From: a virus
Taxonomy: Duplodnaviria > Caudoviricetes
Reading direction: 5' to 3' (one strand)
IMG/VR virus record: IMGVR_UViG_3300030389_001641
Span: 1 to 56,869 of that record
Length of the DNA stretch: 56,869 nucleotides
The translations under genes were made by a program, and so were the position numbers. Positions 1 through 56,869 of this stretch are shown here, one piece after another. Position 1 is the first letter of the stretch. The number at the start of each line of letters is the position of its first letter. The notes under the pieces are model-generated. The model saw nothing but the letters and a program-made list of their open reading frames with translations, was not told where the DNA came from and ran no database searches.

Positions 1-55
1 CAGAGGTGGCGTTGATCGTTATATCATTTTTAGCACTAAAGCCAAGATAAGGCAT
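1..55 (-). CDS. 5' part of a tail-fibre-like gene running off the left edge (MPYLGFSAKNDITINATS...)
   Basis: ATG at 55 overlaps the TAA of the upstream gene (TAATG coupling); MPYLG start as in fibre 54142..56055; joins in frame with the open ORF at the right edge. Confidence 0.7.
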   Translation of the reverse strand, partial: MPYLGFSAKNDITINATS

Positions 56-402
56 TATGTGATCTCCATAATAGACAAGCACACATCTGTTGCACCTGTA
101 CCTGTTACACTTAATGTATCTGTGGTTTCCATGACAACTTTGTTTCCTGCAAGTAATTCTAAAGAGGATTGAGCAGGAATCGGAACACTTGTTATTAACT
201 CAACATCTTGATTAGCTTCATCATTATTACCTGCCCTAGCACTTGTATCACTGCTTAGTGTTACAGTTGCATTAATCTGACTTGCTGTTGTATTTCCTAA
301 CACCAGACCTAATATCACAGTGGTTGTGTTACTATCAACAGTGTATATCACATCTGCCGATGTAACCCCTGCTTTTGTTATTACTTTAAATGTGTTTGCC
401 AT
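55..402 (-). CDS. small beta-rich virion/tail protein
   Basis: 115 aa, T/S/V-rich, tightly packed in the tail operon. Confidence 0.6.
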   Translation of the reverse strand: MANTFKVITKAGVTSADVIYTVDSNTTTVILGLVLGNTTASQINATVTLSSDTSARAGNNDEANQDVELITSVPIPAQSSLELLAGNKVVMETTDTLSVTGTGATDVCLSIMEIT

Positions 403-405
403 ATC

Positions 406-2838
406 TTATCCTAATGCTATTGCTAATGCTGTAACATCATCTAATGAAGCAGAGGTTCCCACTTTGGTTGTTACAAATGCTGTTGTTGCTATTTTTGTTG
501 AATTATCTGAAGAGCTTTGTGTAGGTGCTGTTGGATTACCTGTTAAATCTGGAGAAGCAAGTGGAGCTTTTGCATTTAATTGTGTTTGAATTGCAGAGGT
601 AACTCCATCAACATGATTTATTTCAGCCGTTGTAGCAGTAACTCCATCAAGTATATTTAATTCAGCAGCTGTAGCACTAACTGCGGTGGATCCAATAGTT
701 ATACTAGAGGCAGTTAAAGCACCTATAATTAAATTAGCAGCTGCATATCCAGTAGCACTTGTATTTACTGTTGTAGATGGTTCTGTTTGAGTATCACAAA
801 ATAATCTAAAAGTATTGTCAGTTGAGGCATCATAAAAAATACCAGCATATTTTGTTGTGCTTGATTCTACGTATTTACCTGCTAAACCAAAATCTGTGTT
901 ATTGGCACTATTGTTATTAGATAATATATTAAAGTTATCATTTGTGGTCACAGCACCTGTTTGTGTGGTTGTACCAGATACAGTTAAGTTTCCTGTAACT
1001 GTAAGATTATTACTTACTGTAACATCGTTAGGTAAACCAATTGTTATCGTTCCAGAACTCTCTGCAACATCAACTTCATTACTCGTTCCAGAAAATGTTA
1101 TTGTTCCACCTAACGCAGTAGCAGTTGTATTAGAACCATCTGATACTGTAATTGAACTATTAGCTAGTTTAGAATTAGCGATAGAACCTGCTAACATAGA
1201 ATTTTCTACTGAACCACTTGCTATTGTCAAAGCTCCATTTGAAGCTATGGTTGCATCACCACTTACTTTACTGAAAACGTAAGTTGGTACTCTTGATATA
1301 GCAGCTTTTCTTTCTGTTCCATTAGCACCATCGTCTACTATAATTAAATCTGCGTCTTCTAAATCTGCACCTATGTCCGTAGCACCATCTATATCTAGTG
1401 CGCCTATATCTACTTTATCTGCTGTAGATATTGTACTTAATTTAGAATCAGCTATTGAACCTGCTAATTGTGTATTACTAACACCACCAGATTTAATACT
1501 TACCGCACCAGAACTAACACTAAAATCAGCTGACGCAAAAGAAGCAACACCTTTACTACTCGTACTAGCGTCATCTCCAGCAACAGTAATTGTAGTACCA
1601 GTAGCAGAAGTGCTTATACCAGAACCACCTGACACTGTTAAAGTTTCAGAACCAAGCGCAACATCTATTGTTCCACTATCAGTGGTCGCATCTAAATCTT
1701 GTGAAGTAATGTCGGAAGTAAGTGCAATTGTTCCTGCAGTAGCAGGAAGTGTTAGGGTTATATTACCACTAAAATCTGAATGTGCAGGTGCTTGAAGTCT
1801 AGCTCTATGAGCATTAGATGATTCACAATAAAAGTCTACATAAGACTGAGTGCCACCATTTTTTATTGAAATTGCACCTTGTGATATACTTACACCACTA
1901 GCTCCACCAAAAGTTGCAGTGCCAGTAATAGCAGGACTTGCTATTGTTGTAGATGCACCACTAATCGTAGGACTTGTAAGTGTCTTATTTGTAAGAGTAT
2001 CTGTAGTTGTTTTACCTACTAAAGTGTCGGTTTTTGCAGGTAAAGTGATCGTAACATTACCACTAAAAGCTGAGTGAGCAGGAGCTTGTAGTTGAGCATA
2101 ATGTGCATTTGAAGATTCGCAATAAAACCTAACGTAAGATTGAACACCACCATTTTTAATGGATATAGCACCTTGAGAAATATCTACACCATTTGAACCA
2201 CCAATTTGAGCTGTACCGCTGATAGTAGGACTTGAAATTGTTGGTGTTGTTAGTGTTTTATTTGTAAATGTTTCTGTTAAGCTAGTTGTAGCTATCGTGC
2301 TTGTAGAGTTTGGTAACGTAATTGTAGGGTTACCAGAAAAGTTTGCATGAGCAGGTGCTTGTAATCTTGCGTAGTGTGCATTATTAGACTCACAATAAAA
2401 ATCTATATAGGATTGAACACCACCATTTTTAATTTTTATTGCACCTTGAGAAATTTGTATGCCATTAGTAGAACCTCCATTTACACCCAAAGCTCCTGTC
2501 AATTCTACATTACCACTACCATCAAGAAACACAGATTTCTCTGCAGGATACGTCATAAACACTTGTTTAGTGCCTGTACCTAAATTTACCGCACTACCGG
2601 AGTTGGAGCTTTCTAATATAGTGGTTCTAGTGAGAGTAGTTCCACTTGATGCAAAGGTTCCTAATCCAACTTCAAATTCATTATTAGTATCGTCAATAAT
2701 AGCATAGTAAGTGGTATCAGCATTAGAAAGAACAGAAGTAAAAGTTTGAAAGTTACTAACAGCACCAGCAAGAGTTATTGCTCCTGTACCCGTTGTTGTC
2801 GTAGTTTCCTTTACTCTATCTTTTAAAACTAAGGCCAT
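406..2838 (-). CDS. tail fibre protein with three internal repeats
   Basis: 810 aa, G/S/T-rich; MALVLKDRVKETTTTTGTG N-terminus; TLTNKTLTSP and APLASPDLTGNPTAPT...STKIATTAFV fibre motifs. Confidence 0.8.
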   Translation of the reverse strand: MALVLKDRVKETTTTTGTGAITLAGAVSNFQTFTSVLSNADTTYYAIIDDTNNEFEVGLGTFASSGTTLTRTTILESSNSGSAVNLGTGTKQVFMTYPAEKSVFLDGSGNVELTGALGVNGGSTNGIQISQGAIKIKNGGVQSYIDFYCESNNAHYARLQAPAHANFSGNPTITLPNSTSTIATTSLTETFTNKTLTTPTISSPTISGTAQIGGSNGVDISQGAISIKNGGVQSYVRFYCESSNAHYAQLQAPAHSAFSGNVTITLPAKTDTLVGKTTTDTLTNKTLTSPTISGASTTIASPAITGTATFGGASGVSISQGAISIKNGGTQSYVDFYCESSNAHRARLQAPAHSDFSGNITLTLPATAGTIALTSDITSQDLDATTDSGTIDVALGSETLTVSGGSGISTSATGTTITVAGDDASTSSKGVASFASADFSVSSGAVSIKSGGVSNTQLAGSIADSKLSTISTADKVDIGALDIDGATDIGADLEDADLIIVDDGANGTERKAAISRVPTYVFSKVSGDATIASNGALTIASGSVENSMLAGSIANSKLANSSITVSDGSNTTATALGGTITFSGTSNEVDVAESSGTITIGLPNDVTVSNNLTVTGNLTVSGTTTQTGAVTTNDNFNILSNNNSANNTDFGLAGKYVESSTTKYAGIFYDASTDNTFRLFCDTQTEPSTTVNTSATGYAAANLIIGALTASSITIGSTAVSATAAELNILDGVTATTAEINHVDGVTSAIQTQLNAKAPLASPDLTGNPTAPTQSSSDNSTKIATTAFVTTKVGTSASLDDVTALAIALG
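1740..2480 (-). repeat. three imperfect ~50-aa repeats (ISQGAIxIKNGGxQSYxxFYCESxNAHxAxLQAPAHxxFSGNxTxTLP) about 300 nt apart
   Basis: Seen directly in the 406..2838 translation; boundaries approximate. Confidence 0.85.
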
Positions 2839-3275
2839 TACGCAATCCTTATGATCGCATTACTCGCATCTGCTGTTGGAAAAACAATCGTAAAATCACC
2901 GCTATTAGCCGATTTGTTTGCACCAAAATCTAATATAGCAACTGCAGGATCACCAGAAGCAGTGTCATTAAATATCAAAGCTCCTCTTACGTTAGATATG
3001 GTAACACTTGAAAAGGTTTCGTCAGCAAAATCAACAATAGCCGTTGTTCCACTTGAAGTTGGAGTCACTGGATTAAGTGCTTGACCTTTAGCAGTGTAAT
3101 TAGTTCCACTTATTTCATTACTAGTAGTGTAGGCCGTAGTTGAAGCAGTAAAACTAGCGTTATTATCATATAAAGCTATGTTAAAGGTATTACCACCAGA
3201 AGAACTAAAATTATGAACTCCTTTTAACAATTCTACTTTAAAAGATGTGCATAAAAAATTTCCAGAAAAAGCCAT
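2838..3275 (-). CDS. virion structural/tail protein
   Basis: 145 aa; CTSFKVELL...HNF and F..ADASNAIIRIA pattern typical of phage tail-region proteins; coupled to neighbours. Confidence 0.65.
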   Translation of the reverse strand: MAFSGNFLCTSFKVELLKGVHNFSSSGGNTFNIALYDNNASFTASTTAYTTSNEISGTNYTAKGQALNPVTPTSSGTTAIVDFADETFSSVTISNVRGALIFNDTASGDPAVAILDFGANKSANSGDFTIVFPTADASNAIIRIA

Positions 3276-3568
3276 TATAATCTCCTTATATACTCTGCCA
3301 ATTTTATATTACCAGAATCTTTAATAGCATTATATACAGTAGTTCTATCACTTTTAATAGCCTCTTTCATATAATGAGCAATTACTTTTTCTAAACTATT
3401 TTTATATTCTCTAGCTTGTTCTTGAATCGCAGGATGTGCTGAATCAGATATAGATATAATTTTGTCTACACATCTTTTTGCTACCTCCTCTGGTGTAAAT
3501 CCCCTATTGTCTATTGTTTTAATACCAACAGAAAAATCTTTCGACATATTCAAAGCATCTGTAATCAT
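3275..3568 (-). CDS. hypothetical protein
   Basis: 97 aa ORF with overlapping start/stop codons on both sides. Confidence 0.65.
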   Translation of the reverse strand: MITDALNMSKDFSVGIKTIDNRGFTPEEVAKRCVDKIISISDSAHPAIQEQAREYKNSLEKVIAHYMKEAIKSDRTTVYNAIKDSGNIKLAEYIRRL

Positions 3569-4212
3569 GTTTTTTGCCTTCTAATTAAACCAGTTCTATA
3601 GGTATCAGAAACTTCATTAGCTTCACCAAGACTTTTTACTCTCGATAACGCTTCAGTAAACTTAGAATTATACGCACTAAGAACATCTTGTTCACCTTTC
3701 ATGTATATATAGGCTTCAACTAAAGAACCATACAAAAGAGCCACTTCTGCATTTTCACTAATCCAAGTAGTGCCACTATCCGCTCCTGCAGTTAAACTTG
3801 CGGGTCGATAAAAGTAACTTAACGTTGTTGTAAAATTAGCATTTGGAGTTGGAGCTAGTATAAAGTTATCTACATCAAATTGAGCATAATATTTAGGAAC
3901 ACCTGTAGTAGAAGAGTCTGGTGTATACGTTTGAATAAAATCTAAATCTTTAAACAACAAAAATTCTATATTACTGCTGTTTGTTATACTCAAAGAATAA
4001 GGTGCTATAAAATCAGTAGGACAAGCAAGAAATCTATTTCCAGAAGACATTGAACCCGCAGCATTTTTCCTAAAATAATTTAGTTGTACAGACTTAAATA
4101 TTCTTTCTTCTGCTAATCTTATAAAATTATTAAGATTAGAAACAAAATTGGTTTCATCATTTTGTGTATAGTCTTGTATAGCTGATTTTAAAGTAGCAAG
4201 AGTAAAGCTCAT
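3565..4212 (-). CDS. head-tail adaptor / tail tubular protein A-like
   Basis: 215 aa; helical N-terminus (FIRLAEERI), GVPKYY..LAPTP core, LLYGSLVEA C-terminal helix. Confidence 0.7.
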   Translation of the reverse strand: MSFTLATLKSAIQDYTQNDETNFVSNLNNFIRLAEERIFKSVQLNYFRKNAAGSMSSGNRFLACPTDFIAPYSLSITNSSNIEFLLFKDLDFIQTYTPDSSTTGVPKYYAQFDVDNFILAPTPNANFTTTLSYFYRPASLTAGADSGTTWISENAEVALLYGSLVEAYIYMKGEQDVLSAYNSKFTEALSRVKSLGEANEVSDTYRTGLIRRQKT

Positions 4213-4514
4213 GATGTTGTCACCGTAACTTCCCCTACTTTAGAAATACCTCGTATTAAAGTAGCATTAGGAGTTTCCACTGTGTCTTTATTTACAAAAA
4301 CTTTAAGTGTCTCCCTAGTGTCTGGTCTCGGTTCTCGTAAAGATTCTGGATCAGCAGGTTGTTTTTTTGGATGAAGTTGAGGATGTTTTTCTTCAAATTC
4401 ATCTGGACCTACAATCAAACCATTCCATTCCTTCTTCATATCTCTTAATCTGTACCTAAATCCAGATCTATCTGATATACCAAAAGCATTTTTATTAGAA
4501 GCATATCGTGTCAT
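4209..4514 (-). CDS. conserved phage hypothetical protein
   Basis: 101 aa; SDRSGFRY...EWNGL.V...E.KHPQL motif; coupled. Confidence 0.65.
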   Translation of the reverse strand: MTRYASNKNAFGISDRSGFRYRLRDMKKEWNGLIVGPDEFEEKHPQLHPKKQPADPESLREPRPDTRETLKVFVNKDTVETPNATLIRGISKVGEVTVTTS

Positions 4515-5179
4515 TATAACCTCAAATACTGCATATCAGGTTGTAGTTTTAAAGAAACTCGATCATCATCCTCTGCTGCGGCTCTTTGAAACTCTTCTTC
4601 ATATACTGTTTTCAATAACTGAACTCTTTCTGGAGATCGTTTCATTGAAATATAATAAGCCAAACCTGCGACTAAACAAGGGTAAAAACGAAAAGGTAAA
4701 TCTAATGTGTTTACTTGTGCATCCGCATCATCCATTCTGGTAATAGCATCATAAATAATTGTGTCTGTACTATTTTCTGGAATAGGCCATATTTTTAAAT
4801 TAGGTGTTAACTGTCTATCTAAAAAATATTGTGTGGGTCTTCCTTGTGTTGTTTTAGTAGGAATGGCTAAAAAAGCATCTCTACTTATCCTTTGCATGGT
4901 TAAATCTGTACCACTTCTTCTTACAACAGCAGATAGCACATCAATAACATCTGTACCCAAATCATATTCACCATCAGCCAAAGTTAGACTTAACGTTCTT
5001 TGTTTGATTGTCCATTGATTTAAACCTCTGTTCGCCCATTCTGCTAATAAAAGATTTAAAGATCTTTTGGCACTTTTTAAATCATACCCTGTACGAACCT
5101 CTATACCACAACGTTCATAAGCTTCTTCGATATATTCTGCTACATCTAATTCAAAATCTTTGCTTCCAGAAACTGCCAT
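4514..5179 (-). CDS. second adaptor / tail tubular protein A-like
   Basis: 221 aa; IEEAYERCG, GRPTQY, IWPIP, CLVAGLAYY motifs; same architecture as 3565..4212. Confidence 0.7.
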   Translation of the reverse strand: MAVSGSKDFELDVAEYIEEAYERCGIEVRTGYDLKSAKRSLNLLLAEWANRGLNQWTIKQRTLSLTLADGEYDLGTDVIDVLSAVVRRSGTDLTMQRISRDAFLAIPTKTTQGRPTQYFLDRQLTPNLKIWPIPENSTDTIIYDAITRMDDADAQVNTLDLPFRFYPCLVAGLAYYISMKRSPERVQLLKTVYEEEFQRAAAEDDDRVSLKLQPDMQYLRL

Positions 5180-5271
5180 TACTTACCAGCTTTCTTTTTT
5201 ACCTTCTTCTTTTTCTTCTTTAAAGGAGGTTTTGATATTTGTTTCTTCATCTGTAATCTTGAAATCACCAT
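5179..5271 (-). CDS. 30-aa lysine-rich peptide overlapping 5183..5455 (MVISRLQMKKQISKPPLKKKKKKVKKKAGK)
   Basis: Translated by hand; its TAA overlaps the ATG of 4514..5179; absent from the ORF track. Confidence 0.6.
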   Translation of the reverse strand: MVISRLQMKKQISKPPLKKKKKKVKKKAGK

Positions 5272-5455
5272 AAGAGTTTTTCCTTTGTATAAAATCTTCC
5301 CACAGAGGTGTTAGCATTTCATGGTTTGCGCTTACTTGGACAGCCATAACTTCTGTTCTTTTATCTACAGAAATTAAAGTTGCGACTATCCAAGCAATCG
5401 CACCAAAACTACACGATATTGTTACACCTACAATAATCTCTTTTGTCATGATCAA
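5183..5455 (-). CDS. small protein with N-terminal TM helix
   Basis: IIVGVTISCSFGAIAWIVATLISV hydrophobic stretch; ATGA overlap with the upstream gene. Confidence 0.55.
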   Translation of the reverse strand: MIMTKEIIVGVTISCSFGAIAWIVATLISVDKRTEVMAVQVSANHEMLTPLWEDFIQRKNSYGDFKITDEETNIKTSFKEEKEEGKKESW

Positions 5456-5853
5456 TAGTTCTTACGCATGGCTAAGATAACAGTGTATGTATCTGTATTA
5501 TCGTGACCAACTGTTGTAAACTGAATATCTCCAGTTTTACCACTACCAGCATTATTTGGTAATCCACCAAAACTTCTATAATCGTGGTGTCCACTTTGAT
5601 TTTCACCAAGTTGTATAGCTAAAACGTCAGAAGTAGCATCAAAAAAGATACTTACTTTCATTCCAGTACACTGCCACCAGATTTGTTGAATAGAAACTCC
5701 AGTACAAGTTGCTCCATCCGTGCCTTTTGATAATGCACTAACATCAACTTTAGTAACGGCACTCTCTCCAGTGCCATCACTGATATTAGTAAATTTCATC
5801 ACGACTTCTTTGGGACCATCTAGGATTGTTTGACTTGCAACTGCATCAGCCAT
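5452..5853 (-). CDS. virion structural protein
   Basis: 133 aa; AGGAG RBS; beta-rich; downstream of the capsid gene. Confidence 0.65.
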   Translation of the reverse strand: MADAVASQTILDGPKEVVMKFTNISDGTGESAVTKVDVSALSKGTDGATCTGVSIQQIWWQCTGMKVSIFFDATSDVLAIQLGENQSGHHDYRSFGGLPNNAGSGKTGDIQFTTVGHDNTDTYTVILAMRKNY

Positions 5854-5869
5854 ATTTTTCTCCTATTAA

Positions 5870-6496
5870 TTAAGCTTCATACCCAAAAAGTTCTATGAGT
5901 AACTTTCCTGCTGTGTAATCGGCATTTGTTGTAGCACCAAGAGTTAGGTATAAAAACTCATCTGCTGCTGGTACGGCTGAAAATGTAACAACAGTACCTA
6001 GTGCAAGATCTCCTGAGTTTACTAGTAGAGTTTCTGTTAAATCAGAAATCGCTCCATCTTCAACACCAGTTCCCTCTGTAGCAGAGTGTACGTTGATATC
6101 TGGATCACCACCCGTAGGAGCTTCAAAACAAGTCATTCTACCCGCAAGTATTGTACCATTTCTAGCTGCCGTAATCTGTCCTATGTGACATACGTTAGAT
6201 GTTCCATCTACACCGATAATATCACCATTTGCTGTTGATCTAAGACCTGTTAAATCAATAAGAATACTAGTCTTGATGATACCACCTTCTCTAATTACAG
6301 AGCTTCTGTAAATGGTTCCAGTTCCACCAGTAATACCAGTTCCAGCTTCAGTAGCCATTGTGTTAGCATCTAAAGAAGTAAATCCCGCAGAGCTAATAGA
6401 CATTTGTGTGGTTTCAGTACCCGTTGATGCTGCTGTAGCTATTGAACTATAACCACCTTCAGAACGTAAAGTACCTTTAAAAGTTGTATTTGCCAT
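5870..6496 (-). CDS. head fibre/decoration-like structural protein
   Basis: 208 aa; MANTTF.G..RS start, T/G-rich; AGGAG RBS; follows MCP. Confidence 0.6.
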   Translation of the reverse strand: MANTTFKGTLRSEGGYSSIATAASTGTETTQMSISSAGFTSLDANTMATEAGTGITGGTGTIYRSSVIREGGIIKTSILIDLTGLRSTANGDIIGVDGTSNVCHIGQITAARNGTILAGRMTCFEAPTGGDPDINVHSATEGTGVEDGAISDLTETLLVNSGDLALGTVVTFSAVPAADEFLYLTLGATTNADYTAGKLLIELFGYEA

Positions 6497-6505
6497 TTAT
6501 TTTCT

Positions 6506-6544
6506 CCTGTCTTTAAACGTCAGTTACACAGTGTAACTGTCAGG
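6506..6544 (-). promoter_or_regulatory. 19-bp palindrome CAGTTACAC-A-GTGTAACTG flanked by CCTG/CAGG; may sequester the RBS of 5870..6496
   Basis: Perfect inverted repeat 6521-6529/6531-6539; the outer CCUG can pair with the CAGG of the AGGAG RBS. Confidence 0.5.
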
Positions 6545-6568
6545 CATTAACAGTATAGGATAGTTTCT

Positions 6569-6600
6569 AAAAAAAATAAAGGGGCGATTATTCGCCCCTT
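6569..6600 (-). terminator. Rho-independent terminator after the major capsid gene
   Basis: AAGGGGCGA-4 nt-TCGCCCCTT hairpin followed by TATTTTTTTT on the minus strand. Confidence 0.85.
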
Positions 6601-6636
6601 AAAGTTGGAGGCGATTATTCGCCCCTTGGAGTTGGA
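6583..6636. repeat. 27-nt tandem duplication of the terminator region
   Basis: ggcgattattcgccccttaaagttgga / ggcgattattcgccccttggagttgga. Confidence 0.9.
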
Positions 6637-6656
6637 GGTAAATTATGAATTACTAA

Positions 6657-7568
6657 TTATGCCCCAGGTGAACCGAAAACACAACGAGGATCTGAAAAAC
6701 CAAATGAATATCTTTCTCTGGCTTTATATCTCATATTTCCAGTATCAAAATCTGCTTCCATTTGTGTAGCTAATGGAACTCTTTCAAAATGAATAAAACC
6801 TCTTGGAGTATCTGTCATAATGAAAAAAGCATCAGTATCTGTTAAAAAGTCATTAACAGCATAACCTTCAGCTAACATACCCATGTTTTGATGTGCGTTA
6901 ACATCATTATCAGCAGTTCCAGGACGTAGAGAAGACTTCATCAATCTTTCCGCAACAAATTGTAATTGTCTTGGAATAACAAGTTTCATACCACGTAATG
7001 CAACAATCATACCACGTTCATCAACAAAACCTGCGATATTAATCAAAGCATCTTCGAGAGATGTTTCGTTAAGATCAGCAGCAGTAGTTGGTTCATTGGC
7101 AAATGTTCCACCATTTGTTAATGGATGATCGGTAGCACATAAAGCTTTACCGTCACCACCAGCAGAAGCACCACCAGTAAAAGCATTATTTAAAATTGCT
7201 GCTGCTTTAACTTGTTTTGTATGTGCCATGGAACGAGCTAATGCTCTTGTGTATCTTGAAGATAGTCTATCATAAAGATTATCTTCCACTGCTTCTTCTG
7301 TAATAGAGAAAGCAAGTGCGATAGTCTCATGATTATATCTTGCTGTAAATGCTTCACTAGCATCGTCAAAAGATACAGCAGAACCTTCAGATTTGGTCGG
7401 TGCTGCTCCAAAACCAGAAAGCATTACTTCTTCTTCAAAGGAACGATCCGATGTTTCAGTAGTAAAAATCTCTGAGTGTTGATTTTCATACCTAGCGTAC
7501 TCCATGCCAAACAAGGCATTAAGACCAGGCTCTAGTTCTTTAGCTAATTGCGCTCTTGATATAGCCAT
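6657..7568 (-). CDS. major capsid protein (HK97 fold, Mu gpT-like family)
   Basis: 303 aa; MAISRAQLAKELEPGLNALFG...YKARERYSFGFSDPR signature; AGGAG RBS; followed by a terminator. Confidence 0.9.
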   Translation of the reverse strand: MAISRAQLAKELEPGLNALFGMEYARYENQHSEIFTTETSDRSFEEEVMLSGFGAAPTKSEGSAVSFDDASEAFTARYNHETIALAFSITEEAVEDNLYDRLSSRYTRALARSMAHTKQVKAAAILNNAFTGGASAGGDGKALCATDHPLTNGGTFANEPTTAADLNETSLEDALINIAGFVDERGMIVALRGMKLVIPRQLQFVAERLMKSSLRPGTADNDVNAHQNMGMLAEGYAVNDFLTDTDAFFIMTDTPRGFIHFERVPLATQMEADFDTGNMRYKARERYSFGFSDPRCVFGSPGA

Positions 7569-7579
7569 TATTAAGTCTC

Positions 7580-8224
7580 CTATACGCCAGTCGTAGAAAC
7601 AGTGCCTTGTGCAATACTTCCGTTAGGAGCATTGAAATGGTTGTTTATACGAACAATTAAAGGGATACCAGCAACAGTAAAATCAGAATTATCAGGATCA
7701 TCTTGAATACCCATAATTCTGAGAGCATGAGTGTTGGTGGTTGCTATGGTATTTAAATCTGCTGTTGCAGAAGAAATACCAGTTGTAGTAGATCCACTAT
7801 TTCCAGTAGCCATTTGTATATTTGCAAAAACAGCAGCTCTAATTTCAGCTTCTGTGTTAGCAGCTGAAACTACATTAGAGGTTGCAATTGTAAATAACTG
7901 CATCGGATCATCGTGCAGAAAAGCTCTCACAGGAAAGTTCGAGTCTGCACCAGAACCTGGCCAGAAATTTGAAAATACTGTTTCTCCAGTGGTTGACGAA
8001 ACATACTCACAACCATTGAAAACTCCGACAATAGAAACTGTTCCACCAGCTGCTGCTTGTAGATCATCTATAAATCCAGTAGCCAGAGGTATGACAGCCA
8101 TACCTTGAAAAATAGGATTAGAGTTATCAGAGGCTATGCGATATTCGGTCAAACCATTAGAGTTGGTGCTTTGACCAATTTTTCCAATCGGTCTTAAACC
8201 GAAGGCTCCATTAGAATTTGCCAT
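7580..8224 (-). CDS. capsid decoration/cement-like protein
   Basis: 214 aa; MAN...FGLRP, GVFNGCEY motifs; immediately upstream of MCP. Confidence 0.65.
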   Translation of the reverse strand: MANSNGAFGLRPIGKIGQSTNSNGLTEYRIASDNSNPIFQGMAVIPLATGFIDDLQAAAGGTVSIVGVFNGCEYVSSTTGETVFSNFWPGSGADSNFPVRAFLHDDPMQLFTIATSNVVSAANTEAEIRAAVFANIQMATGNSGSTTTGISSATADLNTIATTNTHALRIMGIQDDPDNSDFTVAGIPLIVRINNHFNAPNGSIAQGTVSTTGV

Positions 8225-8249
8225 TTTTATCTCCTATAGCAAAATGAAT

Positions 8250-8708
8250 TTATTCGGAGTCACCTTTGCGACCTCCGAAGGTTACACGACTTTGCCGACT
8301 ATTTTCAATCGGCATTGAAGGATGTTGCTCCTTCATTAAGTCCTGATCTACAGCTTTCATCTGTTCTCGGGTCCGACCCCGGTAATATTCGGTTCGCTCT
8401 TCTGCTGTCTCTTCAGGTATTCTAGCGAGCATTAGGCCCCCATTTCCTATTACTCCTGCGTGTTTGCCATCTTCAATGGTAGCAAAATCATTAGTATCAT
8501 ATTCGTCACTACGAACAGCTTCCCAACCTTCACGTAATTTTGTGTGAACATTTATGGAATCGTCTTCGCCTCTAACGGATGTTCTTATCCAACGATGTTT
8601 ATACCCTTCTTTGGCTACAGGAGCAGCTAATCTGCTTGGAGGGGCCCAAGGTTTTCTTCTAGTAGTTTTTTCACGACTTTGTGATGACCGTTCTGTTCTA
8701 TCTGCCAT
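8250..8708 (-). CDS. conserved head-module hypothetical protein
   Basis: Likely start MADRTER after GAGG; W.PPS.L, YKHRWIR, LREGWE motifs. Confidence 0.65.
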   Translation of the reverse strand: MADRTERSSQSREKTTRRKPWAPPSRLAAPVAKEGYKHRWIRTSVRGEDDSINVHTKLREGWEAVRSDEYDTNDFATIEDGKHAGVIGNGGLMLARIPEETAEERTEYYRGRTREQMKAVDQDLMKEQHPSMPIENSRQSRVTFGGRKGDSE

Positions 8709-8716
8709 AATAATCC

Positions 8717-9625
8717 TCAATCTTTGACATATTTTGCATATTCTTCAAGAGGAACACCAAGTTTCTTCGCAATAGCAATTTGCGAAGGAGATAGCTTGAC
8801 GGTCCTGCGCCCGGTATTTTTTGTGCGGGATGCGGAAGTATCAGCCGATGCGACTCTGGTGCTTCCCCCGTTTTTAGGAACTGAGTTCTTAAACTTGTGT
8901 GGGAACTCTGCTCTCATTCTTGAATCAATCTCATTATAGTACTCATCGCTCTTTGCGTCAAACCCTTCTTCTTCGGTTAATTTTCTGTGAAGACCGAAGG
9001 CCGCATAAGTCATGATTTCATCTTGACCAAACCATTCATTTTTTTCAGCCCAATTTTTGGCTTTTTCATCTGGTTGAGGTTGAGGTTGAGGTTGAGATTG
9101 TTGTGGCTGTTGTTGTGGTGCTTTTTGCACCTCAACTTTGTTCTGTTCTTGTCTTTGTTTAGCTAATCTGTAACGTTCTTGTTCAACAGTTATTTTAGCT
9201 AAAGCTTGTTGTGCTTCAAATTCCTTCTCTGAATCACCAGCATCTCTGGCTTCTTTAAATAATTGTTTAGCAGAAGAAAGCTGAGATTCTAATCTAGTTC
9301 CATATTCATTAAGATAGCCTGTATCTAAATTAGCTAATCTCTTCTTCAAATCATCATTTTCTGCCTTTACAGTAGCAGCGAAACGTGTAGCTTCTTCTCT
9401 TTCTCTCTCTTCATTACGATATTTTTCTGTAAGAGTTTTTATTCGTTTTTGAACTCTCTTACTATAATCATCTAACTCTTCTTCTTTATCTTCTGGTTTC
9501 TCTTCTGAAACCACCACTTCAGGCGCAGAGGTAGCATTATCTTTTGTATTTGAATCCACAGAAGGATTCTCCTCAACTTTAATTTCAACCTCTTGTTCCT
9601 CTTCAACTTCTACTTTTTGTTCCAT
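8717..9625 (-). CDS. capsid scaffolding protein
   Basis: 302 aa acidic coiled coil; C-terminal VKLSPSQIAIAKKLGVPLEEYAK helix; position before capsid genes. Confidence 0.75.
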   Translation of the reverse strand: MEQKVEVEEEQEVEIKVEENPSVDSNTKDNATSAPEVVVSEEKPEDKEEELDDYSKRVQKRIKTLTEKYRNEEREREEATRFAATVKAENDDLKKRLANLDTGYLNEYGTRLESQLSSAKQLFKEARDAGDSEKEFEAQQALAKITVEQERYRLAKQRQEQNKVEVQKAPQQQPQQSQPQPQPQPDEKAKNWAEKNEWFGQDEIMTYAAFGLHRKLTEEEGFDAKSDEYYNEIDSRMRAEFPHKFKNSVPKNGGSTRVASADTSASRTKNTGRRTVKLSPSQIAIAKKLGVPLEEYAKYVKD

Positions 9626-9634
9626 AATATATCC

Positions 9635-10111
9635 TTAAACGTGTTTAATATCATCTGGCTCTAAAATTTTAGCAATTACTTCGTCATCATTTATAATACG
9701 AACTTCACCGCCCTCAATTCTAAACCTAGATCCAGCATATCTTCCTATACAAACCCATTCTCCTTCTAAACACCAAGGATTTGGATCTTCTCCAAATTTA
9801 TTTGGATCTTTATAAGCTAAAGGGCCAATCTTTAAAACATAAGCCACAACAGTAGCTAACGCTTCTCTTTCCCTAATTTGATCGGGAATATGTAACCCTT
9901 TTTCTGTTGTAGCCTTACCTTGATAAGGCATAACTAACAACCTCCACCCCGTAGGTTGAGGAAGTCTATCTACCAAAGATTTATCTAATAAGCTAGGATC
10001 TAAAACTTTGTTTTTAGGATCTACGTATGCGCTGTCTAAATCAACGTTGTTTTTCTTTTCTTTGTTTATTTTTTGCGCCACATGATCAGGAACGTAAAGT
10101 GTCTTCGTCAT
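9635..10111 (-). CDS. groES: GroES/Cpn10 co-chaperonin
   Basis: PTGWRLLV, TEKGLHIP, VLKIGP, YAG, RIINDDEVIA match the Cpn10 pattern. Confidence 0.85.
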   Translation of the reverse strand: MTKTLYVPDHVAQKINKEKKNNVDLDSAYVDPKNKVLDPSLLDKSLVDRLPQPTGWRLLVMPYQGKATTEKGLHIPDQIREREALATVVAYVLKIGPLAYKDPNKFGEDPNPWCLEGEWVCIGRYAGSRFRIEGGEVRIINDDEVIAKILEPDDIKHV

Positions 10112-10298
10112 AGTCTGCGTTGTTCTCCAGCAAGGACTTGATTTCCTCTTTAGCGAAAGAGAGTCCTTGTGCCTCTCCCACTAATTGACGGTACTGCTCG
10201 TGATTCTGTACACCGCCACTTATTAACACCATTGAGATATCTTGCTCACGCTGTTCTATCTTCTTATATAGGTATTTTGCAAAATTTACAACATCCAT
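10086..10298 (-). CDS. hypothetical helical protein
   Basis: 70 aa; GV.N.EQYR.LVGE..GL motif; directly before groES. Confidence 0.65.
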   Translation of the reverse strand: MDVVNFAKYLYKKIEQREQDISMVLISGGVQNHEQYRQLVGEAQGLSFAKEEIKSLLENNADYDEDTLRS

Positions 10299-10568
10299 TT
10301 AACAGTTCCAAGCTCTTAGTGCTTTATTTATCCTACTATTTGGATCTCTAGCCGTTTTCTTAGACGTTAGTTTCTTCTTCATACCTTTCATTCTAGCGCA
10401 GAAAGACTTCCTTCTAGCGGCATCTTTCTTTGTCTTAGGTTTAGGTGCGGGTGGCTTTAATTTGCCACCAGTAGCTCGATTATAAGAAGCTCTGCCCTTT
10501 GCATTCAAACCACCTTTAGGGTTCTTACCTTCTTTTCTTTGCCAAGCAGGACTTCTTTTTCTAGCCAT
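10299..10568 (-). CDS. very basic small protein (DUF6321-like)
   Basis: 89 aa, K/R-rich; GGLNAKGRASY, RRKSFCARM, WNC; family name from memory. Confidence 0.65.
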   Translation of the reverse strand: MARKRSPAWQRKEGKNPKGGLNAKGRASYNRATGGKLKPPAPKPKTKKDAARRKSFCARMKGMKKKLTSKKTARDPNSRINKALRAWNC

Positions 10569-10721
10569 TTAGCCAATGTGCGGTTTTTGATTTGTTTTTA
10601 CAATAACCGCTCCTCCATTTTTAAAACCAGTGGTAGAATAACCCATTTTATTTACAACCTCTGGTGCTTTTTTTGCAAGTTTAGCTAATCCAGGATTTTC
10701 TTCCTTATCTATTTTTTTCAT
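10569..10721 (-). CDS. 50-aa basic peptide (MKKIDKEENPGLAKL...GFKNGGAVIVKTNQKPHIG)
   Basis: Translated by hand; fills the gap exactly, ATGA overlap with 10718..11401. Confidence 0.7.
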   Translation of the reverse strand: MKKIDKEENPGLAKLAKKAPEVVNKMGYSTTGFKNGGAVIVKTNQKPHIG

Positions 10722-11401
10722 GATTCATTCTCCTCTTGTGCATATAAATTATCAAAAGTTATTCTTGGGTCAAGGTAGCTATTGTGTATTTCAGCAGCAT
10801 GAAGGTGTTGACTTGGTTTAAAATCTGGCGCACCCTCTCCTGTTTCCCATAAAGCAGGACTTGTGGCTCTTACTCGATTATTAGGTAGAGCGACTATATT
10901 TCCTGTCCATTCTCCTGCATCTGTAAGTTGTAGCACATGACTTTGTTTATGTTGAGCTGCATCATCTGCTATGTCACTATCTGTATAGTCTACTGTAAAT
11001 AAATACTTTCCTTGATAAAACTCTCCATCTATCTTACACATCCAAGGACTAGAACTTACTCTATCCATTTTTATAACAGAATGATGACGAGAACTGCAAT
11101 CCCAAGGTTGTACCAAGTGTGTTTCCATCAAAGTAGGCCATTCTTGTAGTGGTATATCTGCCACTAATGCTGTAATAGGCATTCTCGCCCACATAGCACC
11201 ACCATGAACAGTATCCTCTGGTTCCCCATCTGGTTCACAACCAGTGAACACAATTTGAAAACTTAAACACCTATCCGGTATAGTATTTACTGCAATAGCG
11301 AGACCATGGAGAAACTCTCCATGGTATCTCTGATGATTACAAGTAAATTCCTTTCTTACCCAACATTTAAAATGAGGGATGTTACTAATTAAATAAGACA
11401 T
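10718..11401 (-). CDS. conserved globular phage protein of unknown function
   Basis: 227 aa, W/C/H-rich; GGAMWARMPI, QPWDC, QHKQSHVL, LPNNRVR. Confidence 0.7.
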   Translation of the reverse strand: MSYLISNIPHFKCWVRKEFTCNHQRYHGEFLHGLAIAVNTIPDRCLSFQIVFTGCEPDGEPEDTVHGGAMWARMPITALVADIPLQEWPTLMETHLVQPWDCSSRHHSVIKMDRVSSSPWMCKIDGEFYQGKYLFTVDYTDSDIADDAAQHKQSHVLQLTDAGEWTGNIVALPNNRVRATSPALWETGEGAPDFKPSQHLHAAEIHNSYLDPRITFDNLYAQEENES

Positions 11402-11613
11402 TAAGATTTTTTAATTGTATATCCCATTTTATTAGCCATAGCTCTGAGTTGTGCCACTGTCATTTTTTTGGCTCCACCCATGCTACCACCTTTGGTTTTG
11501 ACTCTACCACCGTTGCGAAAGCCTTTAGACATAACTTTACCGCCACCACGATAACCTTTAGTCATGACCTTACCGCCATTACGCATACCTTTAGTTTTCA
11601 TTTTTCCCATCAT
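11401..11613 (-). CDS. basic protein made of 11-aa KG[MYF]RxGG[KR]V repeats
   Basis: 70 aa; GGAG RBS; coupled on both sides. Confidence 0.7.
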   Translation of the reverse strand: MMGKMKTKGMRNGGKVMTKGYRGGGKVMSKGFRNGGRVKTKGGSMGGAKKMTVAQLRAMANKMGYTIKKS

Positions 11614-11891
11614 GATTTTTTTCTCCTTCTAACTGATTTAACTCTTCTGGGTTTTCCTGCAGGTTGTCCGAGCTTATTTTTTTGTCGGATTCTGGATCTT
11701 TTCTCACTTGCTGTGAGTTCTGACGCTGTTTTGGGAGTTTTAGAACTGATTCTCTTAGAGGGGCGACAATATGGAGTACCCCGTTTTTCACCCTTGCGAC
11801 GGCCACACGCTTTCCCCGTTTTGACATCTTTCCAATCTTCCTTAAACCAACGTTTTAATGCTAAACCTTCTTTTGTTTTTCGTACAGCCAT
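11610..11891 (-). CDS. very basic small protein
   Basis: 93 aa; LKRWFKEDW.D..TGK.CGR, PYCRPSKR. Confidence 0.7.
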   Translation of the reverse strand: MAVRKTKEGLALKRWFKEDWKDVKTGKACGRRKGEKRGTPYCRPSKRISSKTPKTASELTASEKRSRIRQKNKLGQPAGKPRRVKSVRRRKKS

Positions 11892-11897
11892 TTTTAT

Positions 11898-12185
11898 CTA
11901 TCCAGTTTTTTTATGCTTATTTCTAAGAAACTGTTTTGCTCTTTTAGCAATACTCGCTTGTTGTTTTTTACCTGCTACTTTAGCTCTTTGTTCCATAACT
12001 GTCAAAATTTGTATTTTTCTGGCATAAGGTTTTTTAATATTCTTAACTTTTCTAACAGTATCTTGTGCATCTTTAACTGTCGCATATTTAATTCTAACAG
12101 TATCTTTTGGATTTTCATCTGTGTATAACCTTCTATCTGAACCTTTTGGTTTCTTACCAGTTCCTACTTTTGGATCCTTCGCCAT
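11898..12185 (-). CDS. very basic small protein
   Basis: 95 aa; RRLYTDENPKDTV, KIQILTVMEQRAKV. Confidence 0.7.
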   Translation of the reverse strand: MAKDPKVGTGKKPKGSDRRLYTDENPKDTVRIKYATVKDAQDTVRKVKNIKKPYARKIQILTVMEQRAKVAGKKQQASIAKRAKQFLRNKHKKTG

Positions 12186-12472
12186 TAAACCATCTTTGTT
12201 ACTTTTCTTCTACTAGAATCAACAGCACCACAACCAGCAGCTACTATACCACCCGGTTTAAATTTTTTAGGTGGTAATCTTTTCGGATTATCTATAGCAG
12301 CAATAATACCACCCTCTGCTTTTTTAACTGTTTTCTTTTTTTTCTTTTTGCCACCAGTACCATAATTTGCTGCACCTACTTTTCGGCATTTAGCAATAGC
12401 TCCACTAGCATAAGCACTAGGAAAAACTTTATATCTGGCTTTTACTTTATGATAACAAGCGTCTTTTGGCAT
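12185..12472 (-). CDS. very basic small protein
   Basis: 95 aa; DACYHKVK.RY.VFPSAYASGAI.KCRK, poly-K, two xxGG motifs. Confidence 0.7.
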   Translation of the reverse strand: MPKDACYHKVKARYKVFPSAYASGAIAKCRKVGAANYGTGGKKKKKKTVKKAEGGIIAAIDNPKRLPPKKFKPGGIVAAGCGAVDSSRRKVTKMV

Positions 12473-12495
12473 ATCGTTTACTCACTTTCTAAAAT

Positions 12496-12897
12496 TTATT
12501 TAGTTAATCCTTTTTGTTTTTCATAGGTTCTTAATGAACCTATTCCCAACATTCCACCCAAAACAGTTAAAAGAGTACCCATCTCAAAACTAGGCAAATC
12601 GGGTATGTCCATACCAATCAAAGCTACTATAAAAATAATAACTGGCTGAAGAATAAAATGATAGCAAAAAGCGATCCCACAGACCCAACCAACGAAAGGA
12701 CGCCAGCCACCTTTAAACAGGCTTCCACTAGCCGCTTCTGCTGTATTAACTTTAATTTGAGCGAGGGCCAACTCTTGAGCGTGTTTCTCTGACATGGTTG
12801 CAATCTCATGTGATAACTTTCTTTTGAGATCTTGGTCAGGTATCGCTTTGTCTAGTATCTTAGATACTGGTTGTATAAGATTATCTAATAGCCCCAT
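12496..12897 (-). CDS. holin (GTA-type 3TM holin family)
   Basis: 133 aa; EA.S.S.F..GWRPFVGW.CG and MLGIG.LRTYEK..G signature; hydrophobic helices. Confidence 0.8.
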   Translation of the reverse strand: MGLLDNLIQPVSKILDKAIPDQDLKRKLSHEIATMSEKHAQELALAQIKVNTAEAASGSLFKGGWRPFVGWVCGIAFCYHFILQPVIIFIVALIGMDIPDLPSFEMGTLLTVLGGMLGIGSLRTYEKQKGLTK

Positions 12898-13055
12898 TAT
12901 TCAAACATCGCCCTAATTTTACTCGCACTATCTAATTTATGTATTTTCTTATTTCTATCATACATTTTTTTAGACTCAACCACTTGTGGTGGTTTTCTAT
13001 TTTGAAGCATTGCTTTTGCAATAGGATTAACTCTAATAATTTTTGGTTTTATCAT
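12897..13055 (-). CDS. 52-aa basic peptide (MIKPKIIRVNPIAKAMLQNRKPPQVVESKKMYDRNKK...)
   Basis: Translated by hand; ATGA and TAATG coupling to both neighbours. Confidence 0.65.
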   Translation of the reverse strand: MIKPKIIRVNPIAKAMLQNRKPPQVVESKKMYDRNKKIHKLDSASKIRAMFE

Positions 13056-13207
13056 CTTTTTTTCCTAGTTTTTGAATGAGATTTTTTATATCTAGTTCTT
13101 TGATCTTTTTCTATTTTTGATAAAGTTCTTGCTTGTTTTGAGTGTAATTTAGATGCTTTTTTTAAACCTCCAATTACTTTTTTTAATGGTTTAGTATAAT
13201 GTGGCAT
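13052..13207 (-). CDS. 51-aa basic peptide (MPHYTKPLKKVIGGLKKASKLHSKQARTL...)
   Basis: Translated by hand; GGAG upstream; coupled to the next ORF. Confidence 0.65.
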   Translation of the reverse strand: MPHYTKPLKKVIGGLKKASKLHSKQARTLSKIEKDQRTRYKKSHSKTRKKR

Positions 13208-13209
13208 AA

Positions 13210-13584
13210 TTATCGATCTCCCTTTGCTTGTACAGAAACATCATTGTTTCTTTTACTGTAAGCAGTAGCTCCCATGAATACAGAAACAACGGCTGCTTGT
13301 GAAACAAAAAAAGTATTTAAAAATCCACTAAACATATTAATTCTATCTGTTTCAATGAAAGGTGTCATCAAAATTCCAACAAAGATAACCATAGAACCCA
13401 TAGCAACCCACGCCATGTATCTTTGTTGATCTTGCATCTTATCTAAATTCTCATGAATCTCTCTACGATGCTCTAACTCTTCCATTTTTTGAGCCATGGC
13501 TATCTCACCATCTGTAATTTCACCATCGTTATCTATATCTACGTACTCCCACGCACTACCTTTTTGTAACTTCTTTTGTGTCAT
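13210..13584 (-). CDS. two-TM membrane protein with an N-terminal EF-hand-like loop
   Basis: DIDNDGEITDGE loop; two hydrophobic helices. Confidence 0.65.
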   Translation of the reverse strand: MTQKKLQKGSAWEYVDIDNDGEITDGEIAMAQKMEELEHRREIHENLDKMQDQQRYMAWVAMGSMVIFVGILMTPFIETDRINMFSGFLNTFFVSQAAVVSVFMGATAYSKRNNDVSVQAKGDR

Positions 13585-13688
13585 TTATGAAAATTCCATC
13601 CTGGTTCTATAAAAAACGTTTCTACCCATGCTAAAAGAATAATTCCTATTAGTATAGCTAATTTTACTATGTCCTGTCTAGGGTTCAT
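13581..13688 (-). CDS. 35-aa single-TM peptide (MNPRQDIVKLAILIGIILLAWVETFFIEPGWNFHK)
   Basis: Translated by hand; TAATG and ATGA coupling. Confidence 0.6.
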   Translation of the reverse strand: MNPRQDIVKLAILIGIILLAWVETFFIEPGWNFHK

Positions 13689-14164
13689 TAAAGATATGTC
13701 CATAGCACATATGCAGCACCAAAAGCGGAACCCACTACTATCAAACCAATAAAGAACATAGCAGCCATTTCCATAAACTCTTCTTGTTGTTGTTTTTTAA
13801 CTTTTATTCTTTCTTTTTCTGCAGCTTTAGCAGCTTCTATTCGTTTTGCTCTTTCTGTGATAATTGTCTGCCAAGTGCCATGACCAAAACGCTGATCTAC
13901 CAAAACAGATATATTATACATCTCTTCAGCAGCTAGTTTAGCATCAATAATCTCATTGGCTACATTCTTAACACCAAATTGCTCTGCAATAGACATTCCA
14001 TCCTTTTTGTTTCTTTTTTTGTCCAACTGGTTCTTACCTTCAAACAAATCATCTATTTGTTGAGCAATATCAGAAATATCTTTAGCAGTGGCTATATTAT
14101 CTTTAATAAATGCCACACTCTGTTTGACAAGTTGAATACCAGTTACAATATCTCCAAGCACCAT
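13688..14164 (-). CDS. coiled-coil protein with C-terminal TM anchor
   Basis: 158 aa; DQRFGHGTW motif, charged helix, terminal hydrophobic helix. Confidence 0.65.
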   Translation of the reverse strand: MVLGDIVTGIQLVKQSVAFIKDNIATAKDISDIAQQIDDLFEGKNQLDKKRNKKDGMSIAEQFGVKNVANEIIDAKLAAEEMYNISVLVDQRFGHGTWQTIITERAKRIEAAKAAEKERIKVKKQQQEEFMEMAAMFFIGLIVVGSAFGAAYVLWTYL

Positions 14165-14204
14165 GGGAATACCAAAAAGTTTAAATTGTTAATTAAAGCG
14201 TGGA

Positions 14205-16670
14205 TTAACCACGTTGTTGCATGGCCTGACGTTGAACGTCAATTCTTTCTCTGTTCACATCTGCCCTGTCTTCAGCAATTTCTTCCTGAAGTTCAATTCT
14301 TGCAGCATCCGTCATGGCTTGCTGTTGCATTCTTGTTCGATCAAGATCAAGTCTCTCTTGATCGTTCATAGCTCTTCTCTGTGCTTCAGCAGCTTTAATT
14401 TGAAGCTCTTGCTTTCTAATTTCAACAAGGGGATCTTGCTGTTGACCAGGAGGAGGTGCGAGGTTAGCCATTAACTCTTGTACTAACTGTGCCTCGATTT
14501 GCGCCACCCTAGCTTCCATTTGTTGAGGTGACATCATTTGTGCTTGTTGTATCTGTGCTTGCGCCATCATAGGATCCATAGCTCCAGATTGAGCTAACAT
14601 TTGTGCTTGTTGCGCTTGCATCTGCATTTCTTGCATTTCCATCTGCGCTATGTTTCTAGCTTTCAGTGATACGTGTTCTAATAAATGTGAATAGAAAATA
14701 CTAAGTGCTTGTGGTGATGTTTGAACCAACATGGACTTTGCCAACGCCAAATGAACAATCATGTGAGCATCATGATCTTGTTCTGGAAAGACTTGTACGG
14801 GTTGATTCTTCAATATAACCGCATTTTCTGCACTAGGATCCATAGGTTGAGGTTGTGGAGGTGGTGGGAGTATCTCTTCTATGTTCTGAACCTCAAGAGC
14901 TTGATACATTCTTCGATACGCCATTTGTAAGTTGTGCAACTGAGGATTGGATTGTGCAAGTTGAAGTTGCGTCTGTGCTAACGTAACTCTCTGTGCCATG
15001 GAGAAGATGTTAGGGTCGGAAACAGGCAAAATATCGACCCTACCATCAAAATCCTGTGCTTTTACTTCAGCAGGCGCACCGAAGACCTCATAAGGATACA
15101 CTGGAGGGAGATTTTCAGAGAATATCCTTGCGAGTAACCTAAATTCTGTTTTTTGAGCATAGTGTAGTCTTTTGTGGATCGCTGACATAACTTTCATGCC
15201 ACGTTCCAATAATGCCACTGTTGTACCAACTGGCATATCTTTACTCATGTTGCTTACTTGTTGATCGGCTATCGAAACAAATCTTCGACCACCATCAATT
15301 AAAGATCCTAAAAGTTGTGCTAATGTTCCAGAAGGCTCCTTAAAAGGTAAAGGAATGATAGAATCTCTAATACTACCACCGGGAGCGTCAATATCCCTAA
15401 ATTCACCGGGAGAAAGGGGTTCATCATCGTTTCTAATACGAATTCCTCTTGCTTTGAACCCAGATGGTAGGTTTGCAAGCGTTCCTGCATCAATTAATTG
15501 TCTTAAAATGCTTGTAGCAGCTCTTCCCAAGCCACCAATCATGTGAATAAGACCAAATCCATAAAATCCAAGCCCTGGTAGGAACTTATAGTGAACAAAA
15601 TACTGTCTTTTACGCTTCATCGGGTCATTTTGGTCATAATTTCTGGTAATTGAGAGGATTTCACCAGAACCATTGTCTATTGTGATCACATAAGGCAGTT
15701 TTATACCCGTTGGCTGACCATCTTGACCAAGATCCTCAAAGCCTTCGATGTCCAAATCAGCGTGAATCTCCAAAATATTGTAAACATCATCAGATTCTGT
15801 CTTATTAATGCCACCAATCTCATCAATTTTGTCTTTAACAGTGTTATCTTCAGTATCATAAGCAGAAATATCAACATCTTTGAAGATACCAGCCACTTGC
15901 ATCTTACGAACTTCGTTTTCATCCATGCGTAAAACGTGTGTTACTCTTGGTGAAGTGTTCAAATCAGTAGCTGAATAGGGAATAATAAGGTCTTCAGAGG
16001 GTACAAACTTGGAAACAGCTCTATTTTTAGTGGTATCGAAGTAAACTTTCTTAAAAGTAGACCCAGATAAGGGTAAATAAAAGAGCATTTGGTCTGTATC
16101 GGGGTCAAATTCTTCCATAACCTCCGTAATTTGGTAGTTCATAAACTCTTTTACACGATTAGATTGCTCTTGTTTCTGTGGAGTTTCAGATCCAAGAACA
16201 TGAGTGCGAACTGGTCCACCAGATGGTAACATTTCTTTATAAGCTTGTGCTTGAAACTGCGTTACTGATTCAGAAAGTAAAGGATGTGTTACACCAGAAG
16301 CTCCTTGAAAAGGTTCCGTGCGTTCTTGATACTTGATTCCTAGTAAATCTAACCCTTTGGTGTAAGCTTCTCGCCACTCGGAACTTGATTCTAGGTCTTC
16401 TTCATATCTACCTCGTAAATCAGAAGAGATCTCTCCAAGAATCGAATCACTTAAAACTTCTGCAAGATTAGCATCATGATCATATTCTTCCGTATCTACC
16501 TCAATGGAGTCTTCCATACCAAGAAGAGAGCGGATAATCGCACCACCTTGTCCATCGTCTACAACTTCTGCACCTCCTTCAAAGTTTTCAACTTGAGGTA
16601 TTTCTACATCTACGCTTGGTAAGTCCTCATCAGGACCTCCTTGCATAAAACCGGAATCAATATTAGCCAC
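14205..16670 (-). CDS. portal protein (P22-like, long Q-rich C-terminal barrel)
   Basis: Follows TerL; PFQGASGVTHPLL.E, LPLSGSTFKKVY, FLPGLGFYG.GL motifs; probable GTG start at 16670 overlapping the TerL stop. Confidence 0.88.
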   Translation of the reverse strand: MANIDSGFMQGGPDEDLPSVDVEIPQVENFEGGAEVVDDGQGGAIIRSLLGMEDSIEVDTEEYDHDANLAEVLSDSILGEISSDLRGRYEEDLESSSEWREAYTKGLDLLGIKYQERTEPFQGASGVTHPLLSESVTQFQAQAYKEMLPSGGPVRTHVLGSETPQKQEQSNRVKEFMNYQITEVMEEFDPDTDQMLFYLPLSGSTFKKVYFDTTKNRAVSKFVPSEDLIIPYSATDLNTSPRVTHVLRMDENEVRKMQVAGIFKDVDISAYDTEDNTVKDKIDEIGGINKTESDDVYNILEIHADLDIEGFEDLGQDGQPTGIKLPYVITIDNGSGEILSITRNYDQNDPMKRKRQYFVHYKFLPGLGFYGFGLIHMIGGLGRAATSILRQLIDAGTLANLPSGFKARGIRIRNDDEPLSPGEFRDIDAPGGSIRDSIIPLPFKEPSGTLAQLLGSLIDGGRRFVSIADQQVSNMSKDMPVGTTVALLERGMKVMSAIHKRLHYAQKTEFRLLARIFSENLPPVYPYEVFGAPAEVKAQDFDGRVDILPVSDPNIFSMAQRVTLAQTQLQLAQSNPQLHNLQMAYRRMYQALEVQNIEEILPPPPQPQPMDPSAENAVILKNQPVQVFPEQDHDAHMIVHLALAKSMLVQTSPQALSIFYSHLLEHVSLKARNIAQMEMQEMQMQAQQAQMLAQSGAMDPMMAQAQIQQAQMMSPQQMEARVAQIEAQLVQELMANLAPPPGQQQDPLVEIRKQELQIKAAEAQRRAMNDQERLDLDRTRMQQQAMTDAARIELQEEIAEDRADVNRERIDVQRQAMQQRG

Positions 16671-18139
16671 TAGTAATACTCCCTTTTTCTTGGATACCAA
16701 TCTTCATCTCGGTCGTCTTCGCCTTCCAAAGTTACAAAACCACCTTGTCTGAATCTTATCAGAGCCATGGTCATACTGTCAACGTAGTCATCGTAATCCC
16801 CATTCGGGAAGGCAGCGCATTCCTCTATAACTTCATCTGCGAATCCCTTTTCTGGGGCCCAGACCATACCAGCTTCAAATAAAGGTGCTACTGTGTGCAT
16901 TCTTGTTACTTTATCACGCCCTTTAGCAGGTGTATAGTTCATAACGGGAACTCCTGCCCTACGAAGTTCATCTGTAAGAGGCATACCAGACGCTTTTGCT
17001 TCCACAATCACCATATCCGGTTCCCAATATTCATACTCCTCACCCGCCACACCTTTTAACTCTGGAAAGTTCCATCGACCCCTTCGAGCATCCATCAATA
17101 CTATATGGTCGGCCTCTCCCTCGTTTGGGTTGAAAATACCCCATGTCGTAATCGCACTATAGTCGGCAGATTCTTTTTTAGAAAAAGCCGTATCGTAACT
17201 TTGTATAATATATTTAACTGGTGGTATTTTTTCTTTTTCCCACTTTTTCCACCATTCTTTTTTGACAATCGCTCCCTCTGTGGCCGTGGGTTGTTGTTGC
17301 CACTGAGCATTCCATTTGGCCACGGGCAGAGAAGCTTTGACCTTGAGCAAATCGTCCTTGTTCCAAAATTCTGGCCACAAAGGATCATCAGAAGGCATAA
17401 TCGCAGGAAACTCTACGACCTCCCACGTATCCGACATAACATCAGAACCTTGTGCCTTGATCAATCGACCGGTTAAATCCTTCATGCCCCATCGGGTCAT
17501 AACAACAATGATCGAACCACCAGGTTGTAAACGTTGTCTTGGACCAGAGGTATACCACTCAAACGCATTATCAAATGCCGATTCGGATAAAGCATCCTGT
17601 TCCGAGTGCGGATCATCAATAATAAATAAATCCGCACCACGACCCGTGACAGCTGCACCCACACCCGCGGCAAAATATTCGCCCCCTACACTTGTTTCCC
17701 AACGGCCAGCTGCCTTACTATCCGCTTTCAAATCAACTTTTGGAAAAATATCCTTGAAATGCGGATCGGCAATCAAATCTCTAACTTTACGTCCAAAACG
17801 TACCGCAAGCTCTGTATTATGCGTAGCCTGTATAATTTTTAATTTAGGGTTCCTTCCCAAGAACCACGCAGGCATCAAGTAACTCGCAAATTCAGACTTA
17901 CTGTGTCTCGGCGGCATATTAACAATTAATCTCTTTAGCTCGCCCTTTGCTATCTTTTCTAACTTCTCGGCAATCACCCTATGGTGTCTGCCCTCAATAA
18001 ACCCATCGTACACATGATGTACAAAAGGCATAAATTTATCTTTTGCTTTTTCTCTTAATGTTAATCTTTGTTCTGCTTCTCTTAAAGCCAGGATCTCTCG
18101 TAGAGCTTCTTCGGGTACAGTTTCTAGGTTCAAGGACAT
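16670..18139 (-). CDS. terL: terminase large subunit
   Basis: MPPRHSKSE Walker A, IIDDP Walker B, MTRW coupling motif, SYDTA and FPNG.YDD.VD nuclease motifs. Confidence 0.95.
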   Translation of the reverse strand: MSLNLETVPEEALREILALREAEQRLTLREKAKDKFMPFVHHVYDGFIEGRHHRVIAEKLEKIAKGELKRLIVNMPPRHSKSEFASYLMPAWFLGRNPKLKIIQATHNTELAVRFGRKVRDLIADPHFKDIFPKVDLKADSKAAGRWETSVGGEYFAAGVGAAVTGRGADLFIIDDPHSEQDALSESAFDNAFEWYTSGPRQRLQPGGSIIVVMTRWGMKDLTGRLIKAQGSDVMSDTWEVVEFPAIMPSDDPLWPEFWNKDDLLKVKASLPVAKWNAQWQQQPTATEGAIVKKEWWKKWEKEKIPPVKYIIQSYDTAFSKKESADYSAITTWGIFNPNEGEADHIVLMDARRGRWNFPELKGVAGEEYEYWEPDMVIVEAKASGMPLTDELRRAGVPVMNYTPAKGRDKVTRMHTVAPLFEAGMVWAPEKGFADEVIEECAAFPNGDYDDYVDSMTMALIRFRQGGFVTLEGEDDRDEDWYPRKREYY

Positions 18140-18775
18140 CTATCTACCGAATAAAGATCCCAATCCTGATTGTAAAGCGTTCATAATATTACTTGCTCCC
18201 TCGTAAAAAGATCTTCTTTTCTTAGCTTCTCGATCCTTTAATATAGACGCTAACTGGGTCAAAGAATCTTCGTCCATGCCAGATCCCGCCATGAGCATCT
18301 CGGCAGGAGTTCTTTCATCAGTAGCCGTCGTAAATTCTGTCGGATAACGAGTGACCTCTGGTTTAGGTAAAAAATCTTTTGGAACTGCTTTTGATATAAT
18401 ATCATCTGCATATTTCTTTGCAGCGTCAGTAACAGTGCCTCTATTAACATTACCAACTCCACCATTATAAGCTTGTAATGCTTTGTAGTAATCTCCATCG
18501 AAATTTTTTAACATGGCAGCAAGATATTCCGCACCAAAACGTAGATTCTCATCTATGTCATAGCCTTTCGACCAATCCATAGGTTTTACTTTGTAACCAG
18601 GTTTTAACGCAGTTTTTTTCAAAACTTGTGTCAAACCTCTTTCACCAAGTTTACCCGTGGCGTTTGGATTAAAAGTGCTTTCCTTAAAAATCTGTGAAAC
18701 AAAAATCCTTGGATCTATTCCATACTGTCTAGCATATTCTGCCGCTTTATTAAGTATAAACTGTTTGTCTGCCAT
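18140..18775 (-). CDS. soluble lytic transglycosylase domain protein (probably virion-associated)
   Basis: KESTFNPNA catalytic Glu, GLTQV, ENLRFGAEYL, AYNGG; likely start MADKQF. Confidence 0.85.
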   Translation of the reverse strand: MADKQFILNKAAEYARQYGIDPRIFVSQIFKESTFNPNATGKLGERGLTQVLKKTALKPGYKVKPMDWSKGYDIDENLRFGAEYLAAMLKNFDGDYYKALQAYNGGVGNVNRGTVTDAAKKYADDIISKAVPKDFLPKPEVTRYPTEFTTATDERTPAEMLMAGSGMDEDSLTQLASILKDREAKKRRSFYEGASNIMNALQSGLGSLFGR

Positions 18776-18782
18776 AACAGAG

Positions 18783-19721
18783 TTAACCCACAGAAGTATT
18801 ATTATCAAGGAGAGAAAGCAATTCAGCGAGACTTTGCTCTTCATCCGTTCCTAATCCCATCAGTTGTTCAGAAGATAATGTTGGTGTTGCTTCAGATAAC
18901 ATACTCGCAGTGTACTGACTTGTCGGTGGAGTAATCATCGAAGTTTGAGGTTTGAATTGATCTTTGTAAAAATCTAAAAATCCACCATCTATTTTAGGAG
19001 GTGTAATAAATCCATCATCTACTTTAGGAGGTGTAATGCCCGTGAACCCAGAATCAAAATCCGCTGGTAAAGGTGTTACATAAGGAGTTGGTTTAACAAG
19101 ATCATAAACTGGAACTGGTATGGGTTTTTCATCACCGCCACCGCCAGAGTCGCCACCACCGCCACCGCCGCCATTATCAACGCCTTCATCCTCTGGAGGA
19201 TTATCGGGGTCATATTTAAAAGCTTTTTCACCCGCACCATGAACAACGTTTAAATCAGAAGCACTTTGTGTTTTCTTACCACCGCCCGCAGCTTCAGCAA
19301 TCTTTTTAAAATAATCAAGGTTATAGGGCGAACCACCAAAGTTATAATTGTCAAAGCTACTTAGATCTGAGTAATCGCCCCCTGAACCAGAAACTGTCGG
19401 ACCAATCTTTTTAAGTTCCGCTTGAGCTTGTTCCTGAGTCAAGTTCTCTGGATCCAATAATGTAACGGCAGATTGTGTACCGCCATATCTTCCCGCACTA
19501 TACGCAGGATTACTTTCACCGCCAAAACCTTTTGGAAACGGCGTAGCTTCAGCTACAATAGAAAAAGGTAAACCAAAAGCTTTTCCATAGTCAAATTTCG
19601 TTGAACCAAAAAAATCTTTAAAACTTGTGTCTGCTTCATTTAAATCTTCAGCAGCGGTTTTTGGAGTAGAAGTTTTTTTTGGAGTTTGAACATCAAACTC
19701 ATTTCCATATGAAAAATTCAT
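18783..19721 (-). CDS. low-complexity G/P/S/D-rich protein, first gene of the late operon
   Basis: 312 aa; GGAGG RBS; poly-G tract and ITPP repeats. Confidence 0.7.
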   Translation of the reverse strand: MNFSYGNEFDVQTPKKTSTPKTAAEDLNEADTSFKDFFGSTKFDYGKAFGLPFSIVAEATPFPKGFGGESNPAYSAGRYGGTQSAVTLLDPENLTQEQAQAELKKIGPTVSGSGGDYSDLSSFDNYNFGGSPYNLDYFKKIAEAAGGGKKTQSASDLNVVHGAGEKAFKYDPDNPPEDEGVDNGGGGGGGDSGGGGDEKPIPVPVYDLVKPTPYVTPLPADFDSGFTGITPPKVDDGFITPPKIDGGFLDFYKDQFKPQTSMITPPTSQYTASMLSEATPTLSSEQLMGLGTDEEQSLAELLSLLDNNTSVG

Positions 19722-19785
19722 TATATTTCCTCCAAACGAAAATAAAATTGTAATAATTTTAGAGGCCTGGGACTCCTAACCATAA

Positions 19786-19814
19786 ACTATACAGAAAAAG
19801 GGTTCTCGGATCAA
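19786..19814 (-). promoter_or_regulatory. sigma70-like promoter for the leftward late operon
   Basis: TTGATC-17 nt-TATAGT with a TG extension; an inverted repeat at 19808-19827 overlaps the -35. Confidence 0.6.
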
Positions 19815-19993
19815 GGGTCTTTGATCCACCATAAAGCTGAGACCAGAAAAGTTATGGCTACGAACAAGCTAATTATGAAGAAGATTATCATAACTACAAT
19901 ATATATCCGAATGAAAATATATCCAAATGAATTTATAAAACTTGGGCGGGAGGGTGGGGCCCGGCAGGCCGGCCAATGTCAAGGGGGTATGGG

Positions 19994-20061
19994 TGTCAGT
20001 AATTTGACATATACCGATCCGATTTGACCAAGTAACCCCTTGTCAAGTCAATAATTTGACA
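19994..20061. promoter_or_regulatory. two related palindromes GTCA-RTAAT-TTGAC (candidate operators)
   Basis: tgtcagtaatttgaca at 19994 and agtcaataatttgaca at 20046 in the divergent intergenic region. Confidence 0.5.
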
Positions 20062-20198
20062 AATGTTATTTTGTGCTAGCTGCTAGCGTTATTTTTACAA
20101 CAGTTAATTATAAGTTAAATAAGTCTGTATTATGTTGTAGTATGTTGTCCTGGAAATTGATAATATATTTATATGGTTAATTAAAAGGAAATTTAAAA

Positions 20199-20474
20199 AT
20201 GAATACACCAACAGTAATAAATATGAAGTCATCAAAAGGTAACAAAGTTCCTAATCAATTTATAATTTGGACAGATGAAGAACAATTTTTTCAAAGCTAC
20301 CAAACTATTATCGGTAAAAGAGATATCAAGGGTAACATTACTCTTGATGAAAATAGATGGGATTATTCTGTGACCACATCAAAATATAGAAATCTATGGC
20401 TAGGCATGAATACGAAAGAAGTTAAAGATGCCATTAAATCTGGTACAATTATTCTGGATAATTTAAATCAATAA
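20199..20474 (+). CDS. early hypothetical protein
   Basis: 91 aa; AAGGA RBS; FQSY...I, WDYS.TT.KYRN motif. Confidence 0.75.
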   Translation: MNTPTVINMKSSKGNKVPNQFIIWTDEEQFFQSYQTIIGKRDIKGNITLDENRWDYSVTTSKYRNLWLGMNTKEVKDAIKSGTIILDNLNQ

Positions 20475-20511
20475 AAAATAAAAGGCTTGCGAGAATTTTC
20501 TTGCAAGCCTT
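20473..20511 (-). terminator. Rho-independent terminator between convergent genes
   Basis: aaggcttgcgagaa/ttcttgcaagcctt stem; T-tract on the minus strand. Confidence 0.7.
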
Positions 20512-20538
20512 CCAAAAAAAATTTAAAATTTTACTGCC

Positions 20539-20958
20539 CTACCATTTTGTTTTTTCCTTTCTTTTTATGGTAGGGTTTTTTATTTGTTTATGGATATAGT
20601 TCCATAGTTCCCGAAAGTCCGAAGTCCGAAATCCCGAAGTTCCCGAAACACCGAACTCTCGAAGATTTGACGCTTGTCCACCCTCAAATAAAAATAGACC
20701 ATTGTCCTTAGATCGCTTAACCAAGATGAAACAATGTCCACCATTCTTCCAATATGTTGTATTCCAAGATATTTGAAATGGAGATAGGTTTACTGCATTA
20801 TGTTTTGTAGTTTTAAGTTCGATCCAAAAACTGCATTTTTCCCATAAAAAATGGACATCTGGAACCCCTTTTGTGGTTCTACTTTCAATTCTTGAAAATA
20901 AACAATCTTTAGGGAGATTACTTTTTAACAATCGCCATAAGTTTTTTTCATTAGACAT
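20539..20958 (-). CDS. PD-(D/E)XK nuclease, VRR-NUC/Holliday-junction resolvase-like
   Basis: E..LW, RIE, GVPDV, WIELK, LSPFQ.SW motifs. Confidence 0.8.
   Translation of the reverse strand: MSNEKNLWRLLKSNLPKDCLFSRIESRTTKGVPDVHFLWEKCSFWIELKTTKHNAVNLSPFQISWNTTYWKNGGHCFILVKRSKDNGLFLFEGGQASNLREFGVSGTSGFRTSDFRELWNYIHKQIKNPTIKRKEKTKW
20610..20657 (+). repeat. six CCGAA copies at 7-9 nt spacing
   Basis: cccgaaagtccgaagtccgaaatcccgaagttcccgaaacaccgaac. Confidence 0.9.
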
Positions 20959-21038
20959 GAGTTTTTATATAGCAAATTTTAAAGAAAAACATAAAGTAAT
21001 TTTTTCAAAACCTAAATATTCTCTGATGTGATCAAAAG

Positions 21039-21142
21039 AAGTGTCTCAAGTGTCTCAAATTTTAAGAGAAGTGTCTCAAGGTTTTATCCATATATAATTG
21101 GAAAAAAATAGGTTTTGAGACACTTGAGACACTTGAGACACT
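21039..21142. repeat. inverted iteron array, 3x GTGTCTCAA facing 3x TTGAGACAC (candidate origin or packaging site)
   Basis: GTGTCTCAA at 21041, 21050, 21071; TTGAGACAC at 21115, 21124, 21133; AT-rich spacer and flanks. Confidence 0.85.
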
Positions 21143-21278
21143 ACATTTGAAACAAAAAAAACTTTTTTCATTTTTCTCTGAGAATGCTTATAAGTGTCTT
21201 AAACTATTTATTTGCATTATGTTTCATGTTGTGCAATAATCTTAATATTAAGTGATTTGTTTTTAGAGAGGAAAAATT

Positions 21279-21662
21279 ATGGTTAAATATGATTTAAATA
21301 AATTATTAAATGTTGTTAATTCTTTTTCTGATACTATTTGGTCTTATGAGGTTAGCAATGTTTCATCTGCTCCAAGATCATCTGAATTGCCAAAAGGTAC
21401 AATTTTTCAGAGGATAATTGGTAAAGATAAAATGACCAAAAAAGTTGTAAAAATTTTTGAGGTTACTGTTGGTTCAAATGTTCATGTAAATGTTCATGTA
21501 GTGAGTTCAGAAATCTATGATTTTATATTAAAAGAAATTTCTTTTGATTGTAAAAAATTATCCTCAGAAAATCAAAAATTAAAACATGAAAATGATCTAC
21601 TTGTAGAGTATGATTATAAACCCTCTTTTCTTGATAATGACCTAATTCTTGAAGAGGTTTAA
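21279..21662 (+). CDS. early hypothetical protein
   Basis: 127 aa; GAGGA RBS. Confidence 0.65.
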   Translation: MVKYDLNKLLNVVNSFSDTIWSYEVSNVSSAPRSSELPKGTIFQRIIGKDKMTKKVVKIFEVTVGSNVHVNVHVVSSEIYDFILKEISFDCKKLSSENQKLKHENDLLVEYDYKPSFLDNDLILEEV

Positions 21663-21664
21663 TA

Positions 21665-21832
21665 ATGGACACTAGTTATATTTTAATATGTGATTTTTGT
21701 GGGGAAAAATTACCAAGTATTGAGGGTTCTGCATTTTGTGATGGTAGTGCCTTTAGTGACATTGGATATGATGACAGAATTGCATGTTCAAATTGTATTG
21801 GAAAATTAACTACAGAGGATCAAGGACAATGA
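21665..21832 (+). CDS. 55-aa CxxC...CxxC zinc-finger miniprotein
   Basis: Translated by hand: MDTSYILICDFCGEK...IACSNCIGKLTTEDQGQ; GAGG RBS. Confidence 0.65.
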   Translation: MDTSYILICDFCGEKLPSIEGSAFCDGSAFSDIGYDDRIACSNCIGKLTTEDQGQ

Positions 21833-22152
21833 TCCAAATACCATGTGAAATTTGTGGAAAGTTAAACGACCATCAAATATTCCAACAAAATGGTCATGTT
21901 CTTTGTAGAGATTGTAATGGTGTTTATGACAATCACGAATTAGAACATAAGATTAAAAAAGATATTGATTATCATAAGAAAATGATATCAGACAAGTTGT
22001 TAGGTCGATTGACTAGCAAGCAAATTGGTCAAGAAATTGATCGATTTGAACATGAGCTATTTCTAAGAACAAAAGATTTATTTCTATTAGAACAATCTTT
22101 TGACAATGAGGAAGTAGTTTTAAAATCCAATAAATATAAGAAAAGGAAGTAA
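21829..22152 (+). CDS. zinc-finger protein
   Basis: Likely start MIQIPCEICG (ATGA overlap, AGGA RBS); CEIC...CRDC. Confidence 0.65.
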   Translation: MIQIPCEICGKLNDHQIFQQNGHVLCRDCNGVYDNHELEHKIKKDIDYHKKMISDKLLGRLTSKQIGQEIDRFEHELFLRTKDLFLLEQSFDNEEVVLKSNKYKKRK

Positions 22153-22153
22153 A

Positions 22154-22354
22154 ATGGGAAAATTTCAAAACTCATATTTGATTGAATTAGAAGATGATGC
22201 ATGGTCAATGGATCGAGATGAATTTATCCAGAAACATGGCATTTGGAATGAGGATTTTTATTTAAAAATAGAGAGGAGGAAAGACGAAGAATTGCGTTTG
22301 ATTGACGTACAACAAAGTTTATACAGATTTTTAAATGGAGGTAAAAACAAATGA
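22154..22354 (+). CDS. hypothetical protein
   Basis: 66 aa; AAGGA RBS. Confidence 0.65.
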   Translation: MGKFQNSYLIELEDDAWSMDRDEFIQKHGIWNEDFYLKIERRKDEELRLIDVQQSLYRFLNGGKNK

Positions 22355-22743
22355 AAATCGAAACAATAAATAAACAATCAATAGATGTAATTAGAAAATA
22401 TATTGCTAATGCTTTACAACAAATTCAAAAAGATTTGGGTGTAAAAATTAACTTTGGAAATGCTAGATATGATCATGATACAGTGCGATTTCCGAATGTA
22501 GAAGTATCACTTGAAAATGCAAAATCCAAGGAAGAGAAAGATTTGGAATGGGTTTTGAAAATGTATGATCATATTGATAGCAATAAAATTGCAGATGTTG
22601 GAAATCATAAATTTTCTATTGTTGGTTATAATGTGAAAGCCAAGAAAAATAATTGGGTGGTTCATGATCATGTAACCAATAAAAAATATATAATGCCTAT
22701 GAGTACAGTTGAAAAACATTTCAGAAAGGAAGTAACACAATGA
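22351..22743 (+). CDS. hypothetical protein
   Basis: 130 aa; GGAGG RBS; coupled. Confidence 0.7.
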   Translation: MKIETINKQSIDVIRKYIANALQQIQKDLGVKINFGNARYDHDTVRFPNVEVSLENAKSKEEKDLEWVLKMYDHIDSNKIADVGNHKFSIVGYNVKAKKNNWVVHDHVTNKKYIMPMSTVEKHFRKEVTQ

Positions 22744-23147
22744 AAAAAGGTTATTTAATTAATCCTAAAAATCAATCCATGACAGAGGTTGATGTTAAGG
22801 ACTATACAGATATTCGAAAACTTTTGAATTGTAGGGTTTTCACTAGTGCAGATTACATGCTCCATAGAGTTGGCACTAAAGATTGTCTTTATGTAGATGA
22901 CGAGGGGTTACTCTATGATGATACTGATGAAGATCGAAATTTCGGATTTGCGTTTGGAATATGTGATCCAGTTTTTGGCAAGGGTTTGATCATGGGTTTA
23001 GATTATAACAATGGTGAAACAACTGAGAGACCACATACACCCATGGAAAAATATGTAGACAGTATTTGCTATGGTTGGAGTGCCAAGAAGCCAGAACCAA
23101 AGATAGAGGTTCGATCTTTTGATAACTTTGAGGATTTAATAAAATGA
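22740..23147 (+). CDS. hypothetical protein (YVDDEGL motif, DUF3846-like)
   Basis: 135 aa; LINP, LYVDDEGL, FGKGLIMG. Confidence 0.65.
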   Translation: MKKGYLINPKNQSMTEVDVKDYTDIRKLLNCRVFTSADYMLHRVGTKDCLYVDDEGLLYDDTDEDRNFGFAFGICDPVFGKGLIMGLDYNNGETTERPHTPMEKYVDSICYGWSAKKPEPKIEVRSFDNFEDLIK

Positions 23148-23266
23148 GTGAGGATAAAAAGAAAAGTTGGTTTGATGACCATGTTATTGTTTTGGGTGAT
23201 AATGAAGAACTCAATAAAAAAATTATGGAAAAACTAAAAGAGGAGGTGGAGAAAAAAGAAGATTAA
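23144..23266 (+). CDS. 40-aa charged peptide (MSEDKKKSWFDDHVIV...)
   Basis: Translated by hand; ATGA overlap, GAGG RBS. Confidence 0.55.
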   Translation: MSEDKKKSWFDDHVIVLGDNEELNKKIMEKLKEEVEKKED

Positions 23267-23316
23267 TTACTATTAGCACTCTCATAGAAATATGGGAGTG
23301 CCTTTAATAATTAATC
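23261..23316 (+). other. long stem-loop with GAAA tetraloop (candidate RNA processing/stability element)
   Basis: gcactctcata-GAAA-tatgggagtgc 11-bp stem with one G-U, extended by gattaatta/taattaatc. Confidence 0.6.
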
Positions 23317-23332
23317 AAGGAAAGGAAAAATT

Positions 23333-23473
23333 ATGATTGATAATGATATGATAATAGAGCAATTATATATTGATGCCCTTGAAGAAGTTGAAGAGGAATT
23401 CAGATTTAGTTTAGAGCAAGAAGAAAAAGAAATCTTAGCCGAGAAAATAGCAAGAGAGAGATTTGAGAGATGA
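23333..23473 (+). CDS. 46-aa acidic peptide (MIDNDMIIEQLYIDALEEVEEEF...)
   Basis: Translated by hand; AAGGA RBS; ATGA overlap with the next ORF. Confidence 0.6.
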   Translation: MIDNDMIIEQLYIDALEEVEEEFRFSLEQEEKEILAEKIARERFER

Positions 23474-23805
23474 AAAATTCAATAGATATTACACATTTAT
23501 ATGATATCGAAAAAGAAAATCCGATTTATATGTTAATCGATTTACAAAATGGTCAAGAAATGACGATACATAACAAAGAGTCATTAGCAGTATATCTGCA
23601 ATATTTAACACCGAGAGATAAACCATTGATTGGTTATGATGGTTGGATTTGTTTAGATCCGACCGATATTATGTCTGTTAATACTTTAGATGATGTTTTT
23701 GAAATCTGTGATATGATCAAAAGATCCGACATGATACCGAATAAACGATATCCGACCGATTTTTTAAATATGGATATGGATTTACACATAAGGAGAATTT
23801 TATGA
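23470..23805 (+). CDS. hypothetical protein
   Basis: 111 aa, coupled on both sides. Confidence 0.55.
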   Translation: MKNSIDITHLYDIEKENPIYMLIDLQNGQEMTIHNKESLAVYLQYLTPRDKPLIGYDGWICLDPTDIMSVNTLDDVFEICDMIKRSDMIPNKRYPTDFLNMDMDLHIRRIL

Positions 23806-24119
23806 AACGCAAATGTCCAAGGTGCAATGTCCAAGGTGATATGATTGATGTACATGGTCATGTACAATGTTCGATCTGTGGATCAGTTATAGATGATTGT
23901 TGCCAAGGCGAAACTGCTTGTGACATCAATCCCCTAAAAACTTACTACATTCGAGTGAGAGCAGAATACGTTGGTTATTTTCCGGTAAAAGCAAATAATC
24001 TTGAAGATGCAGAACAAGCTGCAATTCAAGAATTGTACGAAGGAATGAATGATGAGTATGATGCGATTATTGATATTGAGGAATATCAACCCGAAGAAGA
24101 TAATGCTTTATTGCCATGA
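23802..24119 (+). CDS. zinc-finger protein with acidic C-terminal domain
   Basis: CPRC...VHGHVQCSIC....DCCQGE; AAGGAG RBS. Confidence 0.7.
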   Translation: MKRKCPRCNVQGDMIDVHGHVQCSICGSVIDDCCQGETACDINPLKTYYIRVRAEYVGYFPVKANNLEDAEQAAIQELYEGMNDEYDAIIDIEEYQPEEDNALLP

Positions 24120-24292
24120 TTTATTTTATTGAATGTCCTCTATGTTTAGGAATTGGAAGTATCCAAGCAGAACTTCCGATTGCCGAACATAAAAATGGTC
24201 ACGATCAGACACAATTATTAATAGAGTGTCCGAAGTGTGAGGGTTCTGGTGAAATTAATGTGGAAGGAGGTAAAGGAGAAAACTACGACTAA
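24116..24292 (+). CDS. 58-aa DnaJ-type zinc-finger miniprotein
   Basis: Translated by hand: CPLCLGIG...CPKCEGSG (two CxxCxGxG). Confidence 0.7.
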   Translation: MIYFIECPLCLGIGSIQAELPIAEHKNGHDQTQLLIECPKCEGSGEINVEGGKGENYD

Positions 24293-24326
24293 TTAAATTT
24301 TAACAATAAAAAGAATGGAGGTAACA

Positions 24327-24782
24327 ATGCCTAATCATTGTACAAATGAAATATATTTTAGTTTTAAAACTGAAAAAGACAAAGATCGTTTTTTAAAAAA
24401 CGTAGGAGGTAAAGACGAGAGTGGAGAGGAAGAACCATTTACTTTCAACAAGATTATTCCATTACCAGATGGTAAATGGGATTATGATTGGTGTTGGGAA
24501 AATTGGGATACCAAATGGGATTGCTATGAACTAGATGTTGATAGTGAAATCGGAGATGGAAGAACAACAGTCTCGATTAATTTTCTTACTGCATGGGGTC
24601 CACCCACAAAAATTTTGCAAAGAATTCTTGAGGAGCCGAAGTATTCCAAAGGTTTAGAATACGTTAGATGGTTTTATCGAGATGAGGCAGATCAGTTTTG
24701 TGGATATCTTGATGATGATTGTGGTTTAGAAAATGGAGAGGTAGTGACACCCAAAAAATTTACTGGAACCTATGATGCTTAG
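24327..24782 (+). CDS. DUF1281/YubB ferredoxin-like fold protein
   Basis: MPNHC.N, F.FNKIIP.P, WYDW..ENW.TKW-like, F.TAW.PP motifs; GGAGG RBS. Confidence 0.75.
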   Translation: MPNHCTNEIYFSFKTEKDKDRFLKNVGGKDESGEEEPFTFNKIIPLPDGKWDYDWCWENWDTKWDCYELDVDSEIGDGRTTVSINFLTAWGPPTKILQRILEEPKYSKGLEYVRWFYRDEADQFCGYLDDDCGLENGEVVTPKKFTGTYDA

Positions 24783-25902
24783 ACACGTAGATTTATGTAG
24801 TGGAATCGGGGGCTTTGCCCTCGGTTTCCATTGGGCGAAATTGTCCGAACCAGTATTATTTTGCGATACCGAACCATGGTGCAGACAGATATTAAATAAA
24901 AATTTTCCAAATATACCGATCGCTACAGATGTAAAGGAGTTAGCAAATGATCCAGAAAGACTTGTTCCCGACCACGACATCCTCAGTTGTGGATACCCAT
25001 GCCAACCATTCAGTGTTGCGGGTCTTAGAAAAGGAGAGGAAGATGATCGCCACATCTGGCCGAGCATCTTTAGAATTATTACACACAAAAGACCCTCTTG
25101 GGTCGTTTGCGAAAACGTTTATGGTCACGTTGCCTTGGGTCTCGACAAAGTGTTGTTTGACATGGAAAGCCAAGGCTACGCCACAAGGACGTTTATTGTT
25201 CCAGCTTGTGCCAAAAATGCGCCCCATAGAAGAGATAGACTCTGGATCATCTGTAAAAATGTGGGCGACACCGAGAGTCGGGGGCGAGGAGAGTTTCGAG
25301 AGTCTTCAGAAAAGAAAGGGAACGAAAGTTGCCAAATCGACAGGGGGCAATCTGTTGGCTCAAGTGGAGTACGAACAAATGTGGGCGACACCGAATACAA
25401 TGGATCATCTTCCACCGAGATCAAAAGAAGCTACCAAGAAAATGCAAGAGGGTCACAGAAAAGGGAGATCGAGACCGAGCAATCTCAGAGAACAAGTGGA
25501 CGAGGAGACCATGAAGTTATGGCCGACACCGAATGCTTGGGATGGGAACAGAGGTCCGAGGTCAAAGGAGAATTTGATCGAGAAAGATCACCAGATCAAT
25601 CTGATTTCAGCAGTAAAGGATGCCGAGGATCCAGATCCAGTACATCTTTGGCCGACACCGAGGGCAAGGGATTACAAGGATGGTCACAAGATACCACCGA
25701 GTATTCAAAATGGATCGAGGAGTCATCATCTTGGAACAAAAGTTTTGGAGAAGAAACAAACATCTGGAACGTTGAACCCAACGTGGGTCGAGTGGCTCAT
25801 GGGATACCCAAAAGGGTGGACAGACTTAAAGGACTAGGCAATGCCATTGTTCCACAGTTAGCCATGCAGATTGGTTTAGCTATAAAGAGTGATTTATCAT
25901 GA
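24772..25902 (+). CDS. C5-cytosine DNA methyltransferase, large (alpha-type) chain
   Basis: Motif I DLCSGIGGF, IV GYPCQPFS, VI ENV, VIII PHRRDRLW, X RLKGLGNAIVP; no motif IX in this frame. Confidence 0.92.
   Translation: MMLRHVDLCSGIGGFALGFHWAKLSEPVLFCDTEPWCRQILNKNFPNIPIATDVKELANDPERLVPDHDILSCGYPCQPFSVAGLRKGEEDDRHIWPSIFRIITHKRPSWVVCENVYGHVALGLDKVLFDMESQGYATRTFIVPACAKNAPHRRDRLWIICKNVGDTESRGRGEFRESSEKKGNESCQIDRGQSVGSSGVRTNVGDTEYNGSSSTEIKRSYQENARGSQKREIETEQSQRTSGRGDHEVMADTECLGWEQRSEVKGEFDRERSPDQSDFSSKGCRGSRSSTSLADTEGKGLQGWSQDTTEYSKWIEESSSWNKSFGEETNIWNVEPNVGRVAHGIPKRVDRLKGLGNAIVPQLAMQIGLAIKSDLS
24947..25837 (+). CDS. nested +1-frame methyltransferase partner (beta-type) chain with four W[AP]TP modules and motif IX
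   Basis: 296 aa open frame inside the MTase; AAGGAG 7 nt before the ATG; ends LNPTWVEWLMGYPKGWTDL. Confidence 0.8.
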   Translation: MIQKDLFPTTTSSVVDTHANHSVLRVLEKERKMIATSGRASLELLHTKDPLGSFAKTFMVTLPWVSTKCCLTWKAKATPQGRLLFQLVPKMRPIEEIDSGSSVKMWATPRVGGEESFESLQKRKGTKVAKSTGGNLLAQVEYEQMWATPNTMDHLPPRSKEATKKMQEGHRKGRSRPSNLREQVDEETMKLWPTPNAWDGNRGPRSKENLIEKDHQINLISAVKDAEDPDPVHLWPTPRARDYKDGHKIPPSIQNGSRSHHLGTKVLEKKQTSGTLNPTWVEWLMGYPKGWTDLKD

Positions 25903-26558
25903 AAATAAATATAGACTATTCAGATTTGTTTTTGGCGGGAGTTTATTTTCTTATTAACAAGGGTAAGGTTGTTTACGTTGGTGAGTCTGGAAAAATAATT
26001 AACAGAATTCAAAATCATCATAAAGATACGGGTAACCCCAAAGTTTTTGACGATTTAAAAGTTATATCAACAAAGACTTTTTATTGGCTAAATGATTATT
26101 GGTTTAGACTATATTTTGAAAGAAGGTGCATTTATTTTTTTAAACCAAAGTATAATAAACAAGAGTATGCGTTAAAGTCACCAATCTCATTGAATAATTT
26201 TTTAATGAGAAGACATTTGTGGAATCAAAATCCACAATTTGTGAATGTTGTCTCTAATTATTGTGGAACAGAAAAATTCAATTCAAGTAAAAAACATACT
26301 ACATTTATGCAAAAATGGTTACATCACCGAAGTAAAAATGGAAAACTAACAAAGATATGCAACTATGAGGGAGATGTATATGAGTGCAAAGGCTATGACC
26401 AATTTTTCAGAACACTCGACCTAACAAAAAAGATTTACATAGATGGTGGCAGTGCTTTCCATTCACTTGTTGATGTTACTTTGACTAAAGATAAAATAAA
26501 AAAAATGAATCTAAATCAAAAGATGTTTAGGCCATTAACAAAAAGAATGCACAATTAA
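25899..26558 (+). CDS. GIY-YIG nuclease domain protein
   Basis: GVYFL....VVYVGES....RI..H, later conserved E and PKYN; ATGA-coupled to the MTase. Confidence 0.7.
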   Translation: MKINIDYSDLFLAGVYFLINKGKVVYVGESGKIINRIQNHHKDTGNPKVFDDLKVISTKTFYWLNDYWFRLYFERRCIYFFKPKYNKQEYALKSPISLNNFLMRRHLWNQNPQFVNVVSNYCGTEKFNSSKKHTTFMQKWLHHRSKNGKLTKICNYEGDVYECKGYDQFFRTLDLTKKIYIDGGSAFHSLVDVTLTKDKIKKMNLNQKMFRPLTKRMHN

Positions 26559-26559
26559 A

Positions 26560-26976
26560 ATGAACGAGGTTGAGACTGGTAAATTAGGCGAGCATATTTG
26601 TTGTGTTCGCCTAATAAAGTTAGGCTTTGGAGCAGAGATAGTAAATCTTAACAAGACAGATGTTATTGTAGACATACGAGGAAAGTTTTTAAGATTACAA
26701 GTTAAATCAAGTTCTTTGAGACCAGATAGCAATAGACAGATGAGATTGTCTTATCATTTCGCAGTTTCCTATTCTGGTAAAAAGAAACCATTAAATAAGA
26801 GTCATTGTGATATTTTAGCTTTTGTTTCTATACCAAAAGAAAAAGTTTACTTTATGCACATAGATTTTATTGGTGGTGCTTGTTCCAAAAGAATACATGA
26901 AAAATATTTTGAAGAAGAAGATTTAGAACAAAGGACATTTATCAAATGTCTAAAACATATGGGAGTTATTAAATAA
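26560..26976 (+). CDS. PD-(D/E)XK endonuclease
   Basis: GKLGE, DVIV, LQVKS, CDILAFV motifs. Confidence 0.75.
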   Translation: MNEVETGKLGEHICCVRLIKLGFGAEIVNLNKTDVIVDIRGKFLRLQVKSSSLRPDSNRQMRLSYHFAVSYSGKKKPLNKSHCDILAFVSIPKEKVYFMHIDFIGGACSKRIHEKYFEEEDLEQRTFIKCLKHMGVIK

Positions 26977-27170
26977 TGTGGAAAGCTATGGCTTTGGTTT
27001 GTATGATTGAAAATGGAGAAACAAAATGTCCAACAGAATTATTCGATACAGAATTTGAAAGTAAGAATGAATGTGAGGTTTGGCTCACTCGAAAGAGGTT
27101 TTATGGTATGCCAAGAAATAAAAAGATTGTTTTAGATGATTGTTATTTTTCCTCTAATTCATCAAAGTAA
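26976..27170 (+). CDS. small 4-Cys protein with hydrophobic N-terminus
   Basis: 64 aa; MWKAMALVC...C...F.....C...C; GGAG RBS. Confidence 0.65.
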   Translation: MWKAMALVCMIENGETKCPTELFDTEFESKNECEVWLTRKRFYGMPRNKKIVLDDCYFSSNSSK

Positions 27171-27394
27171 GCATCAACAACAATAGAACTTATGATGGTT
27201 GCCATATCAACTTTGCTTTTTGCAGCTTGGACACATAACCACTCTACAACTTCGGATGTTAGTTGAGCGTTAACTCTGCCTTGAGGAACGCCCCTAGAAC
27301 GCCAATTTGCTATGAGCTTTTCTCTTTCTTCACATTTATCACAACGTCCAGAAGTTTTATTGATAGGTCCTTGACAATCTATACATATACTCAT
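27143..27394 (-). CDS. zinc-finger protein with possible ribbon-helix-helix C-terminus
   Basis: CIDC...CDKC, then RVNAQLTSEVVEWL..QA. Confidence 0.6.
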   Translation of the reverse strand: MSICIDCQGPINKTSGRCDKCEEREKLIANWRSRGVPQGRVNAQLTSEVVEWLCVQAAKSKVDMATIISSIVVDAYFDELEEK

Positions 27395-27612
27395 GATTTT
27401 TTCCTTTTTGGAAATGGAATGATATTGTCTAAATTATTTTGTTTTGCCATGGATGTAATGAACTTTTGTGTTATTTCATCACTCAATCCGGTAAAATATT
27501 TAAATCTTTTTTTTGTTTCTTTATAAGTAAGATTATTCTTTTTAAATTCAATTAAAACTTGAATCGCAGCTACAACCAAAGGATCTACTGTTTCTGTTTC
27601 ATCACTAGCCAT
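27391..27612 (-). CDS. hypothetical protein
   Basis: 73 aa; C-terminal NIIPFPK motif. Confidence 0.6.
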   Translation of the reverse strand: MASDETETVDPLVVAAIQVLIEFKKNNLTYKETKKRFKYFTGLSDEITQKFITSMAKQNNLDNIIPFPKRKKS

Positions 27613-29060
27613 TCTCTTTCATCCTCGCCTAAAACTTTTGCCCCAATTTTTATTTTATTTTTTAAAGATTTTATTATTTTTTCATCAATCGTTTTTTCAC
27701 AAATTAAATCAATATATAACACTGAACTTGTTTGCCCTATTCTATGACACCGATCTTCACTTTGGGACCGAATATCTAAATCAAAATCATTTGCATAATA
27801 TACAACAGTTTTTGCTTCATTAAGTGTTAATCCCCTTCCCGCTGTACTAGGATTACCAATCAAAAATTTAAGTTTGGAATTTTTATTTTCAAAATCCCGA
27901 ACTACTCTCTGTCTTTCTTTTTCTGAGGTATCCCCGAAAAAAGATGCGGTAGAGTCCGACCCGAAAATTTCTTTTAATTTATTTGTAATTGATATTATAT
28001 CATATCTGAACCTAGACCAAACAATTATTTTTCCCGAAGTTTCATTACAAATATCTATGAGTGCATCTAACCTAGAGGTAGGGAAGTTAACCACATCACC
28101 ATTATCTGTTTTTAAATGACCCGAAAGTATTTGTTGCAGCCGAAGCATTTGAGTAATCATCTCCTGGGTAGAAACAATCTCTCCATTGTCAAACATGAGA
28201 AGTGCCTCTTTTTGTATTTTGTTGTACATTCTTTGTTGCTCTGGTGTCATAGTGACGTACCGAACAGTATAGATTTTCTTTGGTAGATCTAAACAATCTT
28301 CTTTCAAGACCCGAAAGGTAAAAGGACTAATTTTTTTGGTCAGTTCTTCTATATTTTTAAACCCGATTACTTGTCTAAAGGACCGAGGTCCCATTTGCTT
28401 TTGATTAAGGATGGCATATCTGCCTTGAAAAGCATAAAAAGAATTAAAACCTAACATACCCTCTTCGAGAAACTCACATTGAGAGTATAAATCCATAGGT
28501 GATTGTGTGATGGGAGAGCCAGTCATTATTCTTTTGTACCGAAAATGTTTGGATAATTTAACCAAAGATTTTGTTCTCTTTGACTTTGGATTTTTAATTG
28601 TTGTGGACTCATCCACTGCAATCATCCCCGACATTCCATATTTTTTAGCAAACCATTCTGCTGCTTCCATACCTTTACCACTTGGATTTGAAAAAGCCTC
28701 AACATTCATGACAAACAGTTTCATTTTTCCATAACCGGCATTTATCATCTTATGAATGTCTTCTTTCATGGCTTTTGTAAGATTAGAACTCCATTGTGAT
28801 AAATAAACTGGAACGTTTTCCCAAAAATGTTGTGGTATTTCTTTCTCTGTCCAGTTTCGATACACACCCTTTGGTGCAATGATCAAGGCAAAATGAATTT
28901 CATTCTCTATATATAGCCTTGCTATGTCATCAATTAGAACTTTTGACTTACCAGTTCCCATTTCCATAAAAAACCCGAATTCTTTTTTACCCGAACTTCT
29001 TCTCAAAGCGTCCATTTGATGGATAAATGGTTTAGTTTTAAAATTGTAGTTGACTTTCAT
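27585..29060 (-). CDS. SNF2-family (SF2) helicase
   Basis: MEMGTGKS, VDESTTIKN, TGSP, GRGLTL, QSEDRCHRIGQ. Confidence 0.9.
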   Translation of the reverse strand: MKVNYNFKTKPFIHQMDALRRSSGKKEFGFFMEMGTGKSKVLIDDIARLYIENEIHFALIIAPKGVYRNWTEKEIPQHFWENVPVYLSQWSSNLTKAMKEDIHKMINAGYGKMKLFVMNVEAFSNPSGKGMEAAEWFAKKYGMSGMIAVDESTTIKNPKSKRTKSLVKLSKHFRYKRIMTGSPITQSPMDLYSQCEFLEEGMLGFNSFYAFQGRYAILNQKQMGPRSFRQVIGFKNIEELTKKISPFTFRVLKEDCLDLPKKIYTVRYVTMTPEQQRMYNKIQKEALLMFDNGEIVSTQEMITQMLRLQQILSGHLKTDNGDVVNFPTSRLDALIDICNETSGKIIVWSRFRYDIISITNKLKEIFGSDSTASFFGDTSEKERQRVVRDFENKNSKLKFLIGNPSTAGRGLTLNEAKTVVYYANDFDLDIRSQSEDRCHRIGQTSSVLYIDLICEKTIDEKIIKSLKNKIKIGAKVLGEDEREWLVMKQKQ

Positions 29061-29080
29061 AAATGTCCTCCTATATTAGA

Positions 29081-29109
29081 GATATAGTAATAATTGTGTT
29101 ACTTGTCAA
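29081..29109 (-). promoter_or_regulatory. sigma70-like promoter for the helicase operon
   Basis: TTGACA-17 nt-TATATC upstream of a GGAGG RBS. Confidence 0.55.
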
Positions 29110-29138
29110 CTTTTAAACCTGAAGAGGATGTACTTGTC

Positions 29139-29708
29139 ATGAAGACAGATATTTTTGAAGACAATATGTTTGTAGATGCGGATACATTAAGTGATGTAGG
29201 TGCTGAAGAAACAAAAAACTTATCTTTCCTAGTTCAACAGTTAAATGAAGTTATTTCCAAAATTGAAAGATGTGAGGAAACTCTTAAAACTTTGAAAAAG
29301 GAAAAACAACGATTATCAATGGAGACCATTCCAGAATTAATGGATGAGATGGGAATAGAACGTTTGGATGTAGAAGGAGCCACGGTTTCTTTAAAACCAT
29401 TCGTTAGTGCGAGTATTCCCACTAATCGTAGACAAGAGGCTTACACTTGGCTTCGTGAAAACGGTTTAGATGATATCATTAAGAACGATGTTGTCTTATC
29501 TTTTAATCGGGGTGAAGATAATGTTGCAGGATCTCTAATGGGAGAACTTGAAGAACGTGGTTTTCATCCAGAATCTAAAACTCACATTCATTCGATGACC
29601 TTGAAAGCTTTTGTAAAAGAAAGAGTTGAGAAAGGTTTACCGATTGATCTTGATATGTTCGGTGCGTTTGTTGCTCGAACAGCTGATATAAAAAGGAGAA
29701 AATCATGA
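29139..29708 (+). CDS. conserved replication-module protein (N-terminal coiled coil)
   Basis: Likely start MKTDIF after GAGG; IPELM.E.G, WLRENG.DDIIKN, IHSMTLKAFV motifs. Confidence 0.7.
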   Translation: MKTDIFEDNMFVDADTLSDVGAEETKNLSFLVQQLNEVISKIERCEETLKTLKKEKQRLSMETIPELMDEMGIERLDVEGATVSLKPFVSASIPTNRRQEAYTWLRENGLDDIIKNDVVLSFNRGEDNVAGSLMGELEERGFHPESKTHIHSMTLKAFVKERVEKGLPIDLDMFGAFVARTADIKRRKS

Positions 29709-30466
29709 ATCAAGAAAACTTACCAGCTAATATAATGGATGATATCTTTGCCACTGCGGGAGAAGGTGTTGATTACGATACATCGGAACTACAAATTCCT
29801 TTTGTTAGAGTTATCCAGGCCCTATCCCCACAAATAAAGAAAAACGATCCCTCTTTTATTAAAGGAGCGAGTGCGGGTGATTGTTTCAATACAGTTACTG
29901 GTGAATATTGGGAAGGTGATAAAGGTATAGAAGTTGTACCTTGTTTTCAGCAAACCAAGTATTTTGAATTTGTTCCAAGAAGTGAAGGTGGTGGTTTTGT
30001 TGGAGAGGTTGAAATAAACAATCCCGATATATCCAAAACATCAAGAGTTGGTGCAGCTGAAATATTACCTAATGGAAATGAGTTGGTTAAATCAGATCAA
30101 CATTTTTGTTTAGTGTTAGGTAAAGATGGAATGTTTCAACCAGCAATTGTTGATATGAAATCAACGCAGTTAAAAGTTTCCAGAATTTGGAAAAGCAAAA
30201 TTGCTATGTTAAAGATAAAAAATCCAAAGGGTCAGTTATTACGTCCTGCTTTGTTTGCAACAGTGTGGTCATTAAAGACGATAGAGCAAAGCAACGATAA
30301 GGGTAGTTGGTACAATTGGAGTGTTGAAATGGTAAAACAAGTTGATGATAAAAACTTGTTTTCGGAAGCAAGACACTTTCGTGACTCTGTAAAGTCTGGT
30401 ATGGCAAAAGCGGTTGAAGAAGATCATTCTGCAAATCAAACCGAAGAAGGTGAAGTACCATTTTAG
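29705..30466 (+). CDS. probable single-stranded DNA-binding protein
   Basis: 253 aa; AGGAG RBS; NDKGSWYNW aromatic hairpin; acidic tail ending EEGEVPF. Confidence 0.6.
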   Translation: MNQENLPANIMDDIFATAGEGVDYDTSELQIPFVRVIQALSPQIKKNDPSFIKGASAGDCFNTVTGEYWEGDKGIEVVPCFQQTKYFEFVPRSEGGGFVGEVEINNPDISKTSRVGAAEILPNGNELVKSDQHFCLVLGKDGMFQPAIVDMKSTQLKVSRIWKSKIAMLKIKNPKGQLLRPALFATVWSLKTIEQSNDKGSWYNWSVEMVKQVDDKNLFSEARHFRDSVKSGMAKAVEEDHSANQTEEGEVPF

Positions 30467-30469
30467 GGT

Positions 30470-30619
30470 TTAGGCACTATGGTTTTGTCTTTTTCCCATA
30501 GTGTCTAATGCGTGTGGCATAATTTTTTTTGCGGAGATATGCCACAAAAAGAGCAACGATTTTGTTGACTAGTTGTTGCTCATTGACCTAGGGAAGGTGT
30601 TTGGGTCAACACCTTCCCT
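30470..30619 (+). other. array of four back-to-back stem-loops upstream of the primase
   Basis: Stems at 30470-30508 (13 bp), 30513-30546 (9 bp), 30551-30581 (11 bp), 30590-30619 (12 bp); several G-U pairs. Confidence 0.75.
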
Positions 30620-30634
30620 TTCACGGAGATATTT

Positions 30635-32170
30635 ATGAATTTAACCGAAAGGTTCATGTCAGCTTTTAAAGGATCAGATTTTGCTCATGGACAAACAGAA
30701 ATTGGCAATAAAAGAAGAAACGGTAAAACTGAAGCAAAGAGTTTTATTGTGAAACAGCCTTTAACAAAAGAATTAATTGAAGATCATTTGGAAGGAACCA
30801 AGGGCATAGGATCAATACCAATTAACCGAGACAACAAATGTAACTTTGGTGTGCTTGATATAGATACCTATCCCATAGATCATTTAGAGATTAGAAAAAA
30901 ATGTCAAAAGTTAAACCTACCTTTAATTGTTTGTAGATCAAAGTCAGGTGGAGCGCATTTGTTTTTATTTATGAAAGAAGAAACCAAGGCAGTTGATATA
31001 CGTGATTACCTTGGGGAGATGTCTGCTGCACTTGGGTATTCGGGTTGTGAGATATTTCCAAAACAAGATGAGATTTTGTTTGAACGTGGAGATGTGGGTA
31101 ACTTCATCAACTTACCATATTTCAATGCTAAAAGCACAGTTCGTTATGCTATCGATAAGAATGGTGATGATTTATCTTTAGAAGAATTCTTAGATGAGAT
31201 TGACAGACTAAAAGTTGATTTATCTGATTTGGAGAAAATAGATTTTGGAACGCAAAGAGAACAATTTAATGATGCTCCACCTTGTTTGCAGATGTTTCTG
31301 TTAATGGGTATTCCCGAAGGAACGAGGAACAATGTCATGTTTAATTGTGGTATTTACGTAAAGCGTAAGTTTCCCGACTCTTGGAAGGAAAAACTGGAAG
31401 AAATGAACCAAAAACATTGTCTTCCACCTTTACTAGCGTCTGATATTGTAACTTTACAAGGTCAGCTAGATAAGAAAGAATATTTTTATACGTGTAAAGC
31501 CGAACCATTGGTAAGCCATTGCAACAAATCGCTATGTATGACCCGACAGTTTGGTGTGGGAACTTCTGAAGCATCTCCCGAAATAGGTGGTCTTACTATT
31601 CTTTTATCTGATCCAAGATTATATTTCTTAGATGTAGATGGTAAAAGACTTGAATTGACTACAGAGCAATTACAAATGCCTATACAGTTTCAACGTGCTT
31701 GCATGGAACAAATTAATTTTATGCCACCTTTAACTAAATCGGGAGATTGGCAACCGATTGTAAATAATCTTTTAAGCAATGCTACAGAGATAGAGGTCTC
31801 TGAAGAATTAACTGGCTCTGGTCAGTTTAAAGAACTTTTGGAAACTTTTTGCATGAGTAGAATTAGAGCAAAGTTTGCAGAAGAACTTGCAGTGGGAAAA
31901 CCTTGGACAGAAGATGGTAAGACATATTTTACCATGAAAGGTTTACAAGAGTTTCTAAAACAGCGAGGTTTTACTTTATATAATCGTCCACAGATTCAAC
32001 AACGATTGAAAGAGTTAAACGACAATCAAGAGTGTTGTGGTAAGTATAAGGTAAAAATGGAAAATGGATCCTGGAAAGACATTCGTGTTTGGTGGGTTCC
32101 AGAATTTGAAACTAATGAGGTAGAGATACCTTCGGACAAAGAGGAGTATGAAGACGATGTCCCTTTCTGA
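30635..32170 (+). CDS. archaeo-eukaryotic-type primase with primase C-terminal domain
   Basis: LDID, RSKSGGAH, EIFPKQ, GNFINLPY; PPCL...EGTRN. Confidence 0.8.
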   Translation: MNLTERFMSAFKGSDFAHGQTEIGNKRRNGKTEAKSFIVKQPLTKELIEDHLEGTKGIGSIPINRDNKCNFGVLDIDTYPIDHLEIRKKCQKLNLPLIVCRSKSGGAHLFLFMKEETKAVDIRDYLGEMSAALGYSGCEIFPKQDEILFERGDVGNFINLPYFNAKSTVRYAIDKNGDDLSLEEFLDEIDRLKVDLSDLEKIDFGTQREQFNDAPPCLQMFLLMGIPEGTRNNVMFNCGIYVKRKFPDSWKEKLEEMNQKHCLPPLLASDIVTLQGQLDKKEYFYTCKAEPLVSHCNKSLCMTRQFGVGTSEASPEIGGLTILLSDPRLYFLDVDGKRLELTTEQLQMPIQFQRACMEQINFMPPLTKSGDWQPIVNNLLSNATEIEVSEELTGSGQFKELLETFCMSRIRAKFAEELAVGKPWTEDGKTYFTMKGLQEFLKQRGFTLYNRPQIQQRLKELNDNQECCGKYKVKMENGSWKDIRVWWVPEFETNEVEIPSDKEEYEDDVPF

Positions 32171-32366
32171 TAAATATATTAAGGTAGGAGAGATAAGTAA
32201 AATCTTAGGAGTCTCTCGATCAACCATATACAAGTGGGTAGAAGAAGGTTCCTTTCCGAAACCTGTTCACTTTGGAGATGCTACAAAGAATTCAACAATG
32301 CGGTGGGTTCAAAGTGAGTTAGAAGATTGGTTAGCAAAACGTCCAAGAGAGAAAATGGATGTCTGA
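32148..32366 (+). CDS. AlpA/excisionase-like HTH regulator
   Basis: LGVSRSTIYKWV..G.FPKPV...RW..SELEDWL. Confidence 0.85.
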   Translation: MKTMSLSDKYIKVGEISKILGVSRSTIYKWVEEGSFPKPVHFGDATKNSTMRWVQSELEDWLAKRPREKMDV

Positions 32367-33876
32367 GAAACTTCTTCTTGGGCCACCAGGATGTGGTAAG
32401 ACATATACCCTTATTGAGATCGTCAAAAAAGAGCTTGAGAGAGGTGTTTCACCCGATAAGATAGGATTTGTTTCTTTTTCAAAGAAGGCTATAGAAGAGG
32501 CTAAAACTCGCACTGTGGCTGAATTAAATTTATCCATAGACAATGTGCCTTGGTTTAGGACATTACACTCTATTGGTTTTCAATGGCTTGGTATGAACAG
32601 TGACCAGATCTTATCCCGATATGATTTTAATCAGTTAGGATTAGAGTTAGGGATGCTATTTGATCATGGTACTGCTACTAGTATGGAAGATGGTTTATTA
32701 CCAACGTCTGCAAAAGAAGGTAACAAATATATAGAGATCATTGGTAAAGCTACACTACGTTGTGTAAGTCTCGAACAACAATACAATGAAAACAGAGATT
32801 ACAAGATGAGTTGGCCTTTGCTTGTAAGAGTTAATGAGATTTACCAAAAGTACAAAAAGAAAAACGATAAGTTTGATTTTACAGATATGATAAAGCTTTT
32901 TGTTGAACAAGGAACCTCTCCAAACTTGGAAGTTTTAATTGTTGACGAGGCACAAGATTTAACTCCATTACAATGGGAGCAAATAAAAATTATGCGTGGG
33001 TCTGCAAAAAGAGTTTGGTATGCAGGAGATGATGATCAAGCAGTGCATAGGTGGATGGGTGTAAAGGTAGAGCAATTTATTCATATGTGTGACAACACAG
33101 AGGTATTACAACAAAGTTATAGAGTTCCCATGCTCGTTCATCATGTTGCAGATAAGATCGTAAAAAGGATTGATGATCGTTTGCCAAAGACATGGTTTCC
33201 TACTAAAGAAGAAGGAAAAATAGACTATCATATGCACTGGTATAATGTTAATATGGATCAAGGTTCATGGACGGTTTTGGCTAGAACCAATCGAATAATT
33301 AATAATATAAAAAAAGAACTACAAGAGGACGGATATTTATTTGAGCATAGAGGTAGATCAAGTTTAGATCTTAGTTACTTAGAGGGCATGGACATATGGA
33401 AGTCTCTTATTAAAGGAGAGTCTTTACCCATAACTGCGATTAAAGATTTGTATAGAATAGTTCCGAAGCAAGGAACAAATGCAATTGTTAAAAGAGGTTT
33501 TGCTAAATCATTAGAATACGTTAATCCAGATAGTGTCTTGTCTTATGATGATCTGGTTCAGAATCATGGGATGATTGCCCCGAAAGATACTCCACCAACA
33601 CTAGTGGTTAACATGACACCAGAAGAACAAAAATATTACAGAGCATTAGTTAAAAGAGGAGAGGACGTTAAGAAACCAAGAATTAAATTATCTACAATTC
33701 ATGCTATGAAAGGTGGAGAGGACGATAATATCATGTTAATGACCGAGTCTGCTTATCCTTGTGTAGAGTCTGAACACCAAGATGACGAGCATAGAATTTT
33801 TTATACAGGTGTAACGAGAGCAAAAAAAGAATTACACATTATAGAAACTGGATCAAAGTACAGGTACGACATATGA
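32359..33876 (+). CDS. UvrD/Rep-family (SF1) helicase
   Basis: GPPGCGKT, TLHS, VDEAQD, GDDDQA, QSYR, STIHAMKGGE, YTGVTRAK. Confidence 0.92.
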   Translation: MSEKLLLGPPGCGKTYTLIEIVKKELERGVSPDKIGFVSFSKKAIEEAKTRTVAELNLSIDNVPWFRTLHSIGFQWLGMNSDQILSRYDFNQLGLELGMLFDHGTATSMEDGLLPTSAKEGNKYIEIIGKATLRCVSLEQQYNENRDYKMSWPLLVRVNEIYQKYKKKNDKFDFTDMIKLFVEQGTSPNLEVLIVDEAQDLTPLQWEQIKIMRGSAKRVWYAGDDDQAVHRWMGVKVEQFIHMCDNTEVLQQSYRVPMLVHHVADKIVKRIDDRLPKTWFPTKEEGKIDYHMHWYNVNMDQGSWTVLARTNRIINNIKKELQEDGYLFEHRGRSSLDLSYLEGMDIWKSLIKGESLPITAIKDLYRIVPKQGTNAIVKRGFAKSLEYVNPDSVLSYDDLVQNHGMIAPKDTPPTLVVNMTPEEQKYYRALVKRGEDVKKPRIKLSTIHAMKGGEDDNIMLMTESAYPCVESEHQDDEHRIFYTGVTRAKKELHIIETGSKYRYDI

Positions 33877-34133
33877 AAAGAGAAGAAATATTACAAGAAG
33901 CAGAAACATTAATAAATGGAGATCGAGCAAAAGATTATGGTGATGCTTATGTTAATCATAAAAGGATTGCTGATATGTGGTCAGTGGTTTTTGGAAAAGA
34001 GGTAACAGTTCGTCAAGTTATTCTTTGCATGATTGCTATGAAAATGGCTCGATTAGTTCATGACAGTAAGGAAGACTCTTGGGTAGATGTTTGTGGATAT
34101 GCTGCTCTTGGGGGAGAGCTAGATGCAGAATAA
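33873..34133 (+). CDS. DUF6378-like conserved phage protein
   Basis: GDR..DYGD...N..RIA..WS, K.AR, DS.VD..GYA. Confidence 0.75.
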   Translation: MKREEILQEAETLINGDRAKDYGDAYVNHKRIADMWSVVFGKEVTVRQVILCMIAMKMARLVHDSKEDSWVDVCGYAALGGELDAE

Positions 34134-36030
34134 TTTATTCAAGAGTGCCTTGCACTATGAATTAAAAAATGAAATGGAAATGCCAGAAGTTGATTGGGTT
34201 GCTCCCGATGAGTTCCCCGATCTTAGGTCTTGTGATTACATTGCTATTGACCTAGAGACTTGTGATCCGAATCTTCTAACTAAGGGTCCTGGTTGGGTTA
34301 GAAAAGATGGTTTTATTGTGGGAGTGGCTATAGCTGCGGGAGATTTCACAGGTTATTATCCTATTCAACATGAGGGTGGTGGTAATATATCCGGTAATCT
34401 TGTTAAGAGATGGCTCAAGGATCAATTAGCTACACCTCATATTCCAAAGATTATGCACAATGCTCTATATGATTTAGGTTGGTTGCGCTCTGCAAATATT
34501 CCTATTCAAGGTCAAATAATTGACACTATGATAGCTGCACCTTTGATAGATGAGAACAGATTTAGTTATAGTTTAAATAACTTGGGTAAAGATTATTTAT
34601 CTAAGTATAAAGAAGAAAGAGGATTAAGAGCAGCAGCAAAAGCTTTTGGAGTAGATCCTAAGAAAGATCTATGGAAACTACCTGCCCGATATGTTGGTCA
34701 TTACGCAGAACAAGATGCTAGAATGACACTCGAACTATGGAAGACTCTACAAATACAGATCAACAAACAGAAACTTGATTCTATATTTGATATGGAGACA
34801 AAACTACTTCCTGTTCTTTTAGATATGAAGCAATGCGGTGTTAAGGTTAACGTACAAAAAGCAGAGTTAGTCAAAAAAGATTTTAAATCAAAAGAACAAA
34901 AACTTTTGTTAGATATTAAAAAAGAAACATCAATCGAACTTGAACCTTGGGTATCCACCAGTATAGCCAAAATATTTGAATACTATAAAATACCTTTTGA
35001 AAAAACCGATAAAACAAATAAACCATCCTTTACTAAAGCATACTTACAAGCTTGTCCTCATCCGATAGCAGCCAAGATACTGAAGGTAAGAGAACTTAAT
35101 AAAGCACAAACTACTTTTATAGATAGTATCATAAATCATGCCTATAAGGATAGAATTCATTGTGAGTTTCATCAACTAAGATCCGAGGACGGAGGAACAG
35201 TGACAGGAAGATTCTCGTCTTCTAATCCAAACCTACAACAGATACCAGCCAGAGATCCAGAGATTAAGAAAGTTATTAGAGGATTGTTTGAACCAGAATT
35301 TAGTGAGAAGTGGGGTAGCTTTGACTACTCCTCCCAAGAGCCGAGGTTATTGGTTCATTATTGTGCGTCCTTGAATGAAAACGAAAAGCACCCTCTGATA
35401 GATGAGGTTGTGCAAAAGTATCATGAAGGGGATGATGATTTTCATCAGATGGTTGCTGATCTAGCGGGTATAACAAGAACGCAAGCTAAGACAGTTAATC
35501 TTGGAATTATGTATGGTATGGGGCAAGGAAAACTAGCTTCAACTTTAGATATAACAGTTGATGAAGCCAAAGAATTATTAAATCAATATCATGAGAAAGT
35601 TCCCTTTGTAAAAGGATTGGCAAACAGAATATCTAGTCATGCTCAAAACTTTGGAAGAATTAGAACCATTCTAGGTAGGAAGTGTCGATTCGATCTGTGG
35701 GAACCATGTACGTTTGGGTATAATAGAGCTTTACCTCATGAGGATGCTATAAAAGAATATAGTCCACAGAAACTAAAAAGAGCTTTTACCTACAAAGCCT
35801 TGAACAAACTTATTCAAGGTAGTGCAGCTGATCAAACAAAAAAAGCCATGCTTGATTGTTATGAAAAAGGTCACTTACCTTTGCTTACCGTGCATGATGA
35901 ATTATGTTTTAGTATTCATTCACAAGAGCAAGCAAAAGAAATAACCGAGATCATGGAAACTGGCTTGGAGTTAAAAGTTCCTAGTAAAGTTGACCAGGAG
36001 TTAGGTGATAATTGGGGAGAGGTTGGTTAA
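34123..36030 (+). CDS. polA: family A DNA polymerase with 3'-5' exonuclease domain
   Basis: DLET, HNALYD, TGRFSSSNPNLQQIP, DYSSQE, AKTVNLGIMYG, IQGSAAD, VHDEL. Confidence 0.95.
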   Translation: MQNNLFKSALHYELKNEMEMPEVDWVAPDEFPDLRSCDYIAIDLETCDPNLLTKGPGWVRKDGFIVGVAIAAGDFTGYYPIQHEGGGNISGNLVKRWLKDQLATPHIPKIMHNALYDLGWLRSANIPIQGQIIDTMIAAPLIDENRFSYSLNNLGKDYLSKYKEERGLRAAAKAFGVDPKKDLWKLPARYVGHYAEQDARMTLELWKTLQIQINKQKLDSIFDMETKLLPVLLDMKQCGVKVNVQKAELVKKDFKSKEQKLLLDIKKETSIELEPWVSTSIAKIFEYYKIPFEKTDKTNKPSFTKAYLQACPHPIAAKILKVRELNKAQTTFIDSIINHAYKDRIHCEFHQLRSEDGGTVTGRFSSSNPNLQQIPARDPEIKKVIRGLFEPEFSEKWGSFDYSSQEPRLLVHYCASLNENEKHPLIDEVVQKYHEGDDDFHQMVADLAGITRTQAKTVNLGIMYGMGQGKLASTLDITVDEAKELLNQYHEKVPFVKGLANRISSHAQNFGRIRTILGRKCRFDLWEPCTFGYNRALPHEDAIKEYSPQKLKRAFTYKALNKLIQGSAADQTKKAMLDCYEKGHLPLLTVHDELCFSIHSQEQAKEITEIMETGLELKVPSKVDQELGDNWGEVG

Positions 36031-36143
36031 ACTTTTATTGCAATGTAAATGCAAAGTGCAATGATAATAAGTTTACCATAATCTAAATCCCACTTTGTTC
36101 CTTCACCTTTGTCTTTAAAAAAAGTCATTATTCTAGTTATCAT
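36027..36143 (-). CDS. 38-aa TM peptide
   Basis: Likely start MITRIM; WDLDYGKLIIIALCIYIAIKV; stop overlaps the polA stop. Confidence 0.55.
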   Translation of the reverse strand: MITRIMTFFKDKGEGTKWDLDYGKLIIIALCIYIAIKV

Positions 36144-36144
36144 G

Positions 36145-36360
36145 TTAAGTATCCTTCTCTTCTTCACTTGTTGCTGTACCGGGTATAACTTGACAATAAG
36201 GCTTTGCTTGAAAAACTGTAGGGAACTCAATAGCCTTGTTTGCTTTTTTTACAGCATCTTCAAAACAAGCATCCTTATTTGGAAAAAGCACATTACCCGT
36301 AATTACCATACATGATTGTGCATATACACTTCCGCAAAGTATCATGATGGACATCCACAT
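36145..36360 (-). CDS. small 4-Cys protein with hydrophobic N-terminus
   Basis: 71 aa; MWMSIMILC...C...F.....C...C. Confidence 0.65.
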   Translation of the reverse strand: MWMSIMILCGSVYAQSCMVITGNVLFPNKDACFEDAVKKANKAIEFPTVFQAKPYCQVIPGTATSEEEKDT

Positions 36361-36818
36361 TAATATTTTCCCATGTTAAAAACAGATCCTAAACCTGTTT
36401 TCATACCTATTTGAAGATCTTGTTTTTGATCCATAAGTTCATTCATTGATTTAATTGAATTACCGAAGGCACTTTCTCCTACATTACCAGATGTTGTAAG
36501 CACTCCCCCAGGATAATGAGAAAAACCCACATCTGGTTTACCAAAGGAATCTGCGATCGTATTAAATTGATCCATAGATAGACCTCCATATGGTTGAATA
36601 GCTCCCATAATCCCACCTTCCACAAAGTCTGGGAATGTTTCTTTTATCAATCCCATGAGTTCCTGTCTAAATGGTCCCATTTTCTCTTGACCATAAAAAC
36701 GAATAATCGGTTCGGTGATACTATTTAACATTCTAGGATCAAAACCCATCTGTGGTTGTCCAAAAAGTCCACCTAGTCCTTGTCTCATTTGCATCATTTG
36801 TCCGATTGTATAACTCAT
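36360..36818 (-). CDS. M/G/F-rich low-complexity protein
   Basis: 152 aa; GGAG RBS; GLGGLF and GLGSVF motifs. Confidence 0.6.
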   Translation of the reverse strand: MSYTIGQMMQMRQGLGGLFGQPQMGFDPRMLNSITEPIIRFYGQEKMGPFRQELMGLIKETFPDFVEGGIMGAIQPYGGLSMDQFNTIADSFGKPDVGFSHYPGGVLTTSGNVGESAFGNSIKSMNELMDQKQDLQIGMKTGLGSVFNMGKY

Positions 36819-36821
36819 GAT

Positions 36822-37292
36822 TTACTCCGACAGCTGGAAATGAGGTCCATCTATGAAAGGCCGTCTACCTTGACTACGTCTTAAATCAATATACTCGTTC
36901 ATAGCGTCTTCCATTGTTCCCTCAAAGTTTCTTAAATCTTTTATGTGCCACGCTGCACCCCATACAATGCCAACATCAAGTTCATCTGCAGCTTCTTTCA
37001 TGGCATCTGCTATATCATCATAAAGATTCAACTCCCACGACACACGGCCTTCAATATAACAAATTAAATCGACGGCGTGACTATATCCATCATCTTGAAT
37101 CAAATGTTTACTCGCCATTGTCTGGCTTGCGCCTTTTGCTAAAAGGACTTTTTGTTCCTCGATCGAACGGACTCCGCAGCTCACTCCGAAATCACACCTT
37201 GAAAGTTGTATGGCTTTTAAGACAGTGGAGTGTAGATCCTCTCTTACACCTTCTAATCGACTCATACTTCTCTTTGATAATTTAAAACTCAT
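36822..37292 (-). CDS. endolysin, M15-family L-Ala-D-Glu peptidase
   Basis: LS.RS..RLEGV, GVRS...Q, SKHL, HAVD, WG..W, DGPHFQL. Confidence 0.9.
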   Translation of the reverse strand: MSFKLSKRSMSRLEGVREDLHSTVLKAIQLSRCDFGVSCGVRSIEEQKVLLAKGASQTMASKHLIQDDGYSHAVDLICYIEGRVSWELNLYDDIADAMKEAADELDVGIVWGAAWHIKDLRNFEGTMEDAMNEYIDLRRSQGRRPFIDGPHFQLSE

Positions 37293-40200
37293 GGCTGCCC
37301 CTTCCTATTCTGTAGCTGTTGAGCCAAAGCCAACGTTGCCGGGTCTGGTATTGTTATTGGATTAATCATACTAGCACTCGTTCCCGGTGCTGGTGGCATT
37401 ACGTTTGGTACTTGATTCACTACATCTTGCATTTGATCAAAAGTTCCTGTCATTCTTTGTTCTATTCCTTCGGGAGTGGTTAGTGAAGGTTTAGGAGTTG
37501 GAGGTTGATCTGTTGTTGTAACTCCTGCTGCACTTGCTTGGCCAATTGCTTCATAAACCATTTCTAGTCCTCTACCTATTTTGTCATATTCTCCTTGTCC
37601 TGGTCTAACTCCAGTTGGTCTAGTAACTAAATTTAGAAAGGATTTAGTTCTTAATAGTTTTGACATTACATATATACCACCAAAAGTGCTTAATGTAGTC
37701 AATGGATCCATGATAATACCAACGATACCAAGAGAAGTAGCAATTGTTGCAGGTGCTAATGCACCAAGTCCTTTGATAGGTTCTTGAGAAATTAAAGTTC
37801 CTACTCTTGAGAAGTCATACAATCCATCTACAACTTCTTTACCAAACATCTCGTTTAAAGTATCTCTTCCATAAGAATCTAATTTAGATCTTAGTCTACC
37901 AGCCGCTTTACCAGAAAAAACTGCTTCTACAAATTCTGCTGAAGTTGCGTCTGGTTCTCCCATAGAGGCTAACATTCTTGCCATAGACAAATCTTTTACT
38001 TGTTCCATAGAAGCACTATTTTTTCCTAATTTTTCCTTTGCTATGCGTATGGCATTAGCACCATTTTTTCTAAACACAGCATCAACTACTAAATCAGGAT
38101 CTTGTTGAGCAATTGCTCTTTCTATACCTTGTATAACATTTAACTTACTAAGATTTTTTTGTTCCCCCGCTAAACGATTTATTTCCAAAATTTGTTCTGT
38201 TAAGGGTCTATTGGACATGGCAGCTAAATCTGCTTCTGAGATTCTTTTACCCATACTTTGCATATCTTGTAATACTTTTACTGTATTATTGTAATCTTTT
38301 CCGAATAATATTTTACCTGTTTGACCTAAAGCATAAATATCTTCACTCACTTTTGCAGCATTGATATTTCCAAAAGCATCCTTTTGTCTAAAAAGTCTGT
38401 TTAAATATGTTGATGCCATTACTTCTCTGACAGATTCACTAGCAGAATCAAGATTTTGTCTAGCTACTCTTACTTCTTCTGCAAACTCAAGTGTGTTTTC
38501 AAATGACTTTTTGTAATGATTTTTTAGTGGATCATTTTCTGGTAATTTTTCTACTATCTCTTTCAAAGTAGTCTTATCTACTTTAATATCTGGAACTACA
38601 TCTAAATAATTTTTAGGTATAGGCAAAGAATCTTTTGAAGAAGGAACTACCGTTTTTAAAAAATTTTCTAATTCTAAACCACTACCAGGAACTATTAAAC
38701 CAAATTTAGGATCATACAATTCTTCAGGATTAAAATTAATTTGTTCTTTGTATTTTTGAAAAAGTTCTTTAGCATTCTTTTGTCTAAATTTAGAAACTCC
38801 CTCTTTATAAAAGTCACCTGCTTCTCTTAAATAATCAAACCCATCTGATATTTTTTTCTTTTCAATTTTTGATATTATTCTACCTGTAATAGGATCTCGA
38901 CCTGTTCTTAATAATTCTTTTGCTTTTGCTTCAGACTCTATAAAAGCGTCATCTATAGCTTTACTAAGAACATTTAAAATACCATCTTCTTGTGTTCCTA
39001 CTAAATCTTTATCAAAGGAGGCATGACGCAAAGCAGTTCTTATACTTTGCATAGTTTCGACATCAACAGGATTTTCTAATTTGTTAATTACTTGTCCTAA
39101 TCCTTTTTCTCTTAGTTGTAAGGCTCTCTGTTTATCTGCTAATTTATTAAAAGTAGCTTTAAAATTAGTTACATCAATAATTTGTCTACCTTCTAAAAGC
39201 TCATTCGCTTTTTTATAAAGAGCATTACTGTCCTCATCAAAAGTTCTTTTTGCTAGTTCTATGTTTTTTGCTACTATAGAAGCTCCTCTTGGCTCTGGTT
39301 CTCCAAACATTTTAATAAGTTTGTCTATTTCTTTATCTAACAAATTTTTCATATTTTTATTAGCTTGATCCATTAATTCTTTTGGAGAAGAATAAATTCT
39401 TTTTATATCCTCTTCTAAAGCATTTAATACTTGTTTTGTATCTACTTGTTTTGGAGATATTTTTTTCAATTCTTTAACAATAAATTGAGCATTTTTATTA
39501 GCCATAGCTGTATTTGGTAAAACACCCTCGTATATTGCTTGAAGTCTCCCTAAAATGGGAGAAGTGTTAGCTCCACGAACAGTGGGTCTAGCTCCCTCTG
39601 AAATAGCTTTTCTCATTAAAGCTCTAGCTTCATTAGCTTCAGGTCCCCCAGGTCCTTTTAAAAACCTAGACAAAGCAGAGTTAATAAACCTACCCGCACC
39701 TTCACCTGCAACACCTGCAATAGCTTCAAACAAAGCAGTGTTTCTTACGCTTCTTGAGTCTTGTGCTTGAACTTTTTGTGAATATTCTAATCCTTCATCA
39801 AACAAGTAACCTAATGCAGATCCACCACCAACTACTAGTGCGGCTAGAGGTAGTCCATATCCACTAGCTGCTAAAGAAGCAGCAATACCTCCCACTAAAG
39901 GCCCTCTTGCTTGAGAAAAAAATTCTACAAAATCTTGTTTTGTAAACTTCTCCTCATCTTCTATAGATAAGTTTCCAGAGTTAGGAAGATTGTATCTTTT
40001 CTTTGTTTCATAATCAATTTTGTCTAATTCAAGAACGTATCCTTTTTTTGGATCTTTAAAAAATTGATCATCACTAAACCCTGCCCTATTTAATCTTAAT
40101 TTATACTCTTCATCATTCTCTGCTTGAGCTAAATCTGCTCTAAGACCGATGTCTTTAACTCCAGATACGTCTATTTTTATTTCTGGTTCTTTAGGTTCAT

Positions 40201-40411
40201 CTTTAATGGGTTCTTTTTCTTTTTCAGCAAACAATCTTCTGTAATAATTAGATATATCTTCTTTTTGTGGAGATATGGCTGCTTGAGGAGAATCTTCGAT
40301 TATAGTTGAAAGATTATCCATGATGTATTTTTTTTCTTCATTAGTAGGAGTGTCACCCGCAATATTTACAAGTATCGGACCACTTCTTGTGTTTATTTGT
40401 ATTCTACCCAT
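37289..40411 (-). CDS. large internal virion/ejection protein
   Basis: 1040 aa, helical, with hydrophobic G/A-rich segments near both ends; podovirus ejection-gene position. Confidence 0.65.
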   Translation of the reverse strand: MGRIQINTRSGPILVNIAGDTPTNEEKKYIMDNLSTIIEDSPQAAISPQKEDISNYYRRLFAEKEKEPIKDEPKEPEIKIDVSGVKDIGLRADLAQAENDEEYKLRLNRAGFSDDQFFKDPKKGYVLELDKIDYETKKRYNLPNSGNLSIEDEEKFTKQDFVEFFSQARGPLVGGIAASLAASGYGLPLAALVVGGGSALGYLFDEGLEYSQKVQAQDSRSVRNTALFEAIAGVAGEGAGRFINSALSRFLKGPGGPEANEARALMRKAISEGARPTVRGANTSPILGRLQAIYEGVLPNTAMANKNAQFIVKELKKISPKQVDTKQVLNALEEDIKRIYSSPKELMDQANKNMKNLLDKEIDKLIKMFGEPEPRGASIVAKNIELAKRTFDEDSNALYKKANELLEGRQIIDVTNFKATFNKLADKQRALQLREKGLGQVINKLENPVDVETMQSIRTALRHASFDKDLVGTQEDGILNVLSKAIDDAFIESEAKAKELLRTGRDPITGRIISKIEKKKISDGFDYLREAGDFYKEGVSKFRQKNAKELFQKYKEQINFNPEELYDPKFGLIVPGSGLELENFLKTVVPSSKDSLPIPKNYLDVVPDIKVDKTTLKEIVEKLPENDPLKNHYKKSFENTLEFAEEVRVARQNLDSASESVREVMASTYLNRLFRQKDAFGNINAAKVSEDIYALGQTGKILFGKDYNNTVKVLQDMQSMGKRISEADLAAMSNRPLTEQILEINRLAGEQKNLSKLNVIQGIERAIAQQDPDLVVDAVFRKNGANAIRIAKEKLGKNSASMEQVKDLSMARMLASMGEPDATSAEFVEAVFSGKAAGRLRSKLDSYGRDTLNEMFGKEVVDGLYDFSRVGTLISQEPIKGLGALAPATIATSLGIVGIIMDPLTTLSTFGGIYVMSKLLRTKSFLNLVTRPTGVRPGQGEYDKIGRGLEMVYEAIGQASAAGVTTTDQPPTPKPSLTTPEGIEQRMTGTFDQMQDVVNQVPNVMPPAPGTSASMINPITIPDPATLALAQQLQNRKGQP

Positions 40412-42994
40412 TTACTGACCCATTAAAGTCATACTGATTGGCTTTCCATCTTTATCATATCCCAAATCAAAGATAGGCATATTTTCTTGAGAAAAACCCC
40501 CTTGACCTCCCAAATCAAAAACACCTCTTCTTTTTTGTTCTTCTTTTATAAAATCAAGACCTGTGCCTTCATATCCTGCTACTTTAGGAACTCTAGCAAG
40601 ATTACTAGCGATTGAATCAAAACTTTGTATGGATTGTCTTTGTTTTTTTAATAGTAAAGATATAGCACTATCTATTTTTGCATTAACTCTTTCTTTCGAA
40701 GTTAAATTAATGCTAAATTTACCATTTGCATCTTCTTGTATTAGTCCTCCAAAGAAAGGTTTTATGATATTAAGTAAAACATCTCTATCAGAAATAGAGT
40801 TTGCAGATTGTGTGTTTCCAATGGCAACACTTGTTATATCACCTAAAGCAGATAACATAATATCCTCTATTTGAGCTTGAGTATCATATTTTTTATCCAC
40901 TTGCACACCAAAGAACGTAGCTCCTTTAGTAAAAACATCCCCACTAAATCCTTTAAAACCTCTTGCAAAAGGTGCTGTTTTTGGATCATTTACAAGTTTT
41001 TTAACTTCGTCAAAAATACCAATTGCTCTTACTGCATCCTCTGCTTGATTGATTAAACCTCTAGCTTCTTCTGCTTGAGAAATTACTCCAGAAGCCTTTG
41101 CGGGATCTATTTCTTCTGCACCAAAAAGTTCAGCATAATCTTTTAAACCTTTAATTGAAGCTAAACTTTCCATAGAAGAAGCATACTTCATTCTATCTGC
41201 CATGCTTAACTCTATGTGTGAACCTGGGGCATGATATTTTTTATTTTTTCCTGGTCTTGGATCAGTAAAGCCTTCACTACCCACAACATATAAATCAAAA
41301 TTTCTCATATCTGATCTTAATTGAGCTTTTTCAGCCGCTTCACCTTCTAATCCATATTTAAAAGCAGCTAAAGCAATTTGACGATCAAAAGCGGCTTTAT
41401 CAGCGTTATCTTTCATAAATAAATCAACACCTTTTTCAAGTCCTTTAGCTATATTTGTTAATCCATTAGGACTTTCTCCCGCAGCTATGGCAAAACCCAT
41501 CTTCGCAATAGCTAATCCCTTGTTCATCCCCTCATATTCTGGAGCTTGACTCACAAATTCTTCCATCAACGATTTCATATCTGTTTTTGTGGTTTCTTGA
41601 ACAACTTGATCAGCTATGGCCGCTTTCTCTGATTCTTCAGTATTTTCTTTATTTATTTTTTCTTTTAAAATAGCAGAAACTTTTTCAGAGCTTGATCCAA
41701 TTGGTTCAAAACCTTTCATTTTTTCTGGATCAAGCAACGAAGCCATTTGATTTTGTTTTTGTTCAAATTGATTTTCTTGATCCACTTGTCTTTGTAATTC
41801 TTGTACTGAATCTTCTTTTTTTTGTTCTTTTCTAAAAGCGGGTAAAGCCTCCATAGACGCTCTATCTGCTTGTTGAATATCGTCTATTTTTTTCTGAAAT
41901 TCACTCTCTCTAAAAGCGGGTAAAGCCTCCATAGACGCTCTATCTGCTTGTTGAATCTGTTCTTCTTGTTGATTTCGTCTAATATTATCAATCATAGCTT
42001 GAATTTCATTTTCACTTATTTGAGATTGAGTTATCATATCTTCCATAGATGAAATTTCAGGTTGTCTAAAACCTTCAGGATTAAGAACAGAAAAGGCTTG
42101 GTCAGTAGGCCCAGTTGTTGGAAAAGATCCAGTAAACTCTAATTCAGTGTCTTCTCCTTTAGCTCTTGGTTTAACACCATAACTATATTCTGGCCCTGAC
42201 AACTCCACATCAGGAACTGTTTCTCCCGACATTCTACCTTTCATATCTGGAGTTAATTGACGCAAATAATCCATTGCATCTCCACCAACATCTCCAAAAA
42301 TCTCTCTTATTTGTGCTTCTGCAGCAAGAGGCAATGTTAGAATTCCTTCTCCTATTCTGCCTCTGCCTATGCCAATAGAATTTAAATAATCCATTAGCCT
42401 AGAATTTTGTATCCCCAACTCTCCTCTTCTTTTTGCATCACTATATGCTTGAAAAGCATCAGACGCACCAGCATCTGCTCCAACAAGTTTTCTAGTAAAA
42501 TCAGAAATACTAGTGACGGGAACACTTGGTCCTTTTCTGTCAATTAATTCTTGTTTTATTTCTTGAGTCATTTTGTTTACTTTTGGAGATGTTGCATCCA
42601 CAGATTGATAACCAACAAGAGAACCATTTCTAAAAACAGCGTATCCTCTTTCACCTAGTTTTTCTGAAACAACTGTCGTTCCTCTTTGTGCAGAGGTTCT
42701 AGCTGCTATTTCATCTGGATCTAATGGTACTTCTTTTTTACCAGATAAAGAAGCTCCTATTTTATCCATAAAACTACCGGGTCTTACAGTAAGTTCTGGT
42801 AATTGAATGCTTTTTACCGCATCTAACAGTTGAACAATCGATCCTACTGATCCCGGTAACTGAACATTCCCACCATTATCAAACCTTTGAACCTCGTTCA
42901 TTAGTTCTGGTGAGGATGCCATGATCCCCGCAACTTGATTTAAGTTATCTCTTGCCGGTCTTTTTTTAAATAATTTTCTGTTAGATACTATCAT
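40412..42994 (-). CDS. internal virion/ejection protein
   Basis: 860 aa; GFAIAAGESPN.LTNIAKG segment; internal repeat. Confidence 0.6.
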   Translation of the reverse strand: MIVSNRKLFKKRPARDNLNQVAGIMASSPELMNEVQRFDNGGNVQLPGSVGSIVQLLDAVKSIQLPELTVRPGSFMDKIGASLSGKKEVPLDPDEIAARTSAQRGTTVVSEKLGERGYAVFRNGSLVGYQSVDATSPKVNKMTQEIKQELIDRKGPSVPVTSISDFTRKLVGADAGASDAFQAYSDAKRRGELGIQNSRLMDYLNSIGIGRGRIGEGILTLPLAAEAQIREIFGDVGGDAMDYLRQLTPDMKGRMSGETVPDVELSGPEYSYGVKPRAKGEDTELEFTGSFPTTGPTDQAFSVLNPEGFRQPEISSMEDMITQSQISENEIQAMIDNIRRNQQEEQIQQADRASMEALPAFRESEFQKKIDDIQQADRASMEALPAFRKEQKKEDSVQELQRQVDQENQFEQKQNQMASLLDPEKMKGFEPIGSSSEKVSAILKEKINKENTEESEKAAIADQVVQETTKTDMKSLMEEFVSQAPEYEGMNKGLAIAKMGFAIAAGESPNGLTNIAKGLEKGVDLFMKDNADKAAFDRQIALAAFKYGLEGEAAEKAQLRSDMRNFDLYVVGSEGFTDPRPGKNKKYHAPGSHIELSMADRMKYASSMESLASIKGLKDYAELFGAEEIDPAKASGVISQAEEARGLINQAEDAVRAIGIFDEVKKLVNDPKTAPFARGFKGFSGDVFTKGATFFGVQVDKKYDTQAQIEDIMLSALGDITSVAIGNTQSANSISDRDVLLNIIKPFFGGLIQEDANGKFSINLTSKERVNAKIDSAISLLLKKQRQSIQSFDSIASNLARVPKVAGYEGTGLDFIKEEQKRRGVFDLGGQGGFSQENMPIFDLGYDKDGKPISMTLMGQ
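41831..41956. repeat. perfect 48-nt direct repeat, 78 nt apart (IQQADRASMEALPAFR)
   Basis: 41831-41878 identical to 41909-41956. Confidence 0.9.
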
Positions 42995-43992
42995 GAACTA
43001 AATAACCCACCATTAAAGTAACCAGATTGTTGAAGTCCACCCAGACCCAAACCTAGACCCGCTATTTGTGACATAGGACTTGGTGGAGGCTGATACGTTG
43101 TTCCATAAGTTGTAGAGGTTGAAGGAACACCAGATAACATATCGGCATAAAAACCTAGTTGTCTGTATGGCTCCATCTGTCTGTTCATTAGATTTGTTCT
43201 ATACGCATCAAGACCCGCTTGATTGTATTGTCTTTCCAGACCACCATATCCCGCTAACATTCCTAAATCACCCATCATAGCTCTTTGTTGAGCTTCACCC
43301 AACGCTGATTGTGCTAATCCAGATTTAGTCATGCCCCCTGCCAAAGAACCAATACCTTGACCCAAAGCACCATATAATCTACCCGCACCTTGTAATCTTC
43401 TTTGTTGAGCTTCAAAAGCTCTTTGAGCTTGATCTTGAGCTTGACGAAAACCAGTAGACCTAAGTCTAGCAGCTAAATTTGACGCTCTGTCAGAATAATC
43501 ACGAGCTAACTCTCTGTCCGCAACGGCAGCTCTACTACCACCAAATGCACCCGCACCTACTGCACCCGCATCAAGTTTTTGTTGTTGAATATCTTGTTGC
43601 CTAGCTAAATCTTTTTCTGTTTCTTTAATGACATCTTCTGTATAAGGATCCATAAATCCTTTGTAGGAAGTTGGATCATATGTCTTCATGGAAGCACCAA
43701 TGGTTGGAATACCTAACGCACTATAATCAAGAGCTTTGTTATAAGCATCGATACCCGTACCTATAGTATCTGATCCTGCCTGCATCATAGGAAGGTAAGA
43801 ACCCACCCCCGCATAAGCTTTTTGTATGGCAGCCTTCTCGCCTTCCGATAAGTCAGCTAATTCAATGTCAGCAGGAACAAAATTCTTTTTTGAATCTAAG
43901 AAAAGTGCTTCTGCTTCGGCTAGTATATCTTTTTTAGCTTTTTCCTCATAACCGGGAAGCTTCTTCATTTGTATTTGTGTATATGTTGACAT
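42991..43992 (-). CDS. DNA pilot/ejection protein-like
   Basis: 333 aa, Q/A/G-rich; MDPY...V, AGAFGGSR, C-terminal GLGLGLGGL. Confidence 0.65.
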   Translation of the reverse strand: MSTYTQIQMKKLPGYEEKAKKDILAEAEALFLDSKKNFVPADIELADLSEGEKAAIQKAYAGVGSYLPMMQAGSDTIGTGIDAYNKALDYSALGIPTIGASMKTYDPTSYKGFMDPYTEDVIKETEKDLARQQDIQQQKLDAGAVGAGAFGGSRAAVADRELARDYSDRASNLAARLRSTGFRQAQDQAQRAFEAQQRRLQGAGRLYGALGQGIGSLAGGMTKSGLAQSALGEAQQRAMMGDLGMLAGYGGLERQYNQAGLDAYRTNLMNRQMEPYRQLGFYADMLSGVPSTSTTYGTTYQPPPSPMSQIAGLGLGLGGLQQSGYFNGGLFSS

Positions 43993-44738
43993 TAGGCCAT
44001 CCTTGAAAATTGATTTTGTAAAGCATACATCCTAGCAGCACCTTTGGCTCGATCACCACCACCTAGTCCTTCGACAGCATCTGTTCTCATGACAAACTCA
44101 CCATCGGATAATTTAGCTTCTTGAACTTTTCTACCATTTTGATAAATCCCCGCATCAATACTATCAGAGGTCTTGGTTCCAGGACCTTGGATAAAACCTC
44201 CTTCTCTTGCACGTACAGGAATAGGACGATCATATCTACCAGTAAATGGGTCTAGCATACCTTGAAAAACTTGCCCCTCGTAATCTGGAAGAGTTTCCAT
44301 ATCTGCTGCAGCAAATTGAGGCGGTGGATCTTGTTTCTCTCCCAAAGCACCAAAGATACCATAGAGCGTTGCAGCTTGTGTGGCTGCTTTAAATGGATCA
44401 TCTTTTATTCTGTCCAAAATTCCTTTAGACCCTAACTTTTCCATACTTCTCCTGTCGGCTTCTTTAATCAATTGTCTCTTAGCAACATCTGACAACCCAT
44501 CAGTAGCAGCTTTTGTTTTACCACCTGTTCCCAAAACTTGTCCAATATCACCAAAAGAACCAATGCCAAGAGCTTTTCCTGCCACTCCTCCCAACATAGC
44601 ATCTCTTGCAGCTTCACCAATACTTTTCTTTCCAGAGGCTAAAGAAGCAATGCCTGTAAGTAGTCCAACAGGACCAAGAAAACCTAAGATGCCCCCTCCA
44701 CCTACAGATCCAAATATCTTACCTAAAGCTTCAAACAT
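43992..44738 (-). CDS. ejection-associated protein with tape-measure-like C-terminal motif
   Basis: Gly-rich hydrophobic N-terminus; EGGFIQGPGT.TSDSI...LSDGEFV motif. Confidence 0.6.
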   Translation of the reverse strand: MFEALGKIFGSVGGGGILGFLGPVGLLTGIASLASGKKSIGEAARDAMLGGVAGKALGIGSFGDIGQVLGTGGKTKAATDGLSDVAKRQLIKEADRRSMEKLGSKGILDRIKDDPFKAATQAATLYGIFGALGEKQDPPPQFAAADMETLPDYEGQVFQGMLDPFTGRYDRPIPVRAREGGFIQGPGTKTSDSIDAGIYQNGRKVQEAKLSDGEFVMRTDAVEGLGGGDRAKGAARMYALQNQFSRMA

Positions 44739-44797
44739 TCATCTCTCCTTAATTTTAAACATCTTAGCAGATGTTTCTTTAAATTACTATAGGGTCG

Positions 44798-45091
44798 TTA
44801 CGTTGTAACTGTCACAGATCCCACTGACCCTGTACCTACATTCGTTGCGGGGTGAGGCTTGTTAGATTCTGTTATCTTAACGAAACCACCATGATTAAAT
44901 ATAGCTCCTACCTCTAATCCTTGATCGTGATTTTTTAAAGTAGTAAACGTCATTTCAGAAGATCGACCCTCACCAGGATTTTGTATTTGTGTTAAATACA
45001 AAGCAAAAGATTGAACAATCTGGTTCATATAGTCCTTGGTATATTGGTCTGGTGGAGACGGGAAAAAGGGTAAAGCAAGATTTCTAGCCAT
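44798..45091 (-). CDS. tail-associated hypothetical protein
   Basis: Likely start MARNLALP; C-terminal GSVGSVTVTT. Confidence 0.6.
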   Translation of the reverse strand: MARNLALPFFPSPPDQYTKDYMNQIVQSFALYLTQIQNPGEGRSSEMTFTTLKNHDQGLEVGAIFNHGGFVKITESNKPHPATNVGTGSVGSVTVTT

Positions 45092-45602
45092 TGTCCTTGA
45101 TCTCCTTATAATCACCCTCAATAAAAGCTTGTGGATATTTCTTCTGTAACTGTTCTAAACGCAAAACAATGTCCTCTCTAGTTAGATCATCGAGAGAATG
45201 AACAGTTTCTCTTCTATCTATGGTCAATCCACCCAATGCCGACCTTATTTTTTCAGCGTTGATAGATGCTGAAAACTGCCCTGCTTCTTCTGCACCTTTT
45301 GATAGCTCACTCAATCTTTTGAGTTGACCCATAATGGTCACACCATAACGCCTTTCGGTTTCTTGCCTTAATTCTTGTATATACTCTGGAACTTGTGGGT
45401 ACTTAATACCACTTAACAAATGATGTGCTACTGTATTAGCAACTTTTGGTGAGAAACCTGCTTTTCTTGCACATTCTGCATTGGAATAAATACCTTCTAC
45501 ATAATATTTTGCAAACTCACGTTGTCTATTGGTAAGTTTTCGATCTAAGCGAGTTTCTACTTCTTTCGCTATTTTCTGTTGTTGAACAGTTTGTTTTGCC
45601 AT
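45084..45602 (-). CDS. terS: terminase small subunit
   Basis: LTNRQREFA.YY, N.ECARKAGFS.K.A...A..LL, P.V..YI.EL HTH signature; TAATG-coupled start. Confidence 0.8.
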   Translation of the reverse strand: MAKQTVQQQKIAKEVETRLDRKLTNRQREFAKYYVEGIYSNAECARKAGFSPKVANTVAHHLLSGIKYPQVPEYIQELRQETERRYGVTIMGQLKRLSELSKGAEEAGQFSASINAEKIRSALGGLTIDRRETVHSLDDLTREDIVLRLEQLQKKYPQAFIEGDYKEIKDNG

Positions 45603-47761
45603 TATCGTCTTCCATCTGGTCTTATATCTACTTTTGGAGTTCCTAGTCTCCAAGTAACTTCTTTCTCGGATGAATCTATTTTTAACGAAAAAGATCGTCC
45701 TCGCAACCTTAAATTAAGTTCTTCAGTAAATTGTTCAATAACCGAGGTCGAACCCGCCACGGATTGTGTTACGGAACCCGCCTGGTTTTGAGCAAATCCT
45801 TTACCAGGAAAGTTTTTAGTAAAGAAAGTTAAATTAGCCTTGGGAGCATTACTGGTAGAATCTCTAAAGGTAATATCTGGTAATACTTTAGAAAGAAGCA
45901 AGAACCTATCTCCTTCTCCTATATCTATCTGACTAGATTGAATGTGAGCGGATATAGCACTGGAAGGACTCGTGCTGCCATCATCAAAACCCGTTTCATG
46001 ATTATATAAATGATAATCAGCCGAAGCAGCTATAGGTAAAGATTTAACTCCTCTGTCCATCCAAACAGTTCTGTTCAAAGAACCAAAATACCATATTTTT
46101 TGTTCGTAATTAAAAATAACATATTTATCATTTTCTGTAGCATTAGCAGATGGATAATACCACCATATTTCAGCAAATTCAGAGTTTAATCCTGCCACAA
46201 CTTTTTCTATTTGTTCTGTGTTAAAATCACTAAAAACATGATCTTTTACAGTGCATGGTAATCTTTGTACAGAACCGGAAAAAACATAAAACTCATTTTG
46301 ACCCATCCAAAACACACTATTTTCTACAGAGACAGCAGCCAATGGTCCTGCAACAGTAATACCTTCTGCAATAGTAGAAATACCAAAAGTAAAAGGTGGA
46401 CCAATAAACTGCATAGAGTGTAAGGACACATCTGTAAAAACAAGAATTTGTTGTCTTGTTTCTACAGCCATGATTATTTCAGAACCAGAACCAACCCTAA
46501 GTTCTCCTGCAGTGTTTGTTGCTTCTGTTTTCCAATCCGTAAGACTTTCTTGATCAGCAAATCTTATTAACAAAGGATCTTGTGTACCAATGCTTGTTTC
46601 TCCATCACAACCAAACACAATAACGTGCCTATCTATGTCTGAAACCATGATTTGTTTAGCGATAGTTGGAGCAAGAGTAGAACCCGTTAGTGAATTTAAT
46701 AAAACAGCTCTTGTGTTTGTTCCATTAGTTTTATCCCAGTAGGCTATTTCACCATCTCGTACATTCATAAGAAGATCTTCACCAAAATTATCGTGGCTCC
46801 ATATTCTCATGGTATCTACTGTAGATACAGTTGTGTTCCAAGTTCCTGCGTTCCAAGGGCCAGCACCCCAACCAAGTGAGGTAACAGAATCATCCAATCC
46901 TACATTCACTTGATATTTACCTACGATAAGTGAACCACCAGTTCCAGAATCATTAGAAGTAGAGTAAACTAGGGTTCCTGCACCAAACGTTACAACGCCA
47001 TTAGAAGTTAAACTTTTTATACTCGTTTGAGGTGTTCTTGCATTGATATAATAAGTGTTAGCATTACCAACCTCCACGGCATCTATTTGATACTCTTGAT
47101 TAAGAACATCTGTGCTATTGTCACCTGCTCCTACCATATTTCCACCTAAAGATGCTGCACCACTAATTGTAACAAAACTATTTACAGTCGCACCATGACT
47201 TGCATGAGTAACTTTTAAAGTTGAGGTTCCAACAGTTGCACCAGAACTATGACTAGCTGCCGTTGTCCCATGTACCCCTCTAGTACAAGATAATAAATCA
47301 TTATTGGTTGTATCGATAGAATCATATTTTATTTCTTCTGATCCTATTTTTACAAATCCACTTGGGGCAAAATTAGTAGTGCTTGCCAAAGATATCGTTC
47401 TTGCGGAATCATTAATACTAGTGTTTATTGTCGTGCTTGCAGCGTTTATGGCTGAAATATCACCTGCATCTGTTGTTAATCTAAGAGGTGTGATATCAGA
47501 AAAAGTTAAACCTTCTTCAATGTAATATTTGTTACTGGTTCCTACACCTAAATATTTAGTATTGTCTAAGGCCATCCAAGCTTTTAAAGCTCTACATTTA
47601 CCTAAGAAAGATTCAGTTGTGTATTTTACCCAACCACCTATTTTTTCTGGATATCCAAATCTAAATCTTATTTTATCTGAGTCAAACCAACCACCTTCAT
47701 TAGAAGATGAGGTTGTTTCTCTATTAATACCCGGTTTAAACTGTAATCTTGTTAAAGGCAT
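45602..47761 (-). CDS. tail tubular protein B / P22 gp10-like stabilisation protein
   Basis: 719 aa beta-propeller-like; FKPGINRE, WSHDNFGEDL, IRFADQE, ends RPDGRR. Confidence 0.75.
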   Translation of the reverse strand: MPLTRLQFKPGINRETTSSSNEGGWFDSDKIRFRFGYPEKIGGWVKYTTESFLGKCRALKAWMALDNTKYLGVGTSNKYYIEEGLTFSDITPLRLTTDAGDISAINAASTTINTSINDSARTISLASTTNFAPSGFVKIGSEEIKYDSIDTTNNDLLSCTRGVHGTTAASHSSGATVGTSTLKVTHASHGATVNSFVTISGAASLGGNMVGAGDNSTDVLNQEYQIDAVEVGNANTYYINARTPQTSIKSLTSNGVVTFGAGTLVYSTSNDSGTGGSLIVGKYQVNVGLDDSVTSLGWGAGPWNAGTWNTTVSTVDTMRIWSHDNFGEDLLMNVRDGEIAYWDKTNGTNTRAVLLNSLTGSTLAPTIAKQIMVSDIDRHVIVFGCDGETSIGTQDPLLIRFADQESLTDWKTEATNTAGELRVGSGSEIIMAVETRQQILVFTDVSLHSMQFIGPPFTFGISTIAEGITVAGPLAAVSVENSVFWMGQNEFYVFSGSVQRLPCTVKDHVFSDFNTEQIEKVVAGLNSEFAEIWWYYPSANATENDKYVIFNYEQKIWYFGSLNRTVWMDRGVKSLPIAASADYHLYNHETGFDDGSTSPSSAISAHIQSSQIDIGEGDRFLLLSKVLPDITFRDSTSNAPKANLTFFTKNFPGKGFAQNQAGSVTQSVAGSTSVIEQFTEELNLRLRGRSFSLKIDSSEKEVTWRLGTPKVDIRPDGRR

Positions 47762-47762
47762 A

Positions 47763-50504
47763 TTATCCTTCTAATTTTTTAATTCTAGCTTCCAAAGCAT
47801 CATTCTTAGCTGATAGTTCTTGTATAGCTTTTGTTAATATTGGTATTAAATTACCATATTTGGCTTCTAATCTATTTGAATTATTTTCATATACTAAATC
47901 AAGAATGTCATTTTCATTATTAGGCATAGCTTTTTGAAAATCTTGTGCTATAAAACCTAATCTTGTTTTACCATTTTTTGATGCTGTAAGATCGCCTTCA
48001 ATAAGATTTCTTCTATTCCATTTAAATTGTACGGGTCGAATACTATCAATAAAGTCTAAACCAAAAGGGCTATCTATAATATTTGTTTTGTCTCTACTGT
48101 CTGATAAACTAGCAATAGAGGTATCATTACATCTTAAAGCTGTAACATTTGCATCACCTAAAGTGATTTCGTTAGTTGCAGATCCTGACGATGGTTCTGC
48201 GTTTTTACCTAAACAAGTTAAATTAGAGCCACTTGTAATTGAACTACCAGCACTATAACCAACAGATACACAGTCAAAGGCAGTATTAGTGCCACTAAAA
48301 GCTTGATGTCCGATAGCTACATTTTGATAATAAATTCCATTGTTGCTACCAGCCAATGCACCTATAAAAACGTTATCACGTCCAGACGTTGTATTTTCAC
48401 CTGCTGACCTACCTATACAAATATTATCATCTCCTGTTGTAATATCTTTTGCAGCAGTTTGTCCTATACCTATGTTATTACCTCCAGATATAGTACCACT
48501 AGTATTACCAAATAAACCTTGATATCCTATCCCAATATTATAAGAACCTGTTGTAAATTTGTTCATAGCCTCATAACCTAGAGCTACATTTCCAGCTCCA
48601 GTTGTCATTTGTTGACCTGCTTCAAATCCAACTGAGGTATTATCGTTACCTGATTGAAGAAGTTCTAAACTTTTGTAGCCCACAGCAGTCGTTCCAGTAT
48701 GATCACAAGTTACAGAAGAATTACCATATCCTGCATAAGCACCTAACAATGTTATGTTATCACCAACTGCTCGATAACCTGTTGTATAACCCATAGCAAC
48801 TGAGTGATCAAAATCTCCACTACGAAATAAAAAAGCTTGATGTCCAACAGCAGTATTACCTGTGCCTGTACAGTTTTCTGCACATTTCGTACCTACATAA
48901 ACGTTACTATTACCACCAATAACATCCCTACCTGCCTTATAGCCTATGGCAACGTTACTACTACCACCAGTTACAGAAAGTAAGGATTCATAGCCAATAG
49001 CAGTGCAAAATTCAGCAGAAGTTATATTACCTAAAGCTTTGTATCCAACCGCTGTACCTGGACCACCACTAGAATGACTTCCCGTTGAGGTTGCAGTACT
49101 TGTAACACCTCCAAACGAATAGGCTCCTATAGCTGTATTTCCTTGATCATTATCAACATTTTTAGCGGCTTCAAACCCAAAAGCTGTATTATCATCTCCT
49201 GTTGTAATACCAGTTCCTGCATTAAAACCAAAAGCTGTATTTCGATTGGCATCAGATTGCACTGAATCCAAGGCATTAGTACCGATTGCAGTATTTTCTG
49301 TGCCAGTTCCAACGACACCTGTTGCAGTTACAGTTTGATTGTCAACGTAGGTTTTTATTGCTAAAGCTGTTGCTAAAGTATCATGACTACTACTTACAGA
49401 AGAAATATCTTGATCTACACTACTTATGGTGGTTGTGCCATCGGTCAAAGATCCAAAAGAAATTGTACCTGTTGTTGTAATATTACTACTTCCATTATCA
49501 ATTGTTCCAAAACCAGAGGTTATACTGCCACCTCCCAATGCACCTACAGAAGTTATAGCTGTCTGTGCTGCTGTAGCTAATGTGCCTGTAATCGTGCCAC
49601 CAGATACGTTAATACCTGCACTGAACACAGGTATCTGGTTCATGGTCACTACGCCACCACTTGATATAGCAATCGCATCTGTATCTCCTACAGAACCAAT
49701 ATTACCTGCATTGGGTATGACAAGATTACCACCTAAAGTTGTTAGTCCACCAGTAACTACTGTGCCTGCAAGAGTTACATTTGCTCCACTAAAGGTAGCT
49801 GCTGTTGTGGTTCCTGATTTAATTATTAAATTACCGCTTGTGTTTGTTAAAGATCCAAAGGTAGCTGTATCATCTTTTAACAGAACATCACCACCACCTG
49901 CATCAAGAACAATATCACCTGCTACATCAAGTGTTAGATCTCCAGAAGATAAATCTATTTCTGTACCATCGATCGTTATGTTATCTATAGATACACCAGC
50001 ATTTGCTGTTACGGCTCCTGTAGAGGTCAGAGTACCACCCACTGTGGTATTGCCTGCTACCGCAAAGGTTCCTGCTACGTCTAAATCAGTAAATAAATCA
50101 AATACCGCACCGCTTGTGCCACCACCATCTGTAGCAATAACTTTTACAGAACCATTTGGAATATTTACTGTAGCTCCACTACCTTGTTTAATAGTTATAA
50201 TTTGACTACCGCTTGTAGCATTCTCAATAATCCAAACCTTACTAACAGCATTTGGAGCAAGGGTAACAACTCTTGTCGTAGTTAAATCTGCACTAGAGGT
50301 TATCTTTAAATATAAAGAACGTACCTCATCACTAACAGCGTCCGACATTGTAATCGTTGTATTAGCATCGCCCATTGTTTCAGTTCCATAACTGAAAGCT
50401 TCCGCTATAAGAGATAAGTTTGTATTTGTAGCTGTACCCCATGTACCAGAACGTTCTCCAGAACCTATTTCTTCTAATCTTAAATCATTTAAAAATGTAC
50501 TCAT
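47763..50504 (-). CDS. long tail fibre with adhesin-like N(T/V)A(V/I)G repeats and C-terminal S74 intramolecular chaperone
   Basis: 913 aa; GTWG..TN.N N-terminus; many ~14-aa NTAxG repeats; SDSRDK, GFIAQD, L.KAIQEL. Confidence 0.85.
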   Translation of the reverse strand: MSTFLNDLRLEEIGSGERSGTWGTATNTNLSLIAEAFSYGTETMGDANTTITMSDAVSDEVRSLYLKITSSADLTTTRVVTLAPNAVSKVWIIENATSGSQIITIKQGSGATVNIPNGSVKVIATDGGGTSGAVFDLFTDLDVAGTFAVAGNTTVGGTLTSTGAVTANAGVSIDNITIDGTEIDLSSGDLTLDVAGDIVLDAGGGDVLLKDDTATFGSLTNTSGNLIIKSGTTTAATFSGANVTLAGTVVTGGLTTLGGNLVIPNAGNIGSVGDTDAIAISSGGVVTMNQIPVFSAGINVSGGTITGTLATAAQTAITSVGALGGGSITSGFGTIDNGSSNITTTGTISFGSLTDGTTTISSVDQDISSVSSSHDTLATALAIKTYVDNQTVTATGVVGTGTENTAIGTNALDSVQSDANRNTAFGFNAGTGITTGDDNTAFGFEAAKNVDNDQGNTAIGAYSFGGVTSTATSTGSHSSGGPGTAVGYKALGNITSAEFCTAIGYESLLSVTGGSSNVAIGYKAGRDVIGGNSNVYVGTKCAENCTGTGNTAVGHQAFLFRSGDFDHSVAMGYTTGYRAVGDNITLLGAYAGYGNSSVTCDHTGTTAVGYKSLELLQSGNDNTSVGFEAGQQMTTGAGNVALGYEAMNKFTTGSYNIGIGYQGLFGNTSGTISGGNNIGIGQTAAKDITTGDDNICIGRSAGENTTSGRDNVFIGALAGSNNGIYYQNVAIGHQAFSGTNTAFDCVSVGYSAGSSITSGSNLTCLGKNAEPSSGSATNEITLGDANVTALRCNDTSIASLSDSRDKTNIIDSPFGLDFIDSIRPVQFKWNRRNLIEGDLTASKNGKTRLGFIAQDFQKAMPNNENDILDLVYENNSNRLEAKYGNLIPILTKAIQELSAKNDALEARIKKLEG

Positions 50505-50512
50505 TTTCTATC

Positions 50513-51214
50513 CTATGCTTCTTGTTGGTCCCAAGATGGACTATGACTTGGAGTTACTGAAGAGTAACTTGGTGTTTGACTTGGTGTGACATTACTAAAA
50601 CTTGGTGTTTGACTTGGTGTGACATTACTAAAACTTGGTGTTTGACTTGGTACAATTTCACTATAACTCGGATCTTGTGTAATTTCAAGATTGCCCCATA
50701 CAAGAACCCTACCAATTTCCATTGTGCCTTGGACACCCACATTTGTTGTTTGAATACCCGCACCATTTAGACTTGCTACTAAAGCTCCAAATAAAGAACG
50801 ATTGGCTGTATTTTGTGCTGCAATATCTGATACTGAATCTGTTTCTGAAAAAGAAAAAACAGAACTTAAATTTTCAATTAAATCGTCTGAAGCTTGACTT
50901 TGAAAAAGAACATTGCCCGCAACAGAAGCAGCGGCCAAACTAGCATTGGCTTCTGCTTGATTTTCTACTGCAAGTTCTGCAATAGCTAATTCAATTTTTG
51001 AAAAGGTTACTTCTAAACCATCCGCTCCTAACACGGGAGCTGTTCCTGTTCCTGTAAAACCCTCTGTTCCTAATACAAAAATACTGGAACCAGTGTTTAT
51101 TGTATAATCACTTGCAAAAGTTGCCCCAGTAACACTTACACCTGTTGGTGTAAAAAATAAATCAATAGCGTCAGTTGCAAAAGATGTTTCTGAAAGTGAG
51201 TGATGACCAAACAT
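50513..51214 (-). CDS. tail-associated protein with C-terminal 11-aa repeats
   Basis: MFG....E..FA start; QTPSFSNVTPS repeats. Confidence 0.65.
   Translation of the reverse strand: MFGHHSLSETSFATDAIDLFFTPTGVSVTGATFASDYTINTGSSIFVLGTEGFTGTGTAPVLGADGLEVTFSKIELAIAELAVENQAEANASLAAASVAGNVLFQSQASDDLIENLSSVFSFSETDSVSDIAAQNTANRSLFGALVASLNGAGIQTTNVGVQGTMEIGRVLVWGNLEITQDPSYSEIVPSQTPSFSNVTPSQTPSFSNVTPSQTPSYSSVTPSHSPSWDQQEA
50566..50651. repeat. 33-nt perfect tandem repeat, about 2.6 copies
   Basis: Unit aacttggtgtttgacttggtgtgacattactaa. Confidence 0.9.
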
Positions 51215-51420
51215 TATTCTTTTTGATTTAAGGACTCTATTAGTTTATTGGTAAAAAAATTTAATGCTACCTGTTGTTGATCTAAATGAAACTTAGCCTG
51301 GTTTGCTTTAGCTTGTAGATCTCGTATCTGAGCAATGAGATATCTTTGTTCCTCACTCATGTCGGTAGGATTATATTCCTTACCATCTATGTTAATAATA
51401 TTTTGTGCTTCTTCAGCCAT
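51214..51420 (-). CDS. small coiled-coil protein
   Basis: 68 aa; INIDGKEY; GGAGG RBS. Confidence 0.65.
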   Translation of the reverse strand: MAEEAQNIINIDGKEYNPTDMSEEQRYLIAQIRDLQAKANQAKFHLDQQQVALNFFTNKLIESLNQKE

Positions 51421-51421
51421 G

Positions 51422-53524
51422 CTAACCTCCTTCTAATTTAGCTAATCTTGCTTCTATTGCTATAAATCTGCTTTCATTGTAACTTGCAATAAAACTTAAT
51501 AGTTCAGGATACCTTACACCCATCCTTGTTTGTTCCTTTCCATCATCATTTGTCCAAGTGTCACTACAAAACAGAGCATACTTAGTGGCATCTAAACCCT
51601 CTGCTTCAAAAGCTGCCTTGACTTCTTGAGCAACAATACCAGAGTGTGTTCTAGCTTTGTCTGCTTTTTCTGTGACTTTGCTTTTCCATCTAAAGGTTTT
51701 AAATAATGTTGATAGACGCTTACCCACAGCTAACTCTGCTGTTGTCATAGATGCTATGTCTTGTTTTTCATTCTCGTCTGAAGTGTTAATAGTACCATTG
51801 GTTGCAAAGATGTCATCAAAACGGTGTGAGCTACGACCTAAATCAATAGCGTCATCACGAGTTGCATTTGAAGATACATTCCAAGGATGAATTGCATCAT
51901 TACCGGCAGCAAAAAGAAGTCCAGTATCACCATTGCCTATGGTTAGACTGTCACCACCCTGTGACCCAATTTGCCCCACAGTAGTGCCGTCTTTGCGAAA
52001 CTGAACAATCGTTCCATCATTTGATAATCTATTAAAAATAGCTGTTTCTTGCTGATATGTGGCAACTGTTAAAAATTGACTTGGAAAATATGATAAACCT
52101 TCTCCAGAACCAGAATTGTTGTAAAGACTTGTATCGGTCGTACCCACCAATAAATTACCAGAGCTATCTATCCTCATGCGTTCTGTGTCACCAGTAGCAA
52201 ATAGAATACTGTTTGATTCTCTTATCCATACTAAAGCATTTTCATTGCTATCAATACCTATACGAAAACCATCACTTGTAGTAGTACCAGTTGATGAATT
52301 AGTAAAAAGATGGTAATTAGCACCACTTGAATTTTCATGCTGATGAAATTTATAAGCAGGACTAGTTGTCCCAATACCAACATTACCAGTTGATCTTACA
52401 ACCATTTTATAAGCACTATCAGCATATACGCCAAGAGCTATTTTATCATTAGCAGATGTTGCATCAGTCCTAATAAGTGTACCTGAACCATTAGTGTTTG
52501 TATTATAAATTCTACTTATCCAATCATCATTAGCACTGCCTTCAACATCAAATTTTCTAGCAGGAACTGCTCCAATACCTACTTTACCACCTGATAAAGT
52601 AATTCTCATAGCTTCTGATCTTGTGCCAGAAGCATCTTGGCAAAAAACTAAATCGCCAGTATTCCCACTATCTCTATAAATCTCCCAAGGATTTCCAGCA
52701 TTGGCATTACCATTAAAAGTGAGTGTCGTACCAGTTCCAGCTGTAGAAGAGCCAGCTTGATTTTTTTGCAATGTAAGAATACCAACTGGAGAAAGTGATC
52801 CAATACCAACATTGCCTGATGTATCAATTGTTACTCTCGTAGATGAGCCAGTAAAACTTGTAGAACTGTCACCACCAGTCGTAAACAATAATTTACCACT
52901 GTCCATAATAATTTTTCCAGAACCACTGCCATCTATTAACCCTATATTACAGTATTGGTCAGTAGATTGTGCATAAATTGCGTTGTTGTCTGAGCCTATA
53001 CTTAGTTGGAGAGGAACTGTAGGACTGCTCGTGCCAATACCTACTTTACCACCAACAAATGCGTTCCCATTTCCTTTCACAAAAAATAAGTTGTTTGAAG
53101 CGTCATGGTCTGTCACTACTAAAGCACTGTCTGTAGCTGTTGACCCTGCTTTTATTAAAACACCATAATTTCTATCATCCGTAGCTTCTTGGTTTTGAAA
53201 TGTTGCAACATAGGCATTATCTGCATCACCATCTGCAGCCACAACAGAAAGTCTGTTGCTTGGTGAAGTATCACCAATACCAACATTGCCACCATTTAAA
53301 ACAACTAACCTAGGAGTAAAGGTATCGTTACTTGAATCTGCATCAGCAGAACCTGAAGATATCTCTAATCCTCCAGATACATTTTCTTGAACAGAAATTT
53401 GAAAATTATAGTGAGAAGAGTTTGTAGTTTCAAAAGTAAGCTCTGGTGATGTTCCTATAATTTCAACGTTACCAGAAAATTCTGGTACTGTTATCGCATT
53501 AGCAATGTCTCTGGCTCTACTCAT
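51422..53524 (-). CDS. tail fibre with GNVGIG repeats and S74-type chaperone domain
   Basis: 700 aa; MSRARD.A start; repeated GNVGIGTxSP; TSDENEKQDI, H.GIVAQEV, GVRYPEL. Confidence 0.85.
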   Translation of the reverse strand: MSRARDIANAITVPEFSGNVEIIGTSPELTFETTNSSHYNFQISVQENVSGGLEISSGSADADSSNDTFTPRLVVLNGGNVGIGDTSPSNRLSVVAADGDADNAYVATFQNQEATDDRNYGVLIKAGSTATDSALVVTDHDASNNLFFVKGNGNAFVGGKVGIGTSSPTVPLQLSIGSDNNAIYAQSTDQYCNIGLIDGSGSGKIIMDSGKLLFTTGGDSSTSFTGSSTRVTIDTSGNVGIGSLSPVGILTLQKNQAGSSTAGTGTTLTFNGNANAGNPWEIYRDSGNTGDLVFCQDASGTRSEAMRITLSGGKVGIGAVPARKFDVEGSANDDWISRIYNTNTNGSGTLIRTDATSANDKIALGVYADSAYKMVVRSTGNVGIGTTSPAYKFHQHENSSGANYHLFTNSSTGTTTSDGFRIGIDSNENALVWIRESNSILFATGDTERMRIDSSGNLLVGTTDTSLYNNSGSGEGLSYFPSQFLTVATYQQETAIFNRLSNDGTIVQFRKDGTTVGQIGSQGGDSLTIGNGDTGLLFAAGNDAIHPWNVSSNATRDDAIDLGRSSHRFDDIFATNGTINTSDENEKQDIASMTTAELAVGKRLSTLFKTFRWKSKVTEKADKARTHSGIVAQEVKAAFEAEGLDATKYALFCSDTWTNDDGKEQTRMGVRYPELLSFIASYNESRFIAIEARLAKLEGG

Positions 53525-53860
53525 TTACCAAGGCTTTCCACTACCCTGTGTGGGTGCTTTTGATAGATTTATCTGATTTTGTACTGCATCCTCACAAGCC
53601 TTAACTTCGTCACTTCCAATTATAGCTTTTGCCCATGTCACACAGTTCTCATGTGTTACTTTTTCATATTTAATGAACGTACCTGATGGTTCAGGTATAC
53701 CTATTGAGCCATAAACTCTACCACTGTGCGTTACAGTTTTGCCATCAGTTGTAACATCTTCACTGTCAGTGCATTGCCAGTGTAATGTAGTTATCTGATT
53801 ATCACCTTTTGATCCTTTAACGTCATACTCTGTGTTTACGATTGTCCATATTGCCGCCAT
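53525..53860 (-). CDS. tail fibre assembly/partner protein
   Basis: 111 aa between fibres; W.I, HWQC, FI.Y..VT, ends GKPW. Confidence 0.6.
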   Translation of the reverse strand: MAAIWTIVNTEYDVKGSKGDNQITTLHWQCTDSEDVTTDGKTVTHSGRVYGSIGIPEPSGTFIKYEKVTHENCVTWAKAIIGSDEVKACEDAVQNQINLSKAPTQGSGKPW

Positions 53861-53861
53861 G

Positions 53862-54116
53862 TTATACTCCTATTTGACTTTCTATGTGTTTCTTATACGC
53901 TTCTTTAACTGCATCTGTATGTACTACATTACAAATAGCTTTTACCTCATCTGATTGCCCTGATATATCATCTGTTGGATTTACAACATGACGATGAAAT
54001 GAACGATTAATTTCTACTCCATCTTTTTTAATAACAGTTGCAGTTCTTACTTGTACTGCTCTGTAATCTCCAACTATCTCTATTTTATCTTCTATTGTTT
54101 CTTCTGTTAATGCCAT
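53862..54116 (-). CDS. tail fibre assembly/partner protein
   Basis: 84 aa; DKIEIV, VQVRTAT, SFHRHVV; AAGGAG RBS; follows a fibre gene. Confidence 0.6.
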   Translation of the reverse strand: MALTEETIEDKIEIVGDYRAVQVRTATVIKKDGVEINRSFHRHVVNPTDDISGQSDEVKAICNVVHTDAVKEAYKKHIESQIGV

Positions 54117-54141
54117 TTTAAACTCCTTTTGCTAAAGTTAG

Positions 54142-56055
54142 TTATGATGTAATGTAAGTTGCGGTAAGATACATTCTATTTTTATTAGAACCTGTCGCCA
54201 TATTTGCAACAGGAACTTGTCTGTAAGATGTTCTATCGCCTGTGTTATTTACAAGTGTAATATCGTCTGCACTGTTAATCCAACCACTTAAAGGAAAAAA
54301 GTTTAACCAAGCATCTTGTGCTGCTATTGAACCCACAGCCCCAAGAGATGTGCCTCCCGCTGCACCAAATGGCAAACCACTTACTATAACATTTCCAGAG
54401 GCACTGCCTAGTGTTATGCTACTAGTTCTAAGTAACAAATTAATGGTAACTTTATTACCAATTTTTGTGTAATGCCCTGTTTGATTAGCATAAGCAATAG
54501 AACTAAAAGCTGTACCAGTGGCTTCATATACAGGAGTAAACGTACCTTCTTCATAATCGTCTAAATGATTTGCACTACCAGTGCCACCGACATAAACACC
54601 ACCAGATAGGTAAAGATCTTTCCAACGAATAGAACTACCCCCTAAATCGTAACTATTATCTGCTGTTCCACCACTATTTGTGCAAGGGTCAGCTGAATTA
54701 TTACCAAATTTTATTCCCTTACTTGGCCCTGCTACATATGGTCTACTTCCATTTGCCCCAATACTCCCCACAGTAGAGCCGTCTTTGCGTAAATCTACAA
54801 TAGTGCCATCACTGTTCTGTCTATTAAAATAAGCTGCTTGAGCAGCATTTACAGAGGATGCAATTTGACCATTTGCATAAACATTAAAACCATAAACATC
54901 TGAACTATTATTGTAAGCTGTTGACTCAGTTGTACCCACCAATAAATTACCAGAGCTATTTATTGTTACTTTATTACTACCACTAATATAAAAATTATGT
55001 TCACTTGCATCTAAACGAAATTTTTTGTAAGCACTTTCAACCCTGTCGTAATTTGTAATTCTGTTTTCGCCTGTTGCTATTTCTGGTTGAATTTCAATTC
55101 CAGTACCAGTGCTACTATCAACAATTGATAAATCAGCAATAGGACTACTTGTGCCAATCCCAACATTGCCTGAACTATTTATTCTTACTCGTTCTGCACT
55201 ATTTACATCAATTTTAAAATCATTATCAATAGCACCTAATCTTGTGCTTCCTGTTGTGTCATCATCTTCAAAAGCAATGTAAGAACCTGCATCTGTGCTA
55301 ACAACTTTTACTGGTTCATTTTCAGTTCCACCATTAATAGTGGCCTTACCAGTAACAGTAACACCAGTAGATGTTGTTTCTAGTTTGTTTGATGCATTGT
55401 GATATAAAATAACCTCTCCACCATCTTCAGCGTAAATCATATTGTTACCATCAGGATCTTCAATAACTACAACACCGCTTCCTTGTATTAGAAGATTACC
55501 AGTGCCTTGGTCACTAATGTAACTATGATTTCCATCATGGTAGATTTGAAGATCACCACCAGCACCAAAAATAGCTTTAGCATTATCTCCAAACTCTAGG
55601 GCATTATCGGACTTATCCCAAACAGCATTGTAGTTTGCACCAGTGAAAGTTACGTCACCATTATGCGTAGCACCATCAGTTGTTACTACTCCATCTACAT
55701 TAAGTGTACTATCAAAATCCACTGCCCCTGTTACATTAAACGTGCCATTGTTTACTTTAACATTACCTTCTAGTGTACCACCAAAAACACTAAAAGTGTC
55801 ATACACCACAATATCAACAACATCACTTGCAACAGTAGCTGATAATCCTGCTATGGTATTAGCTGTATTGGTATTATAATCAACACCTGCTTTAAGCATA
55901 ACACCATTTAGGTATACATCTACGTAATTACCATCGGTAAAAGAAAGAGTAAGACCATTAGCATCAGCACCAGAGATACTAGTTGTACCTGCATTAGGGG
56001 TAAACTGAAATCTGGTCCTTACGCCTTGTGATGGTGATTTACCTAAGTATGGCAT
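54142..56055 (-). CDS. tail fibre with DDYEEGTFTP-type tip domain
   Basis: 637 aa; VDVYLNGV, GDLQIYHDG, KLETTSTGVTVTG, LDDYEEGTFTP, YTKIGNKV. Confidence 0.85.
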   Translation of the reverse strand: MPYLGKSPSQGVRTRFQFTPNAGTTSISGADANGLTLSFTDGNYVDVYLNGVMLKAGVDYNTNTANTIAGLSATVASDVVDIVVYDTFSVFGGTLEGNVKVNNGTFNVTGAVDFDSTLNVDGVVTTDGATHNGDVTFTGANYNAVWDKSDNALEFGDNAKAIFGAGGDLQIYHDGNHSYISDQGTGNLLIQGSGVVVIEDPDGNNMIYAEDGGEVILYHNASNKLETTSTGVTVTGKATINGGTENEPVKVVSTDAGSYIAFEDDDTTGSTRLGAIDNDFKIDVNSAERVRINSSGNVGIGTSSPIADLSIVDSSTGTGIEIQPEIATGENRITNYDRVESAYKKFRLDASEHNFYISGSNKVTINSSGNLLVGTTESTAYNNSSDVYGFNVYANGQIASSVNAAQAAYFNRQNSDGTIVDLRKDGSTVGSIGANGSRPYVAGPSKGIKFGNNSADPCTNSGGTADNSYDLGGSSIRWKDLYLSGGVYVGGTGSANHLDDYEEGTFTPVYEATGTAFSSIAYANQTGHYTKIGNKVTINLLLRTSSITLGSASGNVIVSGLPFGAAGGTSLGAVGSIAAQDAWLNFFPLSGWINSADDITLVNNTGDRTSYRQVPVANMATGSNKNRMYLTATYITS

Positions 56056-56869
56056 TATTTACCCTCTAACGCTGTTAATCTTGCTTCTATTGATGAAAAG
56101 ATAAAAGAAAATAATTCTGGATACCTAACACCCAGTCTTGTCTGCTCTTTGCCATCATCATTTGTCCATGTATCTGAAATGAACAACCCATATTTAGTAG
56201 CATCTAGTCCCTCTGCCTCAAAAGCTGATTTTACTTCTTGTGCTACTATCCCTGTGTGTGTTCTTGCTTTGTCTCCTTTTTCTACAACCTTATCTCTCCA
56301 TCTAAATGTTTTAAACAATGTAGATAGTTTTTTGGCAACACTGAGTTCTTTATCTGTTGCACTTGCTATATCTTGCTTTTCATTCTCGTCTGATGTTTGA
56401 ATTGTACCATTAGTAGCAAATACATCATCAAAACGAACATTAGACCGACCTAAATCTATTGCATTATCTCTACTATCATTTGTGGAGGGGTCATAAGGTA
56501 TTATTTGGTCAATATTGTCGCCAAAACGCAATCCAACATCTCCTGAACCAATGTAAATGTCTGTTTGTCCATCAGTTTTACCAATACTACCCACAGTAGA
56601 GCCGTCTTTGCGTAACTCAACAATATTACCATCATTTGTTTGCCTGTTAAAAAAAGCAACACTACCTCCACTTCTTGCAACAGATAATGTGGTAGGTGCA
56701 ATTTGAATACCCTCTACACTACTTGAGGATGCAACACCAGCAGTAGTTGTGCCCACCAAAAAATTACCAGATGCGTCTATCCTAGCAGTGTTTGTGCTAC
56801 CATTACGAAACCTTACCACGCCAGCCAATGATGAATGCGAACCACCATATAATAATATGTTTGCACCAA
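56055..56869 (-). CDS. tail fibre C-terminal part with S74-type chaperone, open at the right edge
   Basis: Frame stays open from 56828 to the edge (GANILLYGGSHSSLAG); paralogous to the C-terminus of 51422..53524. Confidence 0.85.
   Translation of the reverse strand, partial: GANILLYGGSHSSLAGVVRFRNGSTNTARIDASGNFLVGTTTAGVASSSSVEGIQIAPTTLSVARSGGSVAFFNRQTNDGNIVELRKDGSTVGSIGKTDGQTDIYIGSGDVGLRFGDNIDQIIPYDPSTNDSRDNAIDLGRSNVRFDDVFATNGTIQTSDENEKQDIASATDKELSVAKKLSTLFKTFRWRDKVVEKGDKARTHTGIVAQEVKSAFEAEGLDATKYGLFISDTWTNDDGKEQTRLGVRYPELFSFIFSSIEARLTALEGK

Follow-up and report, generated by a model that had tools for sequence, protein, structure and literature searches.

A strand-oriented CCGA word in the early region of a marine phage genome, possibly a Chi-like signal

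Introduction

Why should a phage place a four-letter word on one strand of its DNA irrespective of the direction in which its genes are read? The question is raised by a marine phage (Duplodnaviria; Caudoviricetes) known from the IMG/VR record IMGVR_UViG_3300030389_001641, of which we analyzed the whole stretch of 56,869 nt, here called the window. A preliminary description, made from the sequence alone, counted by hand about 58 CCGA and about 6 TCGG on the top strand between positions 19900 and 29100, in patches and in genes of both orientations. It inferred an oriented DNA-level signal analogous to Chi or KOPS, starting next to the likely genome end, which could direct DNA entry, packaging, or helicase or primase loading, or act as a methylation or decoy site. 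Here, we tested the bias against codon-aware nulls and the general base skew, as that description had proposed, determined its extent, and looked for the same word in related phages.

Results

Polarity and extent of the CCGA bias

The observation was confirmed. The top strand of 19900-29100 contains 58 CCGA and 7 TCGG, compared to 118 and 71 in the whole genome. The patches were also recovered, with CCGA:TCGG counts of 6:0 in 20611-20656, 8:0 in 23449-23760 (9 CCGA if the site at 23439 is included), 16:3 in the C5 cytosine methyltransferase gene (24772-25902) and 17:0 in the SNF2 gene (27585-29060). In 500 dinucleotide-preserving shuffles of the interval, CCGA occurred 15.8 ± 3.4 times (maximum 29) and TCGG 11.6 ± 3.2 times. 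CCGA is the most strand-skewed 4-mer of the interval, and the bias runs against the G>C skew of this strand.

The biased domain is larger than originally described, however. The cumulative CCGA–TCGG curve has its minimum at 19806 and flattens after about 36–37 kb, such that the domain spans 19900-36100, i.e., the whole plus-strand early/replication block, with 84 CCGA and 14 TCGG, and stops there. Under a Markov model, CCGA is the most over-represented 4-mer of this block (z = +7.6), while CCGT is the most under-represented (z = −5.4). The trinucleotide CCG is followed by A in 84 of 92 cases, and CCGC and CCGT each occur once.

Independence from coding strand and codon usage

When synonymous codons were shuffled within each of 19 early genes, 38.4 ± 4.7 top-strand CCGA were obtained (maximum 54), compared to 76 observed, whereas TCGG was at its expected level (14.1 ± 2.8 expected, 13 observed). 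Redrawing the codons from late-gene usage gave 15.4 ± 3.9 CCGA against the 76 observed, and for SNF2 alone 1.1 ± 1.0 against 17. The two minus-strand genes of the interval are real: SNF2 matches the Pfam family SNF2-rel_dom (4.7e-22), and orf20539-20958 matches phrog_2165 (5e-21).

We then counted how often a synonymous chance to make the word is taken. In SNF2, which is antisense to the block, 17 of 37 chances for top-strand CCGA are taken, whereas late genes take 31 of 1109 (about 3%) for the same coding-strand word (Fisher p = 1.6e-15). Early plus-strand genes take 53 of 295 chances, compared to 53 of 1019 in late genes (p = 8e-11). The SNF2 sites fall in all three frames (5/4/8). All 8 CGG Arg codons in this gene are preceded by T and all 5 TCG Ser codons are followed by G, so that these otherwise rare codons are used only where they create the word. 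Thus, the bias is not codon usage. Late genes showed no comparable enrichment against codon shuffles, with the exception of terL (10 observed, 5.5 expected, p = 0.03). The minus-strand late genes on the terminase side (14205-19721) have a weak mirror-image enrichment, taking coding-strand CCGA at 20 of 176 chances compared to 33 of 843 in other late genes, but this cannot be separated from coding-strand effects.

Organization of the early block

The left boundary of the domain is marked by a conserved, non-coding, GC-rich element (19900-20050) that contains GGGCGGGAGGGTGGGG (19944-19959), CCGATCCGA (20014-20022) and CCAAGTAACCCC (20028-20039). The element was aligned across 20 loci and was found within 3 substitutions in 18 of 29 relatives that had at least 3.5 kb upstream of TerL. 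It lies beside the terminase-side genes and is a probable cos/packaging or origin region. A hairpin with T/A runs (20482-20520), resembling a terminator, lies between the convergent genes 20199-20474 (plus strand) and 20539-20958 (minus strand), about 100 nt upstream of a tandem array of six (C)CCGA(A) units spaced 7–9 nt apart (20611-20654). On the minus strand, the array is translated as the C-terminal tail of the PD-(D/E)XK-like nuclease gene 20539-20958, in which 6 of 9 chances for top-strand CCGA are taken. The same repeat unit occurs in clearly non-coding positions in relatives. The DNA word is therefore primary, in agreement with the earlier suggestion that it dictates the peptide here.

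Further into the block, a dense patch of 9 CCGA (23439-23760) lies in and just before orf23470-23805, where 8 of 10 chances are taken; this ORF has no homologue in the related loci. The methyltransferase gene takes 16 of 46 chances. The replication genes on the plus strand (29094-36030; Pam3 gp33/gp34-like, AEP primase, UvrD-like helicase and DNA polymerase) are moderately enriched, with CCGA:TCGG counts of 8:3 in the primase, 5:0 in UvrD and 9:0 in the polymerase. Counts per 2 kb along the domain are 8, 10, 21, 7, 12, 10, 6 and 9, followed by a sharp drop at the early/late boundary at 36 kb. In Pfam and PHROGs searches, no Gam, RecT, Erf or Red-beta family appeared among the early-block and flanking ORFs scanned, although many early ORFs have no known function and could hide an anti-RecBCD gene. 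No FtsK-like gene was found.

Tandem arrays in related phages

What had not been noted previously is that relatives carry tandem arrays of (C)CCGA(A), with 4–13 copies each. We found 41 arrays in 19 of 80 TerL-related loci, all on this strand and none on the other. Together with one more in the window, two in the relative G001 and four in the relative L221, this makes 48 arrays with 285 copies. All lie 0.7–4 kb from the conserved element, and none lie around SNF2 or the replication genes. The arrays are 45% C, 19% G and 7% T, with no complementary word.

The arrays fall into three types. Types 1 and 2 are non-coding and, by eye, end 10–25 nt before T-rich sequence followed by a TATAAT-like hexamer and a gene start. 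Type 3 arrays face a convergent gene rather than a promoter and are translated as G/S-rich C-terminal tails with a partly conserved FRGSG...LW motif. A terminator-like hairpin with a T run was found within 130 nt upstream of 31 of the 48 arrays, compared to 49 of 600 random positions. In one relative, L051, all three arrays lie 12–85 nt downstream of a called terminator on the same strand. The −10-like hexamer was only modestly enriched downstream of arrays (23 of 48 against 175 of 600), and a consensus promoter scan did not call promoters after the L051 arrays.

The dispersed bias is also kept in antisense SNF2 orthologues with 66–67% amino-acid identity. The orthologue in locus L003 has 18 CCGA against a shuffle mean of 8.2 (18 of 40 chances taken) and that in L004 has 16 against 7.8 (16 of 42), both with p < 0.002. 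In GC-richer relatives, however, the dispersed copies are not polar once the arrays are masked (for example, 24:27 in L044 and 8:17 in L053). Between contigs that are 96–97% identical, individual sites are no better conserved than other 4-mers (54 of 61, against 89% overall).

Discussion

The preliminary interpretation is partly supported. Our results support a signal that acts at the nucleic-acid level, is strand-oriented, does not depend on the coding strand, and starts next to an element that looks like a cos site; a Chi-like role is now the leading candidate. A KOPS-like role is not supported, as the motif is a 4-mer rather than an 8-mer and the domain is only 16 kb. KOPS are likewise polar words read by a DNA translocase, with an orientation that switches at a defined point, but they are G-rich octamers spread over whole replichores and read on duplex DNA by FtsK, and the tandem arrays differ from them as well. 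General primase loading is not supported either, as the signal is absent from 40 kb of the genome, and nothing in a methylation or decoy site explains the polarity.

When the genome is drawn with the terminase genes at the left, as for phage lambda, the word becomes 5′-TCGG(G)-3′ on the top strand, clustered at the right end. In this orientation, TCGG is distributed 118:71 between top and bottom strands over the genome and 83:14 in the right-most 16.2 kb (Kolmogorov–Smirnov p about 1e-20), and 26 of 27 top-strand TCGGG and 15 of 15 TTCGGG lie in that part. This is the layout described for Chi sites in lambdoid phages that lack a recombination module (PMC12315714), such as the LLS class of E. 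coli and MD8 of Pseudomonas aeruginosa. There, the host-type word is heavily enriched, strongly strand-biased (20:3 in LLS, 32:0 in MD8) and clustered at the end opposite the terminase genes, which is the end open to RecBCD after terminase cuts cos, in the orientation that faces an enzyme entering there; in MD8, it is the most frequent word of its length. Like those phages, the present one has no recognizable anti-RecBCD or recombination genes among the ORFs scanned. It differs in being a marine, non-lambdoid type with an AEP primase and an SNF2 helicase, in its word of 4–5 nt instead of 8, in the arrays placed after terminators, and in the abrupt end of the enriched domain. A five-base Chi does exist: the AddAB enzyme of Bacillus subtilis reads 5′-AGCGG-3′ base by base on the 3′-ended single strand (PMC4614115). 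That word is species-specific, G-rich and ends in CGG, like TCGG(G), but is a different word recognized by a known enzyme, and GCGG in the “active” orientation is almost absent from the block, where top-strand CCGC occurs once.

Several alternatives were considered. The main rival, less likely than the Chi-like reading, is that CCGA is a cis element of the early transcription units, read left to right on nascent RNA, on the non-template strand, or on DNA just upstream of promoters by a sequence-specific host or phage factor. It might insulate one unit from the next, through back-up or factor-dependent termination after leaky hairpin terminators, or activate the downstream promoter. The polar domain indeed coincides exactly with the plus-strand early block, from the divergent region at about 19.9 kb to the convergent junction at 36.0–36.4 kb, and the hairpins upstream of the arrays and promoter-like sequence downstream of many of them suggest a link to transcription. 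The arrays are also unstructured and C-rich, like Rho loading (rut) sites, which are C-rich, G-poor, unstructured stretches on the transcript. However, rut sites have no strict word, and generic Rho binding does not explain the strict need for G and A. SNF2 and the downstream plus-strand genes each appear, by eye, to have their own promoter-like sequence, divergent in the case of SNF2, so that rightward transcription across SNF2 is not required, yet SNF2 is among the richest genes. Nor is there a link to antisense status, since the two small antisense ORFs next to SNF2 (27143-27611) have no CCGA, while sense genes such as the methyltransferase and orf23470 are as rich as SNF2. The modest hexamer enrichment, the absence of called promoters in L051 and the placement of the type 3 arrays also weigh against this reading.

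A replication signal is improbable, though it has some attractions: the arrays would be iteron-like loading sites for the AEP primase or a helicase near an origin at about 20 kb, and the dispersed copies priming or loading sites on the lagging-strand template of a rightward fork. Primase template words are 3–4 nt and strand-specific, the block encodes a primase, a UvrD-like helicase and a polymerase, the boundary region has direct repeats and the GC-rich element, and the cumulative skew turns sharply at 19.8–19.9 kb, as at an origin. A phage-encoded reader would also fit conservation of the arrays across relatives of 36–50% GC. On the other hand, the top strand of the remaining 40 kb, which the same fork would also use as lagging-strand template, has only 34 CCGA against 57 TCGG, a 4-mer needs no enrichment to occur every 1–2 kb, the left arm shows at most the weak mirror image noted above, and DSL-LC04, which shares the primase at 42% identity, shows no polar word. 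Defence evasion or modification is very unlikely. T7 carries 36 EcoP15 sites, all in one orientation (PMC3874151), and so escapes this Type III enzyme, but the point there is the absence of the inverse orientation over the whole genome, without enrichment. Such escape predicts loss of one orientation and not a gain, whereas here TCGG is at its expected level and remains present (14 copies inside the block), CCGA is two- to five-fold enriched, and the effect covers only 28% of the genome. In another version, CCGA would be the target or a decoy of the phage C5 methyltransferase. The phage encodes such an enzyme, whose own gene has one of the highest CCGA counts, but a duplex methylation site is present on both strands, which gives no reason for polarity, and tandem arrays have no place in this evasion or modification model. 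Equally unlikely is a by-product without signal function, arising from compositional or codon bias, context-specific mutation or repair, or slippage of coding repeats. The translated type 3 tails, the lack of excess conservation per site, and the occurrence of (CCCGAA)4 in more than 120 unrelated viral contigs, which makes it a common microsatellite, could be taken in its favor. Against it, all codon-aware nulls are exceeded by far, the bias opposes the G>C skew, codon choice in SNF2 follows the word, types 1 and 2 are non-coding, and the 48:0 orientation is not expected from slippage alone. Furthermore, no single-step neighbor word is depleted in a way that could feed CCGA; for example, CTGA and TCAG are 30:30.

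Our preferred reading, held only tentatively (probability about 0.4), is a Chi-like attenuator of a host RecBCD/AddAB-type enzyme. The core of 4 nt (5 nt, CCCGA, in arrays) is shorter than any Chi cited here, the density does not decay with distance from the end, and the domain stops at a transcription-unit boundary, which a Chi model does not predict; the array–hairpin association, the non-polar dispersed copies in GC-richer relatives and the lack of per-site conservation also count against it. The polarity, its independence from the coding strand, the clustering towards one end, the conservation in relatives and the match to the published layout of Chi-rich phages are established by the sequence analysis, while the position of the genome ends, the direction of packaging, the identity of the reading enzyme and any effect on it are inferred.

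In this view, terminase would cut at the GC-rich element near 19.95 kb and package towards its own genes, leaving the early-block end free in replicating concatemers. The same end would be packaged last and therefore injected first. A helicase–nuclease entering at this end of cos, away from the terminase genes, would move rightwards in window coordinates and meet 5′-TCGG(G)-3′ from its 3′ side on the 3′-ended strand. The arrays and the many dispersed copies would then switch the enzyme from degradation to recombination or protection, as Chi does, and so tame the host enzyme that degrades DNA ends.

Genome Organization

The 56,869-base window is a complete, circularly assembled phage genome, in which an ORF runs without interruption across the junction of the two ends. 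All late genes lie on the minus strand, running from 19721 down to 1 and then from 56869 down to 36360, and include a large terminase (Pfam Terminase_6C). A 16-kb early/replication block occupies the plus strand (20199-36030) and contains a C5 cytosine methyltransferase, a GIY-YIG gene and a PD-(D/E)XK gene (both matches are below the Pfam cut-offs), Pam3 gp33-like and gp34-like proteins, an AEP primase, a UvrD-like helicase and a DNA polymerase. Two real genes inside the block point the other way. One is a PD-(D/E)XK-like gene at 20539-20958 (orf20539; phrog_2165, 5e-21) and the other is an SNF2 helicase at 27585-29060 (4.7e-22). The latter is followed in the same antisense unit by two small minus-strand ORFs (27143-27611, read by eye), one of which is Cys-rich. 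In the divergent intergenic region between orf20539 and orf21279 (21032-21150), GTGTCTCAA occurs three times directly and three times inverted, with arms that are 93-100% complementary, and these repeats look like an operator. No tRNA genes were found in a scan of the window.

The nearest named relatives are distant: phage DSL-LC04, phage 023Pt_psg01 and Pelagibacter phages HTVC023P/027P, at 41-48% SNF2 identity. Across distant relatives such as DSL-LC04, SNF2 keeps its orientation opposite to the primase block. A megablast search of the 19900-29100 interval against GenBank phages gave no match. All 20 public sequencing runs that hold the sequence are marine or seawater DNA runs, represented as contigs, and no RNA run is listed among them. 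Contigs from these runs bridge 19.3-23.1 kb, which says nothing about the ends in the virion. A search for TerL in genome bins gave four loci in three unrelated MAG lineages (Maricaulis, a gammaproteobacterium and a Sedimentisphaerales member), which is not decisive and was not used as host evidence.

Two features of the methyltransferase region vary between related sequences. The GIY-YIG gene (25887-26556), located between the methyltransferase and the PD-(D/E)XK gene, is missing from L002, a 96%-identical contig, and is skipped in contigs of two of the public runs. It is a mobile insert of the homing-endonuclease type. The variable region of the C5 methyltransferase (25255-25672) holds four tandem repeats of 40-46 residues, each starting with (G/A)DTE, with start-to-start spacings of 120, 138 and 129 nt. 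The contig of one run skips 125 nt here, showing that the copy number varies, and this may be a multi-domain target-recognition region.

Strand Polarity of CCGA

The preliminary description reported an excess of CCGA over TCGG on the top strand at 19900-29100, irrespective of gene orientation, and this observation was confirmed. In this interval, the top strand has 58 CCGA and 7 TCGG, whereas 500 dinucleotide-preserving shuffles gave 15.8±3.4 CCGA, with a maximum of 29. The bias is not limited to that interval, however, but extends to 36.1 kb (84:14). The cumulative CCGA-minus-TCGG curve has a sharp minimum at 19806 and flattens after about 36-37 kb. CCGA is the most strand-skewed 4-mer of the interval and the most over-represented 4-mer of the block under a Markov model (z +7.6), while CCGT is the most depleted (z -5.4). 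On the top strand of the block, CCG is followed by A 84 times, by C once, by G 6 times and by T once, while no such rule is seen on the other strand (14, 13, 6 and 8, respectively). CpG is depleted throughout the genome (observed/expected 0.46-0.63), and CCGA accounts for 84 of the 296 CpG in the block. The bias runs against the G>C skew of this strand. Late genes carry GCGG on the coding strand far more often than CCGC (74:27), but this bias follows the coding strand, unlike that of CCGA.

The sequences flanking the dispersed copies are nearly free. Only position -1 deviates, with C up and G down (C 26, G 10 of 84), and A is somewhat favoured after the word (39 of 84). Copies are clustered, with 17% of gaps being 12 nt or less, against 6% expected.

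The comparison with codon-shuffled, amino-acid-preserving sequences, which had been set beforehand as the test that could overturn the observation, showed that the bias is not codon usage. Shuffling synonymous codons within each of 19 early genes gave 38.4±4.7 top-strand CCGA, against 76 observed, while TCGG was at its expectation (13 against 14.1±2.8). Redrawing codons from late-gene usage gave 15.4±3.9 against 76 and, for SNF2, 1.1±1.0 against 17. The 17 copies in SNF2 fall in all three frames (5/4/8). CGG supplies 8 of the 25 Arg codons of SNF2, always after a codon ending in T, whereas elsewhere it is 2 of 179 Arg codons in early plus-strand genes and 5 of 531 in late genes. TCG supplies 5 of the 36 Ser codons of SNF2, always before a codon starting with G. 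In plus-strand early genes, 31 of 33 NCC codons that precede a G-starting codon precede GA, and 16 of 17 CCG codons precede an A.

We also determined the share of amino-acid pairs that could encode the word and do so, which varies by gene. It was 17/37 in SNF2, 6/9 in orf20539, 8/10 in orf23470, 16/46 in the methyltransferase, 8/39 in the primase, 9/43 in the polymerase and 5/39 in the UvrD-like helicase, but only 0-1 of 5-14 in several small ORFs and 1/12 in the GIY-YIG gene, which is almost free of CCGA. In late genes, the corresponding values were 53/1019 for coding CCGA and 31/1109 for coding TCGG. We considered the possibility of an antisense-specific function, but the small antisense ORFs next to SNF2 have no CCGA, and sense genes are equally rich.

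Late genes are not enriched against their own codon shuffles, except terL (10 against 5.5, p=0.03). The four late genes next to the boundary take 20/176 chances, against 33/843 for the other late genes (p=2e-4), a weak mirror image that cannot be separated from coding-strand effects. Similarly, in the late genes next to the conserved GC-rich element described below, CCCGA on the coding (bottom) strand outnumbers TCGGG 66:14 in 13 relatives. This mirror image of the early-side polarity may be a codon effect, or the same signal facing the other genome end.

Conservation in Related Phages

Three IMG/VR contigs that are 96-97.5% identical to the window show the same pattern. Between these contigs, however, individual sites are not specially conserved: CCGA was retained at 54/61 sites, compared to 89% for all 4-mers and 533/615 for other CpG 4-mers, and there is no purifying signal. 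At 66-67% SNF2 identity, the antisense SNF2 gene of two relatives (L003, and L004, the locus from record G001) keeps the bias, with 18/40 and 16/42 chances taken, against shuffle means of 8.2±2.2 and 7.8±2.2 (p<0.002). The bias is weaker in a third orthologue, L007 (12/42, p=0.02), and six others show nothing; five of these have 52-57% GC and one (L009) has 41% GC. An unbiased screen for 4-mers skewed the same way in SNF2 and in its flanks ranked CCGA first in the window and second in L003 and L004. Some SNF2 positions are shared, while others have turned over. In G001, the cumulative skew again rises only across the early block. DSL-LC04, the nearest named relative (48% SNF2 identity), shows no concordant polar 3- to 5-mer.

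Oriented Tandem Arrays

The six copies at 20611-20654 in the window are one member of a conserved class. In 80 loci centred on TerL relatives (77-99% identity), we found 41 arrays of at least four CCGA with gaps of 20 nt or less. They lie in 19 loci, all in the window's top-strand orientation and none on the other strand; many of the other loci do not reach the early block. Together with the window (one array), G001 (two) and L221, a contig binned in a MAG (four), the total is 48 arrays and 285 copies, although the loci were not de-replicated and two of them (L090 and L098), for example, carry identical arrays. The arrays have 4-13 copies (median 6), and the unit is mostly 5-7 nt. The base before CCGA is C in 262 of 285 copies, making CCCGA the core in the arrays, and the base after is A in 176 and C in 81. 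The composition is C 45%, G 19%, A 29% and T 7%. CCCGA is by far the commonest array-forming 5-mer in these loci, with 29 arrays in 18 loci and 0 for its complement. A scan of IMG/VR for (CCCGAA)4 hit more than 120 contigs, including giant-virus bins, showing that the bare hexamer repeat is a common microsatellite and is not diagnostic.

The arrays lie 0.7-4 kb to the right of a conserved, roughly 150-nt, GC-rich non-coding element between the terminase-side genes and the early block, for which 20 loci were aligned; the window copy is at 19900-20050. It consists of GGGCGGGWGGGTGGG, then a variable GC-rich stretch, then TTGTCAAGGGGG...TTTGACA...CCCGnCCGAT...CCAAGTAACCCC. The element holds a perfect four-run G tract (GGGCGGGAGGGTGGGG, a G-quadruplex-type motif) and the inverted TTGTCAA/TTGACA words, and is probably a cos/pac site or an origin. 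No Rfam family matches it, and an Rfam search of 19.5-36.5 kb at E<=1 returned only chance-level miRNA/sRNA hits, far below gathering scores. In 16 SNF2-centred loci, no arrays occur around SNF2 or the replication genes, apart from the two near the element in L004.

Of the 48 arrays, 31 have a terminator-like hairpin with a T run within 130 nt upstream, against 49 of 600 random positions. In one TerL-related locus, L051, all three arrays lie 12-85 nt downstream of a called terminator. Two array positions are non-coding and are followed within 10-25 nt by T-rich sequence, a TATAAT-like hexamer and a gene start, as judged by eye; a -10-like hexamer is present in 23/48 cases, against 175/600 random positions. 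In six relatives (L044, L049, L053, L054, L061 and L067), a conserved 5'-leader hairpin (GGAGTCGCGATGACCGCCGACCAG...CACTCC) lies downstream of the first array, between the promoter-like sequence and the first gene of the unit, and a conserved CGGCGCC box plus hairpin lies just before the arrays, and together they form a repeated terminator-box-array-promoter cassette. The third array position, which is that of the window, runs into the 3' end of the convergent nuclease-like gene, where it is translated as a G/S-rich tail of very variable length.

With the arrays masked, dispersed CCGA is polar only in the low-GC lineages (window 73:14, G001 96:58 and L046, another relative, 25:11) and not in the GC-richer relatives (L044 24:27, L049 23:24, L053 8:17). 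We also considered a G-quadruplex reading of the arrays, as (TCGGG)n on the bottom strand. This was set aside, since the window's own array has only three CCC runs, dispersed single copies cannot form a quadruplex, and the CGA part is invariant.

Possible Function of the Polar Word

In our interpretation, the signal is read on one strand, or in one direction, is anchored at the boundary next to the terminase-side genes, and is under selection that overrides codon choice. The GC-rich island in an AT-rich genome, directly beside the packaging genes, is where a cos site would be expected. When the genome is drawn with the terminase genes at the left, the word becomes 5'-TCGG-3' on the top strand, with counts of 118:71 genome-wide and 83:14 in the right-most 16.2 kb (Kolmogorov-Smirnov p about 1e-20), and 26 of 27 top-strand TCGGG and 15 of 15 TTCGGG lie in that part. 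If the genome ends lie at the GC-rich element, 5'-TCGG-3' is on the 3'-ended strand of the early-block end, as expected for Chi, which acts in one orientation only. This is the geometry reported in 2025 for lambdoid phages that lack a recombination module (PMC12315714), which have many Chi sites, nearly all in the orientation that faces RecBCD entering at the right end, and clustered at that end (LLS 20:3; MD8 32:0). The right end is the one left open when terminase cuts cos and stays on the left end, a point that the paper takes from Kobayashi et al. 1982. Chi words are short (5-8 bases) and species-specific, and the AddAB word of Bacillus subtilis has five bases, AGCGG (PMC4614115). A Chi word is over-represented in the host chromosome and co-oriented with replication, and is recognised by the host helicase-nuclease, which changes its activity (pause, nick or attenuated degradation). 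No Gam, RecT or Erf family was found in the ORFs scanned, although many early ORFs have no family and the late block was scanned only in part. We therefore consider a Chi-like attenuator or recombination signal for the host helicase-nuclease to be the best single explanation, with a probability of about 0.4. While the polarity, its independence from codon usage and the uniform orientation of the arrays come directly from the sequence analysis, the position of the genome ends, recognition of the word by a host enzyme and any change in the activity of that enzyme are inferred. Several points speak against this reading. The dispersed core of 4 nt is shorter than any Chi cited here, the density does not fall with distance from the end but stops at the early/late boundary, the arrays are tied to terminators, relatives of 36-50% GC share the word, and individual sites show no extra conservation.

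The main rival, which we consider less likely, is a transcription-unit element, such as a back-up or factor-dependent terminator, an insulator, or an upstream promoter element read in the direction of early transcription. This would explain the domain limits and the position of the arrays, but not the re-coding of SNF2, which has its own promoter-like sequences on both sides (as judged by eye), nor the equal richness of sense genes or the strict need for G and A. Rho utilisation sites are C-rich, G-poor, unstructured RNA without a fixed word, downstream in a transcript; the composition of the arrays and their position after terminators fit this description, while the strict CCGA word does not. 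A replication role is unlikely. Primase recognition sites would be needed all along the lagging-strand template, whereas the enrichment is confined to the early block, the other 40 kb have 34 CCGA against 57 TCGG on the same strand, and tandem arrays are not expected for such sites. Type III-style restriction evasion or a methylation target is very unlikely, since this predicts loss of one orientation and not a gain. In Type III restriction evasion by strand bias, the inverse orientation would be absent from the genome, with no enrichment of the kept orientation, whereas there are 71 TCGG genome-wide, and TCGG is at its shuffle expectation while CCGA is enriched. A by-product of composition, mutation or coding repeats is equally improbable, being contradicted by every null and by the non-coding arrays; single-step neighbour words show no source or sink pattern, and a mutational origin was therefore rejected. 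KOPS are G-rich 8-mers skewed over whole replication arms and read by FtsK, whereas the word described here is a 4-mer in a domain that covers 16 of 57 kb, and no FtsK-like family was found in the ORFs scanned. The interpretation in the preliminary description, of an oriented DNA-level signal analogous to Chi or KOPS, is thus only partly supported, with Chi the favoured analogy.

Some probability remains for something not listed here, including a phage-encoded reader. In this unlikely but more novel case, CCGA would not be the Chi of the host, but a new kind of polar self-mark, consisting of tandem arrays plus dispersed copies on one strand of the first-entering, early DNA. It would be read by a phage-encoded single-strand translocase or nuclease, for example the UvrD-like helicase working with one of the PD-(D/E)XK nucleases, or by an unknown early protein, which would use it to tell phage DNA from host DNA, or to control entry, insulation or processing of the early region. 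This fits the arrays being inherited with the phage across relatives of 36-50% GC.

Strand-biased Chi clustered at one end of a phage genome has already been described (PMC12315714), but literature searches on polar tetranucleotides, primase-site enrichment, CCCGAA/TTCGGG arrays and Chi found no description of CCGA/CCCGA polarity or arrays in phages. If the Chi-like reading is right, it extends the recently described strategy of many Chi sites without a recombination module from enteric and Pseudomonas lambdoid phages to an abundant marine phage clade, and would be the first case with tandem Chi arrays. It would also predict the Chi word (TCGG(G)-type, 4-5 nt) of an uncultured marine host lineage from phage sequence alone, and bears on how much phage DNA is degraded and therefore offered to CRISPR adaptation. 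If the transcriptional rival is right, the arrays are a new sequence-specific terminator or insulator element of phage early operons. Either way, the 48:0 orientation of the arrays and the re-coding of an antisense gene to carry the word are a clean example of selection on DNA overriding codon choice.
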